In this document: positions 1 to 64,000 of the stretch, one piece after another
Layout: each line of letters begins with the position of its first letter
How positions within the stretch are numbered: position 1 is the first letter of the stretch
NCBI GenBank assembly: GCA_046563655.1
Contig: CM102285.1
Span: 3,100,001-3,164,000, forward strand
DNA from: Yuukianura sp. NJ FZ-2021
Taxonomy: Eukaryota
Direction of reading: 5' to 3'
Length of the DNA: 64,000 nt
Position numbers and translations under genes: made by a program
Notes under the pieces: generated by a model
The model's database searches: none
What the model saw: the letters and a program-made list of their open reading frames with translations, nothing else
Told to the model about the DNA's origin: nothing

Positions 1-1242
1 TTTAGTTTGTTGTTTCTAAGAATCTGAAAGTGCGTTTTTGTTTTTCAACAAAATAGTTCAACTGCAATTGTTCAAATTTTACGCATTCTTCACACGTAAG
101 TTTTTAGTCTCCCTTTATCTCTATTACATTACATTCGAATGATGTCTTTTATGCAGTTGTACAAAAATTGATTAAATTTTTTGTCTCAGGAATTTTTTGT
201 CAAGAACAAAAAAAAACTTTTATCAAAGAACTCGTTTTTTCTTCTGCATTATTCACGGAAGTAAAATCAAAATGGTTTATCACTTTTATTAAGTTGAAGA
301 GGTGTTGTAAGTATCTTTACTTCGTTAATTACTGAAGTAGATTAAGTTTTTTTATGTTAGGTCTGGTTAGTTTTCTTAACGCTAGAAAATTAAGATTATT
401 TAGTGAGATCATTCAGACGAAGTTGTATTTACTTAGCACCGCCCTTCATTTCATTTGACGCTTTCAAAGTGCCATTTAAAATTGAGATTCTCATGATCTC
501 GTGTTTGCTTTTCACACTTACTCAATTTCTAGTCTGCTCAATGCCGTGTCTTTGTATGTGATTTTTGTTGCTCAATTGACTCTAAATTAAAAGAACACTC
601 AAGAAAAGTATTAGCTGTGAAGTTTTGCTGGAAAAACAGCAGGCGGTATTCAACGGCACAGCATGGCGTGGAAGCTAACTGCTTTTAGTTCAAAAACAAT
701 TAGCTCGAACGAGAATTGGTCGACGTAAATCGCTGTACATGACATAACTTAAAATTATTTTCCCATCAAAACTTATAACGGATGTGCAGATGCCAAGCTC
801 TTTCAATTCTAACAATACAAATAACTGCCATGATGCAAGTTTAGTCGAAACAAAACTTACTTTAAATTTTTTGAAATTTTTGACGTGTGAAAGACGTACG
901 ATATTAGATTAACGCAAGAGTTGAATGACTTTGTGAGTCGCAAACTTTTTGAAGTAGGTATTATATTCAAGTAAGTAAAATTTGTTTCATTTTTTGGTGA
1001 GTTTAGAAATAGCGTATAGACTTCTATTTGAACAAATTGCGTTTGAGGTAATGACTGTTGACGTGTTTTGCCTCCCTTTTCTTGAAAGTGCATTTGAAAA
1101 TCTCCCCCACCATTTGCCATAAATCATTTGACAGATCGCTTGAGCCTTCATTTTCTTGTTTATTTACTTGGCAGGGTTTCTCACACTTCCAGCTGGTGGA
1201 GCCAGCATAGTCCACTTTAAAGTGTCCTCGAGACTGCAGGGA

Positions 1243-1863
1243 ATGAAGCACTTTGGTCCACTTTCGTCTTCGATTGCCCCACTTGCCACATTGGTCTTCG
1301 TCTCTACCATTCTATGTCCATTTGTCACTGCCAAAATTGGGAAAATCGGTGACAGTTGCAAAAAGGACAAGGACTGTGACCAATCCAATTTCATCGGATG
1401 TGATCCTGTAACCAGAACGTGTAACTGCCCTGAAGCTCCCGGATTTCGCCTGTACTATTCCCCACTGCAAGGCAAATGTGTTAGCTACGTCGATGGAATT
1501 TGTACTTACACAGAAACGCCGCCACTCCCGATGATCAAATGCGTCGATAATGCTGTCTGCGTTCCTCTGCGCGATCCAACCGAACTGAACGGAAAGTGCG
1601 TTTGCAAAACCAATTATTATCGGACCAAGGCCAATCAATGTGCTAAGAATTTGCCAATTCCTACTGCAAATACGATTGGCGGTGGAGGGGGCATTGAGAC
1701 GCCACGCGGAAGCGGACACGGGACGTCAAAATCAGCGAGCACGCGAAATTCTCCAGAACCGTACCATTCCTATTCAACGGCTTCAGGCAGAGGGCAAGAA
1801 ACCAAAATTTTAGTTCCAGGACTTGTTTTAACTTTTGTTTTAAAAGTTTGGAAATGTGTTTAG
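1243..1863 (+). CDS. Intronless secreted/GPI-type cysteine-rich protein (EB/EGF-like Cys modules)
   Basis: ATG 1243 is followed by a hydrophobic signal-like segment (LATLVFVSTILCPFVTA), then a Cys-rich region starting C-x5-C-x7-C-x6-C-x-C, a Gly/Ser/Thr linker and a hydrophobic C-terminus (ILVPGLVLTFVLKVW). Cys spacing matches the 28834 gene. Confidence 0.8.
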   Translation: MKHFGPLSSSIAPLATLVFVSTILCPFVTAKIGKIGDSCKKDKDCDQSNFIGCDPVTRTCNCPEAPGFRLYYSPLQGKCVSYVDGICTYTETPPLPMIKCVDNAVCVPLRDPTELNGKCVCKTNYYRTKANQCAKNLPIPTANTIGGGGGIETPRGSGHGTSKSASTRNSPEPYHSYSTASGRGQETKILVPGLVLTFVLKVWKCV

Positions 1864-2419
1864 AAATGTAAGAAAAAGAGAAAACCAAAATTTGAGAAAT
1901 CTTTGTGACTTAACTTGCACGTGGGGAGTAGAAGAGTGGTATTTAGCTTAAACTATTTTGAAACCAAATAGACTTTTGTAAAATTTTGAACTTGACGTTT
2001 CGACCTTCCTGTTGTTGTCATATACAGTGTTTATTTTATATAATTATAAATAAATTTTAAATGAATTAATTTTGTTTGAAATTTTTCAAAAAAAGTAACA
2101 AGCAGTAATTTAAGCCTCATACTTATGTCAAAAAATTAGGTCAACGCACCAATAGTGATTTGGCGTGTGAATTTTTTACATAAAAATATTAAGATATTTT
2201 TTTTCAAACACATTTTTTGGCACACACGCACATTTTTTTTAAACACAGTAGGCTAATGATTTTTGACATCAAGGTTTTATCGAATTGCTCTCCATCACCT
2301 TCAAGTTAAATTTACACTTTGCAGCATTCTATGTGTCATCCATTGATTTTTGCCATTGCAAACAATATAATCTTTCCCCATTTCTTCCACTGCACAATGT
2401 AGGTCTGTTGCCTTTTTCC

Positions 2420-2433
2420 GTTTCCATGGCAAC
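2420..2433. promoter_or_regulatory. RFX X-box
   Basis: GTTTCCATGGCAAC matches the X-box consensus GTTNCCATGGNAAC, ~280 bp upstream of the kinesin-2 ATG. Confidence 0.75.
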
Positions 2434-2710
2434 ACCCCTTGCCTCTTGGGAACTGATGATCAACAGCAGGGAATTCACCCCCTCTTATTATGCATTGTCT
2501 TCACGTCCCAACTTTCTCCCTTTCTTGTCACTTTCTCTGGACTTCCACCGAAGTTTGTTCAATTCCGTTCACTTTAGTACCAGTTCATAGAAAGAAAGTT
2601 CCTCAATAAGCGAGCAAGGCGACACTCCTCGGTCAGTTAGTGTCCAGTATATTGGAAGAAATTGGAATTTTACATTTTGTCTCGAAATTTTGAAAAAAAT
2701 TGGAATTGGC

Positions 2711-5700
2711 ATGGGAGAGACGGAGACAGACAGTGAGCCGGAGGTGGGAATGCAAGTGAACAAGGAGGATGAAAGTGATGTCGAAGCAGAACAGGATTAT
2801 GCAGAATTCAAGAAAACAGGAGATACAGATAAACACAAGGGAAAGAGCGCTAAGAAGTCCAAAAATGCAGGAAAACATCGACGCGGGTCTGACAAAGGTC
2901 AAGCGATGGAAGTCGGCGGAGCATCGGAAAAGGTCAAGGTCATTGTGAGATGTCGACCTCTCAGCGAGAAAGAAATTCTTCAAGGTCATACAAGGTAATG
3001 TGTTTCCCAAACTACATTTTGATGCAAAAATGGAAAATTTTTTAAAATTAGTCAGAAATTACAAAGTCGAAACAAATAAGAGTTTTATCTTAGACTTGAA
3101 AAGAATATCACAAAAATTACTCAATTTTCATTTTACTGCAAACACGAAACTTTTTGGTCGAGTGTTCTCGTATTGATTAGAATTAAAACCAAAACACAAA
3201 CAATGTAAAAGTTTTTTTTTTGCATTTATTTTTAGAATTGTGCAAATTGCGCCAGACAATAAAGCATTGGAAGTTCATCGGCCGAATCCGTCCAGTTCGA
3301 ACTTGGTCAACGCTAAAGTGGACAAAATGTTCACATTTGATGCCGTTTATGACGAAAGGTAGTCATTTCAAACAAAATATAATCCGAGAAAGTAACTTTC
3401 TGCACGCTTTATGAAAACGGAAAGGTGTTCTTTCTGAAATTTAATCATTTTTTTTTTCGTAGAACATCACAGAGCCAGTTGTATGAAGAAGCATTCAAAG
3501 ACTTAATCGACTCCGTTCTGGAGGGATTCAATGGCACTATTTTTGCTTATGGTAAGATGCACCACTTGACCCAATTTTTAAACAAACCGCATCCCATAAC
3601 AAACCAAAAACCGAAAAACAAACGGAAATCAGAAATAAAACTCTTTTCTTAATTTTTTTCAGGTCAAACTGCATCCGGCAAAACATATACAATGGAAGGT
3701 ATTTTGGCATAAAATGTTGACCTTCCGAAAAACCTAACTTGCTCAATTCAAATACCTAAAAAATCTTAGTACTTTGAAAAAAAAAACAGAAGCCATGCAA
3801 CTTTGAAATTTTTGGTAAATTTTCAAATTTGGTTTTACAGGAATTCGTGAAATCAGAGAGCATCAAGGCGTCATTCCGAATGCCTTTCGTCACATCTTCA
3901 GCCGAATCCAAGAGTCGCCTAACATGACGTACCTCGTGAGCGCATCTTACCTAGAGATTTACAACGAAGAGGTCAAGGACCTTCTGAGTCCAAAACTCAA
4001 AATTTGCGAGCTCAAAGAAAACTCGTCCGGCGGTGGAGTTCATGTCAAAGGACTCACGAATTTCTTATGCCGCGATTTTGACGAAATCAACAACCTCATG
4101 ACGACTGGAAACAAAAACCGTTCCGTCGGAGCTACGAACATGAACGAACACAGTTCCCGATCTCACGCTGTTTTCATGATTTCGGTGGAAATGTCTGAAG
4201 AGTGGGCAAATGGCGAAACTCATGTCAAGGTCGGTCACTTGAATCTCGTCGACTTGGCCGGTTCGGAACGGCAAGGAAAAACTGGAGCAGAAGGAGATCG
4301 GTTGAAAGAGGCCGTCAAAATTAACTTGTCTTTGTCTGCTCTGGGAAACGTCATTGGTGCTTTGGCGGACGGAAAGAACGGGCATATTCCTTACAGAGAT
4401 TCGAAACTGACGAGGCTTTTACAAAATTCACTTGGGGGCAACGCTCGAACGATCATGGTGGCTACAATTGGTCCAGCCAGTTACAACTATGACGAAACTG
4501 TTGTCACTCTGCGTTATGCCAGTAGAGCCAAACGAATCAAGAACAAGCCGAAAATTAACGAAGATCCGAAAGACGCTATGCTCAGAAATTACCAGCAGGA
4601 AATTGCCAAGTTACGGTCATTACTGGAGGCAAAGATGAGCCGACAGCTAGATGGCGGCAGCTCAGATGAAGGCAGCGGAAGTGAATCTGCGCAGAAGCGA
4701 CACGGCGCAGGTTCCAGAAGCATTTTTGACAATTCTCTGCTTAAGGAACTTGAACCGTACCTTGATAGCTCTGGAGCTCCAAATGATCCGAAAGACGTTT
4801 TAAAAATTCTGACGGAAAAACGAAAACTATTACTCTCTGATACTGCTACGGTAAAAGAAGAAAAAGAAAGACTGATTTCAAAATTAGAATCAACACATCG
4901 CAAGGTGGAGCAAGCGCAGGAGGAATGCAGTGAACTTCACGCTAGGATTGAATGGTTCCAGTCAAAAGTGCTCAATGGTGACAAGAATCTTCTGGATCAC
5001 ACAAAGGAACAGCAGAAACTGATTGAACAGCGTCAGTTGGAACTGGATGAAGAGAAGGTCAAAGAAGATCAAATTAGACAGAAGATTGAAGAACATGATC
5101 TTGGTGTGGTGGAACTCAAGGAAATTGGCGGAACGATAGAATCACAGAATCATGCGGATCAAAAGAAAGTTAACAAAATGGAAGCCAAAGTTGCAAAGTG
5201 GCGGATTGAGCGTCAAGAACGCGTTGAGAAGCACAGTTACGAAGTTTCGAGAATCCAAAGATACTTTGTGCACAGTCAAAAGTAAGTTTAGAGTAATATT
5301 TTTCAAACATTAGGTTTTGGCCAATCTACGAATTACTTGAAATTTTTGAAAAAAAAAGAAGTATAACCTCAAAAGCCTTGCGTTTAAAAAAATTGAAAAA
5401 CAAATTCCAACATTTTGCGTAAAAAAAAACAAAAATAATGCACAGAGCTCTGTCATTTTGAATTTAAAAAAACTTCTAAAGTATAAAAAAAAAAGCATAA
5501 AAAGCATTTTTCAAAAGCATAAAAATGAAAGCTCCAAACAGAAGAATTTTGAAAAGCATGTATTTTTAAGATTTAATTTTTTTTTTATATAAAAATTCAA
5601 TCTCCACACATTATTGTGAGACTGAAATTTTTTAAACTGTAAAAAAAATACAATTGTGCTGAAATTTAATGCTCTTTTTTTTTGTTTGGCTTCTCAGAGA

Positions 5701-7563
5701 AAATGAATTGCAAAAATCCGTTTCGGAGAACTTTGTGCCACCTAAAGTACGCGGAACTTTGGCTTCGTTAGCTCATCAAAATGACGACGAAAGTTTCAAT
5801 TTCATGCCAATCACATCGATTCCTCTTCCAAGACCTAAAGTCAACCGAATGACCTTGTTCCCATTTTATATTAAATCTTCAACCGGTATTGTCGAACCTA
5901 AGACGAATTTTCACTACACCGATGAAAATATTTTGCAACTTCAACCAATTCCGCCGCTTCGTGTAACGAAACGCTACGTTCCGCCTGATACGGACCCTCA
6001 TATTAAGTCTGTGATGGAACGCGCCTTGGCTGAAGCCGAGAAAGACGTCGTCATTGATTGTAGTCGAAGTGGACCACAGACCAGGCGAAGGTAAATATTC
6101 CATGTGCATAATTGATACAAGTTTGCACGTCAAAAGGAAATCGATTTCCGTTCAAGTTCAGACATAGACTGTCTTAATTTGATTAATTAGTTTTTGATTA
6201 ATTTATGAACTTTGACCTTGACAGAGTGAAAACAGCTCGTGTTCGACTTGGAGAAGTTCTAACTTTTGAAAATAATTGGACCGTACGTCAAGTTCTATCG
6301 GCAAAGCATAGAAGCAAAGAAATTCCTTACAAAGACTTCGTGGCAGTAAAACGGCCGAATGAACGCGAAGAAAAAAGTTTTGCTCCGCTCAAAACGCCAT
6401 TGCGCAGAGTCAATCATGTTTCACTGTCACCGGTAAGTCATAATGCTTAACCTGACGTCATTGACCTCTTGACCTAACCTTAACACAGCCTTCACCTTTT
6501 ATCAGTGTTGGTGGATAGATAAAATATTTCTTCCACTTCACTCGAAAGTGGTAGATATATCCGGCTTTTTTTGGTTTCTGCCGAACGAAACTCAGTTTCG
6601 TCCATCGGAAACTCCGGGCTCCATCCGGATTTATCCATTTATCCAGTGGATATATCCTGGACGAAATGCTAAAAAAGTGGATATCCCCCAATACTGTTTT
6701 TTATCTTCTTTTGTTACTTCCTGTGACACTGTTCCTCTCCTTAGAACCTGTCTCTTGTCGAACCATTAACTGAATCTTGTCTACTGGATGAGCACTCCGT
6801 TTTTGATGCTCCTGCGTACCAACGTCATTGCAGCCTACATAACATTCACGAATCGAGACCAAGAACTTGTCAAACTGAAAATATGATAGACCCTGTGAGT
6901 CTGGACAGTCGACTTGAAGTTCTGGACAAAATGAGCTCCGATTTGACCATCTCGGCCGCAGATGAATTGAGATTTTTGAAAATGGATGAAATTTACCAAA
7001 AGAATCGATTCATGTCTGGAAGACTGCCTCAAGGTCATAGAATTTTGCAACGTCCGGGTTCTTCTCATGTGCAGAACTTTGCCAGAAGTCAGCCTCCACG
7101 TACTGCCATTCCCAAAGCTTTCAGAGATGAATGTCAGCAAGCTAAGCATGCAAGCCCTTGCAATACTCTGACGTCGTGGGTTAATGACATCACTCGATTT
7201 GACAGTCACCAAGCACATGCGCCTCCTCCAACTGCGAATCTACAGTCATTCCAACAGCATTACAACAAGCAACAAGATTTGCCGTTTCGAAGAGCCCGAC
7301 ATGTCGGAAGCCAAGCAGTTGAGGAATGTCGAGGAGACGCTATCAGAGCCCATACAAATTATTTCCCGCCGCAAACTGCCGTAACTGTGACTAGTCCGCA
7401 CATGCGTAGAAGTTCAACTGCGTTGTCACATGACGCAAATCGGAGCGGCTCTAGTGACAACCTTGGAGAATTTGACGATTTGAAATCAGGATTTTCTCAT
7501 TTCCGGCCACACGTTTCAAGAAATTTGCCTTTATCTCCTCCTTACAACTCCTTTCATCTCTAA
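2711..7563 (+). CDS. Kinesin-2 motor subunit, KIF3B/Klp68D-like (multi-exon; 3' end uncertain)
   Basis: Exons ~2711-2994, 3236-3358, 3463-3551, 3663-3698, 3841-5281, 5698-6090, then 6225- or 6834-. Motifs [64 protein letters not shown], with KIF3B-like stalk and tail ([16 protein letters not shown]). Confidence 0.9.
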
Positions 7564-10500
7564 TCTTTGTTTTAAAATGTGCGGTTTGAAATCGAAAATT
7601 TCTAAAATAACGGTTAAAAAATGTTTGAATGGAAATTTTGAATTTCAGGCGTAGCTGACAAGTTCAATTGTGGAGCAACGTTGATTCAATTTTGACGCTC
7701 ATAGTTCCATATCATGTTGGTTCCTTCCAATCACTTCACATTTCAGCAACCTTGCGTAACTTGAGAATAAAAACAAAAACAACACAATTAAGTTTCATGT
7801 GGTTTTTCTGATTAATAAATTAAAAAATCTCTCGTCAATGTATAACAGTTAACATTGAACAAGGAAGCAATATTGGCGCAAAAACGTCAAAAACGACCGA
7901 ACACTGCTGTAGTTAATGTGGGGTTAATTAAATTATGTAAATTAATTAAATTACTTCAACTATTTACTTACTTAATAACATTTAATACGGCAGGAGTTCA
8001 AATTATCGAGTGGGGATTTGCGTAATGGTAAAACTTAAGAGTGATTGATTACATGTGGACTTTTCTTAATTTCCGTCCGAGTGCACAAGTGAAGCGTGTC
8101 GCCACAAGGTTAAAAGGTGGAGCTAATGTTGTTGCATGTAAAATGGAATGCTGTGGACCAGAATGCTGCATCTATTACATTGGTGTTTGGATCCACTTAA
8201 GGAAAGAGTTTGAAAGGAAGTGGAGCTTCTTTTGTTTATTTTCCTTTCTTCCGGCTCCAGTTTCACCCGACATGAACCATACTGCCCAAAAGCCACATCG
8301 CTTAAAATAATATCACGGTTTTTATTCCATCACTTTTTTTTACAGTTTGGCCAAAAACGATTCAAACTGAGCTCGAAGCAGGCGACAGTTGACGACAGTT
8401 GTGTCAAGAGAGATACACTGATCCACACTGCGATGAAGTTACTTACTAGCGGAGTAATGAGTAAATGCCATGAAGATTCAGAATTTCTAAAATTTTGAAT
8501 TTTTCATGATTTCGAAAAGCTTGTGAACTTGACTTGATTTTTGTTTTGTGAATTGACGTGAGCTTGATCTTGACCAAGGTTCTTTCACAACCTTGACAAC
8601 CCAATTGTATTCTGTACAACAGGTTGTTCAACAACTCGGGGATCTTAAAAATTTTGGTAGAAAAAATTTTTTGAACCAATTTTGAGCCAATTCCTACTAC
8701 CTACATTACGTACAAATCATTGACATAGAAAGGCACGGCGAAGTCAGTGTTGCAAATTATTTAACAAAATTAAAAACTTCGAGTTATTGAATAACCTGTT
8801 GTAGAAAGCAATAATCTGCTGGTTTACCGACCTTGATCTTCACCGTCAAAAAGTTAATATGCAGCTGCAAAAAAATTCCAAAAGCTAAATTTACCTGGGA
8901 ACATTGTGTTCTAAACTTGGTCACACATTAACAAGCACAATCAAAAACAACATAATTTTAGTTTCATATTGTTGCTGCTGAACATGTTGTTTACAATAGT
9001 ATGCCCATTTGTAAAATACACAAATGCAAAGCTCCATAAGGTTTGTGCCAAACCTTTCAGCGAACAACGTTCTCCCAACCTGCATCTGAAGTGTTGAGTT
9101 TTCGTCACGCTTTCGTCTTTGTAATGTTTAGCATTTATTTTACTCCAACTTAGTGAAACGCGAAAGTGAATTTTGGAAATCCTCTAGACGTGGCAAGAAA
9201 AGTGATGAAAGCATTAAAAGACGAATTCAGAAGAATTTGTATAGTTTTAACTGAAGACCAAAAAATTATTCCGTGCATTTTATATTTGCATTGGAAAATG
9301 CAGAATGCGGAAAACGTCTCGTTGCTTTTTGAAAATTTACGGTATCGGCGTCCTTCCACTTCATGAAACGAATCACAGCGAGTTCGTATATTAGAGTGGC
9401 TGCTGTACGACATAAAACAACTTTCTTCTAACTTGAAATACATTTGGGAAATTTTCAATCCACTTGCTTAGATTGATCTGTATTAGAACCGGTTCATTTA
9501 AGCAGAGGCGTCATTCTTACGTTAGATAAAGAAGATGATACTATCTTCGTATAAAAAAGTGATGTGTAATAATAACATTTCTTCTTTCTCTGAGAGACTT
9601 TCTCCACTTGAGTCAATAAAGATAAAAGCATTTGATTCAACACATTTCTATAGCAAGGTCACGTGATGCCTAAAAGACATTTCTGAATTCTCAGATCATT
9701 TCTTGGCGAGTAATGATGCAAAAATTGAAGACAGTGAAATCCGTAGTAATTGGACTTGTGCAGTGATGTGGTACAATTTGTATTTGCACCTCACCTAGAG
9801 AATCAACAGGGCTGCCGAAATTTTTGAAAGAAGAAAACTAAAAAAAAATCTGCAGTCATTGAAGATACTTCTTTTTCATGTTTACAGAATTTTATTTTCA
9901 AATTTTAACAAAATTGGCGTAATCAATCGGTTTTTTTTTGTCCCGGTTTGATTGTTGTTTACTTTCGGAGTTTACCGCCCCTCTGTCCACCGCCTCCGCT
10001 ATTCAATTTCGCCTCACACGTCCCACACCTTATTATACTTTTAGTAACAAAAGGAACCGCAAGCTTGACCTTTGAGGTTGACATGGAATGTATTTTATTA
10101 GCGCCTAAGGCTATAATGATGGCTTCTTTCGATGTTAAAGTTGGCGGGAGTAACTATCAATCCAGAAGTTACAGGTTTAATAAAAAGTTTTTATTAAAAA
10201 CTTTTGGAAATGACAAAAAAATGTGCGCGGATGACCTGACGTAATTTCTTTTAGTAGCCAAGGACACATTTCTTGGAAATCAAAAAGTTAGGAGGTGAAT
10301 TCATAAAGTTAGTTTCATGAGTTTATGGTTGTTTTCAATGTTTGAACATTCGAGGTAGGTCACTCTAGTAGGTTTGCGTTTTATTGCAGAGCCCGAAAAG
10401 TGATAATTAGCAACTACGTCAAGGTGACTTCTTGGTAAATAAAATTTTGACACAAGAATGAGAAACGCCTGAAGTTGCCTTATGCTTTAGCAAATTGCAA

Positions 10501-10736
10501 TTAAAGTTATTGTGTCAGTTTGTGGACATGCCTTAGGCAGTGACAGACATTTTGTACTGGATGAAGGCTTAACTCATCATAAAACAAAAATTTGTGACTT
10601 GAAAAGTTGAGTTTTAAAAACTTGAGTTTAAGCTTTTGACATTTTGTCTCTCAATTTCCTTTTTGTAACTTTTTGGAGTACTCTGCGTTCAATTCTAAAA
10701 AGTGTCCTCATCGATCCACCTGGAAGTGCCACGGGC

Positions 10737-13700
10737 ATGGACTCCCCTACTGCGCCAGCTCCGCTTTCCTACCCGGGTAAATACAGAAAAAGTCGACATT
10801 AACCAGACACTTTCCAAGTTCACACACACTGTCAAACACCTTGTTCATCATCAGTTAAAGAATTTTTAAAACATTCAAAATTTCAAGACATTAAACGTGG
10901 AGTTTCAATATTATTTGATTATTTGAAAATATTAAAAACTAAACATTATCGGAATTTGTGCATCTAAATTCGATTTCCAGTTTCGTACACAAGACACTTT
11001 TCAGCATTTGGTAAGGCGATCCTAAAATTCGACCTTTGGAATTTTTCAAGTTGAAAATTATCAAACTTCGAATTTTATTTTTGTCATTTCACACATAAGC
11101 AGTAAATTTGTCGTAACGTGCTACACATCTTTGAATGTAGTATTATAAAAAAAAGTTTTAGAAGTTGCTTTATTAACGTGTCAAGTTTCAGCTTTTCTCG
11201 ATATAAACTTGTTCACAAATTCCAAATACTTTAGTGAATTTTAATTCACTAAGTAAATTTAATTGTTTTTAAGCGTAGGCGACAAAAAAATGCCTGAACT
11301 GGTTCCGTGCCAAGAAACTCCGCATATTTGTACTGGAGAAACTGCATGCGGCCTGTACAGGCCTCTCGGCGTCTACGTCTGCCTCTGTTACCACACTGGA
11401 ACACTCCCGGTAAATTCAGTTTGCAAACGCAACACAGGTATGCATAAAGTTGGCTTTACTTTTTAATTTTAATTCTAAATTAAAAAAAAAAGAAACACCA
11501 ACAGCATCGGAAAAGATAATTCAGAACGCTTTGAAATAACATTACAATTTGTATTCTAGTTGGACAGTTTTCGCCCGTTGCCAACGTATCACACCCCCAA
11601 ACTAACGCTACTTCTCGCAACAGTGGGATTCCTTTACATGTAATTCACATCTTCACTTTTACACTGGATAAGTTGTTATTCCAGTCAAAGTAACTTTTAC
11701 TTGTACTTTGACTTTGAGAAATGAGGATATCCTCATTTTTGCAAAGTCAAACTGGCAAGTCAAAGTATAAGTTCGAGGGTAAGTTTGACTGAGAATTGAG
11801 CTTTTCAATCAAACTTCGAACTTGCACTTTGTCTGCGCGAAAATTGATAATTACAAGTTTTAATTGTCCCTGAACATAAATTTGACCTTAAAAACGCTAA
11901 AAAATATAATCCTAATTAACTAATTACAATTAATTATTAATTTTAATTGGTACATTTCGCACATCAGATGCATACATTTAGGGTAACTTTTGGACGCTGG
12001 ACGCAAAAATGACTTCTAAAACGTCGAAGAACTTAAACCTGATTAACTAATTACAATTACCAATTAGCTTTAATTAGTGCAATTAGCGCATCACATAATA
12101 CATTTAGCGTGATTTTGGGTCGCTGAACACGAAAATAACTTCAAAAACGTTGCGAAACCTAAACCTAATTTAATTAACCAATTAAAGTTAATTATTAATT
12201 ACAATTAGCTAACTAGGTTTAGCATATTCAAGCTTTTTGAAGTCATTTCCGTGTTCAGTGGCTTAAATTCATGCTAAATGCATATTTCTGCCTTCCTAAT
12301 TGAACCTATTAAAGTTAATTATTAATTGCAATTAGTTAATTAAGTTTATGTTTAGCAACATTTTTGAAGTCATTTTCACGGTGGGCGACCTAAAATCACT
12401 CCAAATGCATGCATCTAGTATGTTAATTGTACTAATTGAAGTTAATTACTAATGGCAATTAGTTAAATATGATGACGAATCTCATCTCAACGTTTTGGAG
12501 GTCTAAGTGTTCAGCGACAATTTAAACTTATAGTAGTTATCAATTTTCAAGGGGAACAATACAATTCAACGTGAGGGATCGAAGGAGGAGTCAATCTTTA
12601 CTTGTGATGCGAAATAACAACCGAAGTTGTACTTTGACTTTGACTTTCGTCCGTCACAAAGTCAAAGTACAAGTACAAGTAACTTTGACAGAAATAACAA
12701 CCTATCCACTGTGTTTACACAACTTTTACATAGCACAATAGAAATTTCAAAAAAGTGTTATAAAGTTATGGACGGCTCTTCGAATGTGACAGAAATTTAG
12801 CTGTAATCTGAACTTTACTGCCTCTTTTCATGTAGGTACTAAAAAGTGAAAGCGGTAACCTTGAAGGTGTTGGTCATGGGCTACTCACTGATGCACATCA
12901 AGATGGCGGGGGATTGGAATTCGGTGCTCTCATGGGCATTCTATCCGTTGTGCTATTTTTAGTCGTCGTAGGCGGAGTCATATTTTGGAAAAGAAAATTT
13001 ATTCTCAAAAAGTTCAACCAACTGTCAAACCGTCAAATGGTAACCACCAAAAACACAAAGTTTAACAATAAACTAATGTAAAAATAGGCATATTAATCCA
13101 TTTGTAACTTTGAATTGTTAATGTAGGGCTTGGAGAAAAGTGGTTCTGGAAGTCTATTTCCAGTTGAGCGTTTCGTTGTCAACCAGACCTACTATGACAG
13201 CGCCCCTTTGATCCCTGCTGTTCCAGTATCTTCATTCCTAGCACATCAGATTACTATTCAAGCACAAATTGGACAAGGGTGCTTTGGAAAAGTTTTCAAA
13301 GGTAAACCACATCTAAACAAATACTGACCGTAAGCGTAACTCAAAGGGAGTTTAGTTCGAATATTTGAGTAATTGGCAAAATTTCATTCATGTTGTGAAC
13401 AACACAAGAAAATCCTGTACGAACATCCGCTTAACAGATTTTACGACATTAGTCATAAAAGAGAATCCCGACCCGCAGTAAAAGTTGTTTGTCACATCGA
13501 CCATTTAAACAACTTTTTGTTTCTGACACTCGAATGTCAGCTTTCTTTTAATTCAAAAGGTCACACGGTAAACAACAAAAGGTTACACACCTAAAGTGCA
13601 TGTACTAAAACGTCGTACCCTCTTGTCGAACTTTTCAATTTTGTGCGTTTATTTTTGAAATTGAGCTCAGCATTTTTATATTTTCTGACGAGTAGTTTCT

Positions 13701-16023
13701 ACTTTTAGCATTATTTATGATTGTATTCGGTAAAGGCTACTAGCAGTACCAGCAGCTTATTCAAAGAAAGGGCGAAATATCAACACAGGCTATGAATTTG
13801 CTTTTGAATGGCACTCGAATTGACGTCAGCGTCCATTGACACTGTCGTGACAGGTTGCACATTCAAGGTCATGATATTTTTTTTATAGTTTTTTCAAACG
13901 TCATTGCTTGTACACATAAATAATAGTTAATGTCAATTAGTTAAAATGTTATTCAAAATTATGATTGGAGTGACTTTTTTGTATGTCAGGTGAATTGAAT
14001 GGAGACGCTGTGGCGGTGAAAGTTGCAAAGAAAGAACACTACGGAGAAGTTATGAAGGAAATGGAAACAATGGCTGCTTTTAACCATCCCAACATTTTGA
14101 AACTACTAGGGATCGTGTCCACCGACGGTATAGTTACTTTCACTTTTCTTTATTGAAATGGTACAACCACACATTAGGTTTAGTTCTTTTCTATTGAAAG
14201 GCGTGGCAGGTTGTCACTAATATGATAAATGCCGCTCTAACTACAAATAGGTTTTCATTGTCTCCCTAAATATAATTTCTTCTGGGCCACAAAAAACCTT
14301 AACAGGAGAAAGCAGTAAGCAATTCCCAAAAAAGAATGCAATCAATTTGAACAGATTCGTTTCGAAAAAAAAAATGAAAATTGAAAAAGTGGAAGAGATA
14401 AGTATTTGTAAAATTCGAAAATCGATGTTGACGTGTGTGAAATATTGACAGGGCGTCACAACAATTAGAATTTTAACGAAAATTAACAATTGCTTATGAA
14501 CTTAGAGCCCGATGCTCCTTGGCTTCTGTTTGAATTTATGGAATTTGGAGACTTGGCTACTCTACTGAGAAGTTCATCACCGCATTCACAGCGACCACAA
14601 GAAACTAACAGTCGTCAGGTTCGCAAGGTACGTCGAACGAAACAAAGTTATATATTTATGTAATAATATATATATATATACTAAAATTTGTAACAGTAGC
14701 ACATGTATGTAGGTGCAAAAAGTAAATGCAGCAACGGGTTAGCAATAGCATAACATGTATGTCTTATTTTAGGAAGAACTGGTCAACATGGCGTCTCAAA
14801 TTGCAGATGGTATGAGTTATTTGGCTTCCCAACATTTTGTTCACCGTGATCTCGCAGCCAGAAACTGCCTTGTTGGCAGCAATTCTATAGTCAAGATTTC
14901 CGATTTTGGACTGTCACGTGATGTGTACACATGCGACTATTACAAAGTGCGTATATCTTGATGATATTTAATATAACAATTAATTTGTATTATAAATTAA
15001 CTAAACTGAAATTTGAAATTAAGTCCTGCGTACTACCAAATGTGCCTTGAAATTAACTTTAAATATTTGTATTTTTGAAGCTTGGCGGCAGTCGTCTCCT
15101 ACCAGTACGATGGATGGCACCAGAGAGCATACTTTATGGTCGATTTACCTTGGAATCTGACATTTGGGCATACGGTGTCCTACTTTGGGAAATGTATACA
15201 TGGGCCAAGCAACCCTTCTATGGTCACTCCAACCAAGAGGTAAGCTCGTTCTAGCACTGCAATACCATCTCTATCAAGGTTTTTTAAATTTGATTTTCCA
15301 AGGTTGGGTAATACCTCATGTTTTTCCGATTTTACAAGAAAAGTGTCTTTCCATTTCAGAGCATCGTAGTCATAAACAATACAGCCAAATGTTTTAAGTT
15401 TTGCATACGAATTTTGGTATCAGTGTTTCGGATTGGTACCAATTCGTACTAACTTTTTCTTTCATTTTTTTGCCAACAAGCGAGGTAGTAGTCAACCTGT
15501 TAAAGAAAATCAACTTTTGTCAAAGAAGCTTGATCATGATCTCCATCATTTTCAAATTCAAATAAGAGCGGGCACTCAGCCTAAATGGGGACGACCGTTA
15601 TGCAACAATGTCGTGATTCAAACTTCTTTATATTTGGTAGGTTGTGGAACTAATTTTGGAGGGAGTCCTTCTGTCTCCACCATCCGTAACACCACCAACA
15701 ATTGCCGCCATAATGGCCGGTTGCTGGAAGTCTGAACCAAAAGATCGGCTTACGTTTACACAAATTTCGGCAATCCTTAAACACCCACGCAAGGTTCGCA
15801 ATTTTCAAACCTCTAGGACATAGAAAATATTTCCCGTTTCTCTTTGCTTTTGTTTTCTTAGAAATGTTCTGGCTCAGCTTATTTTATGTAGATTATTTAG
15901 ATTCTATTAATTATTTGACAGGAGGTAGATGATGACGATGAGGCACGGTACGAAATGCCAATCAGCGCCAAATCATTGGAGGCAGCGGGAAATTCAAGTA
16001 AGCGGAACGCAACGGGAAGTTGA
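10737..16023 (+). CDS. Trk/Ror/MuSK-superfamily receptor tyrosine kinase with short EGF-like ectodomain (Trk-like); 5' end uncertain
   Basis: Phase-consistent exons: 11279-11437 (6-Cys module), 11560-11639, 12836-13039 ([25 protein letters not shown]), 13127-13301 (GQGCFGKV), 13990-14126 (VAVK), 14506-14627, 14773-14946 ([23 protein letters not shown]), 15081-15239 ([10 protein letters not shown]), ~15641-15793, 15922-16023 (stop). Putative upstream exons 10737-10776 and 10981-11010. Confidence 0.88.
11662..12711. mobile_element. Foldback/MITE-like palindromic element within an RTK intron
   Basis: Imperfect ~55-bp terminal inverted repeats (CACTGGATAAGTTGTTATT... / ...AATAACAACCTATCCACTG) with TA on the left. 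An inner inverted repeat at ~11840-12548 is built of three ~125-130 bp subunits per arm. Confidence 0.8.
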
Positions 16024-16499
16024 GCTGTATGTCAAGAATGAATTTGAAGTACTAACTTTGAGGCAGGCGTAGAAATCCACCAAACGTTACTAGATATACA
16101 AAAGGTGGCTGTACACGAAAACGAACATGGAATACTTAAGTTCACGAATGGATAATTACAAAATAGCAACGCATGTCGTCATTAGAATTGTGTTTGCTGA
16201 GTATATACAAACATAACATATTCTTTATTAGCTAGTGTTTTTATTATAAAAAAAATTAATTTACACTGGACTTGTTGGATTTTTGTATTAACTCAGGCTT
16301 CTTCTAACTTCTTCTAAAAACGTATTTGTTGCGATTCCGAGCTGGCGGGAATAAATACGCAACTAGTTTTCCCGAACTTACGGCCGTCTACACAACAAAA
16401 AACAAATGGAGCGTTCGAATTAAACTGTAGTTTGTTTAATGAGTGAGGTAAAGTGTAGCGGGGTTCACAAAGCAAACCAGGCTTTCTCGATTTTTCTGA

Positions 16500-18074
16500 A
16501 TTCGAATCTTCAATTCGAATTCAGTAAGGCAGAAAAATCAATTGTAGTACTCTTTAGCTGGGATGAGTATACATCTACACGTTAGTGTATGGTGTACTAC
16601 TATCATATTTGCCAAGCGGGCTAGATCTTACCTGGTTTTTGAATTATTCGCTCCGCGACATCACGACATGCTACTCTTGCTGTTCCTTCGTCTAAACTCA
16701 TCAGGAAGCCACTAGGTTTCAAACACAATATTTTAATAATTAATTTAACCTCATACAATGGACGTTTGGAGTTTTTCATTTACATGGACGTCGTCACATC
16801 AATGGGTGAAACCACTTCCAACGGGTTACGAGCACCACTCGTCAAAACTAAGTTCTAAAACATAAAGAGGAAATAAAATCTCAATCAGACCAATGCAAAG
16901 GAGCCTAGACCTTACCTAATAGCATTTAATACTTTGTAGCATCACTATACCTTGGTTCGTCTCACGCAAATGTCTTCAATAAGGGTATTAGCAGTATAGA
17001 GAAGGTTTTCTAGCGCGATATCGCCATGCTTGGCTGAAGCGTAAGTGAGTTCGAAGAATACTTCCTTTCCTGCCGCTAAATCTCCTTTCTGGCGATTGAA
17101 TTTGAGCTTCTGAATCCAGTGAGGTCCTGCATAGTCAAAACTAATGATGTCGAAGATCTGGGAAGATGTAAGAGATGCCTGAAAATTTCAGAGTTTTTTA
17201 GTATAGGTTTTGCGTCCGACTTTGGCTTAGCGAAGCTTTTTAGGTAGAATAGGCACAATAAATCATAAGAGTGACATTTTTTAATTAAATACGTTTAGCT
17301 AAATAATTTAATACGTAAAACCAGGCGGGTGTACGCTTTACCAGGAGGGCTTCGTTATTTGTTGGTAAAATGGCAATGATATCGAACAGCTTCGTCTTAG
17401 GTTGAGCAAGCTGTAATAGACGAACAAGCACTTATTTCATACTCAGTATCAACCTTCTCAATAAAAATTTTCCGGGAAATTGTTTTTCGTGACCTACCGC
17501 CTCTTGGAGTTGTTGCATATTACTGAAAATCAGGGTAATGCGCTGCAGTAAACGGACTCGGGGATGATCTGCGACGATTTGTTTGATCCATGCTAAACGC
17601 GGAGGTTCTGGCAGTCCATGTGCAGCAGATTCTGCGATGGAAACAGGAGTATCGTCGTTTCCAGATTTCCGCTTCCGTCCTCCCTTGTTACCGGAAATGT
17701 GTCCATTGTTGGTAACAATAAATGGCGTGTTAATTGCTAATGTCATGAATCCCACTGAAAATAAGTCCAGTTCAAAGGTGATAGTCGGAATCGGTAACAT
17801 GGTTTTCCCTGTTTAGAACTTAGAACGTAGCCAGGTATGGAGTTACCGGTGGCGAGATATACTAGCCTCACATCAGAAGCCTTTTCATAATTTCAGATGC
17901 TATTTCTCCAAGTTCCATGATTCCATGCCCATAGACATTTGACATTGGATGAGTACAGACGCAGAGTACAGCACTGTAATTTTGCAACTTACGTTTAATT
18001 GCAGCACGAGTAACAGCTTCACATTGTGGACCAATCGGTATATTGAGATCCGAGTATCCAACAGCCCTCTTCAT
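16500..18074 (-). pseudogene. Possible decayed multi-exon gene of unknown family
   Basis: Protein-like minus-strand segments (e.g. GGRKRKSGNDD...LRRLILSMK*VLVRLLQ, FELTYASAKHGDIALENLLY, VGFLMSLDEGTARVACRDVAERIIQKP) are bounded by plausible GT/AG sites but interrupted by stops and frame changes. Confidence 0.3.
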
Positions 18075-18662
18075 AATTATTTCTTATAATTCATAAATTG
18101 CCAATTACTTCCATAAAGAAATTTTTAGTTAGCTTTGTTTATCGGTATCGGTGTACTACTCGCACACACGTGCTTATTTCGATTAAACTAATCCGCTGAT
18201 TACACATACGCGATACGCATAATCAGAGGGGTTAACGAATCCACAGATTTCACATACATGACAGCTAAGCTGCGCAACAAGGAAGCATTCCCTTTCTTCT
18301 CGTGATGCATGGGTATATTTTGAAAATTGAAAAAATATGATGAACTTATTTCATTACTATATTAAATGTAATGCAAAATAAATTGGACGGAATACGTAAA
18401 ACGTAATAAATGAGATCGCAACACGGGACGATCCCATTAGAAGTGATCGCCTAACTTCAACCACTGAGTTCGCGAATCGCCTATGTCTGAGGAATCGTCA
18501 CTCAGCATCCGAGGTTTTTCTATTCCTATTCAATTCACACAAAAAATTAGTAAACTAGATAAACAATTTCTTCATCAATTACTGCTGAGCTGAGTATTAG
18601 CCAATATAAGTTAATTAAAGTTGTGTTTCATCGTCGTCGTTCCATTGTGAGTCTTTGTAAAG

Positions 18663-21600
18663 ATGGACTCCGAGGAGCTGGAAATGTGCTGGCGGAATCA
18701 TAATCAGACACTCCCACCACTGTTTGACTTCCTGCTTTCCAGTAACACATTCGTTGACGTCACATTGGCTTGTGATGGAAAGCAGCTACATGCCCACAGA
18801 CTTGTTCTTGCAGCATGCAGCGATTATTTACAGGTTTTAATATAATATTTACTATGTAGTTGTATGGCTCACACTCACACCTCAATTAAACTAACTGAAC
18901 TGAAAGTCGATTCGTTGACCCCATTCTAAATTCTCAATCTTTAGGAACTCTTACTTGACAATAAGAATCCTCATCCAATTATCTACCTGAAGGATGTCAA
19001 GTATTCGCATATGACGGCTCTTCTGTCACACATGTACCGTGGCCAGTTCAGAATTCCCAAAGAAGAACTTCCTGAACTGATACGAGTCGCAGAAGGGCTC
19101 AAAATACGAGGAATTCAAGAAATGGTAGACACGTCGTTTTTAGATGCACCCAACATCAATGCTACATCGACACTCCCTCTTCCAAACAATTCCGACCAGA
19201 ATCCGGGGAGTTCGTCCGCTCCATTAACGCTAGGCGATGGGGCAGATGAGATTCCACTCTTATTTTACACTGAGCTGCTGCAAAATTCTGATATGCATGA
19301 ACTTCTCGCTGGCAAAATCACTCAGTGCCTGGATTCTAAAAACGCAAGTAAGCCAAGCTTATCTTTTGAATTTTACGTAGTCAGTCGAGAGTGTAATTCA
19401 CGTTGCGCTAGCTCCTGGTCTGATCATGTAACTTTCTTTAGCAGCTCAAGGCGACGAGGTGGTAAAAGCTGTGAGTTCAATTGCGGAAAAGGAAATTGTC
19501 GACGCTTTCTTCAAGGACTTTTTTGAAATTGAGTTGGGAGAAGTGCAACCATCAGTTGAAAGTAATACAAATGTGCAATGTCAATTTTCTCCTCGTGCTA
19601 ATCAAACCAATCCGCAACCCAATACACCGATGATGACTCCACCTTCGCACCATGAATCAGAAACTGTACTGCTTGTAGCGAACGAAGATACGAATTTAGA
19701 GGAAACTTGCAGTACTATTCCTCTAATGACGACGGGGGACGTAGAAACAGTTTCTGTTGCTACAGAAGTGGTTTCACCTCCGGAGCCAAGCTCAGGCACA
19801 CAGAAGATTCCACACTCTCCGACTGCCACAGCATCAACGAAAAGAATGGTGAGATAATTTCTATTATTTCGTTCTTATTTCTTTAATCTTACATTGTACC
19901 TTGTCTATAGCGGACGGTATTTACTGTTTTGTACGATGACACGAAGAGCGAGGAGGGTGGTGCTGAAGTGAAGCATAGCATGAGGTCAACACCATTTCAG
20001 ACTTTGAAAAGGAAAAGAACACCGAGCGAAGCTATGAAAAACTACAAAAAACCGTGGCTAGTATCTTCTATAAAAAATGAAACTTACCCAATTGTCATCG
20101 ATACGGATACCTGGGCTAGTGTGGGGCGAAGATCTATCAGCCCGAAGTTTATTGATACTGAAATCGCAGCAGATAAAGGACTCCAGTTGTTGACAAAACC
20201 AAACGTCGGCATTGAGCGGGCGACGGTTTTAGCACGTAACTTCAAGGCGGACGTGGGGAATGAGTGTTCAACGTTTTTCACGGGTAACTCCAAGCCCGAC
20301 GACATCGGCATGGAGCGTTCAACGGTTATAGCAACTACCTTCAAGCCTAACGTCGAAAACCAACGTTCAGATACAACCGTTGTAATAAGTAACTCCAATT
20401 TTACCTCGACAAGTGAGACGACTCCTGTTCTTGCGGTGTCAAATACTAGTACCACGGAATTTTTAAACACGAGCAACACCAAACCTCTAGACATGGCCTC
20501 CAACACTTTTGGTCTACTTTCATTGACAGATTCAGAAAATCCTTTACCTGCTTCTGCAATGAAATCTCCACTTATCACACAAACACCTTCGTTTTCCCCA
20601 CCCTCACTGACGACGCCTCTGAAGAACAGTCAGAGTAGTGTCACTGGCACAAACAAATGCGAAGAACCATTACCTCCTACTACACCTCCAACATCCACTG
20701 GGAAACTGTCGACATCTCGTCGTCGATGTTTGAGTCGTATTTTAATTAACAAGGTACACACTATGCTGGAGGCCGAGGATAACCCATCGACATCCACGAC
20801 GGAATTACATGTCACTCCGACGGCACTGACGTCCTTAGAAAAATCAACGACCGACGAAAGTTTAAGAGTATCACGAAGAAAAAGTTACAGTACTCCACGC
20901 AAACGTTCTCAACACGTCAGGAACTTGTGTTTCAAAACTCCACCTAGTGCTCGAGATACTGGCAACAGTAATTCCACTCATCAGTTACCAGCATTTCAGG
21001 AGAGGCGGAGTAACAGAGAGCTGGACTTTGGAATGCCAAACATTTCCAGCACACCTATCTTGAAAACAATCCCGGAGACTAGTTTTGAGGTTGAGGTGAC
21101 TCCATATTCGTTCGAGAAGTCAAGCGTCTCATCTCCGGTAAAACAAAATCTTTGGGTTCCTCCCGCGACTCCGAGAATTTTATCACCGAAAACTCGTCAG
21201 CGACTATTTGGGTCCCCTCTCTTGCAACGTCCTCCGATACAAAAATCATCTGCTGAGCCTGCGCGTGATCCGAGCTACATCAACACACTGCGGAGACTTC
21301 TTGGGAGTCCGCTTGCACCAGGAGTATTGCCAAGTACGCCTGGAAGAACGAAAACCCCTGCCGACATTCAGTTGGATAATTCTAGGTAAAACTTGAATTT
21401 GAAGTTCGTTTCAACGGAACTACTAATCGTGAAATCATCCAACTAATTTTTACTCAAATTTTTTAAATTCTAGCGGAGAAACGACGCTGGACCCGAAGCC
21501 GATGCCTATTCCGGATGCTTTAGCTTTCCCAAAGCCGATACCAAAGCTTAATTTGGATGTTTCGCCGAAGCCAATGCCCAATCTGGATGCCTTCCCGAAG

Positions 21601-21918
21601 CCAACGCCATTGTCTACGTTTGACTCTTTTCAGAAGCCGAAACCAATGCCTCTTCCTAAGCTGAAACCAATGCCTTCGTTGGCTCCTCTTGCTAGGCCGA
21701 GGTTGGGTCCTCTCCCGAACTTAATTCCGAAGTCAGACACTCGTCCACACACCTTGTTTCGAAGAGGTTCCCGACAAAAGTTAATATCAGCATCGTCAAG
21801 AACAACTTTAGTTTCATTTGACTCTACTTTAAGAAGAAAGCCGAGTTCCGACGCAGAAGCAAAGACACTTGATGCTCCATCTTCACAAGTCCGCACTTCT
21901 TTCAAAAATGAAGATTGA
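18663..21918 (+). CDS. BTB/POZ (Tramtrack/bric-a-brac type) protein with long S/T/P-rich tail, no visible zinc finger
   Basis: Exon 18663-18833 CWRNHN...FVDVTLACDGKQLHAHRLVLAACSDY; exon from 18945 HPIIYLKDV...LLSHMYRG...LIRVAEGLKIRG; further exons ~19444-19850, 19911-21384 and 21474-21918. Confidence 0.85.
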
Positions 21919-23026
21919 TGCGGTGTAGTCTTCATCTGGTTTCTGGTTTGGGTTTAAGCTAAAACCGAATCATACGTGTAACTTACTTGTATATATTACT
22001 TATTTAGCTTGTATTAATTTCTTACATTAGATTAATAAGTACTGTAATGTGTGTACGGACACGGAGTCTTCAATTATTTGTGTAGTGTATATACCGCTCT
22101 TCTTTTCACGTACTCGGCGCGGTTTTGGTTTTGTTGTTATGTTTGTATATGATGATGGTTAATTTTTGTCAGGATAGATTTTACGGAGGGGCTTTTTAGA
22201 TTAGATTTACCTTAGATTTCTTATTAATTTAGGAACGAAAGTGTACGTGTTATATTGCTTTAGTAAAAAGTTTGACCGGACAAAATATCGACTCCACACT
22301 CCAGACGTCCAGACTAACAAGGAGTGATATGATGATGATGAGGATGACGCATCATCATCACATGCCCATAGGAATCGTTTTACTTCGGTTGCAAAGCGTT
22401 CCATGAGAAACAGTTTAAAGTTTAATAATGCTTTTGCTTTTCCTGAACAACTTGAAGCATTTTTGCATACCTTTTACGAAATGTTAACTTTGGTAACCTA
22501 AATTTGAGAAATTAAAATGCACTTAAATCCCTCGTCATGCTGTCATTGATTGACATAGACGGAATTGTGCGCTTTAATAATAAAGCTGTTTACCACAATT
22601 GTCTGCTCTTCGTGTTCCGTTAAAAAAAAGTCATGTTTAGAAGGAGGTCATTTGAAAGTTAATCCTACGTGGACGTCTACATAGGCTTTGGCTTTTGTGT
22701 GTTTTTCTTTAGAAGGCAAATTATATTGGAAGGGAGAATAAAATCATTATTTTTCAGATTCATGAACGCTAGGCACGAAAATTATGAGGGTAAAAATGGC
22801 ACAGAACAATAAATTTAATACATGAAGTGCGTACAAATATGTTGCAAAGTAAAGTTGAAATAAATGTGTTACTTCTCAAGTCAACAAATTTTTGAATGTT
22901 GGGGTTCATATTTTCAGACTTATAGAAATATACTTACCGTATTACAGAAACAAGCCCGCGTTGCATTCGTTACTATTAGGAGCGTTGATTTAAGATATGT
23001 AGTTTCATTTTCACATTGTTTGTGGA

Positions 23027-23290
23027 TATGTTGTGGCTATGTTGTGACTATGTTGTGGCTACGTTTTGACTGTTGTGACTGTTGTGGCTATGTTGTAACT
23101 ATGTTGTGGCTACGTTTTGACTATGTTGTGACTGTTGTGGCTATGTTGTGGCTATGTTGTGACTATGTTGTGGCTATGTTGTGGCTATGTTGCGGCTATG
23201 TTGTGGCTATGTTGTGACTATATTGTGGCTATGTTGTGACTATGTTGTGACTATGTTGTGGCTATGTGGTGACTATGTTGTGACTATGTT
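23027..23290. repeat. 11-bp minisatellite (G[G/A]CTATGTTGT)n
   Basis: Roughly two dozen near-perfect tandem copies are directly visible. Confidence 0.95.
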
Positions 23291-24069
23291 TGAAAATTTT
23301 ATAAAGAAAAATTATGCCAACACTACATGGACACTTGGTAAACGATTTGTGCATGACAAATAGTATAAAATTTGCAAAAATGCCACTTTTTTGGCATAAT
23401 CATAGAATATTTTGCTGAATATTTTTTATATTTTTTTTCAAGAAATATGTTTTTTAAAAGGTAAAAATATGTAATATGTAAGAAAATATGTTTTGCGCCT
23501 CTGTGTATTAATCGAGCAAGACTTTCTATTACTAGGACTGCTAACACGGGAGAATGAAGAAGCTGATTTTGCATTATATTTTAACCAAAAAACTTACCTG
23601 ATACTTTTGAACAATCACCCGTAGTTTGAATATCATCTAATCATATAAAATAAATAAAATAAATAATAAAATAAAAAATAATCATCTAAATTGAATAAAC
23701 AAATTGAAATGTTAAGGACGATACTTACTAAAATTTTCACTTCTGGAAATACACAAACAGAAAGTTTTGAGAACCACTTTTAAACACGCTGTTCAAGTTG
23801 TCTTGAAGCGTTTGTTTTTAGTTGCCCGATTTACTTTTAAGTTGCATTTTAGAACATATACGAATTGGTCTGCTATTCCCCTCATATGGTTGTAAATACC
23901 CTCGAAGAATAGGCACTTTCGGCTTCATATCGTCACAAAGACGACTACGTTAGCAACAACAAGTGGTTGTTTTGGTTTTGGTTATGTTTTTCTGCAGTTC
24001 TGGATCTGGTCTCAGATGCAGTATTTTCCTCCATGGAAATAATACGTAAATTTTTAACAGCTCTTTTTT

Positions 24070-24377
24070 TCAGTCGTTGGTGTTATTCATCTTAATTTTT
24101 TCACTGCTGTAATTATTTTACAAATTATATTTTATAAATCCTGTTTAAAGAAGTAAGCTACAGCGAAGCGTCAAACTTGTGCTATTTAGTATAAATCAAT
24201 GTCGTTGTGCTTTTTTTTTTAATTTTGACAGTACATTAGATTACTGCGCATGCATGGTTTGGATTTGGAAAACGCTTTTTAAAAACAACTTTACAAATAA
24301 TATCACTCAAAGTTGTCTTAATAAGTATAACATGGCTTCTGGATTGCGGTTATGATTAATATTTGTTTTTTTAACAG
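24070..24377 (+). promoter_or_regulatory. Putative Inr and 5'-UTR intron of the RdRP gene
   Basis: TCAGTC at 24070-24075, GTAAGC donor at 24153, and a T-rich tract plus ACAG acceptor ending 24377, 28 nt before the ATG. Confidence 0.45.
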
Positions 24378-24405
24378 TATTGGCTGATTATCTAACCAAC
24401 CGGAA

Positions 24406-26934
24406 ATGGGGCCGCCATTGATTAAAATCATTTTATCAAATCAGGATGACGATGTGTATGGAATATTTGACCGGAACGGTTCGGGAGCTGTCGGGCAGCC
24501 GCGGGAGTTCGTACTTTCAGTTGAGTGTGATTATAATCCCAGAACTGGTGGTCTTACGACAAGCGTTTCGCCTCTGGAGTACAAAGGAGTCGAAAATCGG
24601 GTAACCACTAATCATGGCGGGCCAGCGAATTTTATTCACGTATCTTTCCAACGGCTGAGTCAAGCAGGATTTGCTCAAAAGCAATTCAATGCCGAAAAGA
24701 AGATTGAGGAGATACTGACGTCTGGAATAACTGTCCAACATCAAGATGAAATACGCACGTTCATCTTTTGTGGACACAGCAACAGCCAGTTGAAAAGTCG
24801 AAGCTGCTTTTTCTACAAAGCAGAGTGTGCTAACGATGTCACTGGGATCTTAACCGGATTCGGGAACTTTGCTCAAATCAAAACTGTAGAAAAGTATGTC
24901 AAGAGAATCGGACTCTTATTTTCTAAATCAACTGTGGATACACAACTTCAACCAGAGATGACATTGGACATTCCAGACGTTGAAAGAAATGGCCATATTT
25001 TCACTGATGGATGTGGACTCATTTCTACATCATTTGCCAAAACTCTGACCGCGCTAATCGGGAAAGAGAAAAACGATCTTCCAAAGAACTACATTCCAAG
25101 CGTCTTTCAAATTCGATACAAAGGATATAAAGGAATCTTGATGGTGGTCTCCAATGAATTCATCCACGATCAGGCAATCTCAAATCAAAGCCTAATTTCC
25201 AAGATTTGGCGAAGTATTGGCGGTACTGGCAGGATAGTTTTGTTTCGAAACTCGATGAAGAAGTTTGAAGGGTGTCCAGATAATACGTTTGCAGTTTTGG
25301 ATTACTCGAAACCATATTTTGCTGGAGCTCTAAATGCAGAAATTGTTAACTTGCTTTCAAGTAATGGCATTCCAAATGATGTTTTACTCAAGAAACAAGG
25401 GCGGTACTTGAACTATATCCGCAGTGTGGATTACGATAACCGGGAAAGTGTCGTCCAGTTTTTGAAGTTGGTGCGTCGCTACGATCTGGTTGCGAAACTT
25501 GCAGCAGTTGAAGATATACAGTACATTCCTACTTGGATCAAAGGCAAGGTTCAAGAAATGAAACGTCAAGAGTTGTCCAAGTCACTCGATGTCAGTGGAA
25601 TGGCGCGCGTTCATATTCAAATTCCAAATTCCCGCCTTTTGTTAGGCGTTTGCGACGTTTCTGGAAAACTACTCGAGGGGCAATGCTACGTTCGAATTCT
25701 CTCAACAGACTTGACGCATAGCATTCCCATAAGCGGGCAGGTCATAGTGACTAGGAATCCATGTCTTTTCCCCGGAGACATTCAACACTTCATTGCTCAA
25801 GGTAACATTCCAGAATTGGCTCACTTGTCTGACTGCATTGTGTTTAGTACTCAGGGGAAAATGCCGGCAGCATCTACTCTAAGTGGTGGTGACTTGGATG
25901 GAGACAAGTTCTATGTTTCTTGGGATCCTGATTTAATCAAAATGGAATCCAAGGGGGCCCTGGACTACTCTTTATTGGCTCCTCGAACTACTGTTGTTCC
26001 TTCTATCACTTGGGAAATGAGGGTTATGTACTTTGCTCACTATGCAACTTCACTGGGCAACATAATATCACTTTACTGGAAATGGACCAATGCCCGTCCG
26101 ACACAGAGAGCCAACTGCTCCGAGTGCAAACAACTTAGCAAATTGTATGCAAGATGCGTCGATGGTGAGAAAGTCCAAATCCCAAAGGCATTACGCAACC
26201 CGCCGCCCAGCACCAATGATGCTGATATTCTGAAAGTACTGAAACAAAACATCAAGGACATTGTGTTTGGGACGGGAAGAAATTTTCATGACTTTCTTAA
26301 TGCGACTGATGTCATTCCCGAGAGCTTGCCACATGGCGACATTCAAGGCGACGAGCCGTTTCTACAAGATCCTCCTCAACCCGGGAGCAAACGGCAACTT
26401 ATCAACAGAAGTTTAACTGCAATTCGTCAGTTCATATTCACTTTTGGAGTTTGGATGATGCTGCTGTCAATCCCGGGTGTACTATCATGTTATTGGAATT
26501 TGGAGACCATGCGGGAGGTTGGCGGCAGTATACTTTTGGTTGTGGGCGATACAATTGAACAGGTTTTGCTTACGAGGGTAGACGACACAACCATTGGCAG
26601 ATGGATGATACTTTTTGTGGTCATTTGTAGTTGCATTTATGGCCTTGCTATACATGTGACAAAATGGCTGAAGGACTCTGTTAGGGCCTTGGAAATAAGA
26701 ATTCTTGGACATCATTGGAGGCGTGGCTGGATTGGCAAGACGTTCAGATTTGTGAAGAGACTGCTTGTTCAGATTTTCGGCAGAAGAAGGAATTTGGCCA
26801 GATATACCAATGCTCAAGTTGGACAGCGTTTCTACAACTCAGCATCTGTGTATGATGATTTGAACGATTTTATAAACAAATATCAACTACTTCCAATAAT
26901 AACCTTTGCGTTGCTTACCTACCTATTAGGTTAA
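24406..26934 (+). CDS. Cellular RNA-dependent RNA polymerase (RdRP/RDR family), intronless CDS, with hydrophobic C-terminal extension
   Basis: 842-aa ORF with GHSNSQLKSRSC, KRIGLLFS, FTDGCGLIS, PSVFQIRYKGYKG, SRLLLGVCD, VTRNPCLFPGD, and the catalytic SGGDLDGDKFYVSWD (DLDGD at 25891-25905). Confidence 0.95.
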   Translation: MGPPLIKIILSNQDDDVYGIFDRNGSGAVGQPREFVLSVECDYNPRTGGLTTSVSPLEYKGVENRVTTNHGGPANFIHVSFQRLSQAGFAQKQFNAEKKIEEILTSGITVQHQDEIRTFIFCGHSNSQLKSRSCFFYKAECANDVTGILTGFGNFAQIKTVEKYVKRIGLLFSKSTVDTQLQPEMTLDIPDVERNGHIFTDGCGLISTSFAKTLTALIGKEKNDLPKNYIPSVFQIRYKGYKGILMVVSNEFIHDQAISNQSLISKIWRSIGGTGRIVLFRNSMKKFEGCPDNTFAVLDYSKPYFAGALNAEIVNLLSSNGIPNDVLLKKQGRYLNYIRSVDYDNRESVVQFLKLVRRYDLVAKLAAVEDIQYIPTWIKGKVQEMKRQELSKSLDVSGMARVHIQIPNSRLLLGVCDVSGKLLEGQCYVRILSTDLTHSIPISGQVIVTRNPCLFPGDIQHFIAQGNIPELAHLSDCIVFSTQGKMPAASTLSGGDLDGDKFYVSWDPDLIKMESKGALDYSLLAPRTTVVPSITWEMRVMYFAHYATSLGNIISLYWKWTNARPTQRANCSECKQLSKLYARCVDGEKVQIPKALRNPPPSTNDADILKVLKQNIKDIVFGTGRNFHDFLNATDVIPESLPHGDIQGDEPFLQDPPQPGSKRQLINRSLTAIRQFIFTFGVWMMLLSIPGVLSCYWNLETMREVGGSILLVVGDTIEQVLLTRVDDTTIGRWMILFVVICSCIYGLAIHVTKWLKDSVRALEIRILGHHWRRGWIGKTFRFVKRLLVQIFGRRRNLARYTNAQVGQRFYNSASVYDDLNDFINKYQLLPIITFALLTYLLG

Positions 26935-27832
26935 CTCCAGAAAACGGTTTAATGTCCCTCGCAAATTGTTCGTTGGCGGTCGGACGTAAGAAATAATAAT
27001 AGTCAATATTTGGTAAATTACTACTTCAGATATTTGTACATTAATTAGCTATTGACTTAAATAGTAACATCTACTTTACGATAATATACGATACATACGA
27101 TATATTACAAGAATATATTAGAACATATACTATAATATGCACGACATTTGCACTATAATATTTACGACATATACTACATACAATATGAACGACATATTCC
27201 ACAAAATTCACGATATGTATTATCTAGATATAATAGTTATAAATGATCATATCATTGAAAATAGTAACGCATCATAAAAAACTGAAATTATTCTAAAAAA
27301 AAAGATATGGCACACAACTTAAGGCGGCAGTGCCTACTTACGGAAGGAAAATGATAAGCGGCGGTTATGGCATGGCTTCGAGAGGATCTCCCACCGTAAT
27401 TGTCTGTTTGAAATTACAATGTTGTGTACACATTTTTCAAAATTATATTTAAAAAGAAATGTAGATAATAATACACAAAATTTGGTAGTTTTGGGTAGTG
27501 GGTTTCTTCCATCTCGTCATAGTACTACTTGGATGAGTTTTTTTTTCAAACATTCACCAAATTAGATATAATATCTTGAGCGCACAATTTTTTTTATAGC
27601 TTTTCAAAATTTTTGTAGAATACTACAATCAGTCGAAATCTGACTGATAACTTTTTTTTAGATTATTTTTAGTTAAGTTGTAATTAGTTAGGTTGTATTT
27701 GGATTAATCATTAATGAAACCAGGAATATACTTTAATAGAAAGGTACTTTATTAATATATACTTGCAAGTATTTACAAATTGAAAGGTCGAGTCAATCCT
27801 TTCTTACGACAGACGTAAGTTCTACGAAACAA

Positions 27833-28007
27833 GGGAATTTCCCAAGGATTTGTTTTCTCGTCAGCGCATTATAACGACAAATTGTTGCAAGATTGAGATT
27901 GACACATTTCCTTGAATGCGTTAGAAGATTCATTAGAAATGCGTTAATTTCAAACTAAAAGTAAGAATTAGGGAACTCTATGTTGCACGAGTTAAATCAT
28001 ATAAATA
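27833..28007 (+). promoter_or_regulatory. NF-kB-type site and TATA box upstream of the secreted peptide gene
   Basis: GGGAATTTCCC at 27833-27843 and TATAAATA at 28000-28007. Weaker kB-like sites occur at 27971 (GGGAACTCTA) and ~28049 (GGGAAAGTTC). Confidence 0.65.
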
Positions 28008-28093
28008 GTTTGATGCTAGTTGTGCTAGGCATCACTTCTCAATTAACTGGGAAAGTTCGGAGATACTTGTGGAAACTAAAGGTTACAGTCAAA

Positions 28094-28417
28094 ATGAAGT
28101 CGGTGTTGCTTGTTGCATTCGTCTCCTGCTGTCTGCTGGTTTGTTTCCCGGGTCAAAGTTCAGCAATGTGGAAGAACGCTGCAAAGAATCTTGGAAATGC
28201 CGCCAAGAACGTCGGTGACCAAAGTTCTCTTCAAAGTACTCTGCAGAATGGATATGACCAGGCCAAAAATCCACAACAAACTCCACAAACTACTGGAAAG
28301 GTGATGGGCCTACTCGCTCAGCAACGTCAACAATCACAGCAACCGGCACAGTCTTCGTCGCAGGCTCAACCGAAGGGACATTCTATCACAAAATTCCTTG
28401 GAGGAGGTGGGAAGTGA
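28094..28417 (+). CDS. Small secreted Gln-rich peptide (107 aa), candidate immune effector
   Basis: AAAATG start, signal peptide MKSVLLVAFVSCCLLVCFPGQSSA, TATA upstream and AATAAA at 28527. Confidence 0.8.
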   Translation: MKSVLLVAFVSCCLLVCFPGQSSAMWKNAAKNLGNAAKNVGDQSSLQSTLQNGYDQAKNPQQTPQTTGKVMGLLAQQRQQSQQPAQSSSQAQPKGHSITKFLGGGGK

Positions 28418-28833
28418 TTTTGGCGGGAAACTAAACTTAGGTTCAAAATATTTCATGTTCGTATCAAATACGTTGAAATTGGCATTGTACGTTTAACTTT
28501 GAATCAATTGGTTGACGCTTTGAATTAATAAAACATTTTGGAAATTTATCCAGTCAGTAGTATGATGACGACAGTTTATAAAATTTCAGTTTACGTCGGT
28601 TTTCTTAGAACATTTCTTCATTTGAAATGATTTTTGATGAAACTGCGAAATGACTCAAGTTCATGATACTACCACAACCACATCCCCAAGTTTCCAGCGT
28701 TGTCCTGGTTTGCTCAATTTCCTTTCTTCATTTAAGCATTTAACGTTAGTTTCATATATCATTCAACCGAATTTTGCAAGAAAAGGTTTGAAAAAATTAA
28801 CGGTTTGGTTTGTTGAATTAAAGTTTGGAAACA

Positions 28834-29301
28834 ATGGTTAGATTCTACTTTGAACGAATTTCAATATTCTTGATTCTTTTGATTCCACTAACGCTGGGTG
28901 AAAACGCGGGAGGATTCGGATCTTACGGCTCAATTTGCGACCGGGACCAACAGTGCAACACCAACGCTTACTTGATCTGCGACTCTCAGAAGCGGCAGTG
29001 CGAGTGCTTTAGTTCTTACGGAGAAGTATTTGAAGGAGGGAAATGTCGTCATAAGCCCGATGTGAGGTGCGTCATAGCCGAGGATCGCTGCACGGAGCAC
29101 GCGGAGTGCGTGGATGAAGGTGATGGATCTGGACAACGATCGACCAGAGGATCATGCACATGCACCAAGCGATCAGTGTACGATAGACGAGCTGAAAAGT
29201 GTATTAGTGTGGCTACGTCCTCCACAATTTCAAATTTGAAATTCCCACTGTTGCTGCAATTATTCCTCTGCTCAAAACTATTTTTTGTTTTAATTAAATA
29301 A
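28834..29301 (+). CDS. Intronless secreted/GPI-type cysteine-rich protein, paralog of the 1243 gene
   Basis: Signal-like ISIFLILLIPLTLG, C-x5-C-x7-C-x6-C-x-C module plus a second Cys module, and a hydrophobic C-terminus. Confidence 0.8.
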   Translation: MVRFYFERISIFLILLIPLTLGENAGGFGSYGSICDRDQQCNTNAYLICDSQKRQCECFSSYGEVFEGGKCRHKPDVRCVIAEDRCTEHAECVDEGDGSGQRSTRGSCTCTKRSVYDRRAEKCISVATSSTISNLKFPLLLQLFLCSKLFFVLIK

Positions 29302-29515
29302 ACTAAAACGGCGATTAAAGAACAGGCAAATCAAAACTGTTTCAAGTCATATCAAGTTGGCATTTCAAGTCATATTCGGCGGTAGTTCATTGAGTAAAGC
29401 AGTTTAATTAAGTTGGGTCCGATAATCTGAACGTATTATTATGACAAAGGCCATAACGTTAGCAAAAGTAAATAACATAAGTAGTACAAGGGCGCTGGCT
29501 TTCCTGAATTGCGGT

Positions 29516-29857
29516 TTAGGTCATAGTACAGGTATAGGTAAATCCTAAATAACCTCCAAGACATGCACCGGCAACGGCTAGAATGAGCAATATGTAGAAA
29601 TAGCAGCATGGACATCCTCCAGCTCCAGCACTTTGAGTATAGGCGAAACTGCTTCCGGCCCTAACGTTACCAATATTAGATTGGCAGCATGCCGCCATCG
29701 ACCCTTTGGCGATACCACAGCAAGTGAAGCCAAGGATGGTGAGAGCAATCGGAACCAGAATAACCATGGCTATGGCTCCACCGAGCATGCTTAGAATCCA
29801 GATTCCGATTCTTTCAAAAGCCCAACTCCAGTGCCATGGGAGAAACGAACCGGACAT
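29516..29857 (-). CDS. IFI27/IFI6 (ISG12 motif) family small membrane protein
   Basis: LGFTCCGIAKGSMAACCQSNIGNVRAGSSFAYTQSAGAGG matches the ISG12 pattern GFT..GIA.GS.AA...S...G.V.AGS..A..QS.GA.G and is flanked by hydrophobic segments. A probable 5'-UTR intron lies at ~29861-29939. Confidence 0.85.
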   Translation of the reverse strand: MSGSFLPWHWSWAFERIGIWILSMLGGAIAMVILVPIALTILGFTCCGIAKGSMAACCQSNIGNVRAGSSFAYTQSAGAGGCPCCYFYILLILAVAGACLGGYLGFTYTCTMT

Positions 29858-30272
29858 ATCTGGAATGCAAGAAACGAATAGCTCATGAGTTTGATTGCTA
29901 TAACAATATGTTAACTATTTTTAGCGTTTCTTAATTCACCAGCTGAGCGAGTAGCCCGTGTTGCGTGCCAAACACAGAAGCCTTGAAACTACTACAAAAC
30001 GGGCCTACCAGTGGAAATCTTCAATTTCAATTTCATTTCCATTTCAATTTTATTTCATTTCGCGAGTCTAACGTTAACTAATGACTTTGCTAACTTTTAA
30101 CTATCCCACCCACCGGCCAATATATATTGTTGGATAATTAGTGTTTAATGACACTAACTCCCTAGTTAGTGTCATAAACCCTCCATTCCGAAAGGTAAGG
30201 ATTATGCGTACAGGGCAACAGTTATTATTCTGTACTTATGTTTCATATCTTACCAACGTAGCGAACGCATCC

Positions 30273-30420
30273 GGAAACTGTTTCGTTCCAAATCGAAACT
30301 GTTTCATTCCAAACTGAATTCGAAACTGGTCCATTCCAAATCGAAACCGTTTCATTACTAATTGAATTTGAAACCGAAAGTGTCTGGTTCCAAACAGCTA
30401 CCGTTCCATTCCAAACCGCC
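30273..30420. repeat. Degenerate ~21-bp tandem repeat (GAAACTGTTTCATTCCAAATC-like)
   Basis: About six imperfect copies are visible. Confidence 0.7.
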
Positions 30421-30939
30421 GCCATATTAAGTAGATGTAGGGGAGACATTCTTCCGAGAGAGATCTGAAAAATTCAACCAACTTTAGCTGAGAACAGAAT
30501 CCTCGATAGGATCCGATCAGGAAAAGCCGAGGCCGAGCAAAAACAAAATGATACACGTTATTGAAGTGGAACACAGTTTAACTAAGCTTTACAAATAATT
30601 TACTAACCTTTTATTGTATTTGTTCAGTCACGATAATGATCAAATAAAATAACAATAAGAAATGAGACGAAACGGAAGCTGGCACGACACGGAGACGAAT
30701 GGGGGAGGACACTTGAAATAAAGCAATGAACAAACAATAGGTAGTAATTTCGGTTGAGGTAAACTTTAACGACCGTCATTGTAGCGGGAAATTTTAGCCA
30801 CTCCGCGGCTACAATAAGCGGCTATACCCACAGGCACAAGGTATACACCGTGAGGCAAACGTAATGTTGGCGCTTTGTTATGTTTTTATTCTAGCTAAAC
30901 CGGACCTTACGACCTTACCTAATTTGTACCCACTACATA

Positions 30940-31056
30940 CAGGGTGGCCCGGTGAAGTCCTTACCCAAGTGAAAGAAAGAGAAACTCTCACATGAGTTTC
31001 TTATGACAATAGTGAGAGGAAAAGAAAGAGGGTAAGGACTTCACCGGGCCACCCTG
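30940..31056. mobile_element. Tc1/mariner-type MITE (117 bp)
   Basis: Perfect 27-bp TIRs CAGGGTGGCCCGGTGAAGTCCTTACCC, flanked by TA on both sides. Confidence 0.92.
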
Positions 31057-31536
31057 TACAAAATATAATACTATAAAATATCGGCGACCGCAGCTTTGTT
31101 ACATTAGCATTTGCTAAAATTTTACCCCAATCCATATTTATTAACAGAAGACTCTGAGCTTGCAACACATTGTGATTGCTTGGTTTAGAATTAGATGAAT
31201 TATGAATTTAATACTGTCTAAACCGTCCTTTCAATCTGTTATACTGTTTTTTTTTTTTAAATAAAGTAAGAATTCTGCAGTTTGCATTTGAAGGATTCCA
31301 TTTCTCTATTTTTGTTTGAAAAGAATGTATTCACACTTAGAATTTTACAAGTTTTATTGGCGGAACTGAAGTGTATAGCCGGAAAGTAAGTTTTTAAAAC
31401 ATTGGTTACATAATAAAGTTAGCTACAATAGCTGTTCTGTCATCAAGATGAGAAGTTTACATGTTGTGGGGCGTAAAGTCTAAAGATCCCCAAGGAGTGT
31501 GATTGGTAGTGATTTACGATTCAAAGAATTTAGTCA

Positions 31537-34500
31537 TCATTGATCTGCCGCATGTCTTTTTAGCATGATGACTGAACCTGCAGCATGCGAAGGTTGGCTT
31601 GGCGTTGGCGCAGGGTGCGGACCTTGCGCCATTTGTGGCATGATGACAGGAACTGAGCCATACATAGGTTGATTTATGTTCGGTACTGGCGGGGGGATTG
31701 GAGGTCGACCATAAAAAGATTGACCTGGCGCCAATGATGCATTGTCCACTTGCCCGTCTGAACCAATCATTTGGTAACGAATGTTATCTGTGACTGGCCG
31801 CTGTGGACTTGAATTCGGGTTGTACGGTGTCGGTAAAACAAGCGGATCATTCCACATAGGTTGTGGTGGTGGCACACCCTGCTGCATCATATTCATAACG
31901 GGTTGATCCGGTGTAACGGCTTGATCTTTCAAGAAGACGCAGAGAGCGCTGGAGTCTCGCGCCAAAAGTGTTCTAGTTTCTCCGAATTCCTTGACTGCTC
32001 CTTTCTCCATTACAATAATATGAGTGCACGCTCGAATTGTTGCGTTCGAGCTGGTAACGATTAGAGTTGTTCGCTTTTTAAAAACATTGTCCAACGTTGT
32101 CAACAACACCTGTTATATAAATCTTTTTTTTACATTAAAGTTTTGAAACATAACTCAAACTCAGAATTTTTAAGAATTTATGTTCACCTTCTCCTCTTCT
32201 GCATCCAGTAGAGCCATGATGTCTTCAAGTAATAATAGTTGCGGCGGTGACCTGCATACAATATGAGCAAGATTGTCGTATTTCCTTAATTGGAATTGAT
32301 TTAGTACTATTACCGACATTACATCACGTTGATCATAATCATAAGTATACCAGTTTTACCTAATGATTGCCCGAGCAATAGCAATGGCTTGTCTTTGAGT
32401 CGGGTTTAAGTTCTTTCCGTTTTCTCCACACTTCGTATTGAAGCCCTAAATTTCATACGATTTAAGCGTTGAAATTAAACCAATGATGTGATGTTGGATT
32501 TAGTTTTTATACGCTTTATCATTTTAGAAAAGAAGTTAGAAAATGTGCTTACTTCTGGTAGTTCGTCAATGAATTTCTTTAAATTCGCATCTGTCGCAGC
32601 ACGTTGAATTAAATCATGCAAACCCGTCATGTCGCCATGGTAGCCAAATTTAATGTTATCGTCTACGGTGATGTCAAACAATTTTGGTTCAGATGGAACA
32701 TAGCCAATGTTGCTTCTGAGATGTTTTATACTCCAATCCCGTACATCAATGCCATCTACTTTCTAATAGCAGAAAGTTTACATTGCAAAGCTTGCTTCTG
32801 GCATAATTTAAATTCCGATTTTTAACGACGACTCAATTTATGTTCTTACCACCCAACCAGTTTGAGCATCGCAGAATCGCAGCAATAACGCTAGAATTGT
32901 TGTCTGTCCACTTCCTGGAGGACCCACTGCAAATTAAGTACAATATGAAATGCACATAGCTATGCATAGAATTTATTTATAAAGTACGTGAGACTATTAG
33001 ATTTTACTGGATTTAAGCTTCACTACGTAGCTCACCGATTCCAACTAAGCTTTTTGCGGGGATTCTGAAAGTTGCATTCTTCAGTTCGGTTTCGTCATTA
33101 AGGGGATCCTTAAACCACACGCTTTGGAACTCCACTTCGCCGTTAAACGCTCCTTTACTATGTTTGAAGTCATCTGCTGAATCAGTTAGAGGTTTTAGGT
33201 CAATCAGGCTAAAAATGGCGTCTCCGGAACTTTTAGCCTTGAAAAACTCTGGAATGAAGCTTGTTGCTTGTCCGACGCTTAGGATTCCAAAAGTAAGGAC
33301 GAAGAAAATGCTAGAAACAATGACACAAATGCCAATGAGGTTGCATTGTTGTAAATTTGACGTTCAAAGAGACGTACGAAAACAAGTCAGACACGGCGAG
33401 AATTCCATGTCGAAGCAACTCTGCTCCAACCGAGAACGCAGCTCCAAATATGAAGAACATGAAGCATTCTGAGGTAGCGTACACCAGTGAGTACCATACA
33501 GCTCTATTATAACCGTCGCTAAACATATAATATACTACATATATTTGCATGTACATATAATATACCCAACCTCTGTCTACCTTTTAATATTATATGTATG
33601 TGTAATATATTATTAGTTATGCTAATACGTTAATTAAGTTAAAGTTGTTGAAGGCTTAAACTTACAGAAGCGCAGGGTAGAGAAACTTTTCCGCTTGTAC
33701 ACAACCTGCATATGCGTCACACTTTGTCTGAATGGCCTCAATTCCATTGATTAAAGAAGTGGTAAGCTATGATACACCATAGTAAATACAAATTAAATTC
33801 AAATCAACACTAATTACGTTACGTTATGAACTACGTTACGTAGTTGAATTTATTTTCATTAGAGTAGACACGTTTCGTACCCGTAAGACTTCTAATACTT
33901 TTAGGTTATACGGGGCAAATTATGTATATTACAAATTTTTGTACACTGTTGTGTACAAAAATTTGCATAGCAGTGTGTTATCAGACAAAGCCATAACGTT
34001 AAAACAATAAATATTTTCAGCGACTAAACGCAAATTCTTATTATTACAAATTTGTATGAAGAAATCATAAGCTGTTACTTACATCCACAATTCCTTGTCG
34101 ATTTGCAAATAGTTTAACTTGTGAGCCCTTCAGAACACGAGCAAGTGTGGAGAAGCAAGACACAAGAATTGGAATTGTCAAAAACGCCACAGCAGCAATT
34201 TCCCAACTGAAGAATAGTGTAATCACAAGCCCAGTGATCAACGTCATAATGGCATTCACAGCAGTTGCCAACCGAGGACCCATCGCCTAGAATACAGGAG
34301 TCAAAATATTCTCAACTACGCAGGTATCAAATCTAGTGAAAAATTATAATCATAATTGACAATTTTTTACTAACGTTTTTAATAACAGGTACATCCGAAG
34401 ACAAGCGGGTATACAGACCTCCAGGGGAATTTTCTTTGTTTTCAAACCAGCGTACGTGCTGTTGTAGAATAGAGTTGTAGCTGGCAATGCGTAGGCGTGA

Positions 34501-37500
34501 TCCAAGGTCTTCGGCAAAATAACCGGTGAAAATATTTCTAATGGCAAAGCCAACGGCCGCCAATGTAGCTAATCCCAACAGCACCTCCACCCAGTTAATT
34601 CCGGACGACAACAAATTTTGTCTTGGTCCAATAAACAACTACAAGCATAAACTTTCTACAGGTTTTGCAACGTTTGAGCAACATTCATAATGTGTTAGGC
34701 TTACATCCAGAATTTGACCCAAAGAAAGCGCTAGAAGCGGTATAACTAGACCACTCAGTATGCATCCAACTATTCCGAGGTACCACAATCTTCTTGACTC
34801 AAATGGCATCAGTTTTAGTAATTTCCGGATAAAGGCCATGGAATCGAATATATTTTTCATGGATGCTCCCATTAGTACTTGAAACCGGTCAACAGTTTCG
34901 TCTTCATCCCTCTCTGTTTCTACACGATAAACTAATTGAGTTGGAAACATCTTGTTAAAGTCACCACAGATCCGTCTCAGTTCCTCAGGAGTGCCTTTCT
35001 CTGTCACGCATCCATTCTATTAAAAACATGTGTCAAAGAAACTAATGTGGATTAGCGTGGTATGGAAATGCATTAAATGTAAAACAGACAATTACTAATA
35101 AGAAAAAAAAACATTTTTGACTTTAGTAAGAAGAATCGACCAAATTTCACCTTCAAAAAATAAATGTAGTCGCATGATTCAAATACTTCTGGGGGTTTGT
35201 AGTCGACAACAATGGTAGCAGTGGTGGTTTGTCGGCATTTTTTCAAAGTTTGAAGAATTTTACATGCATCGCTAAGTTTAAGTGCTGACAAGGCTTCACG
35301 CAAGATGAGTACTTTGGGTTTCGAGATAATGCACTTCGCTATAAGAATTTTGATTCTGAAACAAAAATAGAACGAACCGTAATTAGATCAGTAAAGATTA
35401 GATTTGTATCCAGCTAATTAAGGTTCAAATTGATCTTTGAATGATATCTACATTTACACAGTTTTTACAGTTTGTTTTATACGACGACTAAAAGTAGAGT
35501 GCCTTACCGCACATCCAACGGAAACAGTGCTGACGCGGTGGAGTCATATTTCTAAGAAACGTTCAGGTAGTTTGTATTATTATATGTACCACAGTTATCC
35601 AATATCAATGTACGGTGCAAGTTGCAGAAGCGCTTTACATACTATCTATATATATGTAAGATCTATATATGTATATAATTGGACGATAGTATAAATTTAA
35701 CTTACATTGTCGAGCCCTGCTATGTATTTGTCGAGCAAGACAATTTGAGCGGCCTTCTCAACATCGTGGAAGGTGACATTTTTATTAAAAGAACGAATGT
35801 TTTCAAATATTGTCGTGTTAGCCAGCGTCTAGAAATGTGGAACAAAATTTAGCAAGAGATTTTCTAACAATTGTTTTTAAAATTTGTTGTGTCGTGTTAC
35901 ACTATTTCGGTCCACAACGGCAAACTGCTTACGAACCCATCGCACATTCTATTACACGATTTATATATAACAAAACGTATTAATACCACATACCAAAATT
36001 CTGTTATGAGACAAAGGCATAAACAATTGTAACGCACCATGGTGGTTATATCGTGTTCATCAAGTTTGATTACACCGGATTGTGGATCATATAAGCGCAG
36101 CATGAGTCTGACGAGTGCGCTTTTTCCAGCTCCGTTTTTCCCGACGATCGCTGCATTTATTTTGGGCATAGTAAGTTGGTTATTCCCGGGCTTTCCTTAT
36201 ATGTTTTCACTAAAAAATTTTATGCGTAAAACATTTACCAAAAAGCCCTTTCCCTGGTACTTCAAAATTCAATTCGTTGAGGACCAGTTTCTCCGCCATG
36301 GTCGGGTAAGCAAAAGCTACGTTGCTGAAGTTAATTTTTCCAGTAAAGCCTTTTGGACACAAACCTGTAATGGCAATGGCAATAAATCTAGGTAGAGATT
36401 GTGGCAAATATATTTCATGCGGTGTAACTATAAGAATCATCTTGTATAAAAATTTACCGCTGTTGCAGAGTGGTGATATACAACAAGTGTTGTACTTTTT
36501 ACAGTTACGTCAAATTAAGTTCAAGGAAAACCTACCTGATGTGCTGTATGGATCAATTTCAGGTATTGAATCCAAAACAGTTCCTACAAGTCGGTATGAC
36601 GAATAAGCTGAAGCGATTTCACTCAGGTTGGGCAGTAGTGAGAAAATGGCAAATACAGAAATTGTGAGACTAAAGAAAACTGTGTAAATTTCTCCTGGAC
36701 TGATGACGCCTTCGTGCAAAAGGTTGACTGCGTACCAGAGTGCGACTGCGTAGAAGACGTAAATCAAGAAGTACATTCCACCAGTACCAAGTCCAATTAT
36801 AACTTCTTTGTGTTTGGCAGCCGCGGTTCCATACGATAGTGCTTTCTCGTATCGCTCTAACTCTCCTCTCTCTTCACCAAAAGCAGCTACAGCCTGTATA
36901 TTCCTTATCCCTTCAACACAGATTTTTCCGGCTATGACACTTTGTTGTTGTGCTTCAGTTGATGCATTGCTCATTTTCTAGTTTTCAAATAAAGTTAAGT
37001 TTTTAAAAGTTTTTTTAAAGTTTTTAATTTTTAAAAAAATCTAGAATTTTGAAAGTTCAACTTACTTTCCAGACAAGCATTAGCTTTGTGAATACAAGTG
37101 GCGCTGATCCTAGCAACACCAAGGTCAGTTTTGTGTTGGTGAGGAGACCGATTCCGGCACCAAAAAGTGCAATTATGCTGTACTCAATTACAAGCACAAA
37201 TTTTTGACCAACTCCTTCACGAAATCGTTCACAGTCACTGGAAAAATCAAAAGATATAAATTTAACACTACACACTTATAGTATTTATGCAAGAAAAAAA
37301 ATTTGGGTTTTCTTTTTAAAGATGAACATTTTCCCGAGTTTCAAATTTCAAATTTCGTCAACTTTGTCGCGTAATTTCTTACTCTGTCATTTTCATAACA
37401 AGGTTTCCCACCGATCTAAAGCTGAACCACGACATTTCTTGCCTTTGCAGCTGATAGATATACTTTTGTCTGATTCGGTACAATTGGTTTTCAGCCATCC

Positions 37501-38748
37501 ATTCCCAAATTAGTGTCTAGTGAATATAATTTATAAAATGCATTAGTTTTGCCTTGCTCATGGAAGTTGTGTTGTTTTTTTTTTTCCAAATTTTCATTTT
37601 GATTTAGAAAACAACCTGGAAGAAACCAGCAAAGAAAACTGCTATTCCAATGTAGAAGTAGTATGTTGAAAACTCAGCAACGTACGTAGCAAAGTCTCCA
37701 ACAGTTTCCGTCCCATTGCTGCTGTACAAATTCAAATTTCCAAAATATCCACTGCCTTGAACAGCTCCTGCGTCTGGGATAGCCGTAACGTTTACTCCAG
37801 GAGCAAATTTGGCGGTAAATTTTGAAAGCAATGACAGCGTAGCCTGTCCACTCACTCCAATGCTACTATCATCTCCAGCGAGAGAACTGTTGGGACTGAT
37901 CTGCATTTCCTGCGTCCAAACCCACAAACTCATATACTATATAATTTAAGTTTACAAATTGTTTTCTAGTGTTGACAAACTTACATGAATTGTATGGACA
38001 ATGTAGGCATTGGAAATTTTTCCAAAGAGGCTGAAAAGTTACAATTATGAGCATTAGCATAAATTCTTTGATCGTGTCAGTTTTTTTCTTATTTAGAAAG
38101 TGTAGGTAAAATATGGCTTTAAATATTAATGTGTTCTTACATTGCCAGCAGTGGGAAACTCGCTGCGTGAATAACGGTAAAAGCTAGTCCCACGAATAGT
38201 ACGAATCGGTCAAATCCAGACGTAAATGCAAACTAAAATTATCGTAATCAATTTTGAATTCAGCTGTAAATGCTAACTGCCTATTTCTTTAAAAAAAAAT
38301 TTTTTTTTTTGTAAAAACAAACTTACTAGCTTGGAAATCTTGCGGAGTATCCCTTTTGCCATTTGTTCTCCTGTACCTTCCAGCAGCTCATCGTCAGGAA
38401 TTTCATCCTCCACATTGTACTCGCTGTTTTCAAACAAGAAAATTACAAAATATGAACAACAAATTACAATTCCGAAACTAAAACGTGTTATAAATGCTTG
38501 TATGAACTTTTTGGTAGCGTTCAACGTATTGTTATTATTGGTGTATTTGTGTGCATAGCTAAGATACTAGCTAGATAAGAATTTGGGTAACATAAGATTT
38601 GCTTTTGTTAGGTTAAAAATATTGCATACTATTCTTCTTTCTCTGCGCGTAGTTTTGTGTTTTCAGCTTGTCTTCGTAGTGTCTCAATGAGTGGTTGACG
38701 GTCTGGGTCAACAATGAACTTAGCACACGCAGAAACAAAGGAACTCAT
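31537..38748 (-). CDS. Full-length ABCB (MDR/P-glycoprotein-like) transporter with degenerate nucleotide-binding domains
   Basis: ATG at 38748 ([11 protein letters not shown]...). Many exons give TMD1-NBD1-TMD2-NBD2 order, with motifs [36 protein letters not shown]...[22 protein letters not shown], followed by a Pro/Gln-rich tail and stop at 31537. Confidence 0.9.
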
Positions 38749-39545
38749 TGTCACTGGCTGACAATTCGTTGCGCCCAACGTTTTTTTTTTCGCTAATTTC
38801 TTTTAGTTTTCTTCTCAGTGTAACACGCTAACCACCAACTTAATTACTGAGAAGTAAAACTTTCTCAACATTAATAAATTGTAACTCATTAAAATCTTTG
38901 TCACAATTAGTGCATTTGGTTTACCGATTTTGGCATAATTATCGTTACATTGTTAAATCAACACCGCATTGCCTTGCCGCAAGCACTATTTGCTGAAAAA
39001 TTGCATCTGCTTTTTGGTGAGTAAAATTGATATTTGCAATCGGAGCTGCTTTGTTAGTGTATCATATGTGGTTTTTGGTCTCGTCTTAATGAAGTACGCG
39101 AGAAAATAACTTCTCAGCACATTCAAACTAAATTAAATACAACGCGAACAGCAATGCGTTCATTGCGCTCATGACATTTACAAGAAAATTCTGCATATGA
39201 ATTTCTAGTATCTTGTCCATATCCTATGACAAAAATTACACATTTAGTACAGTTGAAAAACAGTTTCAAAAGTGCTAAAAAATTCTTTTTGGCAATCCGC
39301 CAGTGTTTTCTAGCCGAATACTGCATTCAAGCATAGTTATTTTAAGAATTTGGCACGAACTAATATGCAACACAAAAGGAAAATAAATAAGTTTAGTTTA
39401 CTGATTTCTAAAACGTAGAAGACATTACAAGCAATACTATCTTCTACTACCAGAATTTGTGTTTCTAAAAATCAAAATTTCGAAAATTCTTTTGAAATTG
39501 AAGTTACTTTAATTAAGTTTGACTTAATCAGAACCTTTATTTTTA

Positions 39546-41894
39546 ATGGCGGAAGGTTCGAAGGATATCGAGGAGGTTTATAATGAATACCGCGAGCGTA
39601 AGTTCCAAATTTAATTTTCAACCAAAAAAAAAAAACAAGTATCAAATTTTGAACAATTTTGTTTTGTTTTTTTGTTATTTTTTGTTGCTAGAAGCTGAAC
39701 GGCGCTATTCTGTTTACTTGGGAGAATGTACGGTGGGTGACGCTACAACACACGAGTTGAAAAGGAAATCTGACCCCGACGTGACCTCTTCTGTGTCCGT
39801 CGATGAAGTGGAAGAGCGTGGAGAAAATCTGGACGGTTGGGGTGTATTGCCTGACTTAATTATCGAGAAGGTTTTCAGCTATTTGGACATACCTCGTCGC
39901 TATGTCGCTAGTCGAGTATGCCGTCAATGGCAACGAGTGAGTCGGACAGTTTACCAACATTACTGCATTTTAAAAAATTCAAACTTTTCTCCACTACACT
40001 GTTACATGCAGTTTTGTTAATGGGAATGTCGATGGCTGTTGCTTTTAGGCTTTTCAAATGCCCGGGAGTTGGAACACTTTTGTTCTCCAGGATGAAACCT
40101 TGACACGACACAAATTCAATTACTACATGGGTTGGCAGGTTATTAATTTTTTTTGACAAAATGAAAAAATACATGCTGTAGTTACCAATTACTACAATCC
40201 TGTGCCTAGCGTACCATATAAAAAGAGAATTTGTTTAATCTTTTTAGTTGATCCTAGACCACCTACGAGCACAAATGGCGATTTTTCGAATTGGAAGATT
40301 TGTTCGAAATTTAGTTCTTGCTCCAATGACGAATCTGTTTAACTTATACGAGTTTATGAATCTATTGAGCTACTACTCCGAACGCTACAATGGTATGAAT
40401 GAAAACGTATTCTCCCAAATTTACTATGCGAAATAAATGTTGATTTTTTAAAAATTCAAAAATTCAAATAATTTTTAAATAAAAATGTCTTTTTGCAGAA
40501 GATGAACGGTCGAGAGCCCCGCTTCACATCATGTCTTTCAGATTTATATTTCGCTGTGATTTGACAACAACCACAGAACACTCAGTCTATGGCACTGGTG
40601 CGCTTGTTTCATTTTTTTCACGACTGTGCAGTGATTTACGAATATTTTCAACAATTTCTTTTGTACAGGTGGAAAACTGCTAGAAGGACTGAAGCGTCTT
40701 ATGTCAAATTTAAATGAACTGCTCAATCTGGAACTGATTGATTTGATGTTGGATTCAACCTCAGAAGCGATTCATTTGCTTGACGATGTCTGTGCATATC
40801 TTTGTCCAACGCTCGAGCGCCTTGTGCTCATCAACGCTACCAGGAGTCACTTTCCATTACTTCACCCTGCTTGTTTCATTAACCTACGAATTTTGAAAAT
40901 TAGTCCGCAAAACATTGGAACGGAAACAGTGGAACTGCTTTGCAGCAATCTGTACTTGACTGAACTGCACTTTATCCAGAACAAATACACGGAATTCGCA
41001 ATAGCAGTGGACCGCCGTGCTTGGAAAAATGCAAAATTTGATGTGTTCCTCAGGTAAATATTGTTTTAAACTTGTATTCCAAAAAAACAGAAAGTGCAAA
41101 ATCTAACCTTTCAATTTTTCTTTGAACAATGTAGAACGATAGCCAACACTGATAAGGAGTTAATCTGGCAAGAAGGAGCTCCCGTTAAATCCATTATTTT
41201 TGACAGTCCATTGACAAAGGCAAATTTCTTGGAAAGTTTTTTTGAGGACGTCAAAATGTTTGATTTTTGTTTTTTTTTTTTACAGTTGTATTCAACATTG
41301 ACAATTCTTGAATTTGTACGTAGGTTGACTGGACTGGAATTTTGAGAGTCGTTGACCTGTACGGGAGTAAGCTGGAAGAGTATGGGCATTTGGGGCTTCC
41401 TAGATTCTGGAGGTCAAGGAAATTTAATGACAGAGTTGACTCAATGCTTGTTACAATTTGCCGGAAATGCTCAAATTTGAACACACTTGTAAGCCCAATT
41501 TAAATTAGTGTCAAAAACTAGTAAGCTGTCATATTTTAAATTAACTATATTTTAAATGTTATTTCAAAAGTTATTAGTTTTCTTAAACTGATGATTTACG
41601 TTTTAATTGCAGTACGTCAGGGAGAGGATCTCTACGTCTACACTTCTACTGATTGTCACTCTTGCATCAAATTTGAGTTCCTTGTTTGTTCGAAAAAATG
41701 CGCTCATACTAAAATGTGACTATAAGCAACACAACCTGACTCTTGACCCGGAAATTTGCAGTTGGATCGAGCAAAATGCAAAGTCATACGACAAAGTGGA
41801 AAAAGAAGTTGGTAAACTACTGTACCAGAAAGACTGGCAAGGTTTATCCGATGCCATGTACAAACAAATTTCTAAATTTAAACCTGCGTACTAA
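39546..41894 (+). CDS. F-box protein with LRR-like region (FBXO39-like)
   Basis: F-box WGVLPDLIIEKVFSYLDIPRRYVASRVCRQW; later exons include GGKLLEGLKRLM, LKISPQNI, YGHLGLPRF and RERISTSTLLLI. Stop at 41894, AATAAA downstream. Confidence 0.85.
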
Positions 41895-44800
41895 TTATAT
41901 TTGAACAGATTTTTTTGAAATAAGTGAATAAAAAACTAAATAAAAAACTAAGCTCGGTAGGATCCTGTTGTATTTTTTGACGTCGAAAGTTACCAGACGC
42001 ATCGCGATTATCGCCATAATAATTTTGACTTGTAGTCATTTACGGCAACATTCAAATCTGGATTTGGACTCTGAACAGGATTTTGGAAATGGACTTTGTA
42101 TTTCTTGATCTCGTGACCAAATGTTATAGTACAGTGAAGTGACCTCCACGACTGTAAGATTATAATTTGGAGAGAGTATACTACTCAAAGAGTTTTTTTT
42201 TAATATCCAGACACACTTAATCAATCCAAATGTGTGTATTGAGTTGACCTCAAATGCGAGCATTTTGGATTCGTTGAGTAGTGAGGTGACGCACGTCAAA
42301 AATATTTCTACTTCAATAGATAATTTCTGTGTAAACGTCTGTAATGGCTTTCTAAATGACAGCAAATCAACTGTTGCAAATCAAAAGTAAAAAAATCTCA
42401 CGTTCCAATATTTTCTAAAGAAAGTTATCGCTCATGAGGCAACTGTTTTAAATTTTTTTTTAAATTAAAATGCTGAAGTGTTTTTAAAGTGAAGTATTGC
42501 ATGTAATTTGAGCTGAAAGCATAACAATGGAATGATTTACATGGAGCTTTGTAAAGGACAGAGGAAGGTTACAGGAAAATTGTGTGTAGCAACAATTGAG
42601 TGGCATGATGCGTCTTAACATTTAAGTGGACTTAAAAACTATGGACTTTGACCAGCTCCACAGTAAACGCAATCTTGTTACCAAAGATTCCGAAAGTTGG
42701 ACATTGCATGAGATGTCTGTCATGACCAAACATTTGTCTGACGCAGACAAAATCTCATATCCATTCATATGAATACAAGTTGAAAACGGAGTTTGGACCT
42801 CCGCAACATCTGAACGGAAAAATTATCCCTTGTAGCGAGTGACTCTCCTACCACCTATAACAATTTATAACAATTTTGGATTGAAAATAATAGTGTACAA
42901 AGAAAACAAAAACAAAATTGCATGAGAGTAATATTTTGGTGCATTCTCCGGACAAGGACAAAATGAATGAGTATCACTTAAGACTAAAAGTGGTTTCCCT
43001 TACTATTGTTGTGCTGGATGGGAATGACAATTGAGTTGGTTTGTTAATGATTATGGGACTTTGACAAGAGAAATCGAATGGACTTTGAACTTTGGCTAGG
43101 GATGGGAACCGCACTGTTTAGCAATATCTCCAAATAACGTAAAAATTCCTTTGCACGCCCGGTTGGTACCAAGAATTTTTCAAGGTCTTTTGTTTAACAT
43201 ATTATTTTCATTAAATTCTTCCTATTCAGAAAAACTTGCACTGCAAGTACTATAAGTAACGAAGTGTATGAAAGCGTTTTCCTACATGTTTTTTTCAAAT
43301 AGTTCGAATATGTTACTTATAAGATTACTTCAACTTTTTGGAACAAGAGCAACACAAAACTAAAATATTGAAAACGTATAGCAATGCTTTGAACACCAAT
43401 ATAACTAAAGCAAATAAAAAAAACACAAAAGGAATAAAATTAACTCATGTTTTTTTTATTGAAACTCAGAAAGGTTATAAAAAAAGTCAGTGGAATTCTA
43501 AGAATTTGCGGTTGGATTTTTTGGAACAAAAAAGCATATTCCAGAAATGGTTTTGAAATGTTTGATAAAAATCGGAAATGACGTAAATTTGAAACTTTTG
43601 AATAAGTATGGTACATTCTCCTTTTAGAAAAATTACGGTATAGTGAAATCACTGCTGGTAAACTGACAACTGCCACAACAGAAAGTTTGTGGCTTGGATT
43701 TCAAAGGCAATTTTACACTTCCCTATGGCCCCAATCTGTTTGCTAACAAATGCTTTGAGATGTCTAATGCCTAAGCCTGTCTGGACCATAAATAAATTGA
43801 GGTCGAGTGAATTCCTGATTCAAGATCCAATATACATAGGAGTTAACTGACCTCCGCCACGCCTCCCAATCCATCTCGTCATATGAAATTCAAGTATCGG
43901 CTTTCTATTTTCAGTTTTCAAAAAAAATATCTTTCAAAATTTCACGAAATTGCAATAGAAATATCCCGTTTCTCCTGTCTCTTGACATAAAAATCTTGTT
44001 CCAAGGTTCATAAAAGCTGTTATTCTATTTTTAGCTTTTTACAAACTTCACAGAAAAAAAAAATTTTGTGTTTCTTTTTCTGCGGTCGGTAGATACAAAT
44101 TTTTGGCTTGTAGCTCTTTCCTTGTTTATATGATCCAAAGGCCTTGAGTTGACATACTACACGCAAAAACGCATACATAGCTCAGGAATTTAGAAAATTC
44201 AAAGCAAATTTTCAAAGTTATGAAATTTTGAATTTAGAAAGTTTCATCTGTCTATAGCTTCCAGGATGTCATACAAAGGGCATTGCCTTCAGAACCAAAA
44301 TGTCCTACTTTGCCAGCTTACCAGCCTTGAGCATAAGCCCAACTTTTACGGCACATTTTTCAACTTGAAAATTCAATTGTTCTCAGAAGGGAGGTGTGTC
44401 TTTCTATTGTTAAATTTTTCAAAATTTCTTTTTTGAAACTGCGGCCTAAACGCATGTTCCCCGTTTTTACATTGACTTGCATAGCGTACTACACCCGCCC
44501 CTGGATATATCCAATCCCTTGCTTTGCCAAGAAGCCACACACCAGTTTTGGTTAGATTCAATTGGTTCGTGCCTGCAGACAAGTAGTCAGTCATACCGTG
44601 GCATCGCATACAAAACATAATATTGTTGCTTCATCAGTCCTTTATAGTCAATTGTTTAGTCAGGTCATGCCCATCAACCTAATCTATACCTAGTAAAGTC
44701 AAGTAATTTAGCCTTAATTGAACTCAACGTTAAGTTACGTCACTACGGTGTCACAGTTCAGAGTGGAATTTGATACATCTCTACAAAGTCCATTTGTCTT

Positions 44801-46242
44801 ATCTGTCCAAGGAGAGCAGAGTCCAACTTAAGTGTAATATTTCCCCACCCACTACTACTGACAACCACCGCCGCCACAACGCTTAATTTTATTTGCAAAC
44901 AAACCTGTTTGTTAGGAACAATACAAGTTCAGTTTGACTTTGAAGTTACAACGGGACGCTTCTCGCAAAAAAAAAATTTTTGCAAAAAAAAAATTCTGAG
45001 ACAATTGACTTTACTGCAATACGCCATCTCACCATTTGCAATTCTCGACTTTCAATTTAGTGCTTTATAGGCGTAAGTCTGTATAGCAAAGAAGACGATT
45101 CCTTTTAAGAGGTCACGGTCCACCTTAACTACGTGAACTCTAAAACCAACTTGCCTTGACATTTAACACTAACGTTTAAAAGTCCATAATTTTTTCGTGC
45201 TAGAAACGTCAATTTTATATTAAACGAAGTAAAGTTTTACTTGGAATGGCCCTGATGCTAACTTGCCGAAGAACTGCTGCTTATTCGAAACGTGAGTTAA
45301 TTTTTTTTACTGGTTTTACAAAAAATTAGTAATTACAAAAAAATACAAATCTGAAATTAATTCTCTTATTAAATAACCAAATGAAAAGTAATTTTTGAAA
45401 CGATTTTGCAAAATTTCTCAAAGTTTCTCATCTTCTCTTTTCTATTTCAAATTCTAGGAGTGATTTCCCAAATTAATGCAACTGGGCAGTTGCCGGACCG
45501 AAACGGAGGAATTCGGGCAGCGCTTTTTAGGTGAGTTGAAAATGAGATTTCTTTTATGTAAGAACTTGGTGTTGTTGTTTTTTGAGTTAATGAAACTCTG
45601 TAATGAGATGGCAGTTGGTCGTAGTAGTTAAAAGTTATGCTCAATTTAAGCTGTCAATTTATTTGATTGAAGAGTTAAGCGGAACTTTGCTGGTGCTTCA
45701 ACTCATCATTAATAATTTTGTTTGCAAACACTTGAGTCATTCACACCCAGACTAATACATTAGAAACACGGGGTAGTAGACGAGTGAACTAAAAATAAAA
45801 TGCGAACTGAACTAAAATGAATGAGCGCCTGACGTGGTGGAATAATATGTCGAGCGCATATGGCAAATTTATGTCAATAAAATATTGTTAATAGCTGGAT
45901 TCTATTCCAAATTAAGCGATTTTAACATTTTATGTACTAGTTAAAGTTTTTTTTCAGTTTCCAACAATTCCGGAGTTAACGCTTTGCAAATTGTGGCTAA
46001 AAAATTTACTAGACCGAGGTTTCAAAAATATATATGATCACCATTTGACGCCAATTTAAGTAAAGATATGAAAGGAGCTACAAAATGTAGTCATTACTGG
46101 GAACTTTGACGCATGTCACTTGTGAGGTGTTAACTTTTGATAAGGTCAGCATGAATTGTTAGATTTCGCTGAAACTTGGGATTATTGTAGGTCAATATCC
46201 AATTGATTAGTAGTTAACTCCATCCATTTTTTGTGTTTATAG

Positions 46243-49200
46243 AACTGCTAGTGCTGGAAGTGGAGTAAACTATGACCCCTTTGAGTCACCGCAACTAAGA
46301 CAACAAACGCCAACATTCGGAGTCATTTCGGCGGAGACTCCTGAAGTCTATGATGCTTCAACAACGTCACACGACTTGCATACCGGTTAGTATTAAAATA
46401 CTATTATACAAGTTATCTTAAAATTAAACAACTTCAATTGAGTTTTAAATTTTAATGGATTCATGATTCGTTGCAGAATCCCAGCATAAGAAAGCTGCTC
46501 TTGAGAAGCGTTTGGTTCCAGCGCTCAAGGTTATGACCAAAGTCTATGACTTTGTGACGCTTCCCGTTTACGCAAGTATCCAACAACCATGGAAGAGGAT
46601 GACACTCCACAACTCCATGAAGGTAACTGGTTTCACAACCCTAGGGAAACTTTAATTAGGAAAGTCGTTTCTCATTTTGCTGAAAATGACGTCATATTTT
46701 AACATTGCAATTGAAATTTAAAAAAAAATTCCAGGCAGTGACGGTGAATCCCGAGAAGACAATTTACAATTCCACGGTCCCACACTGTCGCCTCCACCGT
46801 GAACTGGATGCTGCCGGAGTTTATACCATGGATGCCTTGTATCAACAAGCCATTGAGTGGCATGGTGATAAGAAGGCTTTGGGCGTGCGTGAAGTTTTGG
46901 CTGAAGTGGAAACTGTAGATGTATCAACTGGGAAGAAAATGAAGAAATTCGATCTAGGGGAGTACAAATGGAAGACATTCAAGGAAGTGGACGCAGTAAT
47001 TCAGAATTTGAGTCGTGGATTTGGGTTGCTCAAGTTGAAGCCCAATGAAAAAATTGCAATTTTTGCGGAAACTCGGGAAGAGTGGCTTTGTACGGCCATG
47101 GTGGCTTGCAAGAAAAACTTGCCAAGTAAGTTTTAACTTTTGTGCCTTTAGCTATGTAGCTTTGCCTCAAGCAATCAAAAATTTTTATATTGATTCTTGA
47201 GATTGCAGTAAACAATGGTCAAAGATTTCACTAGAAACTGACGTCGTTTTACTACCATTTTTTCTTATGAAAATTTATGTCGTAAACTTAATTAATTAAT
47301 TACATTTTTTTTCTTCTTCTAGTTGTTACTGTCTTTACGACATTGGCCGACGACGGTGTGATTCATGCATTGCAACAAACTGAAACGTCGACAATCATTA
47401 CTTCAGAAGAGCTTATGCCTAGATGCAAGGAATTGCTTAAACATGTTCCACAAATTAAGAAATTGGTGTACATGGAAAAACCGAAATTTGGTACCTGGAA
47501 TCCTTCAGAAAAACTGGACAACGATGTCCAAGTTTTCACTTATTCGCAGCTCGTAGCTGCTGGTGCAGATCGATCGGTTGAAATTGAAGGTCCGCCACTC
47601 ATCAACTTTCTTTCAAAAATTCATTACCTTTAGGAATTTAAAATTTGATTTTGAATTTTAGAACCAGTACACGAACCTCCAAAACCAGAGGATTTGGCGA
47701 TCGTGATGTACACAAGCGGAAGCACTGGAGTGCCTAAAGGAGTGATGATCTCTCACAAGAATTTTGTATCGGCCCTGAAAGCCTCTCTGGACGTGACCTC
47801 TATCGTTGGAGAGGCTAGGCCAGACGATACGTTTGCGGCGTACCTTCCACTTGCTCACATTATGGAACTTATGTGTGAGTCAATGACGTTTCTCCAAGGA
47901 ATCCCAATAGGCTACAGTTCACCATTGACGCTAACCGACAACTCACCGGGGGTCAACCAAGGATCCGTTGGAGACACGACCTTGATCAAGCCCAGCGTCC
48001 TTCCAGCAGTTCCGGTAAGTTACTTTTTTGAAGGAAAATGTTAGTTTAGGTTCCAAAAGTGCTTCAAGTTCGAACCCGAAATGAAAAGCTTGAACTTCGA
48101 ACCTAAGGGTCACAGTTCGAACTTTTTTAACCTGCAAAAAGCAATGGCTACTAAAACATGTTGAAGTAATCAATTAAGCGATTTACATCTGAAATGCACT
48201 GTCGTCTGTATTTGGATGCTTTTTCAAAGTTAACTTAAAACAATGGATTTAGAGTTAACTAAAACTACCTTCTGTGGCAATGCTTGGGTTTTGGTTGAAA
48301 TTCATACATTGTTGCATATTTTGCTAATATTGACCGTTAAGTTCGAACTCTTGTCGCTCAAGTTCGAACTACGAACCCAGCAAAATAGTCAAGGACGAAC
48401 TCTAACTTTGAACTTGAAGCAGTAGTTTCAAGTATCTTTAAGTTCAGAAGTTCAAATTTGTTTGTGATTTATATTTGGAATTTTGTGTTTTCAAAATTTT
48501 CAGCTTGTGGTGGAGCGCATTTGCAAGGGCATTAAAGAAAAAGTGTCAGAAGCCGGTCCACTGAAGGAGATTCTGTTTAGTTTTTTCATGGATTACAAAT
48601 TGTACTGGAAGAAATTGGGCTACGATACTCCATTGGTGGATCGCATATTTTTTCGTAAAATTACTTCACTGATTGGTGGACGCATGCGCTTCTTGGTTGT
48701 GGGCGGCGCTCCACTGGCACCGAAAACGCAAGAATTTATTAGTGCTGCACTATGTTGCCCTGTTGCTGTTGGGTATGGAATGACAGAGACTTCATCCATT
48801 GCTGCACTGACCTTAGGTAAGGCTACTAATATGAAAAAATCTAAGTTTTTTCAAAATTATAACAGGAAAATGTTTAAAATCTTTTGAATTTTTGTTCAGA
48901 ATATGATTTGAGCGTGGGAAGACCGGGAGGCCCAATTGGCTGCAGTTATTTTAAACTCGTGGATTGGGAAGATGGTGGGTACAAAACCACAGATAAGCCT
49001 TATCCACGCGGAGAACTTTACATTGGTGGTGACAATGTCGCCATGGGTTACTACCAGCGTACCGATTGCAAAGACTTTTTCTACGAAGACGGAAAGCAGT
49101 GGATTCGTACTGGAGACATTGCTGAAGTTCATGAAGACGGTGGTTTCAAAATCATCGGTAGGAAACTTCCAAACATTTGTTCCGAATTCAATGTCTGCTT

Positions 49201-64000: not shown

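Follow-up and report, generated by a model that had tools for sequence, protein, structure and literature searches.

The window, a 64,000-nucleotide (nt) stretch of DNA, contains a real and intact gene for a cellular RNA-dependent RNA polymerase (RdRP) of family PF05183, with its catalytic residues kept. The most likely reading of this open reading frame (ORF), judged from its sequence, is horizontal acquisition from a fungus. In the account that we consider probable, it is a genuine animal-genome RdRP that goes back to an old fungal transfer, lost its helicase, gained a membrane tail, and serves as a polymerase copying single-stranded RNA for silencing. We infer the direction and donor of the transfer, the membrane anchoring, the polymerase activity, and the role in RNAi. 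Beyond what an earlier note on this DNA had described, the helicase is missing, a tail of ~240 aa with three candidate hydrophobic helices is present instead, and the gene has a close relative that is broken.

The earlier note had reported an uninterrupted 842-aa ORF with an intact DLDGD motif. Translation reproduced both (residues 496 to 500; Table 1), and the motif strings quoted there (GHSNSQLKSRSC, YIPSVFQIRYKGYKG, and YFAHYATSLG...CKQLSKLYARCVDG) were all found in the product. An in-frame TGA at positions 24385-24387, 6 codons 5' of the ATG, rules out an upstream coding extension and thereby marks the coding region as complete in itself. At its N-terminus, the product aligns colinearly with the relative P0197, which likewise begins with M-x-P. 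At the local base composition, stops are expected at ~5.8% of random codons, and by the same arithmetic the chance that the 242 codons past the RdRP domain stay open is ~5e-7. Thus, the 842-aa open frame is not a chance product.

Table 1. Features of the RdRP gene and its 5' surroundings in the window
Feature	Positions	Strand	Basis or remark
Pyrimidine-rich tract ending in AG, candidate 3' splice site of a 5'-UTR intron	24360..24377	+	Read from sequence
RdRP gene coding region, single exon	24406..26934	+	842 codons plus TAA; ATG at 24406, stop ending at 26934, no internal stop; ORF listing and translation
PF05183 cellular RdRP domain, residues 63-595	24592..26190	+	Pfam, AlphaFold2, Foldseek, conserved columns
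Catalytic DbDGD loop, D496-L-D-G-D500	25891..25905	+	Translation; alignment to plant RDR2
C-terminal tail, residues 601-842, no known family	26206..26931	+	In place of the long middle region and SF1 helicase of relatives
Hydrophobic segment 1, residues 676-694, candidate membrane helix	26431..26487	+	Kyte-Doolittle 19-residue mean 1.86
Hydrophobic segment 2, residues 734-752, candidate membrane helix	26605..26661	+	Kyte-Doolittle 19-residue mean 2.28
Extreme C-terminal hydrophobic segment, residues 827-841, tail-anchor-like	26884..26928	+	Kyte-Doolittle 15-residue mean 1.91

The proposed RdRP identity was borne out by a Pfam profile search. The PF05183 match (E 1.6e-100, 338 bits against a curated cutoff of 23.8) covers profile positions 16-538 of 582. 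According to excerpts of PMC6396948, the DbDGD loop of such enzymes comprises three Asp residues, with b a bulky residue. The DLDGD of the ORF conforms to this pattern and aligns to SGGDLDGD in plant RDR2 chains. Residues G494, D496, L497, D498, G499, and D500 are nearly invariant (alignment A3), and in a 40-sequence alignment the ORF agrees with the consensus at 61 of the 64 columns that are ≥90% conserved. The mean pLDDT of the AlphaFold2 model was 73, with values mostly of 85-97 over residues ~100-620. The predicted fold is RDR2/QDE-1-like: the best Foldseek matches were maize and Arabidopsis RDR2 and QDE-1 (E 4e-37 to 1e-29, probability 1.00), with E 4e-37 for maize RDR2 and 3e-30 for QDE-1.

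Among the best 120 matches listed, 68 carry the name of an organism, and all 68 are fungi (33-43% identity). Many of the ORF's database matches bear PF13086/PF13087, a UPF1/DNA2-like SF1 helicase. A FastTree phylogeny was calculated with 137 rows from 157 candidates (136 search representatives, 5 top matches, and 16 named fungal matches) among 263 RdRP-family proteins. Rows covering <380 query positions were left out, as were P0132, P0205, P0206, P0209, and P0215, which gave split or repeated matches; the fragments P0135, P0173, and P0197 are absent from both trees. The ORF and P0122, a metagenome protein and its closest full-length relative (43% identical), fell within a clade of 35 rows together with Ascomycota, Basidiomycota, and one chytrid (support 99). 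A more careful IQ-TREE analysis (64 rows × 532 columns, LG+C20+F+G4 PMSF) was performed with rows picked to cover every clade. In this tree, the ORF and P0122 formed a pair (100/100) inside a 23-row clade of Dikarya and unnamed sequences (98/93), itself inside a 25-row clade that adds chytrids (100/95). The ORF was thus grouped with named fungal RdRP-helicase members, and in both trees it stood in a separate clade from the animal ones. This supports its assignment, by sequence, to the lineage whose fungal members carry a fused UPF1/DNA2-like SF1 helicase. The nearest IQ-TREE neighbors of the pair (P0128, P0003/P0020, and P0124/P0131) carry no organism names and are weakly linked to it (59/79 and 80/97). 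The stem of the pair is long, at 0.64 changes per column.

Alternative positions of the pair were compared by the approximately unbiased (AU) test, with all groups defined after the FastTree result was known. Forcing the pair together with the 21-row animal clade, of which four rows are named (Dreissena, Branchiostoma, Oscarella, and Ephydatia), was rejected (delta lnL 62.8, p 0.00035). Nesting among animal RdRPs, which the earlier note had held to speak against transfer, was thus not seen for the animal RdRPs recovered. Also rejected were a clade of fungi including Glomeromycota without the pair (delta lnL 37.0, p 0.0074) and the same clade with an amoebozoan row added (delta lnL 38.7, p 0.0058). 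In contrast, a clade of chytrids, Dikarya, and unnamed sequences without the pair was not rejected (delta lnL 10.2, p 0.265). Since this sister position is allowed, transfer is favored, not proven. Of the earlier proposal, the fungal type is largely upheld by the matches, the tree, and the AU rejections; horizontal acquisition is left as the favored part. Nesting within fungi rests on the Glomeromycota bracket and on the assumed orthology of the fungal genes, and chytrids branch inside Glomeromycota in the RdRP tree, at odds with the species tree.

Pfam detected no helicase domain (PF13086/PF13087) in the RdRP protein. Neither a helicase remnant nor a separate helicase gene was found in the window, where tblastn with eight helicase-bearing relatives matched only positions 24595-26286. 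The tail had no significant match in Pfam, and BLASTP against the collected RdRP-family proteins (P0002-P0263 and P0384-P0390) gave nothing significant (best E 0.32). Its GC content by codon position is similar to that of the remainder of the gene. AlphaFold2 modeled the tail as helical at low confidence (pLDDT <50). From hydropathy and this low-confidence model, we infer that the tail may be a membrane anchor of about three hydrophobic helices. P0122 likewise is without a helicase and has hydrophobic C-terminal segments, including residues 636-654 of its 656 (Kyte-Doolittle mean 2.1-2.3). The helicase-less, hydrophobic-tailed architecture common to the two proteins is a shared derived design.

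A search for related loci with a 2-sequence alignment yielded 10 loci, and four of them (L001, L002, L008, and L010) were inspected. Among these four, only L001 belongs to the ORF's own clade; by their ORF motifs, the other three are of the helicase-bearing or fungal kind. The remaining loci (L003-L007 and L009) show 28-31% identity. L001, the closest relative with a DNA sequence, is ~63% identical to the ORF over 578 codons. It is broken by two frameshifts and one in-frame stop, and it has Arg at two nearly invariant Gly residues of the FTDGCG motif, indicating that at least one lineage can do without the gene. Over the 578 codons, pS was 0.81 (saturated) and pN was 0.23. With pN far below saturated pS, the gene is likely old and under purifying selection.

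The neighborhood fits the earlier description of an RdRP ORF among intron-rich animal genes. Neighboring genes are cut into many short exons and encode kinesin motor, BTB, ABC transporter, F-box, and AMP-binding domains, as well as a kinase with Pkinase_C and Rho-binding domains, a set typical of ROCK. The ORF itself lies between the BTB gene and the Ifi-6-16 and ABC-transporter genes. The GC3 of the ORF is 0.436 (0.36-0.49 in host exons), and its relative synonymous codon usage (RSCU) correlates with that of host exons at 0.64, equal to the value for host genes. Contigs covered the ORF about as deeply as its flanks in three runs that share one sample, perhaps the one from which the window was assembled, and in a fourth run, from another organism and another study. 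One contig of this other organism joins the 3' end of the ORF to the same downstream noncoding DNA (26753-27176), and contigs of the first sample join upstream noncoding DNA to the ORF (23835-25026). No single contig among those listed linked the ORF to a neighboring animal gene. The host-like codon usage and the locus in the second organism's run argue that contamination is unlikely and the acquisition old.

Host markers were also examined, and they did not confirm the arthropod genome named in the earlier note. In a kinesin tree, the window kinesin and 7 unnamed metagenome proteins formed an isolated clade. The BTB exon at 18651-18845 reads LEMCWRNH at the site of FxLRWN, given in excerpts of PMC11426971 as the arthropod-specific N-terminal motif of TTK-type BTB domains; W and NH are kept, and F, L, R, and N are changed. 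The Atlas clusters nearest to this N-terminal exon are labeled 'commonest Chordata', with no arthropod signal, and a PDB sequence search with the exon gave no match.

On the 5' side, a 5'-UTR intron may end at the pyrimidine-rich tract 28 nt before the ATG, which would then supply its 3' splice site. Farther upstream, ~0.9-1.4 kb from the ORF, the sequence contains a minisatellite and a high-copy repeat. Retroposition of the gene was considered and rejected: no poly-A tract follows the stop codon, and the only flanking direct repeats are two weak matches of 22-23 nt. Rfam at gathering thresholds gave no match in the whole window.

Vertical inheritance would make the gene an ancient opisthokont RdRP-helicase paralogue, kept in fungi and this animal lineage and lost in almost all other animals, with no need for a transfer. 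The AU test allows the pair outside chytrids and Dikarya, and the fully host-like composition of the gene is as expected of an old resident. Excerpts of PMC6396948 describe deep RdRP branches as poorly supported and animal RdRPs as often lost, and that study overturned the fungal-transfer claim of bioRxiv 10.1101/185694 for the Strigamia RdRP. We nevertheless regard vertical inheritance as unlikely: a position outside the bracket including Glomeromycota was rejected in both forms, as was union with the animal RdRP-helicase clade, and the gene is intronless amid many-exon neighbors. A duplication before the animal/fungal split would also be needed, followed by loss in every named animal of the databases searched, because none falls near the clade of the pair.

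Slightly less probable still is that the gene is a relic of transfer on its way to decay, or that its role is unrelated to RNA silencing. The lesions of L001 and the missing helicase partner domain would fit such a fate, and Branchiostoma RdRP genes are, in the excerpted text of PMC6396948, intact yet without RdRP-dependent small RNAs. Against decay stand the 842 open codons with the catalytic loop and conserved columns retained, pN well under saturated pS, and a tail-bearing design shared with a protein only 43% identical. Fungal DNA wrongly joined to animal sequence, by contamination or misassembly, is very improbable. It could draw on the repeats upstream, on the lack of a listed contig spanning the ORF and an animal gene, and on the origin of three of the four runs in one sample, possibly the assembly's own. 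However, codon usage and GC3 fit host exons, depth was flank-like in four of four runs, and the junction with the downstream DNA recurred in another organism from another study. Moreover, the ORF is atypical for fungi in its lack of a helicase, its novel tail, and its distance from the best named fungal match (only 43% identical), and no further fungal-looking gene lies next to it.

Under the favored account of an old fungal transfer, an RdRP-helicase gene would have passed from a fungus into the host's ancestors long ago. The helicase half would then have been lost, and the protein would have gained a new C-terminal tail of about three membrane helices, while codon usage drifted to that of the host under long purifying selection. 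The N-terminal catalytic domain would lie in the cytosol, with the tail tethering the RdRP to an internal membrane. The enzyme would copy single-stranded RNA into complementary RNA at the two-metal site of DLDGD, and the double-stranded or antisense product may feed small-RNA silencing of transposons or viruses. More speculatively, and in our view doubtful, an animal lineage common in environmental metagenomes but missing from named genome collections may have domesticated the fungal RdRP, trading its helicase for a three-helix anchor, as a membrane-tethered polymerase that makes RNA for antiviral or anti-transposon silencing on an organelle surface.

The closest known counterparts are the fungal RdRP-helicase fusions of Ascomycota, Basidiomycota, and chytrids (for example, in Lophiostoma, Alternaria, Serpula, and Nowakowskiella), in which PF05183 is followed by PF13086/PF13087. 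The ORF joins their clade with strong support; its RdRP domain is 33-43% identical to theirs and colinear from the N-terminus, and the quoted motif strings are shared. Unlike these fusions, it is without the ~700-1100-residue middle region and the helicase, bears a hydrophobic tail, and lies in an animal genomic context. The animal RdRP-helicase clade has the same Pfam family and the same ancestral helicase-bearing architecture, but its members are only 25-33% identical to the ORF and form the separate clade whose union with the pair was rejected. This clade probably corresponds to 'metazoan gamma' in Pinzon et al. 2019 (PMC6396948), excerpts of which place an AAA_12 domain on a Branchiostoma RdRP.

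According to the excerpted texts, Lewis et al. (bioRxiv 10.1101/185694) proposed that the RdRP of Strigamia maritima had passed from a fungus to an arthropod, and Pinzon et al. 2019 (PMC6396948) contested this. The claim is of the same kind as ours, namely that an animal with RdRP-less relatives carries a cellular RdRP resembling those of fungi. For our ORF, in contrast, the animal-clade alternative was tested and rejected, the Strigamia sequence lying outside these trees. The Strigamia RdRP is missing from the best 120 matches listed and is therefore no close relative. For bdelloid rotifer RDR I and RDR II, 'an ancient HGT gain' is considered as one explanation in the excerpted text of Nowell et al. 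2021 (PMC7943196). Like the ORF, these are divergent animal RdRPs outside the main metazoan clades. They form large expansions, whereas the window has one RdRP copy in 64 kb, and no named rotifer protein is among the best 120 matches listed. Plant RDR2 and Neurospora QDE-1 (structures 7w84, 7eu0, and 2j7n) share the fold and the catalytic loop with the ORF. Their identity to it is only 18-26%, their N-terminal domains differ, and they have no membrane tail.

To our knowledge, the prevailing view is that cellular RdRPs pass from parent to offspring lineages only, and the single previous claim of a fungus-to-arthropod case, that of Strigamia, was contested. Among the papers listed, literature searches for PF05183 with horizontal transfer and for a fungal-origin RdRP in small invertebrates, the latter with mostly off-topic results, returned no report of this type of gene. 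In the present case, the form of vertical descent in which the gene groups with animal RdRPs was directly tested and rejected. The gene also bears signs of a long stay in the host: its codon usage is host-like, its synonymous divergence from a relative is saturated, and it occurs in a second organism. The broken L001 copy fits the frequent RdRP loss reported for animals in excerpts of PMC6396948. If true, the more speculative reading of a domesticated, membrane-tethered enzyme would provide a statistically supported fungus-to-animal crossing of a core RNAi enzyme and the first membrane-anchored cellular RdRP. The swap of a helicase for a putative membrane anchor hints at an unstudied way of positioning an RdRP in the cell. 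If the transfer is confirmed, it would mean that animals are able to regain an RNA-copying enzyme by transfer.

The earlier note, written from the sequence alone, had described an uninterrupted 842-codon ORF, and the ORF listing and translation confirmed this exactly. All motif strings quoted there were found in the translation, as was the DLDGD catalytic loop (residues 496-500). The check for PF05183 membership gave a Pfam cellular RdRP match over residues 63-595 (E 1.6e-100). A TGA lies in frame 6 codons 5' of the ATG, so the coding region requires no upstream exon; P0197, a related metagenome fragment, starts at the same point, and its N-terminus is colinear with that of the window protein. 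A sequence search of solved structures picked out plant RDR2 proteins (E about 3e-43) and, as a more remote match, QDE-1; the catalytic SGGDLDGD stretch aligns with theirs. In an AlphaFold2 model (input alignment of 40 sequences), block pLDDT was mostly 85-97 over the RdRP domain, and Foldseek matched the model to maize RDR2, Arabidopsis RDR2, and QDE-1 (E 4e-37 to 1e-29). Of the 64 alignment columns with at least 90% conservation, 61 have the consensus residue in the window protein. The ORF represents a genuine, intact member of the cellular RdRP gene family, and judged by alignment and model its enzyme core looks fully intact.

The surrounding genes are split into many short exons. Their structure and domains confirm that the ORF sits among intron-rich animal genes.

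Features of the window, with coordinates and strand where reported
Feature	Position	Strand	Remark
Small ORF	1144-1863	+	Signal-peptide-like start
Kinesin-II motor	3819-6094
BTB protein	18651-21918
Minisatellite	22985-23319		11-nt units
RdRP ORF	24406-26934	+	842 codons
Small ORF	28825-29301	+	Signal-peptide-like start
Ifi-6-16 family protein	29516-29914	-
Region of raised contig depth	30174-31507
ABC transporter	31537-37936	-
Single-exon ORF	50486-51199	-	237 aa
F-box protein
AMP-binding acyl-CoA synthetase			Three exons matched
ROCK-type kinase			Pkinase_C, Rho-binding and PH pieces

Several other features of the window were recorded. The minisatellite (22 overlapping 77-nt copies reported) lies about 1.1 kb 5' of the RdRP gene. 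In the sequencing run X1, the bin holding it had a contig depth of about 53,000 versus about 200 nearby, indicating that the genome carries very many copies of its unit or of an element next to it. The region separating the ABC transporter from the Ifi-6-16 gene had 5-15x the contig depth of its flanks in three runs, and many loose ends fell at about 30750-30785. It is probably a piece of a transposon or a dispersed repeat. The 237-aa ORF has a weak match to PF13930 (DNA/RNA non-specific endonuclease; E 2e-6, 28.5 bits versus a cut-off of 27) and a GC3 of 0.53, the top value among the ORFs measured, and may be a second intronless gene that came from a foreign source. The cysteine spacing of the two small ORFs is similar (their two motifs are CKKDKDCDQSNFIGCDPVTRTCNC and CDRDQQCNTNAYLICDSQKRQCEC). 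Both lack a Pfam match and may belong to a family of small secreted proteins specific to the lineage.

Whether the RdRP gene is part of the animal genome was examined next. Its codon-position GC (0.485/0.380/0.436) falls inside the range of neighbouring exons (GC3 0.36-0.49). In an RSCU-type comparison, its synonymous-codon usage correlated with that of the host exon pool at r = 0.64; host genes, which had contributed to that pool, gave the same value. Logan contigs from four runs were placed on window positions 17501-37500, and contig depth, a coarse measure, was like that of the flanks over the ORF in all four. Two contigs of the first sample (23835-25026 and 24003-24826) connect the non-coding DNA upstream with the ORF. 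A contig from another study, on a different organism, covering 26753-26939 and 27015-27176 at roughly 90% identity, links the ORF end to the same downstream DNA as in the window. Among the contigs listed for the four runs, none reaches from the ORF to a neighbouring gene. We consider contamination or misassembly very improbable. Of retroposition signs, neither a poly-A tract nor a target-site duplication was found at the gene.

Host identity was addressed with two markers. The longest host exon, of the kinesin gene (3819-5285, +; 488 aa), matched named animals from a wide range of phyla (47-52% identity), and higher scores came only from unnamed metagenome proteins (52-69%). In a quick tree, the window kinesin and seven of these proteins formed a clade of their own, isolated within the KIF3B group. 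The host thus comes from a lineage that is common in environmental data and has no close named genome in the collection. The BTB domain, split over two exons (18651-18845 and 18945-19526, +), overall resembles the Tramtrack type, which PMC11426971 describes as arthropod-specific and defined by an N-terminal FxLRWN motif. At this position the window protein reads LEMCWRNH, and an Atlas search gave no arthropod signal; therefore, the arthropod host is a lead, not a result.

Relatives were first sought among 5.8 billion clustered proteins. Of the 120 best matches considered, we counted 68 with an organism name, and all of these are fungal (Ascomycota, Basidiomycota, and one Glomeromycota; 33-43% identity). 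Many of the best matches have SF1 helicase domains of the PF13086/PF13087 type after the RdRP domain. An exhaustive HMMER search of 1.84 billion representatives returned 3809 proteins at E up to 0.001. The top match, P0002 (longer form P0122), is encoded on a metagenome contig of 2350 bp and shares 43% identity with the window protein over 538 aligned positions; the short fragments P0135, P0173, and P0197 are equally close or closer over the parts covered (72%, 57%, and 48%). Named representatives in the fungal group include the chytrid Nowakowskiella. A separate group of roughly 1600-2000-residue proteins, including Dreissena, Branchiostoma, Oscarella, and Ephydatia, was taken to be the animal RdRP-helicase clade. 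One amoebozoan and one foraminiferan stand on isolated branches, and Massospora, Modicella, and a plant fall in an outgroup clade. In the Atlas, the window protein is nearest to plant RDR3/4/5-like, cnidarian, and basidiomycete clusters, which would fit the gamma group of the alpha, beta, and gamma kinds of animal RdRPs (Pinzon et al. 2019, PMC6396948).

In a FastTree phylogeny of 137 rows, the window protein and P0122 grouped with support 100, within a 35-row clade (99) holding all named Dikarya and the chytrid. A careful IQ-TREE analysis (64 rows x 532 columns, LG+C20+F+G4 by PMSF; SH-aLRT and ultrafast bootstrap) recovered this pair, the window clade, at 100/100. It lay in a 23-row clade of Ascomycota, Basidiomycota, and unnamed sequences (98/93) and, with chytrids added, in a 25-row clade (100/95); Glomeromycota and the amoebozoan fell outside, and the animal clade was separate. 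Its nearest neighbours were unnamed helicase-bearing environmental sequences, joined by a weak link (59/79 and 80/97). The groups compared in four AU tests were set after the FastTree result was seen. Grouping of the window clade with the 21 animal-clade rows was rejected (delta lnL 62.8, p-AU 0.00035). A clade of the 23 chytrid, Dikarya, and unnamed rows without the window clade was not rejected (10.2, 0.265). It was rejected when two Glomeromycota rows were added (37.0, 0.0074) and again when the amoebozoan row joined these 25 (38.7, 0.0058). Affiliation with the fungal rather than the animal lineage is thus well supported by tree and tests, in line with the fungal RdRP-helicase affinity suggested in the earlier note. 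Nesting within fungi is supported via the Glomeromycota bracket only.

Among the four loci examined of the ten from a metagenome scan, one, L001 (3020 bp), belongs to the same clade as the window protein. Its tblastn alignment breaks into three pieces, each in a different frame (66%, 53%, and 71% identical); the protein fragment P0135 corresponds to one piece of this locus. It carries two frameshifts and a stop codon in frame close to residue 380, and Arg replaces two near-invariant Gly residues in its FTDGCG motif. L001 is a decayed relative of the RdRP gene. Over 578 shared codons, pS was 0.81 (saturated) and pN 0.23, indicating that the two lineages separated long ago and that constraint on the protein persisted through most of the time since. 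Hence the family has a long history in this organism group, with at least one loss. The same metagenome contains L002 (1824-7875), a complete RdRP-helicase gene interrupted by short introns; it shares 36% identity with the window protein. By ORF motifs alone this gene looks like the helicase-bearing, P0128-like kind near the window clade, and it is possibly a view of the donor type.

By descent, the window RdRP belongs to the fungal RdRP-helicase lineage. Its main rival origin, an ancient paralogue retained without any transfer, we regard as unlikely. Pinzon et al. (2019) argue for vertical descent with frequent loss and dispute the fungal transfer claimed for Strigamia by Lewis et al. (bioRxiv 10.1101/185694), and Nowell et al. 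(2021, PMC7943196) leave ancient transfer open for divergent bdelloid RdRPs. The most likely reading, which we favour with moderate confidence, is that the gene was acquired from a fungus long ago.

Unlike its relatives, in which the RdRP domain is followed by a long middle region and then a helicase, the window protein lacks a helicase and continues for 242 residues after the RdRP domain. For this tail, neither Pfam nor the RdRP-family proteins gathered to that point gave a significant match (best E 0.32 among those proteins), and no helicase remnant was found in the 64-kb window. Hydropathy analysis revealed three hydrophobic segments (676-694, 734-752, and 827-841, the last at the very C-terminus), with a region rich in Arg and Lys between the second and third. 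AlphaFold2 predicted helices in the tail at low confidence. P0122 has the same plan, without a helicase and with one internal and one C-terminal hydrophobic segment. No report of a helicase-less, membrane-tailed RdRP was found in the literature searched, whose supplementary files may list such genes. This architecture is a new variant of cellular RdRP, in which the catalytic domain would be cytosolic and tethered to an internal membrane by the tail.

What the first reader, a model, noticed from the sequence alone, without database searches (positions are those of the whole stretch)
26428..26931. RdRP ends in up to three hydrophobic segments: a possible membrane-anchored RdRP
Seen: after the polymerase region and an acidic/Pro linker come FIFTFGVWMMLLSIPGVLSCYW, WMILFVVICSCIYGLAIHV, an Arg/Trp-rich stretch (HHWRRGWIGKTFRFVKRLL...GRRRN) and a terminal LLPIITFALLTYLLG. 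The cellular RdRPs I know are soluble. Inference: a helicase-bearing C-terminus was replaced by a membrane anchor, which could place the enzyme on ER or mitochondrial membranes where RNA viruses replicate. I do not know of a described case of this architecture.
Basis: partly seen in the sequence, partly recalled or inferred. Interest (0 to 1): 0.9.

Follow-up and report, generated by a model that had tools for sequence, protein, structure and literature searches.

The report
Cellular RdRP with hydrophobic membrane-type tail
An animal-type genome carries a single-exon gene for an RNA-silencing RNA polymerase that ends in a fast-evolving, strongly hydrophobic tail instead of the helicase its fungal relatives have, so the enzyme may be tethered to a membrane, which has not been described for this family.

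Summary
ORF 24406-26934 (+) encodes 842 aa. Residues 63-595 are a cellular RdRP (PF05183, E 1.6e-100, DLDGD intact). The last 168 residues hold the protein's only three uncharged hydrophobic stretches (25, 20 and 17 aa). Chance does not explain this: such segments occur 0.12 times per 168 aa in six-frame translations of the window, and 222 open codons beyond the last homologous residue have P about 7e-9.

The loop charges fit the positive-inside rule (K+R 2 / D+E 6, then K+R 16 / D+E 5). Diverged copies in sequencing runs keep the frame (all listed tail indels are net multiples of 3) and the same stop codon.

The tail has no sequence homologue (0 hits in 1.84 billion proteins). A 66-74% identical but frameshifted relative (L001) lacks it. 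Its sister P0002 has only the same layout, and those two have the most hydrophobic C-termini of 121 proteins. AlphaFold2 is confident for the core and not for the tail.

No TM predictor or RNA run was available, so membrane insertion and location are inferred. On a quick tree the gene nests among fungal RdRP-helicase fusions, which favours loss of the helicase part.

Verdict: probably a membrane-tethered RdRP, a new variant of a known kind, unproven.

The parts
24123..24152 (+). 3' end of an upstream non-coding (5' UTR) exon; only its last 30 nt were seen
   Evidence: A contig of run X1 carries these 30 letters directly in front of window 24378 (table 7). The string matches the window exactly at 24123-24152.
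24153..24377 (+). 225-nt GT...AG intron in the 5' UTR
   Evidence: It is the stretch skipped in the joined form above. It starts GTAAGC and ends TTTTTTTAACAG. An in-frame TGA at 24385-24387 lies between the acceptor and the ATG (read).
24406..26934 (+). Single-exon coding sequence, 842 codons plus TAA
   Evidence: The start context is gaaATGg.
24592..26190 (+). Cellular RdRP domain (residues 63-595)
   Evidence: Pfam PF05183, E 1.6e-100. PDB relatives are RDR2 7eu0/7roz (E 4.5e-43) and QDE-1 2j7n (E 5.5e-15). AlphaFold2 pLDDT is about 85-98 over 32-625.
25891..25905 (+). Catalytic DLDGD (residues 496-500)
   Evidence: D496, L497, D498, G499 and D500 are invariant in the 48-sequence alignment.
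26203..26427 (+). Pro-rich, mildly acidic linker (residues 600-674). Homology to relatives fades here, around residues 619-689.
26428..26493 (+). Hydrophobic segment H1 (residues 675-696), inside an uncharged run of 25 aa (675-699)
   Evidence: KD 1.86. Simple-sum dG +1.58. Uncharged-run scan.
26494..26598 (+). Acidic loop (residues 697-731): K+R 2, D+E 6
   Evidence: The listed variants here are non-conservative: L699S/F, V712D, D726G, D727G.
26599..26658 (+). Hydrophobic segment H2 (residues 732-751), the strongest in the protein
   Evidence: KD 2.28 and dG -0.38. That is higher than any window in the 120 homologues (their maximum is 2.12, in P0002). Variants M734V and S742I keep it hydrophobic.
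26659..26886 (+). Strongly basic loop (residues 752-827): K+R 16, D+E 5
26725..26784 (+). Arg/Lys/Trp-rich amphipathic helix (about residues 774-793)
   Evidence: It has the joint-highest hydrophobic moment in the protein, 0.62. It is predicted helical in both AlphaFold2 runs at low confidence.
26887..26931 (+). C-terminal hydrophobic segment H3 (residues 828-842), running to the last residue
   Evidence: KD 2.11 over 15 aa and dG -0.02. It is the most hydrophobic C-terminus of the 121 proteins; P0002 is second. A diverged copy reads LPISVIFVLL...TYLFG-stop, with the same stop codon (my reading of the loose-end consensus).

Best explanation
This is a real, probably expressed, single-coding-exon gene in an animal-type genome. 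It encodes a catalytically intact cellular RdRP whose last ~170 residues form a lineage-specific membrane anchor.

Proposed topology (inferred):
- The polymerase domain (1-674) sits in the cytosol.
- H1 crosses outward.
- The acidic loop 697-731 is luminal.
- H2 crosses back.
- The very basic loop 752-827 is cytosolic. Its amphipathic Arg/Trp helix lies on the membrane surface or contacts RNA.
- The short H3 inserts at the extreme C-terminus.

Because H1 emerges with ~170 codons still to translate, co-translational ER targeting is the default guess. The organelle is not determined.

Proposed function (inferred): the ancestor's helicase-bearing C-terminal half engaged templates. Here it was exchanged for a tether that confines complementary-strand/dsRNA synthesis to a membrane surface.

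Shown: the RdRP identity, the open and frame-conserved tail, the hydrophobicity and the charge pattern. Inferred: insertion, topology, organelle and biological role.
For: (1) RdRP identity. PF05183 scores 338 bits, the DLDGD motif is invariant, and there are matches to RDR2 and QDE-1.

(2) The tail is coding.
- It has 0 stops in 168 codons while every other frame is closed, with P(open) 7e-7 to 7e-9.
- Its G+C is about 0.42, like the core (about 0.43) and unlike the 3' flank (about 0.30).
- Among diverged copies laid from runs X1, X2 and X5, all listed indels inside the tail are net multiples of three: -1/-2 in one contig, -3, -3 and -6, +2/+1.
- Of the five listed after the stop (+8, -1, -1, -3, +1) only one is.
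- The stop codon is kept in a copy about 90% identical.

(3) Membrane-type features.
- The protein's only three uncharged hydrophobic runs (25, 20 and 17 aa) are all in the tail.
- H2 exceeds every hydrophobic window in the 120 homologues.
- Chance expects 0.122 such segments per 168 aa.
- Loop charges are -4 then +11, which fits the positive-inside rule with a cytosolic N-terminal domain.
- The three listed substitutions inside H2 and H3 are hydrophobic-to-hydrophobic or towards hydrophobic.

(4) The sister sequence P0002 (SH-aLRT 100) ends with the same layout: a hydrophobic/basic helix, a basic spacer, then a hydrophobic C-terminus. P0001 and P0002 rank 1 and 2 of 121 for C-terminal hydrophobicity (2.11 and 1.95; the next is 1.35).

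(5) Hint of expression. An X1 contig joins 24152 to 24378 across a canonical GT-AG intron. Overlapping X1 contigs run 26281-27051 through the tail and stop codon, with 0-2 differences and no joint.
Against: - No dedicated TM predictor could be run.
- AlphaFold2 gives pLDDT below 50 for 674-842 with the alignment and does not even draw H1 and H2 as helices. The tail alone is all-helical but at mean pLDDT 57, pTM 0.27.
- KD >= 1.6 alone is not specific: 31 of the 120 homologues have such a window, mostly in a presumably soluble region.
- The tail has no homologue: 0 hits at E <= 1e-3 in 1.84 billion representatives.
- Tail-to-tail similarity with P0002 is not significant: 224 of 2000 shuffles, and 80 of 2000 for the last parts, reach the observed score.
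- L001, 66-74% identical in the polymerase, shares nothing after residue ~619.
- Listed substitutions in the tail are 5 synonymous to 10 non-synonymous, close to neutral, against 13 to 12 in the core. Only the best-supported variants were shown (226 more SNVs and 10 more indels were not).
- Run X1 is labelled 'DNA?'. The intron-less joint could therefore be a DNA retrocopy rather than a transcript.
- H3 is only 15-17 aa long.
Confidence: 0.55

Rival explanations
1. The tail is translated but is not a membrane anchor. Its hydrophobic helices pack into a soluble helical bundle, an oligomerisation module or a condensate-forming region. Alternatively, only the basic amphipathic helix touches membranes or RNA peripherally.
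For: 31 of 120 homologues have KD >= 1.6 windows in a region that is presumably soluble. Reading four of them (P0106, P0120, P0092, P0007) showed ordinary buried segments or read-through. The tail alone is predicted all-helical. The amphipathic helix 774-793 has the top hydrophobic moment.
Against: H1, H2 and H3 contain no charged residue over 25, 20 and 17 aa, unlike the fungal windows, which carry E, R or K. H2 is more hydrophobic than any homologue window. AlphaFold2 does not pack the tail onto the core or into a confident bundle. The loop charges follow the positive-inside rule.
Confidence: 0.2
2. The tail is a young, nearly neutral extension. It was left when the ancestral middle region and helicase were lost by truncation, frameshift or read-through. 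It is translated but has no function, and its hydrophobicity is a by-product of T-rich second codon positions.
For: No homologue of the tail exists. L001 has a different sequence after residue ~619, and its downstream frames are also hydrophobic. Listed tail substitutions are 5 synonymous to 10 non-synonymous. T at codon position 2 is 0.40.
Against: The frame is open for 222 codons beyond the last homology (P about 7e-9). Diverged copies keep the frame and the stop codon. The composition matches coding sequence and not the flank. Two segments of this strength are expected only about 0.007 of the time. The sister P0002 shows the same C-terminal layout.
Confidence: 0.15
3. The locus is one copy of a multi-copy, decaying or selfish element (retrocopies, or cargo of a mobile element) and makes no functional protein.
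For: Many diverged copies exist: 131 contigs of X2 lay on 2.8 kb at 80-100% identity. The coding sequence has no intron. L001 has two frameshifts. An intron-less joined form occurs in a run labelled 'DNA?'.
Against: This copy is intact over 842 codons and keeps all 40 invariant columns of the alignment, as that list is built from the query's own residues. There are no terminal inverted or long direct repeats around it, and no viral contig relative was found. The core shows 13 synonymous to 12 non-synonymous listed changes and no listed indel. Flanking genes are ordinary host genes.
Confidence: 0.05

Closest known systems
Fungal RdRP-SF1 helicase fusion proteins (Fgrdrp5 type of Fusarium graminearum; PMC11237814, passages read)
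   Same: They are the closest polymerase domains, at 35-43% identity. Every hit in the top 120 that carries an organism name is fungal (genus names judged from my own knowledge). 23 of the 120 carry helicase Pfam domains. The query nests among them on a quick tree.
   Different: The query has no helicase domain and no detectable remnant of the ~400-aa middle region (hhalign probability 0.43%). It ends instead in hydrophobic segments, sits in an animal-type genome and has no intron in its coding sequence.
Solved cellular RdRPs: Arabidopsis RDR2 (7eu0, 7roz) and Neurospora QDE-1 (2j7n)
   Same: Same family by sequence (E 4.5e-43 and 5.5e-15) and the same DxDGD catalytic motif.
   Different: To my knowledge those enzymes are soluble, nuclear or cytoplasmic, with N-terminal RRM or slab extensions. 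Nothing in them matches the tail (0 PDB hits at E <= 10).
Tail-anchored viral RdRp, hepatitis C virus NS5B
   Same: Functional analogy only: an RNA-copying polymerase held on the cytosolic face of ER-derived membranes by a C-terminal hydrophobic segment.
   Different: It has an unrelated right-hand fold, a single TM and viral origin. The query has up to three segments and a double-psi beta-barrel type polymerase.
Membrane-anchored small-RNA biogenesis enzymes on the mitochondrial surface, such as the trimmer PNLDC1 and Zucchini/MitoPLD
   Same: The precedent is a normally soluble RNA-processing enzyme family gaining a TM anchor, so that small-RNA production happens on an organelle surface.
   Different: They are different enzyme families in the piRNA pathway. 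No RdRP is known among them.
Expanded, divergent RdRP families in animals (bdelloid rotifers, PMC7943196; survey of animal RdRPs, PMC6396948; passages read)
   Same: Animal genomes can hold many diverged RdRP copies of unclear origin. Here many copies at 80-99% identity appear in the runs.
   Different: Neither paper's main text mentions membrane or transmembrane features (0 occurrences). Their supplements could not be read.

Membership tests
Eukaryotic cellular RdRP (PF05183) | Pfam RdRP domain above the gathering score | tested here: met
   338 bits against a cut-off of 23.8, residues 63-595.
Eukaryotic cellular RdRP (PF05183) | Catalytic DxDGD loop | tested here: met
   GGDLDGDKF at 494-502. 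D496, D498 and D500 are invariant in 48 sequences.
Eukaryotic cellular RdRP (PF05183) | Sequence relationship to structurally solved RdRPs | tested here: met
   RDR2 at E 4.5e-43 and QDE-1 at E 5.5e-15.
Eukaryotic cellular RdRP (PF05183) | Double-psi beta-barrel catalytic fold | not tested
   The core is modelled with pLDDT about 85-98, but no fold comparison was run.
Eukaryotic cellular RdRP (PF05183) | RNA-templated RNA synthesis | not testable with these tools
   This needs an enzyme assay.
Fungal RdRP-helicase fusion (Fgrdrp5 type) | Polymerase domain groups with this clade | tested here: met
   Top hits. Quick tree: it sits in a 45-row group with the fusion proteins, SH-aLRT 100. That tree used 48 of 121 proteins and was rooted on 2 distant rows.
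Fungal RdRP-helicase fusion (Fgrdrp5 type) | Conserved middle region after the polymerase | tested here: not met
   hhalign of residues 596-842 against 40 fungal C-terminal regions gave probability 0.43%, E 0.14.
Fungal RdRP-helicase fusion (Fgrdrp5 type) | C-terminal SF1/UPF1-like helicase domains (PF13086, PF13087, PF13604, PF13245) | tested here: not met
   None in the ORF. No helicase-like sequence lies downstream; the weak P-loop hits near 32.9 kb belong to an ABC transporter gene on the other strand.
Alpha-helical integral membrane protein | At least one uncharged hydrophobic stretch of about 19 aa or more with KD >= 1.6 | tested here: met
   H1 is a 25-aa run (KD 1.86) and H2 a 20-aa run (KD 2.28).
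Alpha-helical integral membrane protein | Loop charges obey the positive-inside rule for one consistent topology | tested here: met
   Loop 697-731 has K+R 2 and D+E 6. Loop 752-827 has K+R 16 and D+E 5.
Alpha-helical integral membrane protein | TM helices called by a trained predictor (DeepTMHMM, Phobius, TOPCONS) | not testable with these tools
   No such tool was available. AlphaFold2 is uninformative here, with pLDDT below 50.
Alpha-helical integral membrane protein | Biochemical membrane integration | not testable with these tools
   This needs fractionation or carbonate extraction.
Classical tail-anchored protein | Hydrophobic segment at the extreme C-terminus and no N-terminal signal sequence | tested here: inconclusive
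   H3 runs to the last residue (KD 2.11 over 15 aa) but is only 15-17 aa long. No hydrophobic window occurs before residue 669.
Classical tail-anchored protein | That segment is the only TM segment | tested here: not met
   H1 and H2 lie upstream. The sister P0002 comes closer to this pattern.

The most novel reading that the evidence does not exclude
An animal lineage has turned a fungal-type RdRP-helicase into a small, fast-evolving family of integral-membrane RdRPs. Amplification of silencing RNAs (dsRNA synthesis) would then be physically tethered to the cytosolic face of an organelle. That would be a cellular counterpart of the membrane-bound replicases of RNA viruses. It could let the enzyme act where viral or transposon RNAs concentrate, or could protect bulk cytosolic mRNA from being copied.
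Probability: 0.35. Interest if true: 0.75.

Novelty: new variant of a known kind. Interest (0 to 1): 0.5.

Why it matters
Cellular RdRPs are treated as soluble components of RNA-silencing granules or of the nucleus. How they are kept away from ordinary mRNAs, and how they find their templates, is unresolved. A natural RdRP with a built-in membrane anchor in place of a helicase would give a direct test of whether spatial tethering can replace helicase-based template engagement. It would also add an unreported architecture to the family. The gene is short, has no intron in its coding sequence and keeps its catalytic motif, so localisation and activity tests with and without the tail are straightforward.

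Tried and rejected
- Whole-genome search for paralogues: no genome is held for this window.
- RNA evidence: no RNA holder listed. All five holders are labelled 'DNA?'.
- ESM Atlas with residues 660-842: no usable hit.
- Earlier findings of the scan: nothing by place, sequence or words.
- Viral contigs: no relative.
- Exhaustive phmmer with residues 600-842: 0 hits.
- Word-indexed search with the P0002 tail: it found only itself.
- PDB sequence search with the tail: 0 hits at E <= 10.
- Tail as a remnant of the fungal middle region: rejected (hhalign probability 0.43%).
- Tail shared with L001. By eye I thought frame +2 of L001 resembled H1 and H2. Shuffle tests rejected this: 359 of 500 shuffles reach the score, and 44 of 500 for the other frame. 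DNA similarity ends at window ~26263.
- Hydrophobic windows in P0106, P0120, P0092 and P0007 as possible further TM-tailed RdRPs: rejected after reading the sequences. They are buried segments of the conserved middle region or probable intron read-through.
- Codon-usage log-likelihood of the tail under core codon usage: uninformative, negative in all frames.
- Terminal repeats of a mobile element around the gene: none. Only an 11-nt tandem array lies upstream.
- Helicase exons downstream: the weak recurrent hits at ~32.9 kb (-) are the P-loop of an ABC transporter gene.
- AlphaFold2 on the full protein and on the tail alone: the tail stays at low confidence, so no fold search was made.
- Literature: three searches listed nothing, by title and abstract, on a membrane-anchored cellular RdRP. 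A fourth search led to the Fgrdrp5 paper.
Full report
**What is there**

The window is eukaryotic and looks animal.
- It holds a kinesin-II (KIF3B-like) exon at 3924-5285, whose best full-length matches are animal proteins.
- It holds a ROCK/MRCK-type Rho-binding plus PH exon at 60222-60836.
- An ABC transporter gene lies on the minus strand at ~31.5-37.5 kb.
- No whole genome is held for the window.

The finding sits at the end of the longest ORF of the window, 24406-26934 (+), 842 codons.
- Residues 63-595 match the cellular RdRP family PF05183 (E 1.6e-100, 338 bits against a cut-off of 23.8).
- The catalytic GGDLDGDKF is present, and D496/D498/D500 are invariant in a 48-sequence alignment.
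- Solved relatives are plant RDR2 (E 4.5e-43) and Neurospora QDE-1 (E 5.5e-15).
- AlphaFold2, run with that alignment, models residues 32-625 at pLDDT about 85-98.

**Gene structure**

- An in-frame TGA at 24385 precedes the ATG, and a polypyrimidine-AG acceptor ends at 24377.
- A contig of run X1 carries 30 letters directly in front of 24378. They match window 24123-24152 exactly.
- This defines a 225-nt GTAAGC...AACAG intron in the 5' UTR, and the coding sequence is a single exon.
- X1 is labelled 'DNA?'. The joined form is therefore a hint of a spliced transcript, but a DNA retrocopy is not excluded.
- Overlapping X1 contigs cover 26281-27051 with 0-2 differences and no joint. In that data the tail is contiguous with the polymerase and with the 3' flank.

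**The observation**

The quoted peptides and coordinates are exact.

Hydrophobicity:
- Kyte-Doolittle 19-aa peaks are 1.86 (676-694) and 2.28 (734-752). No window reaches 1.4 before residue 669.
- The last 15 residues average 2.11.
- A simple-sum membrane-insertion scale (values recalled from memory) gives +1.58, -0.38 and -0.02.
- The three segments lie in uncharged runs of 25, 20 and 17 aa, the only such runs in the protein.

Chance does not explain this:
- Stop-free six-frame translations of the rest of the window contain 63 equally hydrophobic segments in 86,577 aa, i.e. 0.122 per 168 aa. None of 57 long windows holds two.
- Only the polymerase frame is open across the tail: 0 stops, against 5-12 in each of the other five frames.
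- With flank composition, 222 open codons beyond the last homologous residue have P about 7e-9.
- Tail G+C (about 0.42) equals the core (about 0.43) and drops to about 0.30 right after the stop.

**Is the tail maintained?**

Laying contigs of three runs gave many diverged copies. The runs were X1 and X2 (one sample of organism A) and X5 (organism B, another study). In X2, 131 contigs lay on the stretch: 44 at 99% identity or more, 44 at 95-99%, 31 at 90-95% and 12 below 90%.
- Every listed indel inside the tail is a net multiple of three: -1 and -2 in one contig, -3, -3 and -6 in one contig, and +2 and +1 in four contigs.
- Of the five listed just after the stop (+8, -1, -1, -3, +1), one is a multiple of three.
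- A copy about 90% identical reads LPISVIFVLL...TYLFG and stops at the same codon (my reading of the loose-end consensus).
- At the amino-acid level constraint looks weak. Listed substitutions are 5 synonymous to 10 non-synonymous in the tail, against 13 to 12 in the core.
- The three changes inside H2 and H3 (M734V, S742I, A835V) preserve hydrophobicity. Those in the H1-H2 loop do not.
- Only the best-supported differences were printed (226 more substitutions and 10 more indels were not shown), so these counts are indicative only.

**Relatives**

- The top 120 of 373 hits are 33-44% identical and cover at most 74% of the query. None reaches the tail.
- Every hit with an organism name is a fungus (genus names judged from my own knowledge). 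23 of the 120 carry SF1-helicase Pfam domains.
- This is the architecture described for Fgrdrp5 of Fusarium graminearum (PMC11237814, passages read).
- The query has no helicase.
- hhalign of residues 596-842 against 40 fungal post-polymerase regions finds nothing beyond the first ~25 residues (probability 0.43%).
- No helicase exon lies downstream.

I built a quick IQ-TREE on 48 of the 121 proteins, using polymerase columns only and rooting on two distant rows.
- The query is joined with P0002 (SH-aLRT 100). Both are long branches, and the tool warns that such joins can be false.
- The pair sits inside a 45-row group whose three subclades all contain long helicase-type proteins.
- Loss of the middle and helicase part is therefore the parsimonious reading, not a proven one.

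**Is the tail shared?**

- At the sequence level it is not. Exhaustive phmmer of residues 600-842 against 1.84 billion representatives gives 0 hits.
- The P0002 tail finds only itself.
- The two tails do not align better than shuffles: 224 of 2000, and 80 of 2000 for the last parts.
- L001, a metagenome contig 66-74% identical over residues 50-619 but carrying two frameshifts, shares neither protein nor DNA similarity after ~26263.
- At the level of layout there is a parallel. P0002 ends in a hydrophobic/basic helix, a basic spacer with an FYN motif, and a hydrophobic C-terminus.
- P0001 and P0002 have the two most hydrophobic C-termini of the 121 proteins: 2.11 and 1.95, with the next at 1.35. 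Many of the others are truncated models.
- The P0002 tail was seen identically on a second contig.

**How it most likely works**

The loop between H1 and H2 is acidic (K+R 2, D+E 6). The loop between H2 and H3 is very basic (K+R 16, D+E 5). With a cytosolic polymerase domain this fits the positive-inside rule:
- N-terminus in,
- H1 out,
- acidic loop luminal,
- H2 in,
- basic loop cytosolic,
- H3 out.

The basic loop contains an amphipathic helix (about 774-793) with the joint-highest hydrophobic moment of the protein (0.62). It could lie on the membrane surface or bind RNA.

H1 emerges with about 170 codons still to be made, so co-translational ER insertion is the default guess. Nothing here decides the organelle.

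I infer that the lineage swapped a helicase-based template-handling module for a membrane tether. RNA copying would then be confined to a membrane surface.

AlphaFold2 neither supports nor contradicts this. The tail is below pLDDT 50 in the full model. Folded alone it is all-helical, but with mean pLDDT 57 and pTM 0.27.

**Rivals**

- A soluble or peripheral helical tail (0.2).
- A young, nearly neutral leftover extension (0.15).
- A non-functional copy of a multi-copy element (0.05).

These are weighed in their own sections of this report.

**Novelty**

- I found no description of a membrane-anchored cellular RdRP. Full-text searches listed nothing relevant by title and abstract.
- The survey of animal RdRPs (PMC6396948) has 0 occurrences of 'membrane' in its main text.
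- The bdelloid RdRP expansion paper (PMC7943196) has 0 occurrences of 'transmembrane' in its main text.
- Their supplements, which might list domain architectures, could not be read.
- The nearest analogies are the tail-anchored HCV NS5B polymerase and TM-anchored piRNA-processing enzymes. Both are recalled, not checked here.

I rate it a new variant of a known kind. It is of moderate interest because the decisive evidence is still missing: TM prediction, transcripts and localisation.

Noticed in passing
window 22985-23319: A tandem array with an 11-nt period (at least 22 registered copies of TGTTGTGGCTA/TGTTGTGACTA-like units) lies about 1.1 kb upstream of the RdRP gene. It creates a spurious 117-aa ORF at 22864-23217.
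   Followed up: no
run contigs laid on window 24300-27100 (X1, X2, X5): The RdRP gene exists as many diverged copies (80-99% identity) in the sample of organism A and in a second organism B. These could be a paralogue family, haplotypes or a pooled population. The copy number could not be determined from contigs.
   Followed up: partly
L001 621-2391: A metagenome contig encodes a 66-74% identical RdRP broken by two frameshifts (frames 3, then 2, then 1). Its downstream sequence is unrelated but also hydrophobic when translated. It is either a pseudogene or a low-quality assembly.
   Followed up: partly
window 24406-26934 compared with its hits: Every named relative in the top 120 is fungal and no named animal RdRP appears, although the flanking genes are animal-type. 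The possible explanations are horizontal transfer from fungi or an unsampled animal RdRP lineage. Only a quick tree without animal RdRPs was made.
   Followed up: partly
window ~31500-37500 (-): A multi-exon ABCB-type ABC transporter gene. ABC_membrane matches at 36513-36977 (E 2.5e-16) and ABC_tran at 35900-36196 (E 1e-9). Its P-loop explains weak recurrent tblastn hits from the fungal helicase regions.
   Followed up: yes
window 27980-28417 (+) and 28825-29301 (+): Two short ORFs just downstream of the RdRP gene have signal-peptide-like starts. One is Gln-rich and the other Cys-rich and EGF-like by eye. Neither has a Pfam match.
   Followed up: partly
window 50486-51196 (-): An ORF with a weak match to DNA/RNA non-specific endonuclease (PF13930, E 2e-6, 28.5 bits against a cut-off of 27).
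   Followed up: no
window 19929-21918 (+): Long Ser/Thr/Pro-rich ORFs (486 aa and 138 aa) lie upstream in a region of higher G+C (0.45) and have no Pfam match. They may be exons of a low-complexity protein.
   Followed up: no

What the first reader, a model, noticed from the sequence alone, without database searches (positions are those of the whole stretch)
24406..30420. Candidate innate/antiviral defence island: RdRP, kB-driven peptide, Cys-rich surface protein and IFI27-like gene
Seen: four compact genes with uninterrupted CDSs in ~6 kb, wedged between multi-exon housekeeping genes and bracketed by a minisatellite and a MITE. Three have a separate immunity link: RNAi amplification, a kB site before a secreted peptide, and the ISG12 family. 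The fourth is a Cys-rich surface protein. Inference: a co-regulated defence cluster, analogous to prokaryotic defence islands.
Basis: inference. Interest (0 to 1): 0.75.

Follow-up and report, generated by a model that had tools for sequence, protein, structure and literature searches.

The report
Four small genes, including an RdRP
An animal (probably arthropod) genome carries a fungal-type RNA-copying enzyme next to three small membrane or secreted protein genes, but nothing here shows that they act together as a defence unit.

Summary
The four uninterrupted coding sequences are real. 24406-26934 (+) is a cellular RNA-dependent RNA polymerase (Pfam PF05183, E 1.6e-100). Its DLDGD catalytic motif is intact and its model has an RDR2/QDE-1-like fold. 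29516-29857 (-) is an Ifi-6-16/ISG12-family protein (47.8 bits, cut-off 29.1). 28094-28417 (+) encodes a secreted, cationic, Gln/Gly-rich peptide of no known family. 28834-29301 (+) encodes a 12-Cys secreted protein whose nearest Atlas clusters are arthropod EGF/EB-like proteins.

The 11-bp minisatellite and an exact kB-like site are present, but kB-like sites are no more frequent than chance (6 observed, 3.9 expected). The supposed MITE is a tandem array rich in ISRE-like motifs upstream of the Ifi-6-16 gene.

The RdRP belongs to a small, divergent subfamily. Its closest named relatives are all fungal, it lacks their helicase, and it ends in a hydrophobic tail. Horizontal versus vertical origin is unresolved (AU p 0.27).

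No motif is shared by all four promoters. Synteny and expression could not be tested, so the "defence island" remains an untested inference. I rate chance adjacency of small genes as more likely, with the Ifi-6-16 gene and the peptide gene as separate candidates for inducible expression.

The parts
23020..23290 (.). 11-bp-period minisatellite (about 25 copies, consensus TTGTGGCTATG), 1.1 kb upstream of the RdRP ATG
   Evidence: Tandem Repeats Finder; sequence; no other copy in the window
24406..26934 (+). Single-exon CDS of an 842-aa cellular (eukaryotic-type) RNA-dependent RNA polymerase
   Evidence: ORF. Pfam PF05183 E 1.6e-100, residues 63-595. PDB phmmer: RDR2-type E about 1e-43, QDE-1 5.5e-15. 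AF2 core pLDDT about 90. Foldseek best hits maize/Arabidopsis RDR2 (E 7e-37, TMq 0.57) and QDE-1 (about 1e-28). It keeps 76 of 84 columns that are at least 95% conserved in 120 homologues. Its N-terminus aligns with the start of homologues.
25891..25905 (+). Catalytic DLDGD motif (residues 496-500, within SGGDLDGD)
   Evidence: Invariant in alignment A1 and at least 90% conserved in A2. The DbDGD active-site definition is quoted in PMC6396948 (passage).
26311..26931 (+). Lineage-specific C-terminal region (residues about 636-842). It has hydrophobic helices at 676-690 and 729-752 and a hydrophobic extreme C-terminus at 827-842. It stands where close relatives carry a linker and an SF1 helicase.
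   Evidence: Hydropathy scans. No Pfam family. AF2 helical but pLDDT below 50. P0001 has the same layout (552-568, 614-634) without significant sequence similarity (E 0.79). 3 of 256 homologues end in a hydrophobic stretch.
27833..27843 (.). Palindromic kB-like site GGGAATTTCCC, flanked by STAT-like TTCNNNGAA at 27820-27828 and 27908-27916
   Evidence: Frequencies in the window are not above chance (6 vs 3.9; 40 vs 32.9).
28000..28007 (+). TATAAATA box of the peptide gene
28094..28417 (+). CDS of a 107-aa secreted peptide precursor. The leader is MKSVLL...SSA. The predicted 83-aa mature part is Gln/Gly/Lys-rich with net charge +7, no Cys, and ends in GGGGK. AATAAA lies at 28527.
   Evidence: ORF. 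Hydropathy. Composition. No Pfam family above cut-off. No PADLOC hit. Poly(A) signal.
28834..29301 (+). CDS of a 155-aa protein with an N-terminal leader, 12 Cys in two 6-Cys modules, and a C-terminal hydrophobic tail (GPI-signal-like or transmembrane)
   Evidence: No Pfam family at E up to 0.1. Atlas nearest clusters score 0.95, are arthropod, and carry EB PF01683 in 11-15% of members. Paralogue at 1144-1860 with aligned Cys. The AF2 single-sequence model is unusable (pLDDT 49).
29516..29857 (-). CDS of a 113-aa Ifi-6-16/ISG12-family protein with two long hydrophobic segments (15-52, 77-108)
   Evidence: Pfam PF06140 E 1.4e-12, 47.8 bits against cut-off 29.1. Hydropathy. Atlas: all ten best family-bearing hits are Ifi-6-16. 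No hit by the word-index search.
30020..30061 (-). (GAAAT/TGAAAT)n microsatellite upstream of the Ifi-6-16 ATG, holding two GAAANNGAAA
30274..30423 (.). It holds the only GAAASYGAAASY (IRF-E-type) match of the window (30370-30381) and five ISRE-like 12-mers.
   Evidence: No inverted repeat and no second copy in the window.
30938..31058 (.). 121-bp element with perfect 29-nt terminal inverted repeats (a possible MITE or hairpin), between the Ifi-6-16 gene and the ABCB gene
   Evidence: Fold -73.9 kcal/mol, z -11.7. Single copy in the window.

Best explanation
The locus holds four separate, probably functional small genes that lie side by side in a gene-dense animal genome. They are most likely four independent transcription units, not one co-regulated unit.

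(1) An RdRP of the fungal-type branch of the cellular RdRP family. Shown: it keeps the catalytic core. Inferred: it copies single-stranded RNA into complementary RNA. Inferred: its unusual hydrophobic C-terminal tail, which stands in place of the helicase of its closest relatives, holds it on an internal membrane.

(2) A TATA-driven gene for a secreted, cationic, Gln/Gly-rich peptide with a kB-like site and two STAT-like sites upstream. Inferred: it is an inducible humoral effector.

(3) A secreted or GPI-anchored two-module Cys-rich protein of an arthropod EGF/EB-like family. No immune link is shown.

(4) A two-transmembrane Ifi-6-16/ISG12 protein whose upstream region carries an ISRE-like tandem array. 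Inferred: expression depends on IRF or a similar factor, as reported for the shrimp homologue.

Shown: gene identities, intact motifs, and the positions of the motifs. Inferred: every statement about expression, location in the cell, and function.
For: Gene identities and integrity.

Each gene has its own TATA-like box. Three of the four have AATAAA or ATTAAA downstream, which fits four separate transcription units. The Ifi-6-16 gene is on the opposite strand.

No regulatory motif I scanned occurs at all four promoters:
- kB-like: only at the peptide gene.
- IRF-E/ISRE-like: only upstream of the Ifi-6-16 gene.
- STAT-like: at the peptide and Cys-rich genes.
- None of these in the 1.1 kb before the RdRP ATG.

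The RdRP's codon usage matches that of neighbouring host exons (GC3 0.435; RSCU r 0.61, against 0.59 between two halves of the host set). It is therefore a long-resident gene, not contamination.

The Cys-rich family has another member 27 kb away.

The window is dense throughout, with about 12 genes in 64 kb, so close neighbours are the rule.

The literature shows that animal RdRPs do not reliably act in antiviral amplification (PMC6396948 abstract; PMC10062562 abstract).
Against: Four consecutive genes with intronless coding sequences lie between multi-exon genes. That is unusual enough to call for a common cause, such as shared origin, shared chromatin or shared selection.

Two of the four promoters carry textbook immune-type elements:
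- A perfect kB palindrome with flanking STAT-like sites.
- The only IRF-E consensus of the 64-kb window (0.22 expected in the whole window), 513 bp from the ATG of an ISG-family gene and inside the densest GAAAC/GTTTC bin of the window (9 against a mean of 0.7 per 200 bp).

A shrimp IFI6-16 is virus-induced and depends on IRF and STAT (PMC9144789).

I chose the IRF-E/ISRE patterns after seeing the GAAA-rich repeats, and the array's copies are not independent, so these numbers overstate significance.
Confidence: 0.6

Rival explanations
1. Co-regulated defence cluster. On infection, NF-kB, STAT and/or IRF-type factors switch on the whole 6-kb block. The RdRP then makes dsRNA from viral or aberrant RNA for Dicer. 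The peptide acts outside the cell, and the Ifi-6-16 protein acts on internal membranes.
For: A kB palindrome with STAT-like sites lies before the peptide gene. An ISRE-like array lies before the Ifi-6-16 gene. All four coding sequences are compact and intronless, as is common for fast-response genes (general knowledge, not tested here). There is a shrimp IFI6-16 precedent (PMC9144789).
Against: No shared motif across the four promoters, and none of the scanned motifs in the 1.1 kb before the RdRP. kB and STAT motif counts are at chance. No immune link was found for the Cys-rich gene, which has a paralogue elsewhere. RdRP function in animals is labile (PMC6396948, PMC10062562). None of the four proteins, nor the nuclease ORF at 50489-51199, hits PADLOC. 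If the host is an insect, IRFs would be missing: the RLR-MAVS-IRF axis is lost in Drosophila and, for RLRs, in insects (PMC6723221, passage).
Confidence: 0.13
2. Block acquired from a fungus. The RdRP, and possibly the Ifi-6-16 gene, entered an arthropod ancestor by horizontal transfer, which would explain the intronless coding sequences and the fungal affinities. The neighbourhood would then reflect origin, not function.
For: All 68 named proteins among the 120 best RdRP hits are fungal; the other 52 are unnamed. In a tree rooted with distant RdRPs, the window's subfamily sits inside a clade (SH-aLRT 98) with Ascomycota and Basidiomycota, and a Glomeromycota sequence branches earlier. The nearest Atlas clusters of the Ifi-6-16 protein are ascomycete and basidiomycete, tied with chordate at 0.87. 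A fungal-like RdRP in a centipede was read as horizontal transfer (bioRxiv 10.1101/185694, passages).
Against: The AU test does not reject a tree in which the named fungi are held together apart from the subfamily (p 0.271, delta lnL 15). The subfamily lies outside both Dikarya clades in the 121-row tree. Codon usage is fully host-like. The gene between them is of an arthropod family. Pinzon et al. argue that the animal gamma RdRPs, the centipede's included, are vertically inherited (PMC6396948, passage). Atlas scores below 0.9 are leads only. Hidden paralogy among fungal RdRPs could mimic nesting.
Confidence: 0.12
3. One or both of the family-less ORFs (the peptide and the Cys-rich protein) are not expressed genes. 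The cluster would then be only an RdRP gene and an Ifi-6-16 gene about 2.6 kb apart.
For: Neither has a Pfam family. The peptide is low-complexity and Gln-rich. The Atlas recognition value of the Cys-rich protein (2195) is below the 2300 that 91% of known families reach.
Against: Both have a leader peptide, a TATA box at a fitting distance and a poly(A) signal. The Cys-rich ORF has a paralogue with every Cys aligned and scores 0.95 to arthropod clusters with 194 of 256 shared features.
Confidence: 0.1

Closest known systems
Fungal RdRP-SF1 helicase fusion proteins (PF05183 with AAA_11/AAA_12), e.g. the named hits from Lophiostoma, Alternaria and Serpula
   Same: These are the best full-length matches, at 37-46% identity over the RdRP core. 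The N-terminal start is the same, and the RNPCLxPGD and SGGDLDGD motifs are the same.
   Different: The window's protein lacks the ~700-aa linker and the helicase. It has a hydrophobic C-terminal region instead. It lies in an animal genome, between animal genes, and has host-like codon usage.
Animal cellular RdRPs outside nematodes: the fungal-like RdRP of the centipede Strigamia maritima and the RdRPs reported in the insects Clunio marinus and Rhagoletis zephyria
   Same: It is a PF05183 gene in an animal, in a lineage where RdRPs are sporadic. It has fungal affinity, as described for Strigamia (10.1101/185694 and PMC6396948, passages).
   Different: I could not compare sequences, because no named animal RdRP was among the proteins I could fetch. 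The window's species is unknown. No paper I read mentions a hydrophobic C-terminal tail; the search for 'PF05183' with 'transmembrane' gave 8 papers, 5 of them listed, and none was about this by title or abstract.
Plant RDR2 and Neurospora QDE-1 (solved structures)
   Same: Same fold and catalytic motif. Foldseek: E 7e-37, TMq 0.57 to maize RDR2, and about 1e-28 to QDE-1.
   Different: Only 24-26% and 18-19% identity in the structural alignments. There is no N-terminal RRM/head extension: the core starts at about residue 35 of 842.
LvIFI6-16 of the shrimp Litopenaeus vannamei and vertebrate IFI6/IFI27 (ISG12)
   Same: A small protein (about 110-130 aa) with hydrophobic segments and the Ifi-6-16 domain (PMC9144789, passages). 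An ISRE-like element lies upstream, as in vertebrate ISG promoters; the ISRE and IRF-E consensus sequences are recalled, not taken from a call.
   Different: No sequence comparison with LvIFI6-16 was possible. Inducibility is unknown. The family also occurs in fungi, so membership says nothing about interferon-like regulation.
Prokaryotic defence islands
   Same: Only the idea that unrelated putative defence genes lie side by side.
   Different: Defence islands are defined by statistically recurrent co-location across many genomes, which was not testable here. None of the four proteins, nor the nuclease ORF at 50489-51199, hits PADLOC. There are no mobile-element hallmarks around the block beyond one small inverted-repeat element.

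Membership tests
Cellular (eukaryotic-type) RdRP, Pfam PF05183 | Family profile matched above the curated cut-off over most of its length | tested here: met
   338 bits against cut-off 23.8; profile positions 16-538 of 582
Cellular (eukaryotic-type) RdRP, Pfam PF05183 | Catalytic DbDGD motif (b = bulky residue) intact | tested here: met
   DLDGD at residues 496-500, aligned with the invariant motif of homologues. The definition is from PMC6396948.
Cellular (eukaryotic-type) RdRP, Pfam PF05183 | Fold of the solved RdRPs (RDR2, QDE-1) | tested here: met
   AF2 core pLDDT about 90. Foldseek E 7e-37, TMq 0.57 to maize RDR2, and about 1e-28 to QDE-1.
Cellular (eukaryotic-type) RdRP, Pfam PF05183 | RNA-templated RNA synthesis, and a role in small-RNA amplification | not testable with these tools
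   Needs enzyme assays and small-RNA sequencing
Ifi-6-16 / ISG12 (FAM14), Pfam PF06140 | Family profile matched above the curated cut-off | tested here: met
   47.8 bits against 29.1; residues 26-101 on profile positions 4-81 of 84. All Atlas best hits with a family are Ifi-6-16.
Ifi-6-16 / ISG12 (FAM14), Pfam PF06140 | Small, hydrophobic, Gly/Ala-rich membrane protein | tested here: met
   113 aa with hydrophobic segments at 15-52 and 77-108
Ifi-6-16 / ISG12 (FAM14), Pfam PF06140 | Induction by interferon-like or antiviral signalling (the 'ISG' property) | not testable with these tools
   Only a promoter lead: an IRF-E-type 12-mer at 30370-30381 and an ISRE-like array
NF-kB-driven antimicrobial peptide gene | kB site in the proximal promoter, above chance | tested here: inconclusive
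   An exact site lies 157 bp before the TATA box, but the window holds 6 against 3.9 expected. About 0.09 sites are expected in the four 300-bp promoters together (my arithmetic).
NF-kB-driven antimicrobial peptide gene | Secreted cationic mature peptide | tested here: met
   Hydrophobic leader. The predicted 83-aa mature part has net charge +7. The cleavage site is inferred by eye.
NF-kB-driven antimicrobial peptide gene | Similarity to a known antimicrobial peptide family | tested here: not met
   No Pfam family above cut-off. No homologue search was run on it.
EB module / EGF-like small arthropod proteins (PF01683) | Profile match to EB or EGF | tested here: not met
   No Pfam family at E up to 0.1. 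Atlas similarity of 0.95 to arthropod clusters in which only 11-15% of members carry EB is a lead only. The AF2 model was too poor for a fold search.
Defence island / co-regulated cluster | Recurrent linkage of the same gene kinds in other genomes | not testable with these tools
Defence island / co-regulated cluster | Shared regulatory elements at all member genes | tested here: not met
   kB-like, IRF-E/ISRE-like and STAT-like motifs each occur at one or two promoters, and none before the RdRP
MITE (for 30243-30420) | Terminal inverted repeats and multiple copies | tested here: not met
   Direct tandem repeats only. No other copy in the window. The genome-wide copy number could not be tested.

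The most novel reading that the evidence does not exclude
A membrane-tethered cellular RdRP subfamily: a fungal-type core whose helicase is replaced by a hydrophobic, tail-anchor-like C-terminus. It is found so far only in the window, P0001 and fragments. It sits beside an ISG12-family gene driven by an ISRE-like array and a cationic peptide gene flanked by kB and STAT sites. The three would form an infection-inducible antiviral module that acts at internal membranes, where many RNA viruses replicate. This would be an animal example of unrelated defence genes kept together.
Probability: 0.08. Interest if true: 0.8.

Novelty: new member of a known kind. Interest (0 to 1): 0.35.

Why it matters
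Cellular RdRPs are rare and patchy in animals outside nematodes, and their function there is an open question (PMC6396948).

This gene is intact and long-resident. It belongs to a divergent subfamily with a hydrophobic tail, an architecture I did not see in the papers I read. It is therefore a usable test case for what animal RdRPs do and where in the cell they act.

The ISRE-like array before an arthropod ISG12-family gene is a cheap, direct test of whether IRF-type regulation of such genes extends beyond shrimp.

If the four genes proved to be co-induced and repeatedly linked, it would be a first hint of defence-island-like organisation in an animal. Nothing here shows that.

Tried and rejected
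- **Species identification failed.**
  - Rfam found no RNA gene in the window.
  - Pfam scans of 21 and 60 further ORFs gave no taxon-specific domain.
  - The BTB exon had no PDB match.
  - My third word-index search, on the kinesin exon, used lengths='longer'. That excluded normal-length orthologues and gave no close relative.
  - A tree of those kinesins only showed a very long branch inside KIF3B, outside nematodes and malacostracans.
  - The only taxon lead is 'Arthropoda', from the Atlas clusters of the Cys-rich protein.
- **Ifi-6-16 homologues:** the word-index search found none.
- **Cys-rich protein structure:** the single-sequence AF2 model had pLDDT 49, so I ran no fold search on it.
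- **RdRP trees:** the first rooted tree did not finish. I repeated it on 513 trimmed columns with LG+G4.
- **Recent transfer or contamination:** rejected on codon usage and the animal flanking genes.
- **Retrocopy origin of the RdRP:** no poly(A) tract follows the stop codon (by eye).
- **Repeats as a mobile family:** no second copy of the minisatellite, the arrays, the inverted-repeat element or the RdRP-peptide spacer exists in the window.
- **PADLOC:** none of the four proteins, nor the nuclease ORF at 50489-51199, gave a hit.
- **Supplements of PMC6396948:** listed only. They are seven figure-type PDFs and were not read, so a list of RdRP-bearing species there may bear on which animal this is.
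- **Not used:** Complex prediction (no binding claim is made); the genome-contig scan (prokaryotes only); the closed viral and metagenome collections.

Full report
**What is in the sequence**

The window is an animal genome and is gene-dense. Pfam scans of its long ORFs show these genes:
- a KIF3B-type kinesin (3.4-7.5 kb, +)
- a BTB gene (18.9-21.9 kb, +)
- an ABCB transporter (31.5-38.5 kb, -)
- an F-box gene (about 39.5-42 kb, +)
- a long-chain acyl-CoA synthetase (46.7-49.8 kb, +)
- an intronless Endonuclea_NS_2 ORF (50489-51199, -)
- a Rho kinase (54.3-62.2 kb, +)

Between the BTB and ABCB genes lie the four ORFs of the finding: 24406-26934 (+, 842 aa), 27980-28417 (+, 145 aa), 28834-29301 (+, 155 aa) and 29516-29857 (-, 113 aa). 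For the second ORF, a TATAAATA at 28000 and a hydrophobic leader that starts at the ATG at 28094 make a 107-aa product more likely.

Each gene has a TATA-like box upstream. Three of the four have AATAAA or ATTAAA downstream; the RdRP has none within 600 bp.

The 11-bp minisatellite at 23020-23290 is real.

**The RdRP**

*Identity and integrity.*
- Pfam PF05183 matches at E 1.6e-100 over residues 63-595.
- PDB sequence search finds RDR2-type polymerases at about 1e-43 and QDE-1 at 5.5e-15.
- In alignments with homologues, the RNPCLxPGD and SGGDLDGD motifs are kept.
- The protein retains 76 of the 84 columns that are at least 95% conserved among its 120 best homologues. That is as many as bona fide fungal members on long branches: Clavulina keeps 77 of 85 and Funneliformis 68 of 88.
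- An AlphaFold2 model built on a 32-row alignment has pLDDT of about 90 through the core.
- The model matches maize and Arabidopsis RDR2 (Foldseek E 7e-37, TMq 0.57) and QDE-1 (about 1e-28).
- The N-terminus aligns with the start of homologues, including the fragment P0310 of the same subfamily. The single exon therefore appears to hold the whole coding sequence.

*Relatives.*
- Among the 120 best of 373 word-index hits, 68 carry names and all 68 are fungi: 29 Ascomycota, 38 Basidiomycota and 1 Glomeromycota. The other 52 are unnamed.
- Many of the best hits are fusions of an RdRP with an SF1 helicase.
- The exhaustive HMMER search gave 3809 hits at E up to 0.001. No full-length relative was closer than 47% identity (P0001). 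There were fragments at 72% (P0248, 213 aa), 57% (P0286) and 48% (P0310).
- These four rows form a fully supported subfamily with the window's protein (SH-aLRT 100).
- In a 121-row FastTree the subfamily lies outside the ascomycete clade (70 rows) and the basidiomycete clade (41 rows).
- In a 47-row tree rooted with eight distant RdRPs, it falls inside a clade (SH-aLRT 98) with both Dikarya groups, and a Glomeromycota sequence branches earlier.
- The AU test does not reject holding the 17 named fungi together against the subfamily plus the outgroup (p 0.271, delta lnL 15).
- Horizontal transfer from a fungus and vertical descent of a fungal-like animal clade both remain open. The same dispute exists in print for the centipede RdRP (10.1101/185694 against PMC6396948; passages).
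- Codon usage equals that of neighbouring host exons, so any transfer is old.

*The unusual C-terminus.*
- After residue 635 there is no helicase. Instead there is a 207-residue region with no Pfam family.
- It has hydrophobic stretches at 676-690 and 729-752, and at the very C-terminus (827-842).
- P0001 has the same layout (552-568, and 614-634 at its end), but its tail shows no significant sequence similarity (E 0.79).
- Only 3 of 256 retrieved homologues end in a hydrophobic stretch. One of them, P0248, is a truncated fragment.
- AF2 predicts helices there at low confidence.
- Membrane tethering is therefore an inference from hydropathy alone.

**The Ifi-6-16 gene and its upstream region**

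Pfam PF06140 scores 47.8 bits against a cut-off of 29.1. The protein has two long hydrophobic segments. The word-index search found no relatives. The Atlas places it next to Ifi-6-16 clusters of Ascomycota, Basidiomycota and Chordata, all at 0.87. The family thus reaches far beyond organisms with interferon, and membership alone is no immune link.

A shrimp homologue is, however, induced by WSSV, protects against it, and depends on IRF and STAT (PMC9144789, abstract and passages).

It has no inverted repeats and no second copy in the window. The array stands out in three ways:
- It holds the only match in 64 kb to the IRF-E-type pattern GAAASYGAAASY (30370-30381, 513 bp from the ATG). The whole window is expected to hold 0.22, and 18 of 100 shuffles have at least one.
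- It holds five ISRE-like 12-mers (at most 1 mismatch). Of 34 such matches in the window (20.5 expected), 9 lie in 30023-31304.
- It lies in the window's densest GAAAC/GTTTC bin, with 9 per 200 bp against a mean of 0.7.

A (GAAAT)n stretch at 30020-30061 adds two GAAANNGAAA.

Three caveats apply:
- The consensus patterns are recalled from memory and were chosen after I had seen the repeats.
- Tandem copies are not independent.
- If the host is an insect it would lack IRFs (PMC6723221, passage).

**The peptide gene**

The predicted mature part is 83 aa, Gln/Gly/Lys-rich, with net charge +7 and no Cys. It has no family.

The kB-like palindrome GGGAATTTCCC (27833-27843) lies 157 bp before the TATA box. 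STAT-like TTCNNNGAA sites flank it at 27820 and 27908. Neither motif is enriched in the window: 6 against 3.9 for kB, and 40 against 32.9 for STAT.

**The Cys-rich gene**

The protein has a leader, 12 Cys in two modules and a hydrophobic C-terminus. It has no Pfam family. Its nearest Atlas clusters (0.95, 194 of 256 features) are small arthropod proteins of which 11-15% carry the EB module. That is also the only lead to the host's phylum.

A paralogue with every Cys aligned lies at 1144-1860. The family is therefore not confined to this block.

**Is it a defence island?**

Nothing testable supports co-regulation:
- No scanned motif is shared by all four promoters.
- None of the scanned motifs lies in the 1.1 kb before the RdRP.
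- The genes look like four separate units, one of them on the opposite strand.
- None of the four proteins, nor the nuclease ORF at 50489-51199, hits PADLOC.

Recurrence of the linkage and co-induction would decide the matter, but neither could be examined. No eukaryotic genome context was available, and the species could not be named.

Published work warns against equating an animal RdRP with antiviral amplification (PMC6396948 and PMC10062562, abstracts).

I therefore rate chance adjacency of small, lineage-specific genes in a dense genome as the most likely reading (0.6).

**Verdict**

The genes are real and two identities are right. The cluster hypothesis is unproven. Two features are worth following up: the tail-bearing RdRP subfamily, and the ISRE-like array before the ISG12-family gene.

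Noticed in passing
window 50489-51199 (-): Intronless 237-aa ORF with a DNA/RNA non-specific endonuclease domain (Endonuclea_NS_2, 28.5 bits against cut-off 27). It has no PDB or PADLOC match. Two adjacent kB-like decamers (50792-50811) and two TTCCCGGAA sites (50639, 50797) lie inside it. It is another compact gene that could be foreign-derived or defence-related.
   Followed up: partly
window 1144-1860 (+): 239-aa ORF that is paralogous to the Cys-rich protein of the finding: 27% identity over 118 aa with all Cys aligned.
   Followed up: partly
window 30938-31058: 121-bp element with perfect 29-nt terminal inverted repeats. As RNA it folds to -73.9 kcal/mol (z -11.7). It is single-copy in the window. 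It could be the real MITE of the region, or a hairpin RNA source next to an RdRP locus.
   Followed up: partly
window 3819-5282 (+): The KIF3B-type kinesin exon sits on a very long branch (1.19 changes per column) inside the KIF3B clade, outside nematodes and malacostracan crustaceans. This points to a fast-evolving, poorly sampled host lineage.
   Followed up: partly
window 21433-21915 (+) and 21550-21608: ORF with repeated PKPMP/PKPIP-type proline-rich units at the 3' end of the BTB gene, including a 30-bp tandem repeat. It has no Pfam family.
   Followed up: no
window 29301-29516: The Cys-rich gene and the Ifi-6-16 gene converge. Their stop codons are 215 bp apart and their ATTAAA signals (29314 on +, 29408 on -) are about 100 bp apart, so the 3' ends could overlap as antisense transcripts.
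   Followed up: no
window 27128-27197: 23-bp tandem repeat (2.9 copies) in the AT-rich spacer (29% GC) between the RdRP gene and the peptide gene.
   Followed up: no

Follow-up and report, generated by a model that had tools for sequence, protein, structure and literature searches.

The window analysed here, a stretch of 64,000 nucleotides from Yuukianura sp. NJ FZ-2021, contains a gene for an ABCB-type transporter in which both NBDs carry degenerate ATPase motifs. This raises the question whether the gene encodes a protein that is kept by selection without ATP hydrolysis, is on its way to becoming a pseudogene, still uses ATP in an unusual way, or is an artefact of modelling or assembly. We give a probability of roughly 60% to the reading that it is an intact, selectively maintained P-glycoprotein-type (ABCB) gene in which ATP hydrolysis has been lost at both composite sites. 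Judged by its sequence it looks like a rare natural relative of transporters, kept by selection but without the usual pumping.

The coding sequence was assembled manually, guided solely by homology and the splice consensus. The original prediction had placed the gene at 31537–36170; the end at 31537 was correct, but the span was too small, as it left out TMD1 and the start codon further upstream. Rebuilt from its coordinates, the minus-strand gene comprises 24 exons and a CDS of 4209 nt including the stop (1402 amino acids). The features are as follows, taken from the gene model unless another source is given.

31537–38362, minus: whole CDS of the ABCB-like gene; 24-exon model, blastp match to full ABCBs over residues 12–1269
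38327–38362, minus: exon 1, putative start ATG
38141–38232, minus: exon 2, TM1
37985–38030, minus: exon 3, 46 nt, end of TM1
37616–37936, minus: exon 4, extracellular loop 1 with three N-x-S/T sequons, and TM2
37383–37516, minus: exon 5
37066–37237, minus: exon 6, TM3–TM4
36536–36977, minus: exon 7, TM5–TM6; Pfam ABC_membrane, 2.5e-16
36239–36364, minus: exon 8, start of NBD1, A-loop FAYP (36314–36303); 126 nt, as in L001
36038–36150, minus: exon 9, 113 nt in L001 too; NBD1 Walker A; enclosing ORF matches Pfam ABC_tran, 1e-09
35901–35948, minus: exon 10, NBD1 Q-loop; 48 nt, as in L001
35706–35828, minus: exon 11; 123 nt, as in L001
35508–35551, minus: exon 12, NBD1 X-loop and signature region; 44-nt microexon, 56 nt in L001
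35151–35355, minus: exon 13, NBD1 Walker B, D-loop and H-loop position
34705–35016, minus: exon 14, end of NBD1, linker, TM7
34375–34638, minus: exon 15, TM8; Pfam ABC_membrane, 6.3e-10 on the enclosing ORF
34083–34286, minus: exon 16, TM9–TM10
33666–33766, minus: exon 17
33378–33518, minus: exon 18, TM11
33036–33310, minus: exon 19, TM12, start of NBD2, A-loop position WFKDP (33117–33103)
32850–32926, minus: exon 20, NBD2 Walker A
32553–32762, minus: exon 21, NBD2 Q-loop; Pfam ABC_tran, 16.9 bits on the enclosing ORF, under the cut-off of 25
32360–32445, minus: exon 22, NBD2 X-loop TKCGENG (32436–32416) and signature
32188–32251, minus: exon 23, NBD2 Walker B and D-loop ALLD (about 32214–32203)
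31537–32109, minus: exon 24, NBD2 H-loop position, end of NBD2, C-terminal tail, stop (31539–31537)

The claim that the exons remain in phase, with canonical splice sites and no stops, was borne out over the longer model: all 23 introns (48–316 nt) are GT–AG, and the 1402 codons (4206 nt of open frame) contain no in-frame stop, against 76 and 77 stops when these exons are read in the two alternative frames. Two of the donors are weak (GTTGTT and GTAACA). The least certain parts of the model are the putative start ATG and the acceptor of exon 4, which is one choice among several in-phase AGs. The GC content is 43.8% in exons and 28.2% in introns. In simulations of neutral decay (300 replicates per setting, with varied substitutions per site), the probability of remaining free of stops was 0.097 at 1% substitutions per site and 0.007 at 2%, and from 5% upwards it was 0.

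The product is colinear with full ABCB transporters over residues 12–1269, at about 29% identity and with an E value of 1e-176 to P0007. With this match, and with no in-frame stop where the alternative frames have 76 and 77, frame and similarity to full-length ABCBs are far beyond chance expectation. The nearest named proteins are annotated as ABCB1 or as xenobiotic transporters, among them the 'ABC-type xenobiotic transporter' of Steinernema hermaphroditum (P0007) and ABCB1 of Halyomorpha halys (P0003); matches in the PDB are Ste6, ABCB4 and ABCB1. Pfam ABC_membrane and ABC_tran match the exon ORFs, and HMMs built from 16 canonical ABCBs matched both NBDs over their full length (165 and 204 bits). 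The architecture is thus complete, TMD-NBD-TMD-NBD, with TM helices numbering about 6+6, both NBD folds present at full length, and the three sequons in extracellular loop 1. The gene shares this domain order with ABCB1 and other P-glycoprotein-type full transporters (type IV ABC exporter fold), but differs from them in its low identity, in ATP sites that both lack catalytic residues, and in a C-terminal extension of about 137 residues (approximately 31950–31540) with 20% Pro and 10% Gln, for which a search found no homologue. No annotated full-length orthologue was present among 1.84 billion representatives; among the matches listed, identity over exon 7 is at most 44% except for P0002 (55%, an exon-sized fragment), and full-length proteins reach at most 33%.

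Motifs were called by aligning the spliced product with 12 canonical ABCBs; all coordinates that follow are on the minus strand, and those of the NBD2 D-loop, the NBD2 H-loop and the tail were worked out by hand from the model. In NBD1 the A-loop Tyr is kept in FAYP and Walker A is canonical (GKNGAGKS, 36142–36119). The Q-loop reads VVDRNS (35918–35901), with Arg for Gln, and Walker B reads VLILRE (35312–35295), with Arg for Asp while the Glu is retained. The D-loop is SALK (35288–35277), and VVDYK (35210–35196) at the H-loop position lacks the His. Exon 12 carries the X-loop and signature region, which depart from the canonical T.VGE.G.QLSGGQKQR; the signature region reads ALFPLDVR (35530–35508), the codon of its final Arg being completed by one base of exon 13. 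The A-loop Tyr and Walker A are the motifs that survive in NBD1, along with the Walker B Glu.

NBD2 has lost the aromatic residue of the A-loop (WFKDP against F.YP), the Walker A Lys (GPPGSGQT, 32924–32901, Lys to Gln) and the Q-loop Gln (VPSEP, 32699–32685, Gln to Ser). The X-loop is kept, whereas the signature is degenerate (LNPTQ, 32409–32395). Because NBD2 has one extra residue between the anchors IARA and LD.E.EK, its Walker B, LLLLED (32238–32221), can be read as Asp to Glu with Glu to Asp, or as Asp to Leu with the Glu kept; on either reading the Asp is lost. The D-loop Asp is present in ALLD, and VTSSN at the H-loop position (approximately 32055–32044) is without His.

Every degenerate string quoted in the original prediction thus occurs in the spliced product and could be placed. 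Different exons restoring canonical motifs had been named there as an outcome that would speak against a pseudo-ATPase, but no alternative exon in the locus does so. Canonical signature, Walker B and H-loop strings are absent from all six frames of 31000–39000. When 16 canonical ABCBs were searched with tblastn, 209 of 213 HSPs fell on model exons and the other four were weak (E at least 0.19) and outside the locus; the introns contain neither ABC-like HSPs nor canonical motif strings in any frame.

Established ABC enzymology regards the Walker A Lys, Walker B Asp, Q-loop Gln, switch His and signature motifs as indispensable. Here NBD2 has lost the Walker A Lys, NBD1 has lost the Walker B Asp, the Q-loop Gln and the switch His, and both signatures are gone. 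Changes of this kind are taken to abolish ATP hydrolysis (PMC7544095). As far as sequence can take it, the conclusion that neither composite site can still hydrolyse ATP is supported, and to the same extent so is the earlier reading as a pseudo-ATPase ABCB.

The divergence of the gene from canonical ABCBs is concentrated in the NBDs. Its identity to them is 0.27 in TMD1, 0.22 in TMD2, 0.31 in NBD1 and 0.36 in NBD2, compared with 0.33, 0.29, 0.54 and 0.54 among the canonical proteins themselves. The model retains 50 of 103 columns that are at least 80% conserved in NBD1 and 59 of 94 in NBD2, whereas none of the 16 canonical proteins retains less than 89–90% of them. For the conserved columns of the two TMDs the figures are 62% and 52%, slightly below the lowest canonical protein (65% and 61%).

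Exon 7 as a query retrieved three relatives, namely P0002 and P0043, which are exon-sized fragments from public assemblies, and L001, a metagenome contig that covers part of exon 7 and exons 8–12. Their exon 7 identity to the window gene is 54–61%, and in an exon-7 tree the window gene, L001 and P0002 group together, with P0043 as their sister, in a small clade (support 98/96). In L001, exons 8–11 have the same lengths and phases as in the window gene, and the GTAAC donor after exon 10 recurs; across six exons the two differ in length only by 12 nt, in frame, in the signature exon (44 nt, 35551–35508, in the window gene against 56 nt). Its NBD1 is much less degenerate, with Walker A GPGSSGKT, Q-loop VVEQKA in which the Gln is kept, and a signature exon that includes LHGGKDLSIGQ. 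It may therefore be that both sites were lost only in the window lineage, and that the double loss is no old conserved state. The doubly degenerate state is seen in one sequence, the window gene, and the sequence of the relatives covers TMD1 and NBD1.

Over 780 aligned coding nucleotides of TMD1 and NBD1, identity between the window gene and this one partial relative is 62/75/36% at codon positions 1/2/3. Averaged over both lineages, the pairwise dN is 0.40–0.43, far under a saturated dS (1.9 by LWL85, 4.3 by ML, not computable by NG86), which is not the neutral ratio that would have spoken against the pseudo-ATPase reading. NBD1 is diverging faster in the window lineage than in L001, with 28 window-only departures from the canonical consensus against 9 L001-only (chi2 9.8). 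In TMD1 there are 5 and 3, counts so small that the contrast in asymmetry between NBD1 and TMD1 is not statistically established. The window branch in the exon-7 tree (0.71) is three to five times longer than those of the relatives (0.15 and 0.23), with 21 unique changes in TMD1 against 7 and 11; such length even in TMD1 might reflect constraint that is relaxed across the gene as a whole.

These observations bear on a different view of the locus, in which function was lost with the second ATP site and the gene, now unexpressed or neutral, is a pseudogene too young to have acquired a stop or frameshift. The long branch, the excess loss of conserved NBD1 residues, the slightly reduced retention of conserved TMD columns, and the distant matches without an annotated full-length orthologue would all suit a dying gene. 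Yet 4206 nt are open across 24 exons with canonical splice sites, and the simulated probability of 0.007 at 2% implies that any neutral period would account for no more than a tiny part of this branch's divergence. The many changes in the motifs, like the in-frame deletion of 12 nt, must then have accrued while the frame was still selected. The GC contrast between exons and introns is undiminished, and dN lies well under dS in the comparison with L001. Recent death of the gene is thus rather unlikely, though it deserves serious weight. By its sequence the gene is clearly maintained as coding and is no decayed pseudogene. That the degeneracy stems from the model or the assembly, with a true transcript using other exons with canonical motifs or a mis-assembled mosaic, is very improbable. 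The model is hand-built, with an uncertain start and exon 4 acceptor and two weak donors, but its short introns hide no canonical motif, the lengths and phases of exons 8–11 and the GTAAC donor recur in the independent L001 contig, and its product is colinear with canonical ABCBs.

The protein could also still be an ATP-dependent machine, a regulated transporter or channel that is switched by ATP binding or slow non-canonical hydrolysis at NBD1. The degenerate sites of CFTR, SUR and TAP switch conformation in this manner. The canonical Walker A and A-loop Tyr of NBD1, its Walker B Glu (LILRE), the X-loop and D-loop Asp of NBD2 and the full-length match of both NBDs to canonical profiles would agree with this, as would the tight ATP binding for minutes that the review PMC7756269 describes for degenerate ABCC sites. 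However, the known cases hydrolyse ATP at a second consensus site, which in NBD2 has Gln for Lys, Ser for Gln and no His. Both signatures are gone (LFPLDV with a deletion, and LNPTQ), and Arg replaces both the Walker B Asp and the Q-loop Gln of NBD1, the kind of change noted above as abolishing hydrolysis (PMC7544095). We consider such a machine improbable.

If the gene is a maintained ABCB without ATP hydrolysis, the P-loop and stacking Tyr of NBD1 would probably still hold nucleotide. Since Arg stands in place of both Mg2+ ligands, the Walker B Asp and the Q-loop Gln, and NBD2 no longer offers the partner signature, this binding would be Mg-independent and non-hydrolytic, and the NBD dimer would not be clamped shut. 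Without an ATP-driven power stroke no vectorial pumping is expected. A hydrophobic ligand or partner could be bound in the ABCB cavity, and a cytosolic docking platform could be offered by the NBDs together with the Pro/Gln-rich tail. By analogy and from the composition of the tail, the most likely role would be that of a non-catalytic membrane module acting as receptor, regulator or scaffold, a tentative proposal; a passive facilitator or scramblase-like conduit is less likely and somewhat doubtful.

A precedent for an exporter-type membrane domain without ATP hydrolysis may be found in SbmA/BacA-type proteins, which are bacterial, lack NBDs and have ABC-exporter-like TMDs that function without an ATPase. 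The window gene, unlike them, keeps both NBD folds. Closer in architecture are ABCB11/BSEP, TAP1/2, CFTR, SUR, MRP1, TM287/288 and BmrCD, with one degenerate site in which substitutions of the same kinds occur (they remove the catalytic Glu or Walker B residues, the switch His and the partner signature); in the window gene the second site is degenerate too. One-site exporters keep one consensus site that hydrolyses ATP, according to the review PMC7756269. Because L001 keeps Walker A, the Q-loop Gln and the LSIGQ signature, the loss could have been stepwise, from an ancestral exporter with one degenerate site, a stage at which L001 may still be, to loss of the second site in the window lineage. 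A one-site pattern is also found in the canonical comparison protein P0014, where the NBD1 Walker B has Met for Glu and the NBD2 signature reads LSRGQ.

Minus-strand stop-to-stop ORFs from about 38400 to 31537 encode ABC-transporter-like peptides in a window that is AT-rich (33–45% GC per 2-kb bin). Enumeration of in-phase GT/AG pairs, together with three-frame reading of the junction regions, gives a model of 24 exons on the minus strand from 38362 to 31537. All 23 introns (48–316 nt) are GT-AG, and the 4209-nt coding sequence specifies a 1402-residue product without internal stops. The original prediction had placed the gene at 31537–36170, which holds for the part from the Walker A motif of the first nucleotide-binding domain (NBD1) through the stop codon; the first transmembrane domain (TMD1) and the start lie further upstream, to 38362. 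The in-phase exons, canonical splice sites and lack of stops that it described extend over the whole model. For exon 23 an alternative acceptor at 32284, adding 11 residues, was rejected because it breaks the fixed IARA-to-Walker B anchor spacing.

The product carries TMD1, NBD1, TMD2 and NBD2 in this order on one polypeptide, colinear with ABCB proteins. In blastp, residues 12–1269 align colinearly with residues 50–1281 of P0007, annotated as a nematode ABC-type xenobiotic transporter (29% identity, E 1e-176). Another match, P0003, is annotated as a stink bug ABCB1, and the nearest proteins that carry a name are ABCB1 or xenobiotic transporters, which places the gene with ABCB rather than ABCC, ABCA or ABCG. 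HMMs of the single domains, built on 16 canonical ABCBs, match residues 13–413, 418–657, 720–1022 and 1029–1265. Against the PDB the NBD1 exon ORF finds Ste6, ABCB4 and ABCB1; the last exon alone matches ABC NBDs weakly, with NBD1 of MRP1 first (2.5e-05). In a Pfam scan of single-exon ORFs, not spliced domains, ABC_membrane (PF00664, cut-off 28) scored 60.6 bits with the ORF of exon 7, which encodes TM5–TM6, and 39.6 bits with that of exon 15, and ABC_tran (PF00005, cut-off 25) scored 39.5 bits with the NBD1 Walker A exon ORF and 16.9 bits with the NBD2 Q-loop exon ORF; the remaining NBD exon ORFs gave no match in this single-exon scan. Of the eight ORFs scanned, four had a family above or near the cut-off, the other four having no match or a weak unrelated one. 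Hydropathy analysis gives about 6+6 hydrophobic segments, with TM9 under the threshold used. Three N-x-S/T sequons are present in the first extracellular loop, and the C-terminal 137 residues or so contain 20% Pro and 10% Gln. A word-index homologue search returned one match for exon 7 (P0001, 30% identity), which served for locating exons, and 306 candidates for the last exon, none of them significant; in the ESM Atlas the last exon retrieved nothing beyond short unnamed clusters or clusters of ABC C-terminal fragments.

In ABC proteins, one NBD contributes the Walker A, Walker B, Q-loop and H-loop to an ATP site, and the signature comes from the opposite NBD. A competent ATPase site has the Walker A Lys, the Walker B Asp-Glu, the Q-loop Gln and the switch His, facing an opposite LSGGQ. 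Alignment of the product with 12 canonical ABCBs bears out all the degenerate motifs that had been predicted in the two NBDs.

Table. Nucleotide-binding motifs of the product, read from the alignment with 12 canonical ABCBs.
A-loop: NBD1 FAYP, Tyr kept; NBD2 WFKDP, aromatic lost
Walker A: NBD1 GKNGAGKS, canonical; NBD2 GPPGSGQT, Lys to Gln
Q-loop: NBD1 VVDRNS, Gln to Arg; NBD2 VPSEP, Gln to Ser
X-loop: NBD1 lost, with deletion; NBD2 TKCGENG, kept
Signature: NBD1 LFPLDV with deletion, degenerate; NBD2 LNPTQ, degenerate
Walker B: NBD1 LILRE, Asp to Arg, Glu kept; NBD2 LLLLED, two readings
D-loop: NBD1 SALK; NBD2 ALLD, Asp kept
H-loop position: NBD1 VVDYK, no His; NBD2 VTSSN, no His

The NBD2 Walker B can be read either as Asp to Glu with Glu to Asp, or as Asp to Leu with Glu kept, because this stretch contains one extra residue. 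Site 1, composed of the NBD1 Walker A and the NBD2 signature, has an intact Walker A combined with Asp to Arg in Walker B, Gln to Arg in the Q-loop, no His, and LNPTQ as the opposing signature. In site 2, which pairs the NBD2 Walker A with the NBD1 signature, the Walker A Lys is replaced by Gln and the Q-loop Gln by Ser, the His is missing, and the opposing signature is LFPLDV with the deletion. Since each site is a composite of both NBDs and motifs are lost in each, both sites are degenerate, and by sequence neither has the full residue set of a catalytically competent ABC ATPase site. The proposal of a pseudo-ATPase is thus supported at the level of sequence.

The missing motifs could in principle be an artefact of the gene model, and the original prediction had allowed for a transcript in which other exons restore them. 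In tblastn with 16 canonical ABCBs, 209 of the 213 HSPs fall on model exons, and the other four, all outside the locus, are weak (E at least 0.19). A six-frame regular-expression scan of 31000–39000 recovered the NBD1 Walker A and one chance plus-strand Walker-A-like string, and no canonical signature, Walker B or H-loop string in any of the six frames. As neither search gave a rescuing exon, we consider a model artefact highly improbable.

Loss of both sites sets the protein apart from known asymmetric transporters. According to PMC7756269 and PMC7544095, asymmetric exporters, including those with ABCB11-like sites, keep one consensus site, in line with the earlier statement that asymmetric ABCs lose one site and not both. 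All well-studied ABC exporters, asymmetric ones included, retain at least one hydrolysing site; the degenerate site is regarded in PMC7756269 as a structural hinge or an ATP sensor for the active one. Whereas exporters of the ABCB11, TAP, CFTR and SUR type have one consensus hydrolysing site, the gene under study has none, and none is supplied by alternative exons. No exporter with both sites degenerate was found in the full-text literature searched, supplements and subscription journals being outside its reach. Among the 12 comparison ABCBs, P0014 has an ABCB11-like single degenerate site, in which the NBD1 Walker B (LLLDMA) has Met for Glu and the NBD2 signature reads LSRGQ; this one-site pattern is of an already known kind.

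Exon 7 was searched exhaustively with HMMER against 1.84 billion representatives, and 1011 matches had E ≤ 0.001. Among the matches listed, the sole close one is P0002, an exon-sized ORF of 152 residues from a public assembly (55% identity); apart from it none of those listed exceeds 44% identity, and no full-length protein exceeds 33%. A metagenome scan with an alignment of exon 7 and P0002 yielded 189 pattern matches, among them one contig of a relative, L001 (1921 nt), and a scan of prokaryotic genome contigs with alignment A3 yielded 34 pattern matches and no relative. L001 comprises exons 8–12 and, before them, the last part of exon 7. Its exons 8–11 agree with those of the window copy in phase and in length (126, 113, 48 and 123 nt). 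Exon 12, the NBD1 signature microexon, measures 56 nt in L001 against 44 nt in the window copy, and intron 10 measures 448 nt against 72 nt. In positions 1564–1921 of L001, the 357 nt past the exon 12 donor, a recognisable Walker B exon was found in no frame, so either its intron 12 is longer than the 152 nt of the window copy or the exon is very divergent. NBD1 of L001 is less degenerate than that of the window copy: it has YGYP, a Walker A reading GPGSSGKT and a Q-loop VVEQKA in which Gln is kept; its signature LSIGQ is followed directly by R, and part of the signature motif is therefore altered. In the exon-7 tree the window copy groups with L001 and P0002 (98/96), and P0043, another exon-sized fragment, is sister to this clade (98/96). 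The branch of the window copy has a length of 0.71 versus 0.15 and 0.23 for the two others, and over 125 shared columns there are 21 changes unique to the window copy versus 7 and 11.

Over 780 aligned coding nucleotides the window copy and L001 share 52% amino-acid identity, with 62, 75 and 36% identity at codon positions 1, 2 and 3. Values of dN are 0.40–0.43 and dS is saturated (1.9 by LWL85, 4.3 by ML); NG86 and YN00 returned no dS, synonymous sites being saturated. This comparison demonstrates strong purifying selection as an average of the two lineages, and only for the N-terminal half of NBD1 and a portion of TMD1. The distribution of divergence over the full product was examined against 16 of the 18 best full-length blastp matches, with P0038 (N-terminally short) and P0031 (not picked) left out, in neither case on account of its result. 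Identity of the model to these canonical ABCBs is 0.27 in TMD1, 0.22 in TMD2, 0.31 in NBD1 and 0.36 in NBD2, compared with 0.33, 0.29, 0.54 and 0.54 among the canonical proteins themselves.

Table. Retention of columns with at least 80% conservation in the 16 canonical ABCBs.
TMD1: model 33/53; lowest canonical protein 65%
NBD1: model 50/103; lowest canonical protein 89%
TMD2: model 15/29; lowest canonical protein 61%
NBD2: model 59/94; lowest canonical protein 90%

Canonical NBD profiles match the model over their full length with 165 and 204 bits, versus at least 349 for canonical proteins. The NBD folds are probably kept and the active-site shell is not. When columns with a canonical consensus of at least 50% are counted, the NBD1 part covered by L001 has 28 departures in the window copy only and 9 in L001 only, with 34 columns kept and 21 lost in both (chi2 9.8); in the TMD1 part, such departures number 5 and 3.

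A very young or unexpressed dying gene is a rival reading, in favour of which the branch of the window copy is long even in TMD1. Long-term decay, in contrast, is argued against by the model itself, which has no premature stop, frameshift or broken splice site, and indels that are all in-frame. The exons carry no in-frame stop, compared with 76 and 77 stops when read in the other frames, and their GC content is 43.8% versus 28.2% in introns. In simulations of neutral substitution (300 replicates per setting) the probability of a stop-free frame fell from 0.097 at 1% change per site to 0.007 at 2%, and was 0 from 5% upwards. The motif losses need many substitutions and an in-frame deletion, and must therefore have been gathered while the frame was under selection. 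A very young or unexpressed dying gene is judged unlikely, with a weight that still has to be reckoned with.

We give a rough probability of 0.5 to a naturally evolved, selectively maintained eukaryotic P-glycoprotein homologue that has kept its four domains and given up ATP hydrolysis at both sites. It would be a pseudo-transporter, acting as a nucleotide-holding but non-hydrolysing receptor, regulator or passive conduit, and its origin would be stepwise, through a stage with one degenerate site that L001 still shows. With its P-loop and stacking Tyr, NBD1 could still hold nucleotide. Because Arg takes the place of both Mg2+ ligands of NBD1 and the opposing signature is lost, neither hydrolysis nor an ATP-clamped NBD dimer would be expected; a switch driven by ATP binding only is improbable. 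Without a power stroke the protein could not pump. The most plausible role would be that of a non-catalytic membrane module, in which the cavity binds a ligand or partner, the NBDs form a cytosolic platform and the Pro/Gln-rich tail serves in docking; a passive conduit would be less likely than such a module. As to its origin, the clade ancestor may have had one compromised site, the affected part being the NBD1 signature, a component of the site on the NBD2 Walker A, and the other site may then have been lost in the window lineage, a suggestion based on an L001 sequence that ends before Walker B and covers no NBD2.

If the protein is maintained by selection with neither site competent, the exporter fold would have a hydrolysis-independent use in an animal-like genome. 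It would then provide a natural protein with both sites dead for studying NBDs and TMDs without the power stroke, including Mg2+-free nucleotide binding, the conformation at rest, and the binding of ligands or partners. It would also offer an evolutionary series from canonical through one degenerate site (L001-like) to two. In annotation, homology would give genes of this sort the name multidrug resistance protein, which would mislead inferences on resistance or toxicology.

Among the neighbouring ORFs in the window are those for a kinesin motor, a BTB protein, an RdRP, an Ifi-6-16-family protein, an F-box protein, an AMP-binding enzyme and a ROCK-like kinase. Judged by the kinesin, BTB, F-box, Ifi-6-16 and ROCK-like genes, the genome resembles that of an animal or a close relative. 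No match came from Rfam and tRNA scans of the window. The following were seen.

3819–5285, plus strand: kinesin motor gene with a 488-codon exon (Pfam Kinesin 5.6e-87)
22864–23217, plus strand: ORF of repeated CCGYVVTMLWLRFD-like peptide units, resembling a tandem repeat rather than a gene
24388–26934, plus strand: uninterrupted 848-codon ORF with a eukaryotic RdRP domain (Pfam PF05183, 1.6e-100)
29516–29914, minus strand: 132-residue ORF of the Ifi-6-16/ISG12 family (2.2e-12), about 1.6 kb downstream of the ABCB stop and on the same strand
39547–41900, plus strand: F-box gene (Pfam F-box 1.8e-08), followed by ORFs resembling leucine-rich repeats by eye
46690–49786, plus strand: AMP-binding (acyl-CoA-synthetase-like) gene of several exons
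55201–61000, plus strand: multi-exon kinase gene with long coiled-coil exons (Pkinase 2.4e-16 on one exon), ROCK-like by eye from its coiled-coil and PH-like C-terminal ORFs

The bin 22001–24000, which holds the repeat ORF, has the lowest GC content (0.334) and a strong jump in GC skew to +0.165 after −0.124. The F-box gene lies head to head with the ABCB gene, at a distance of about 1.2 kb from one putative start to the other, and a shared promoter region is therefore possible. The best matches of the RdRP ORF are fungal RdRPs (40–43% identity) and unnamed assembly fragments, and animal proteins (corals, anemone, tardigrade, nematode) score much lower than the fungal ones. As this gene lies in an otherwise animal-like neighbourhood, horizontal acquisition or an unusual RdRP clade is possible. 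The C-terminal 200 residues or so of this ORF are hydrophobic.
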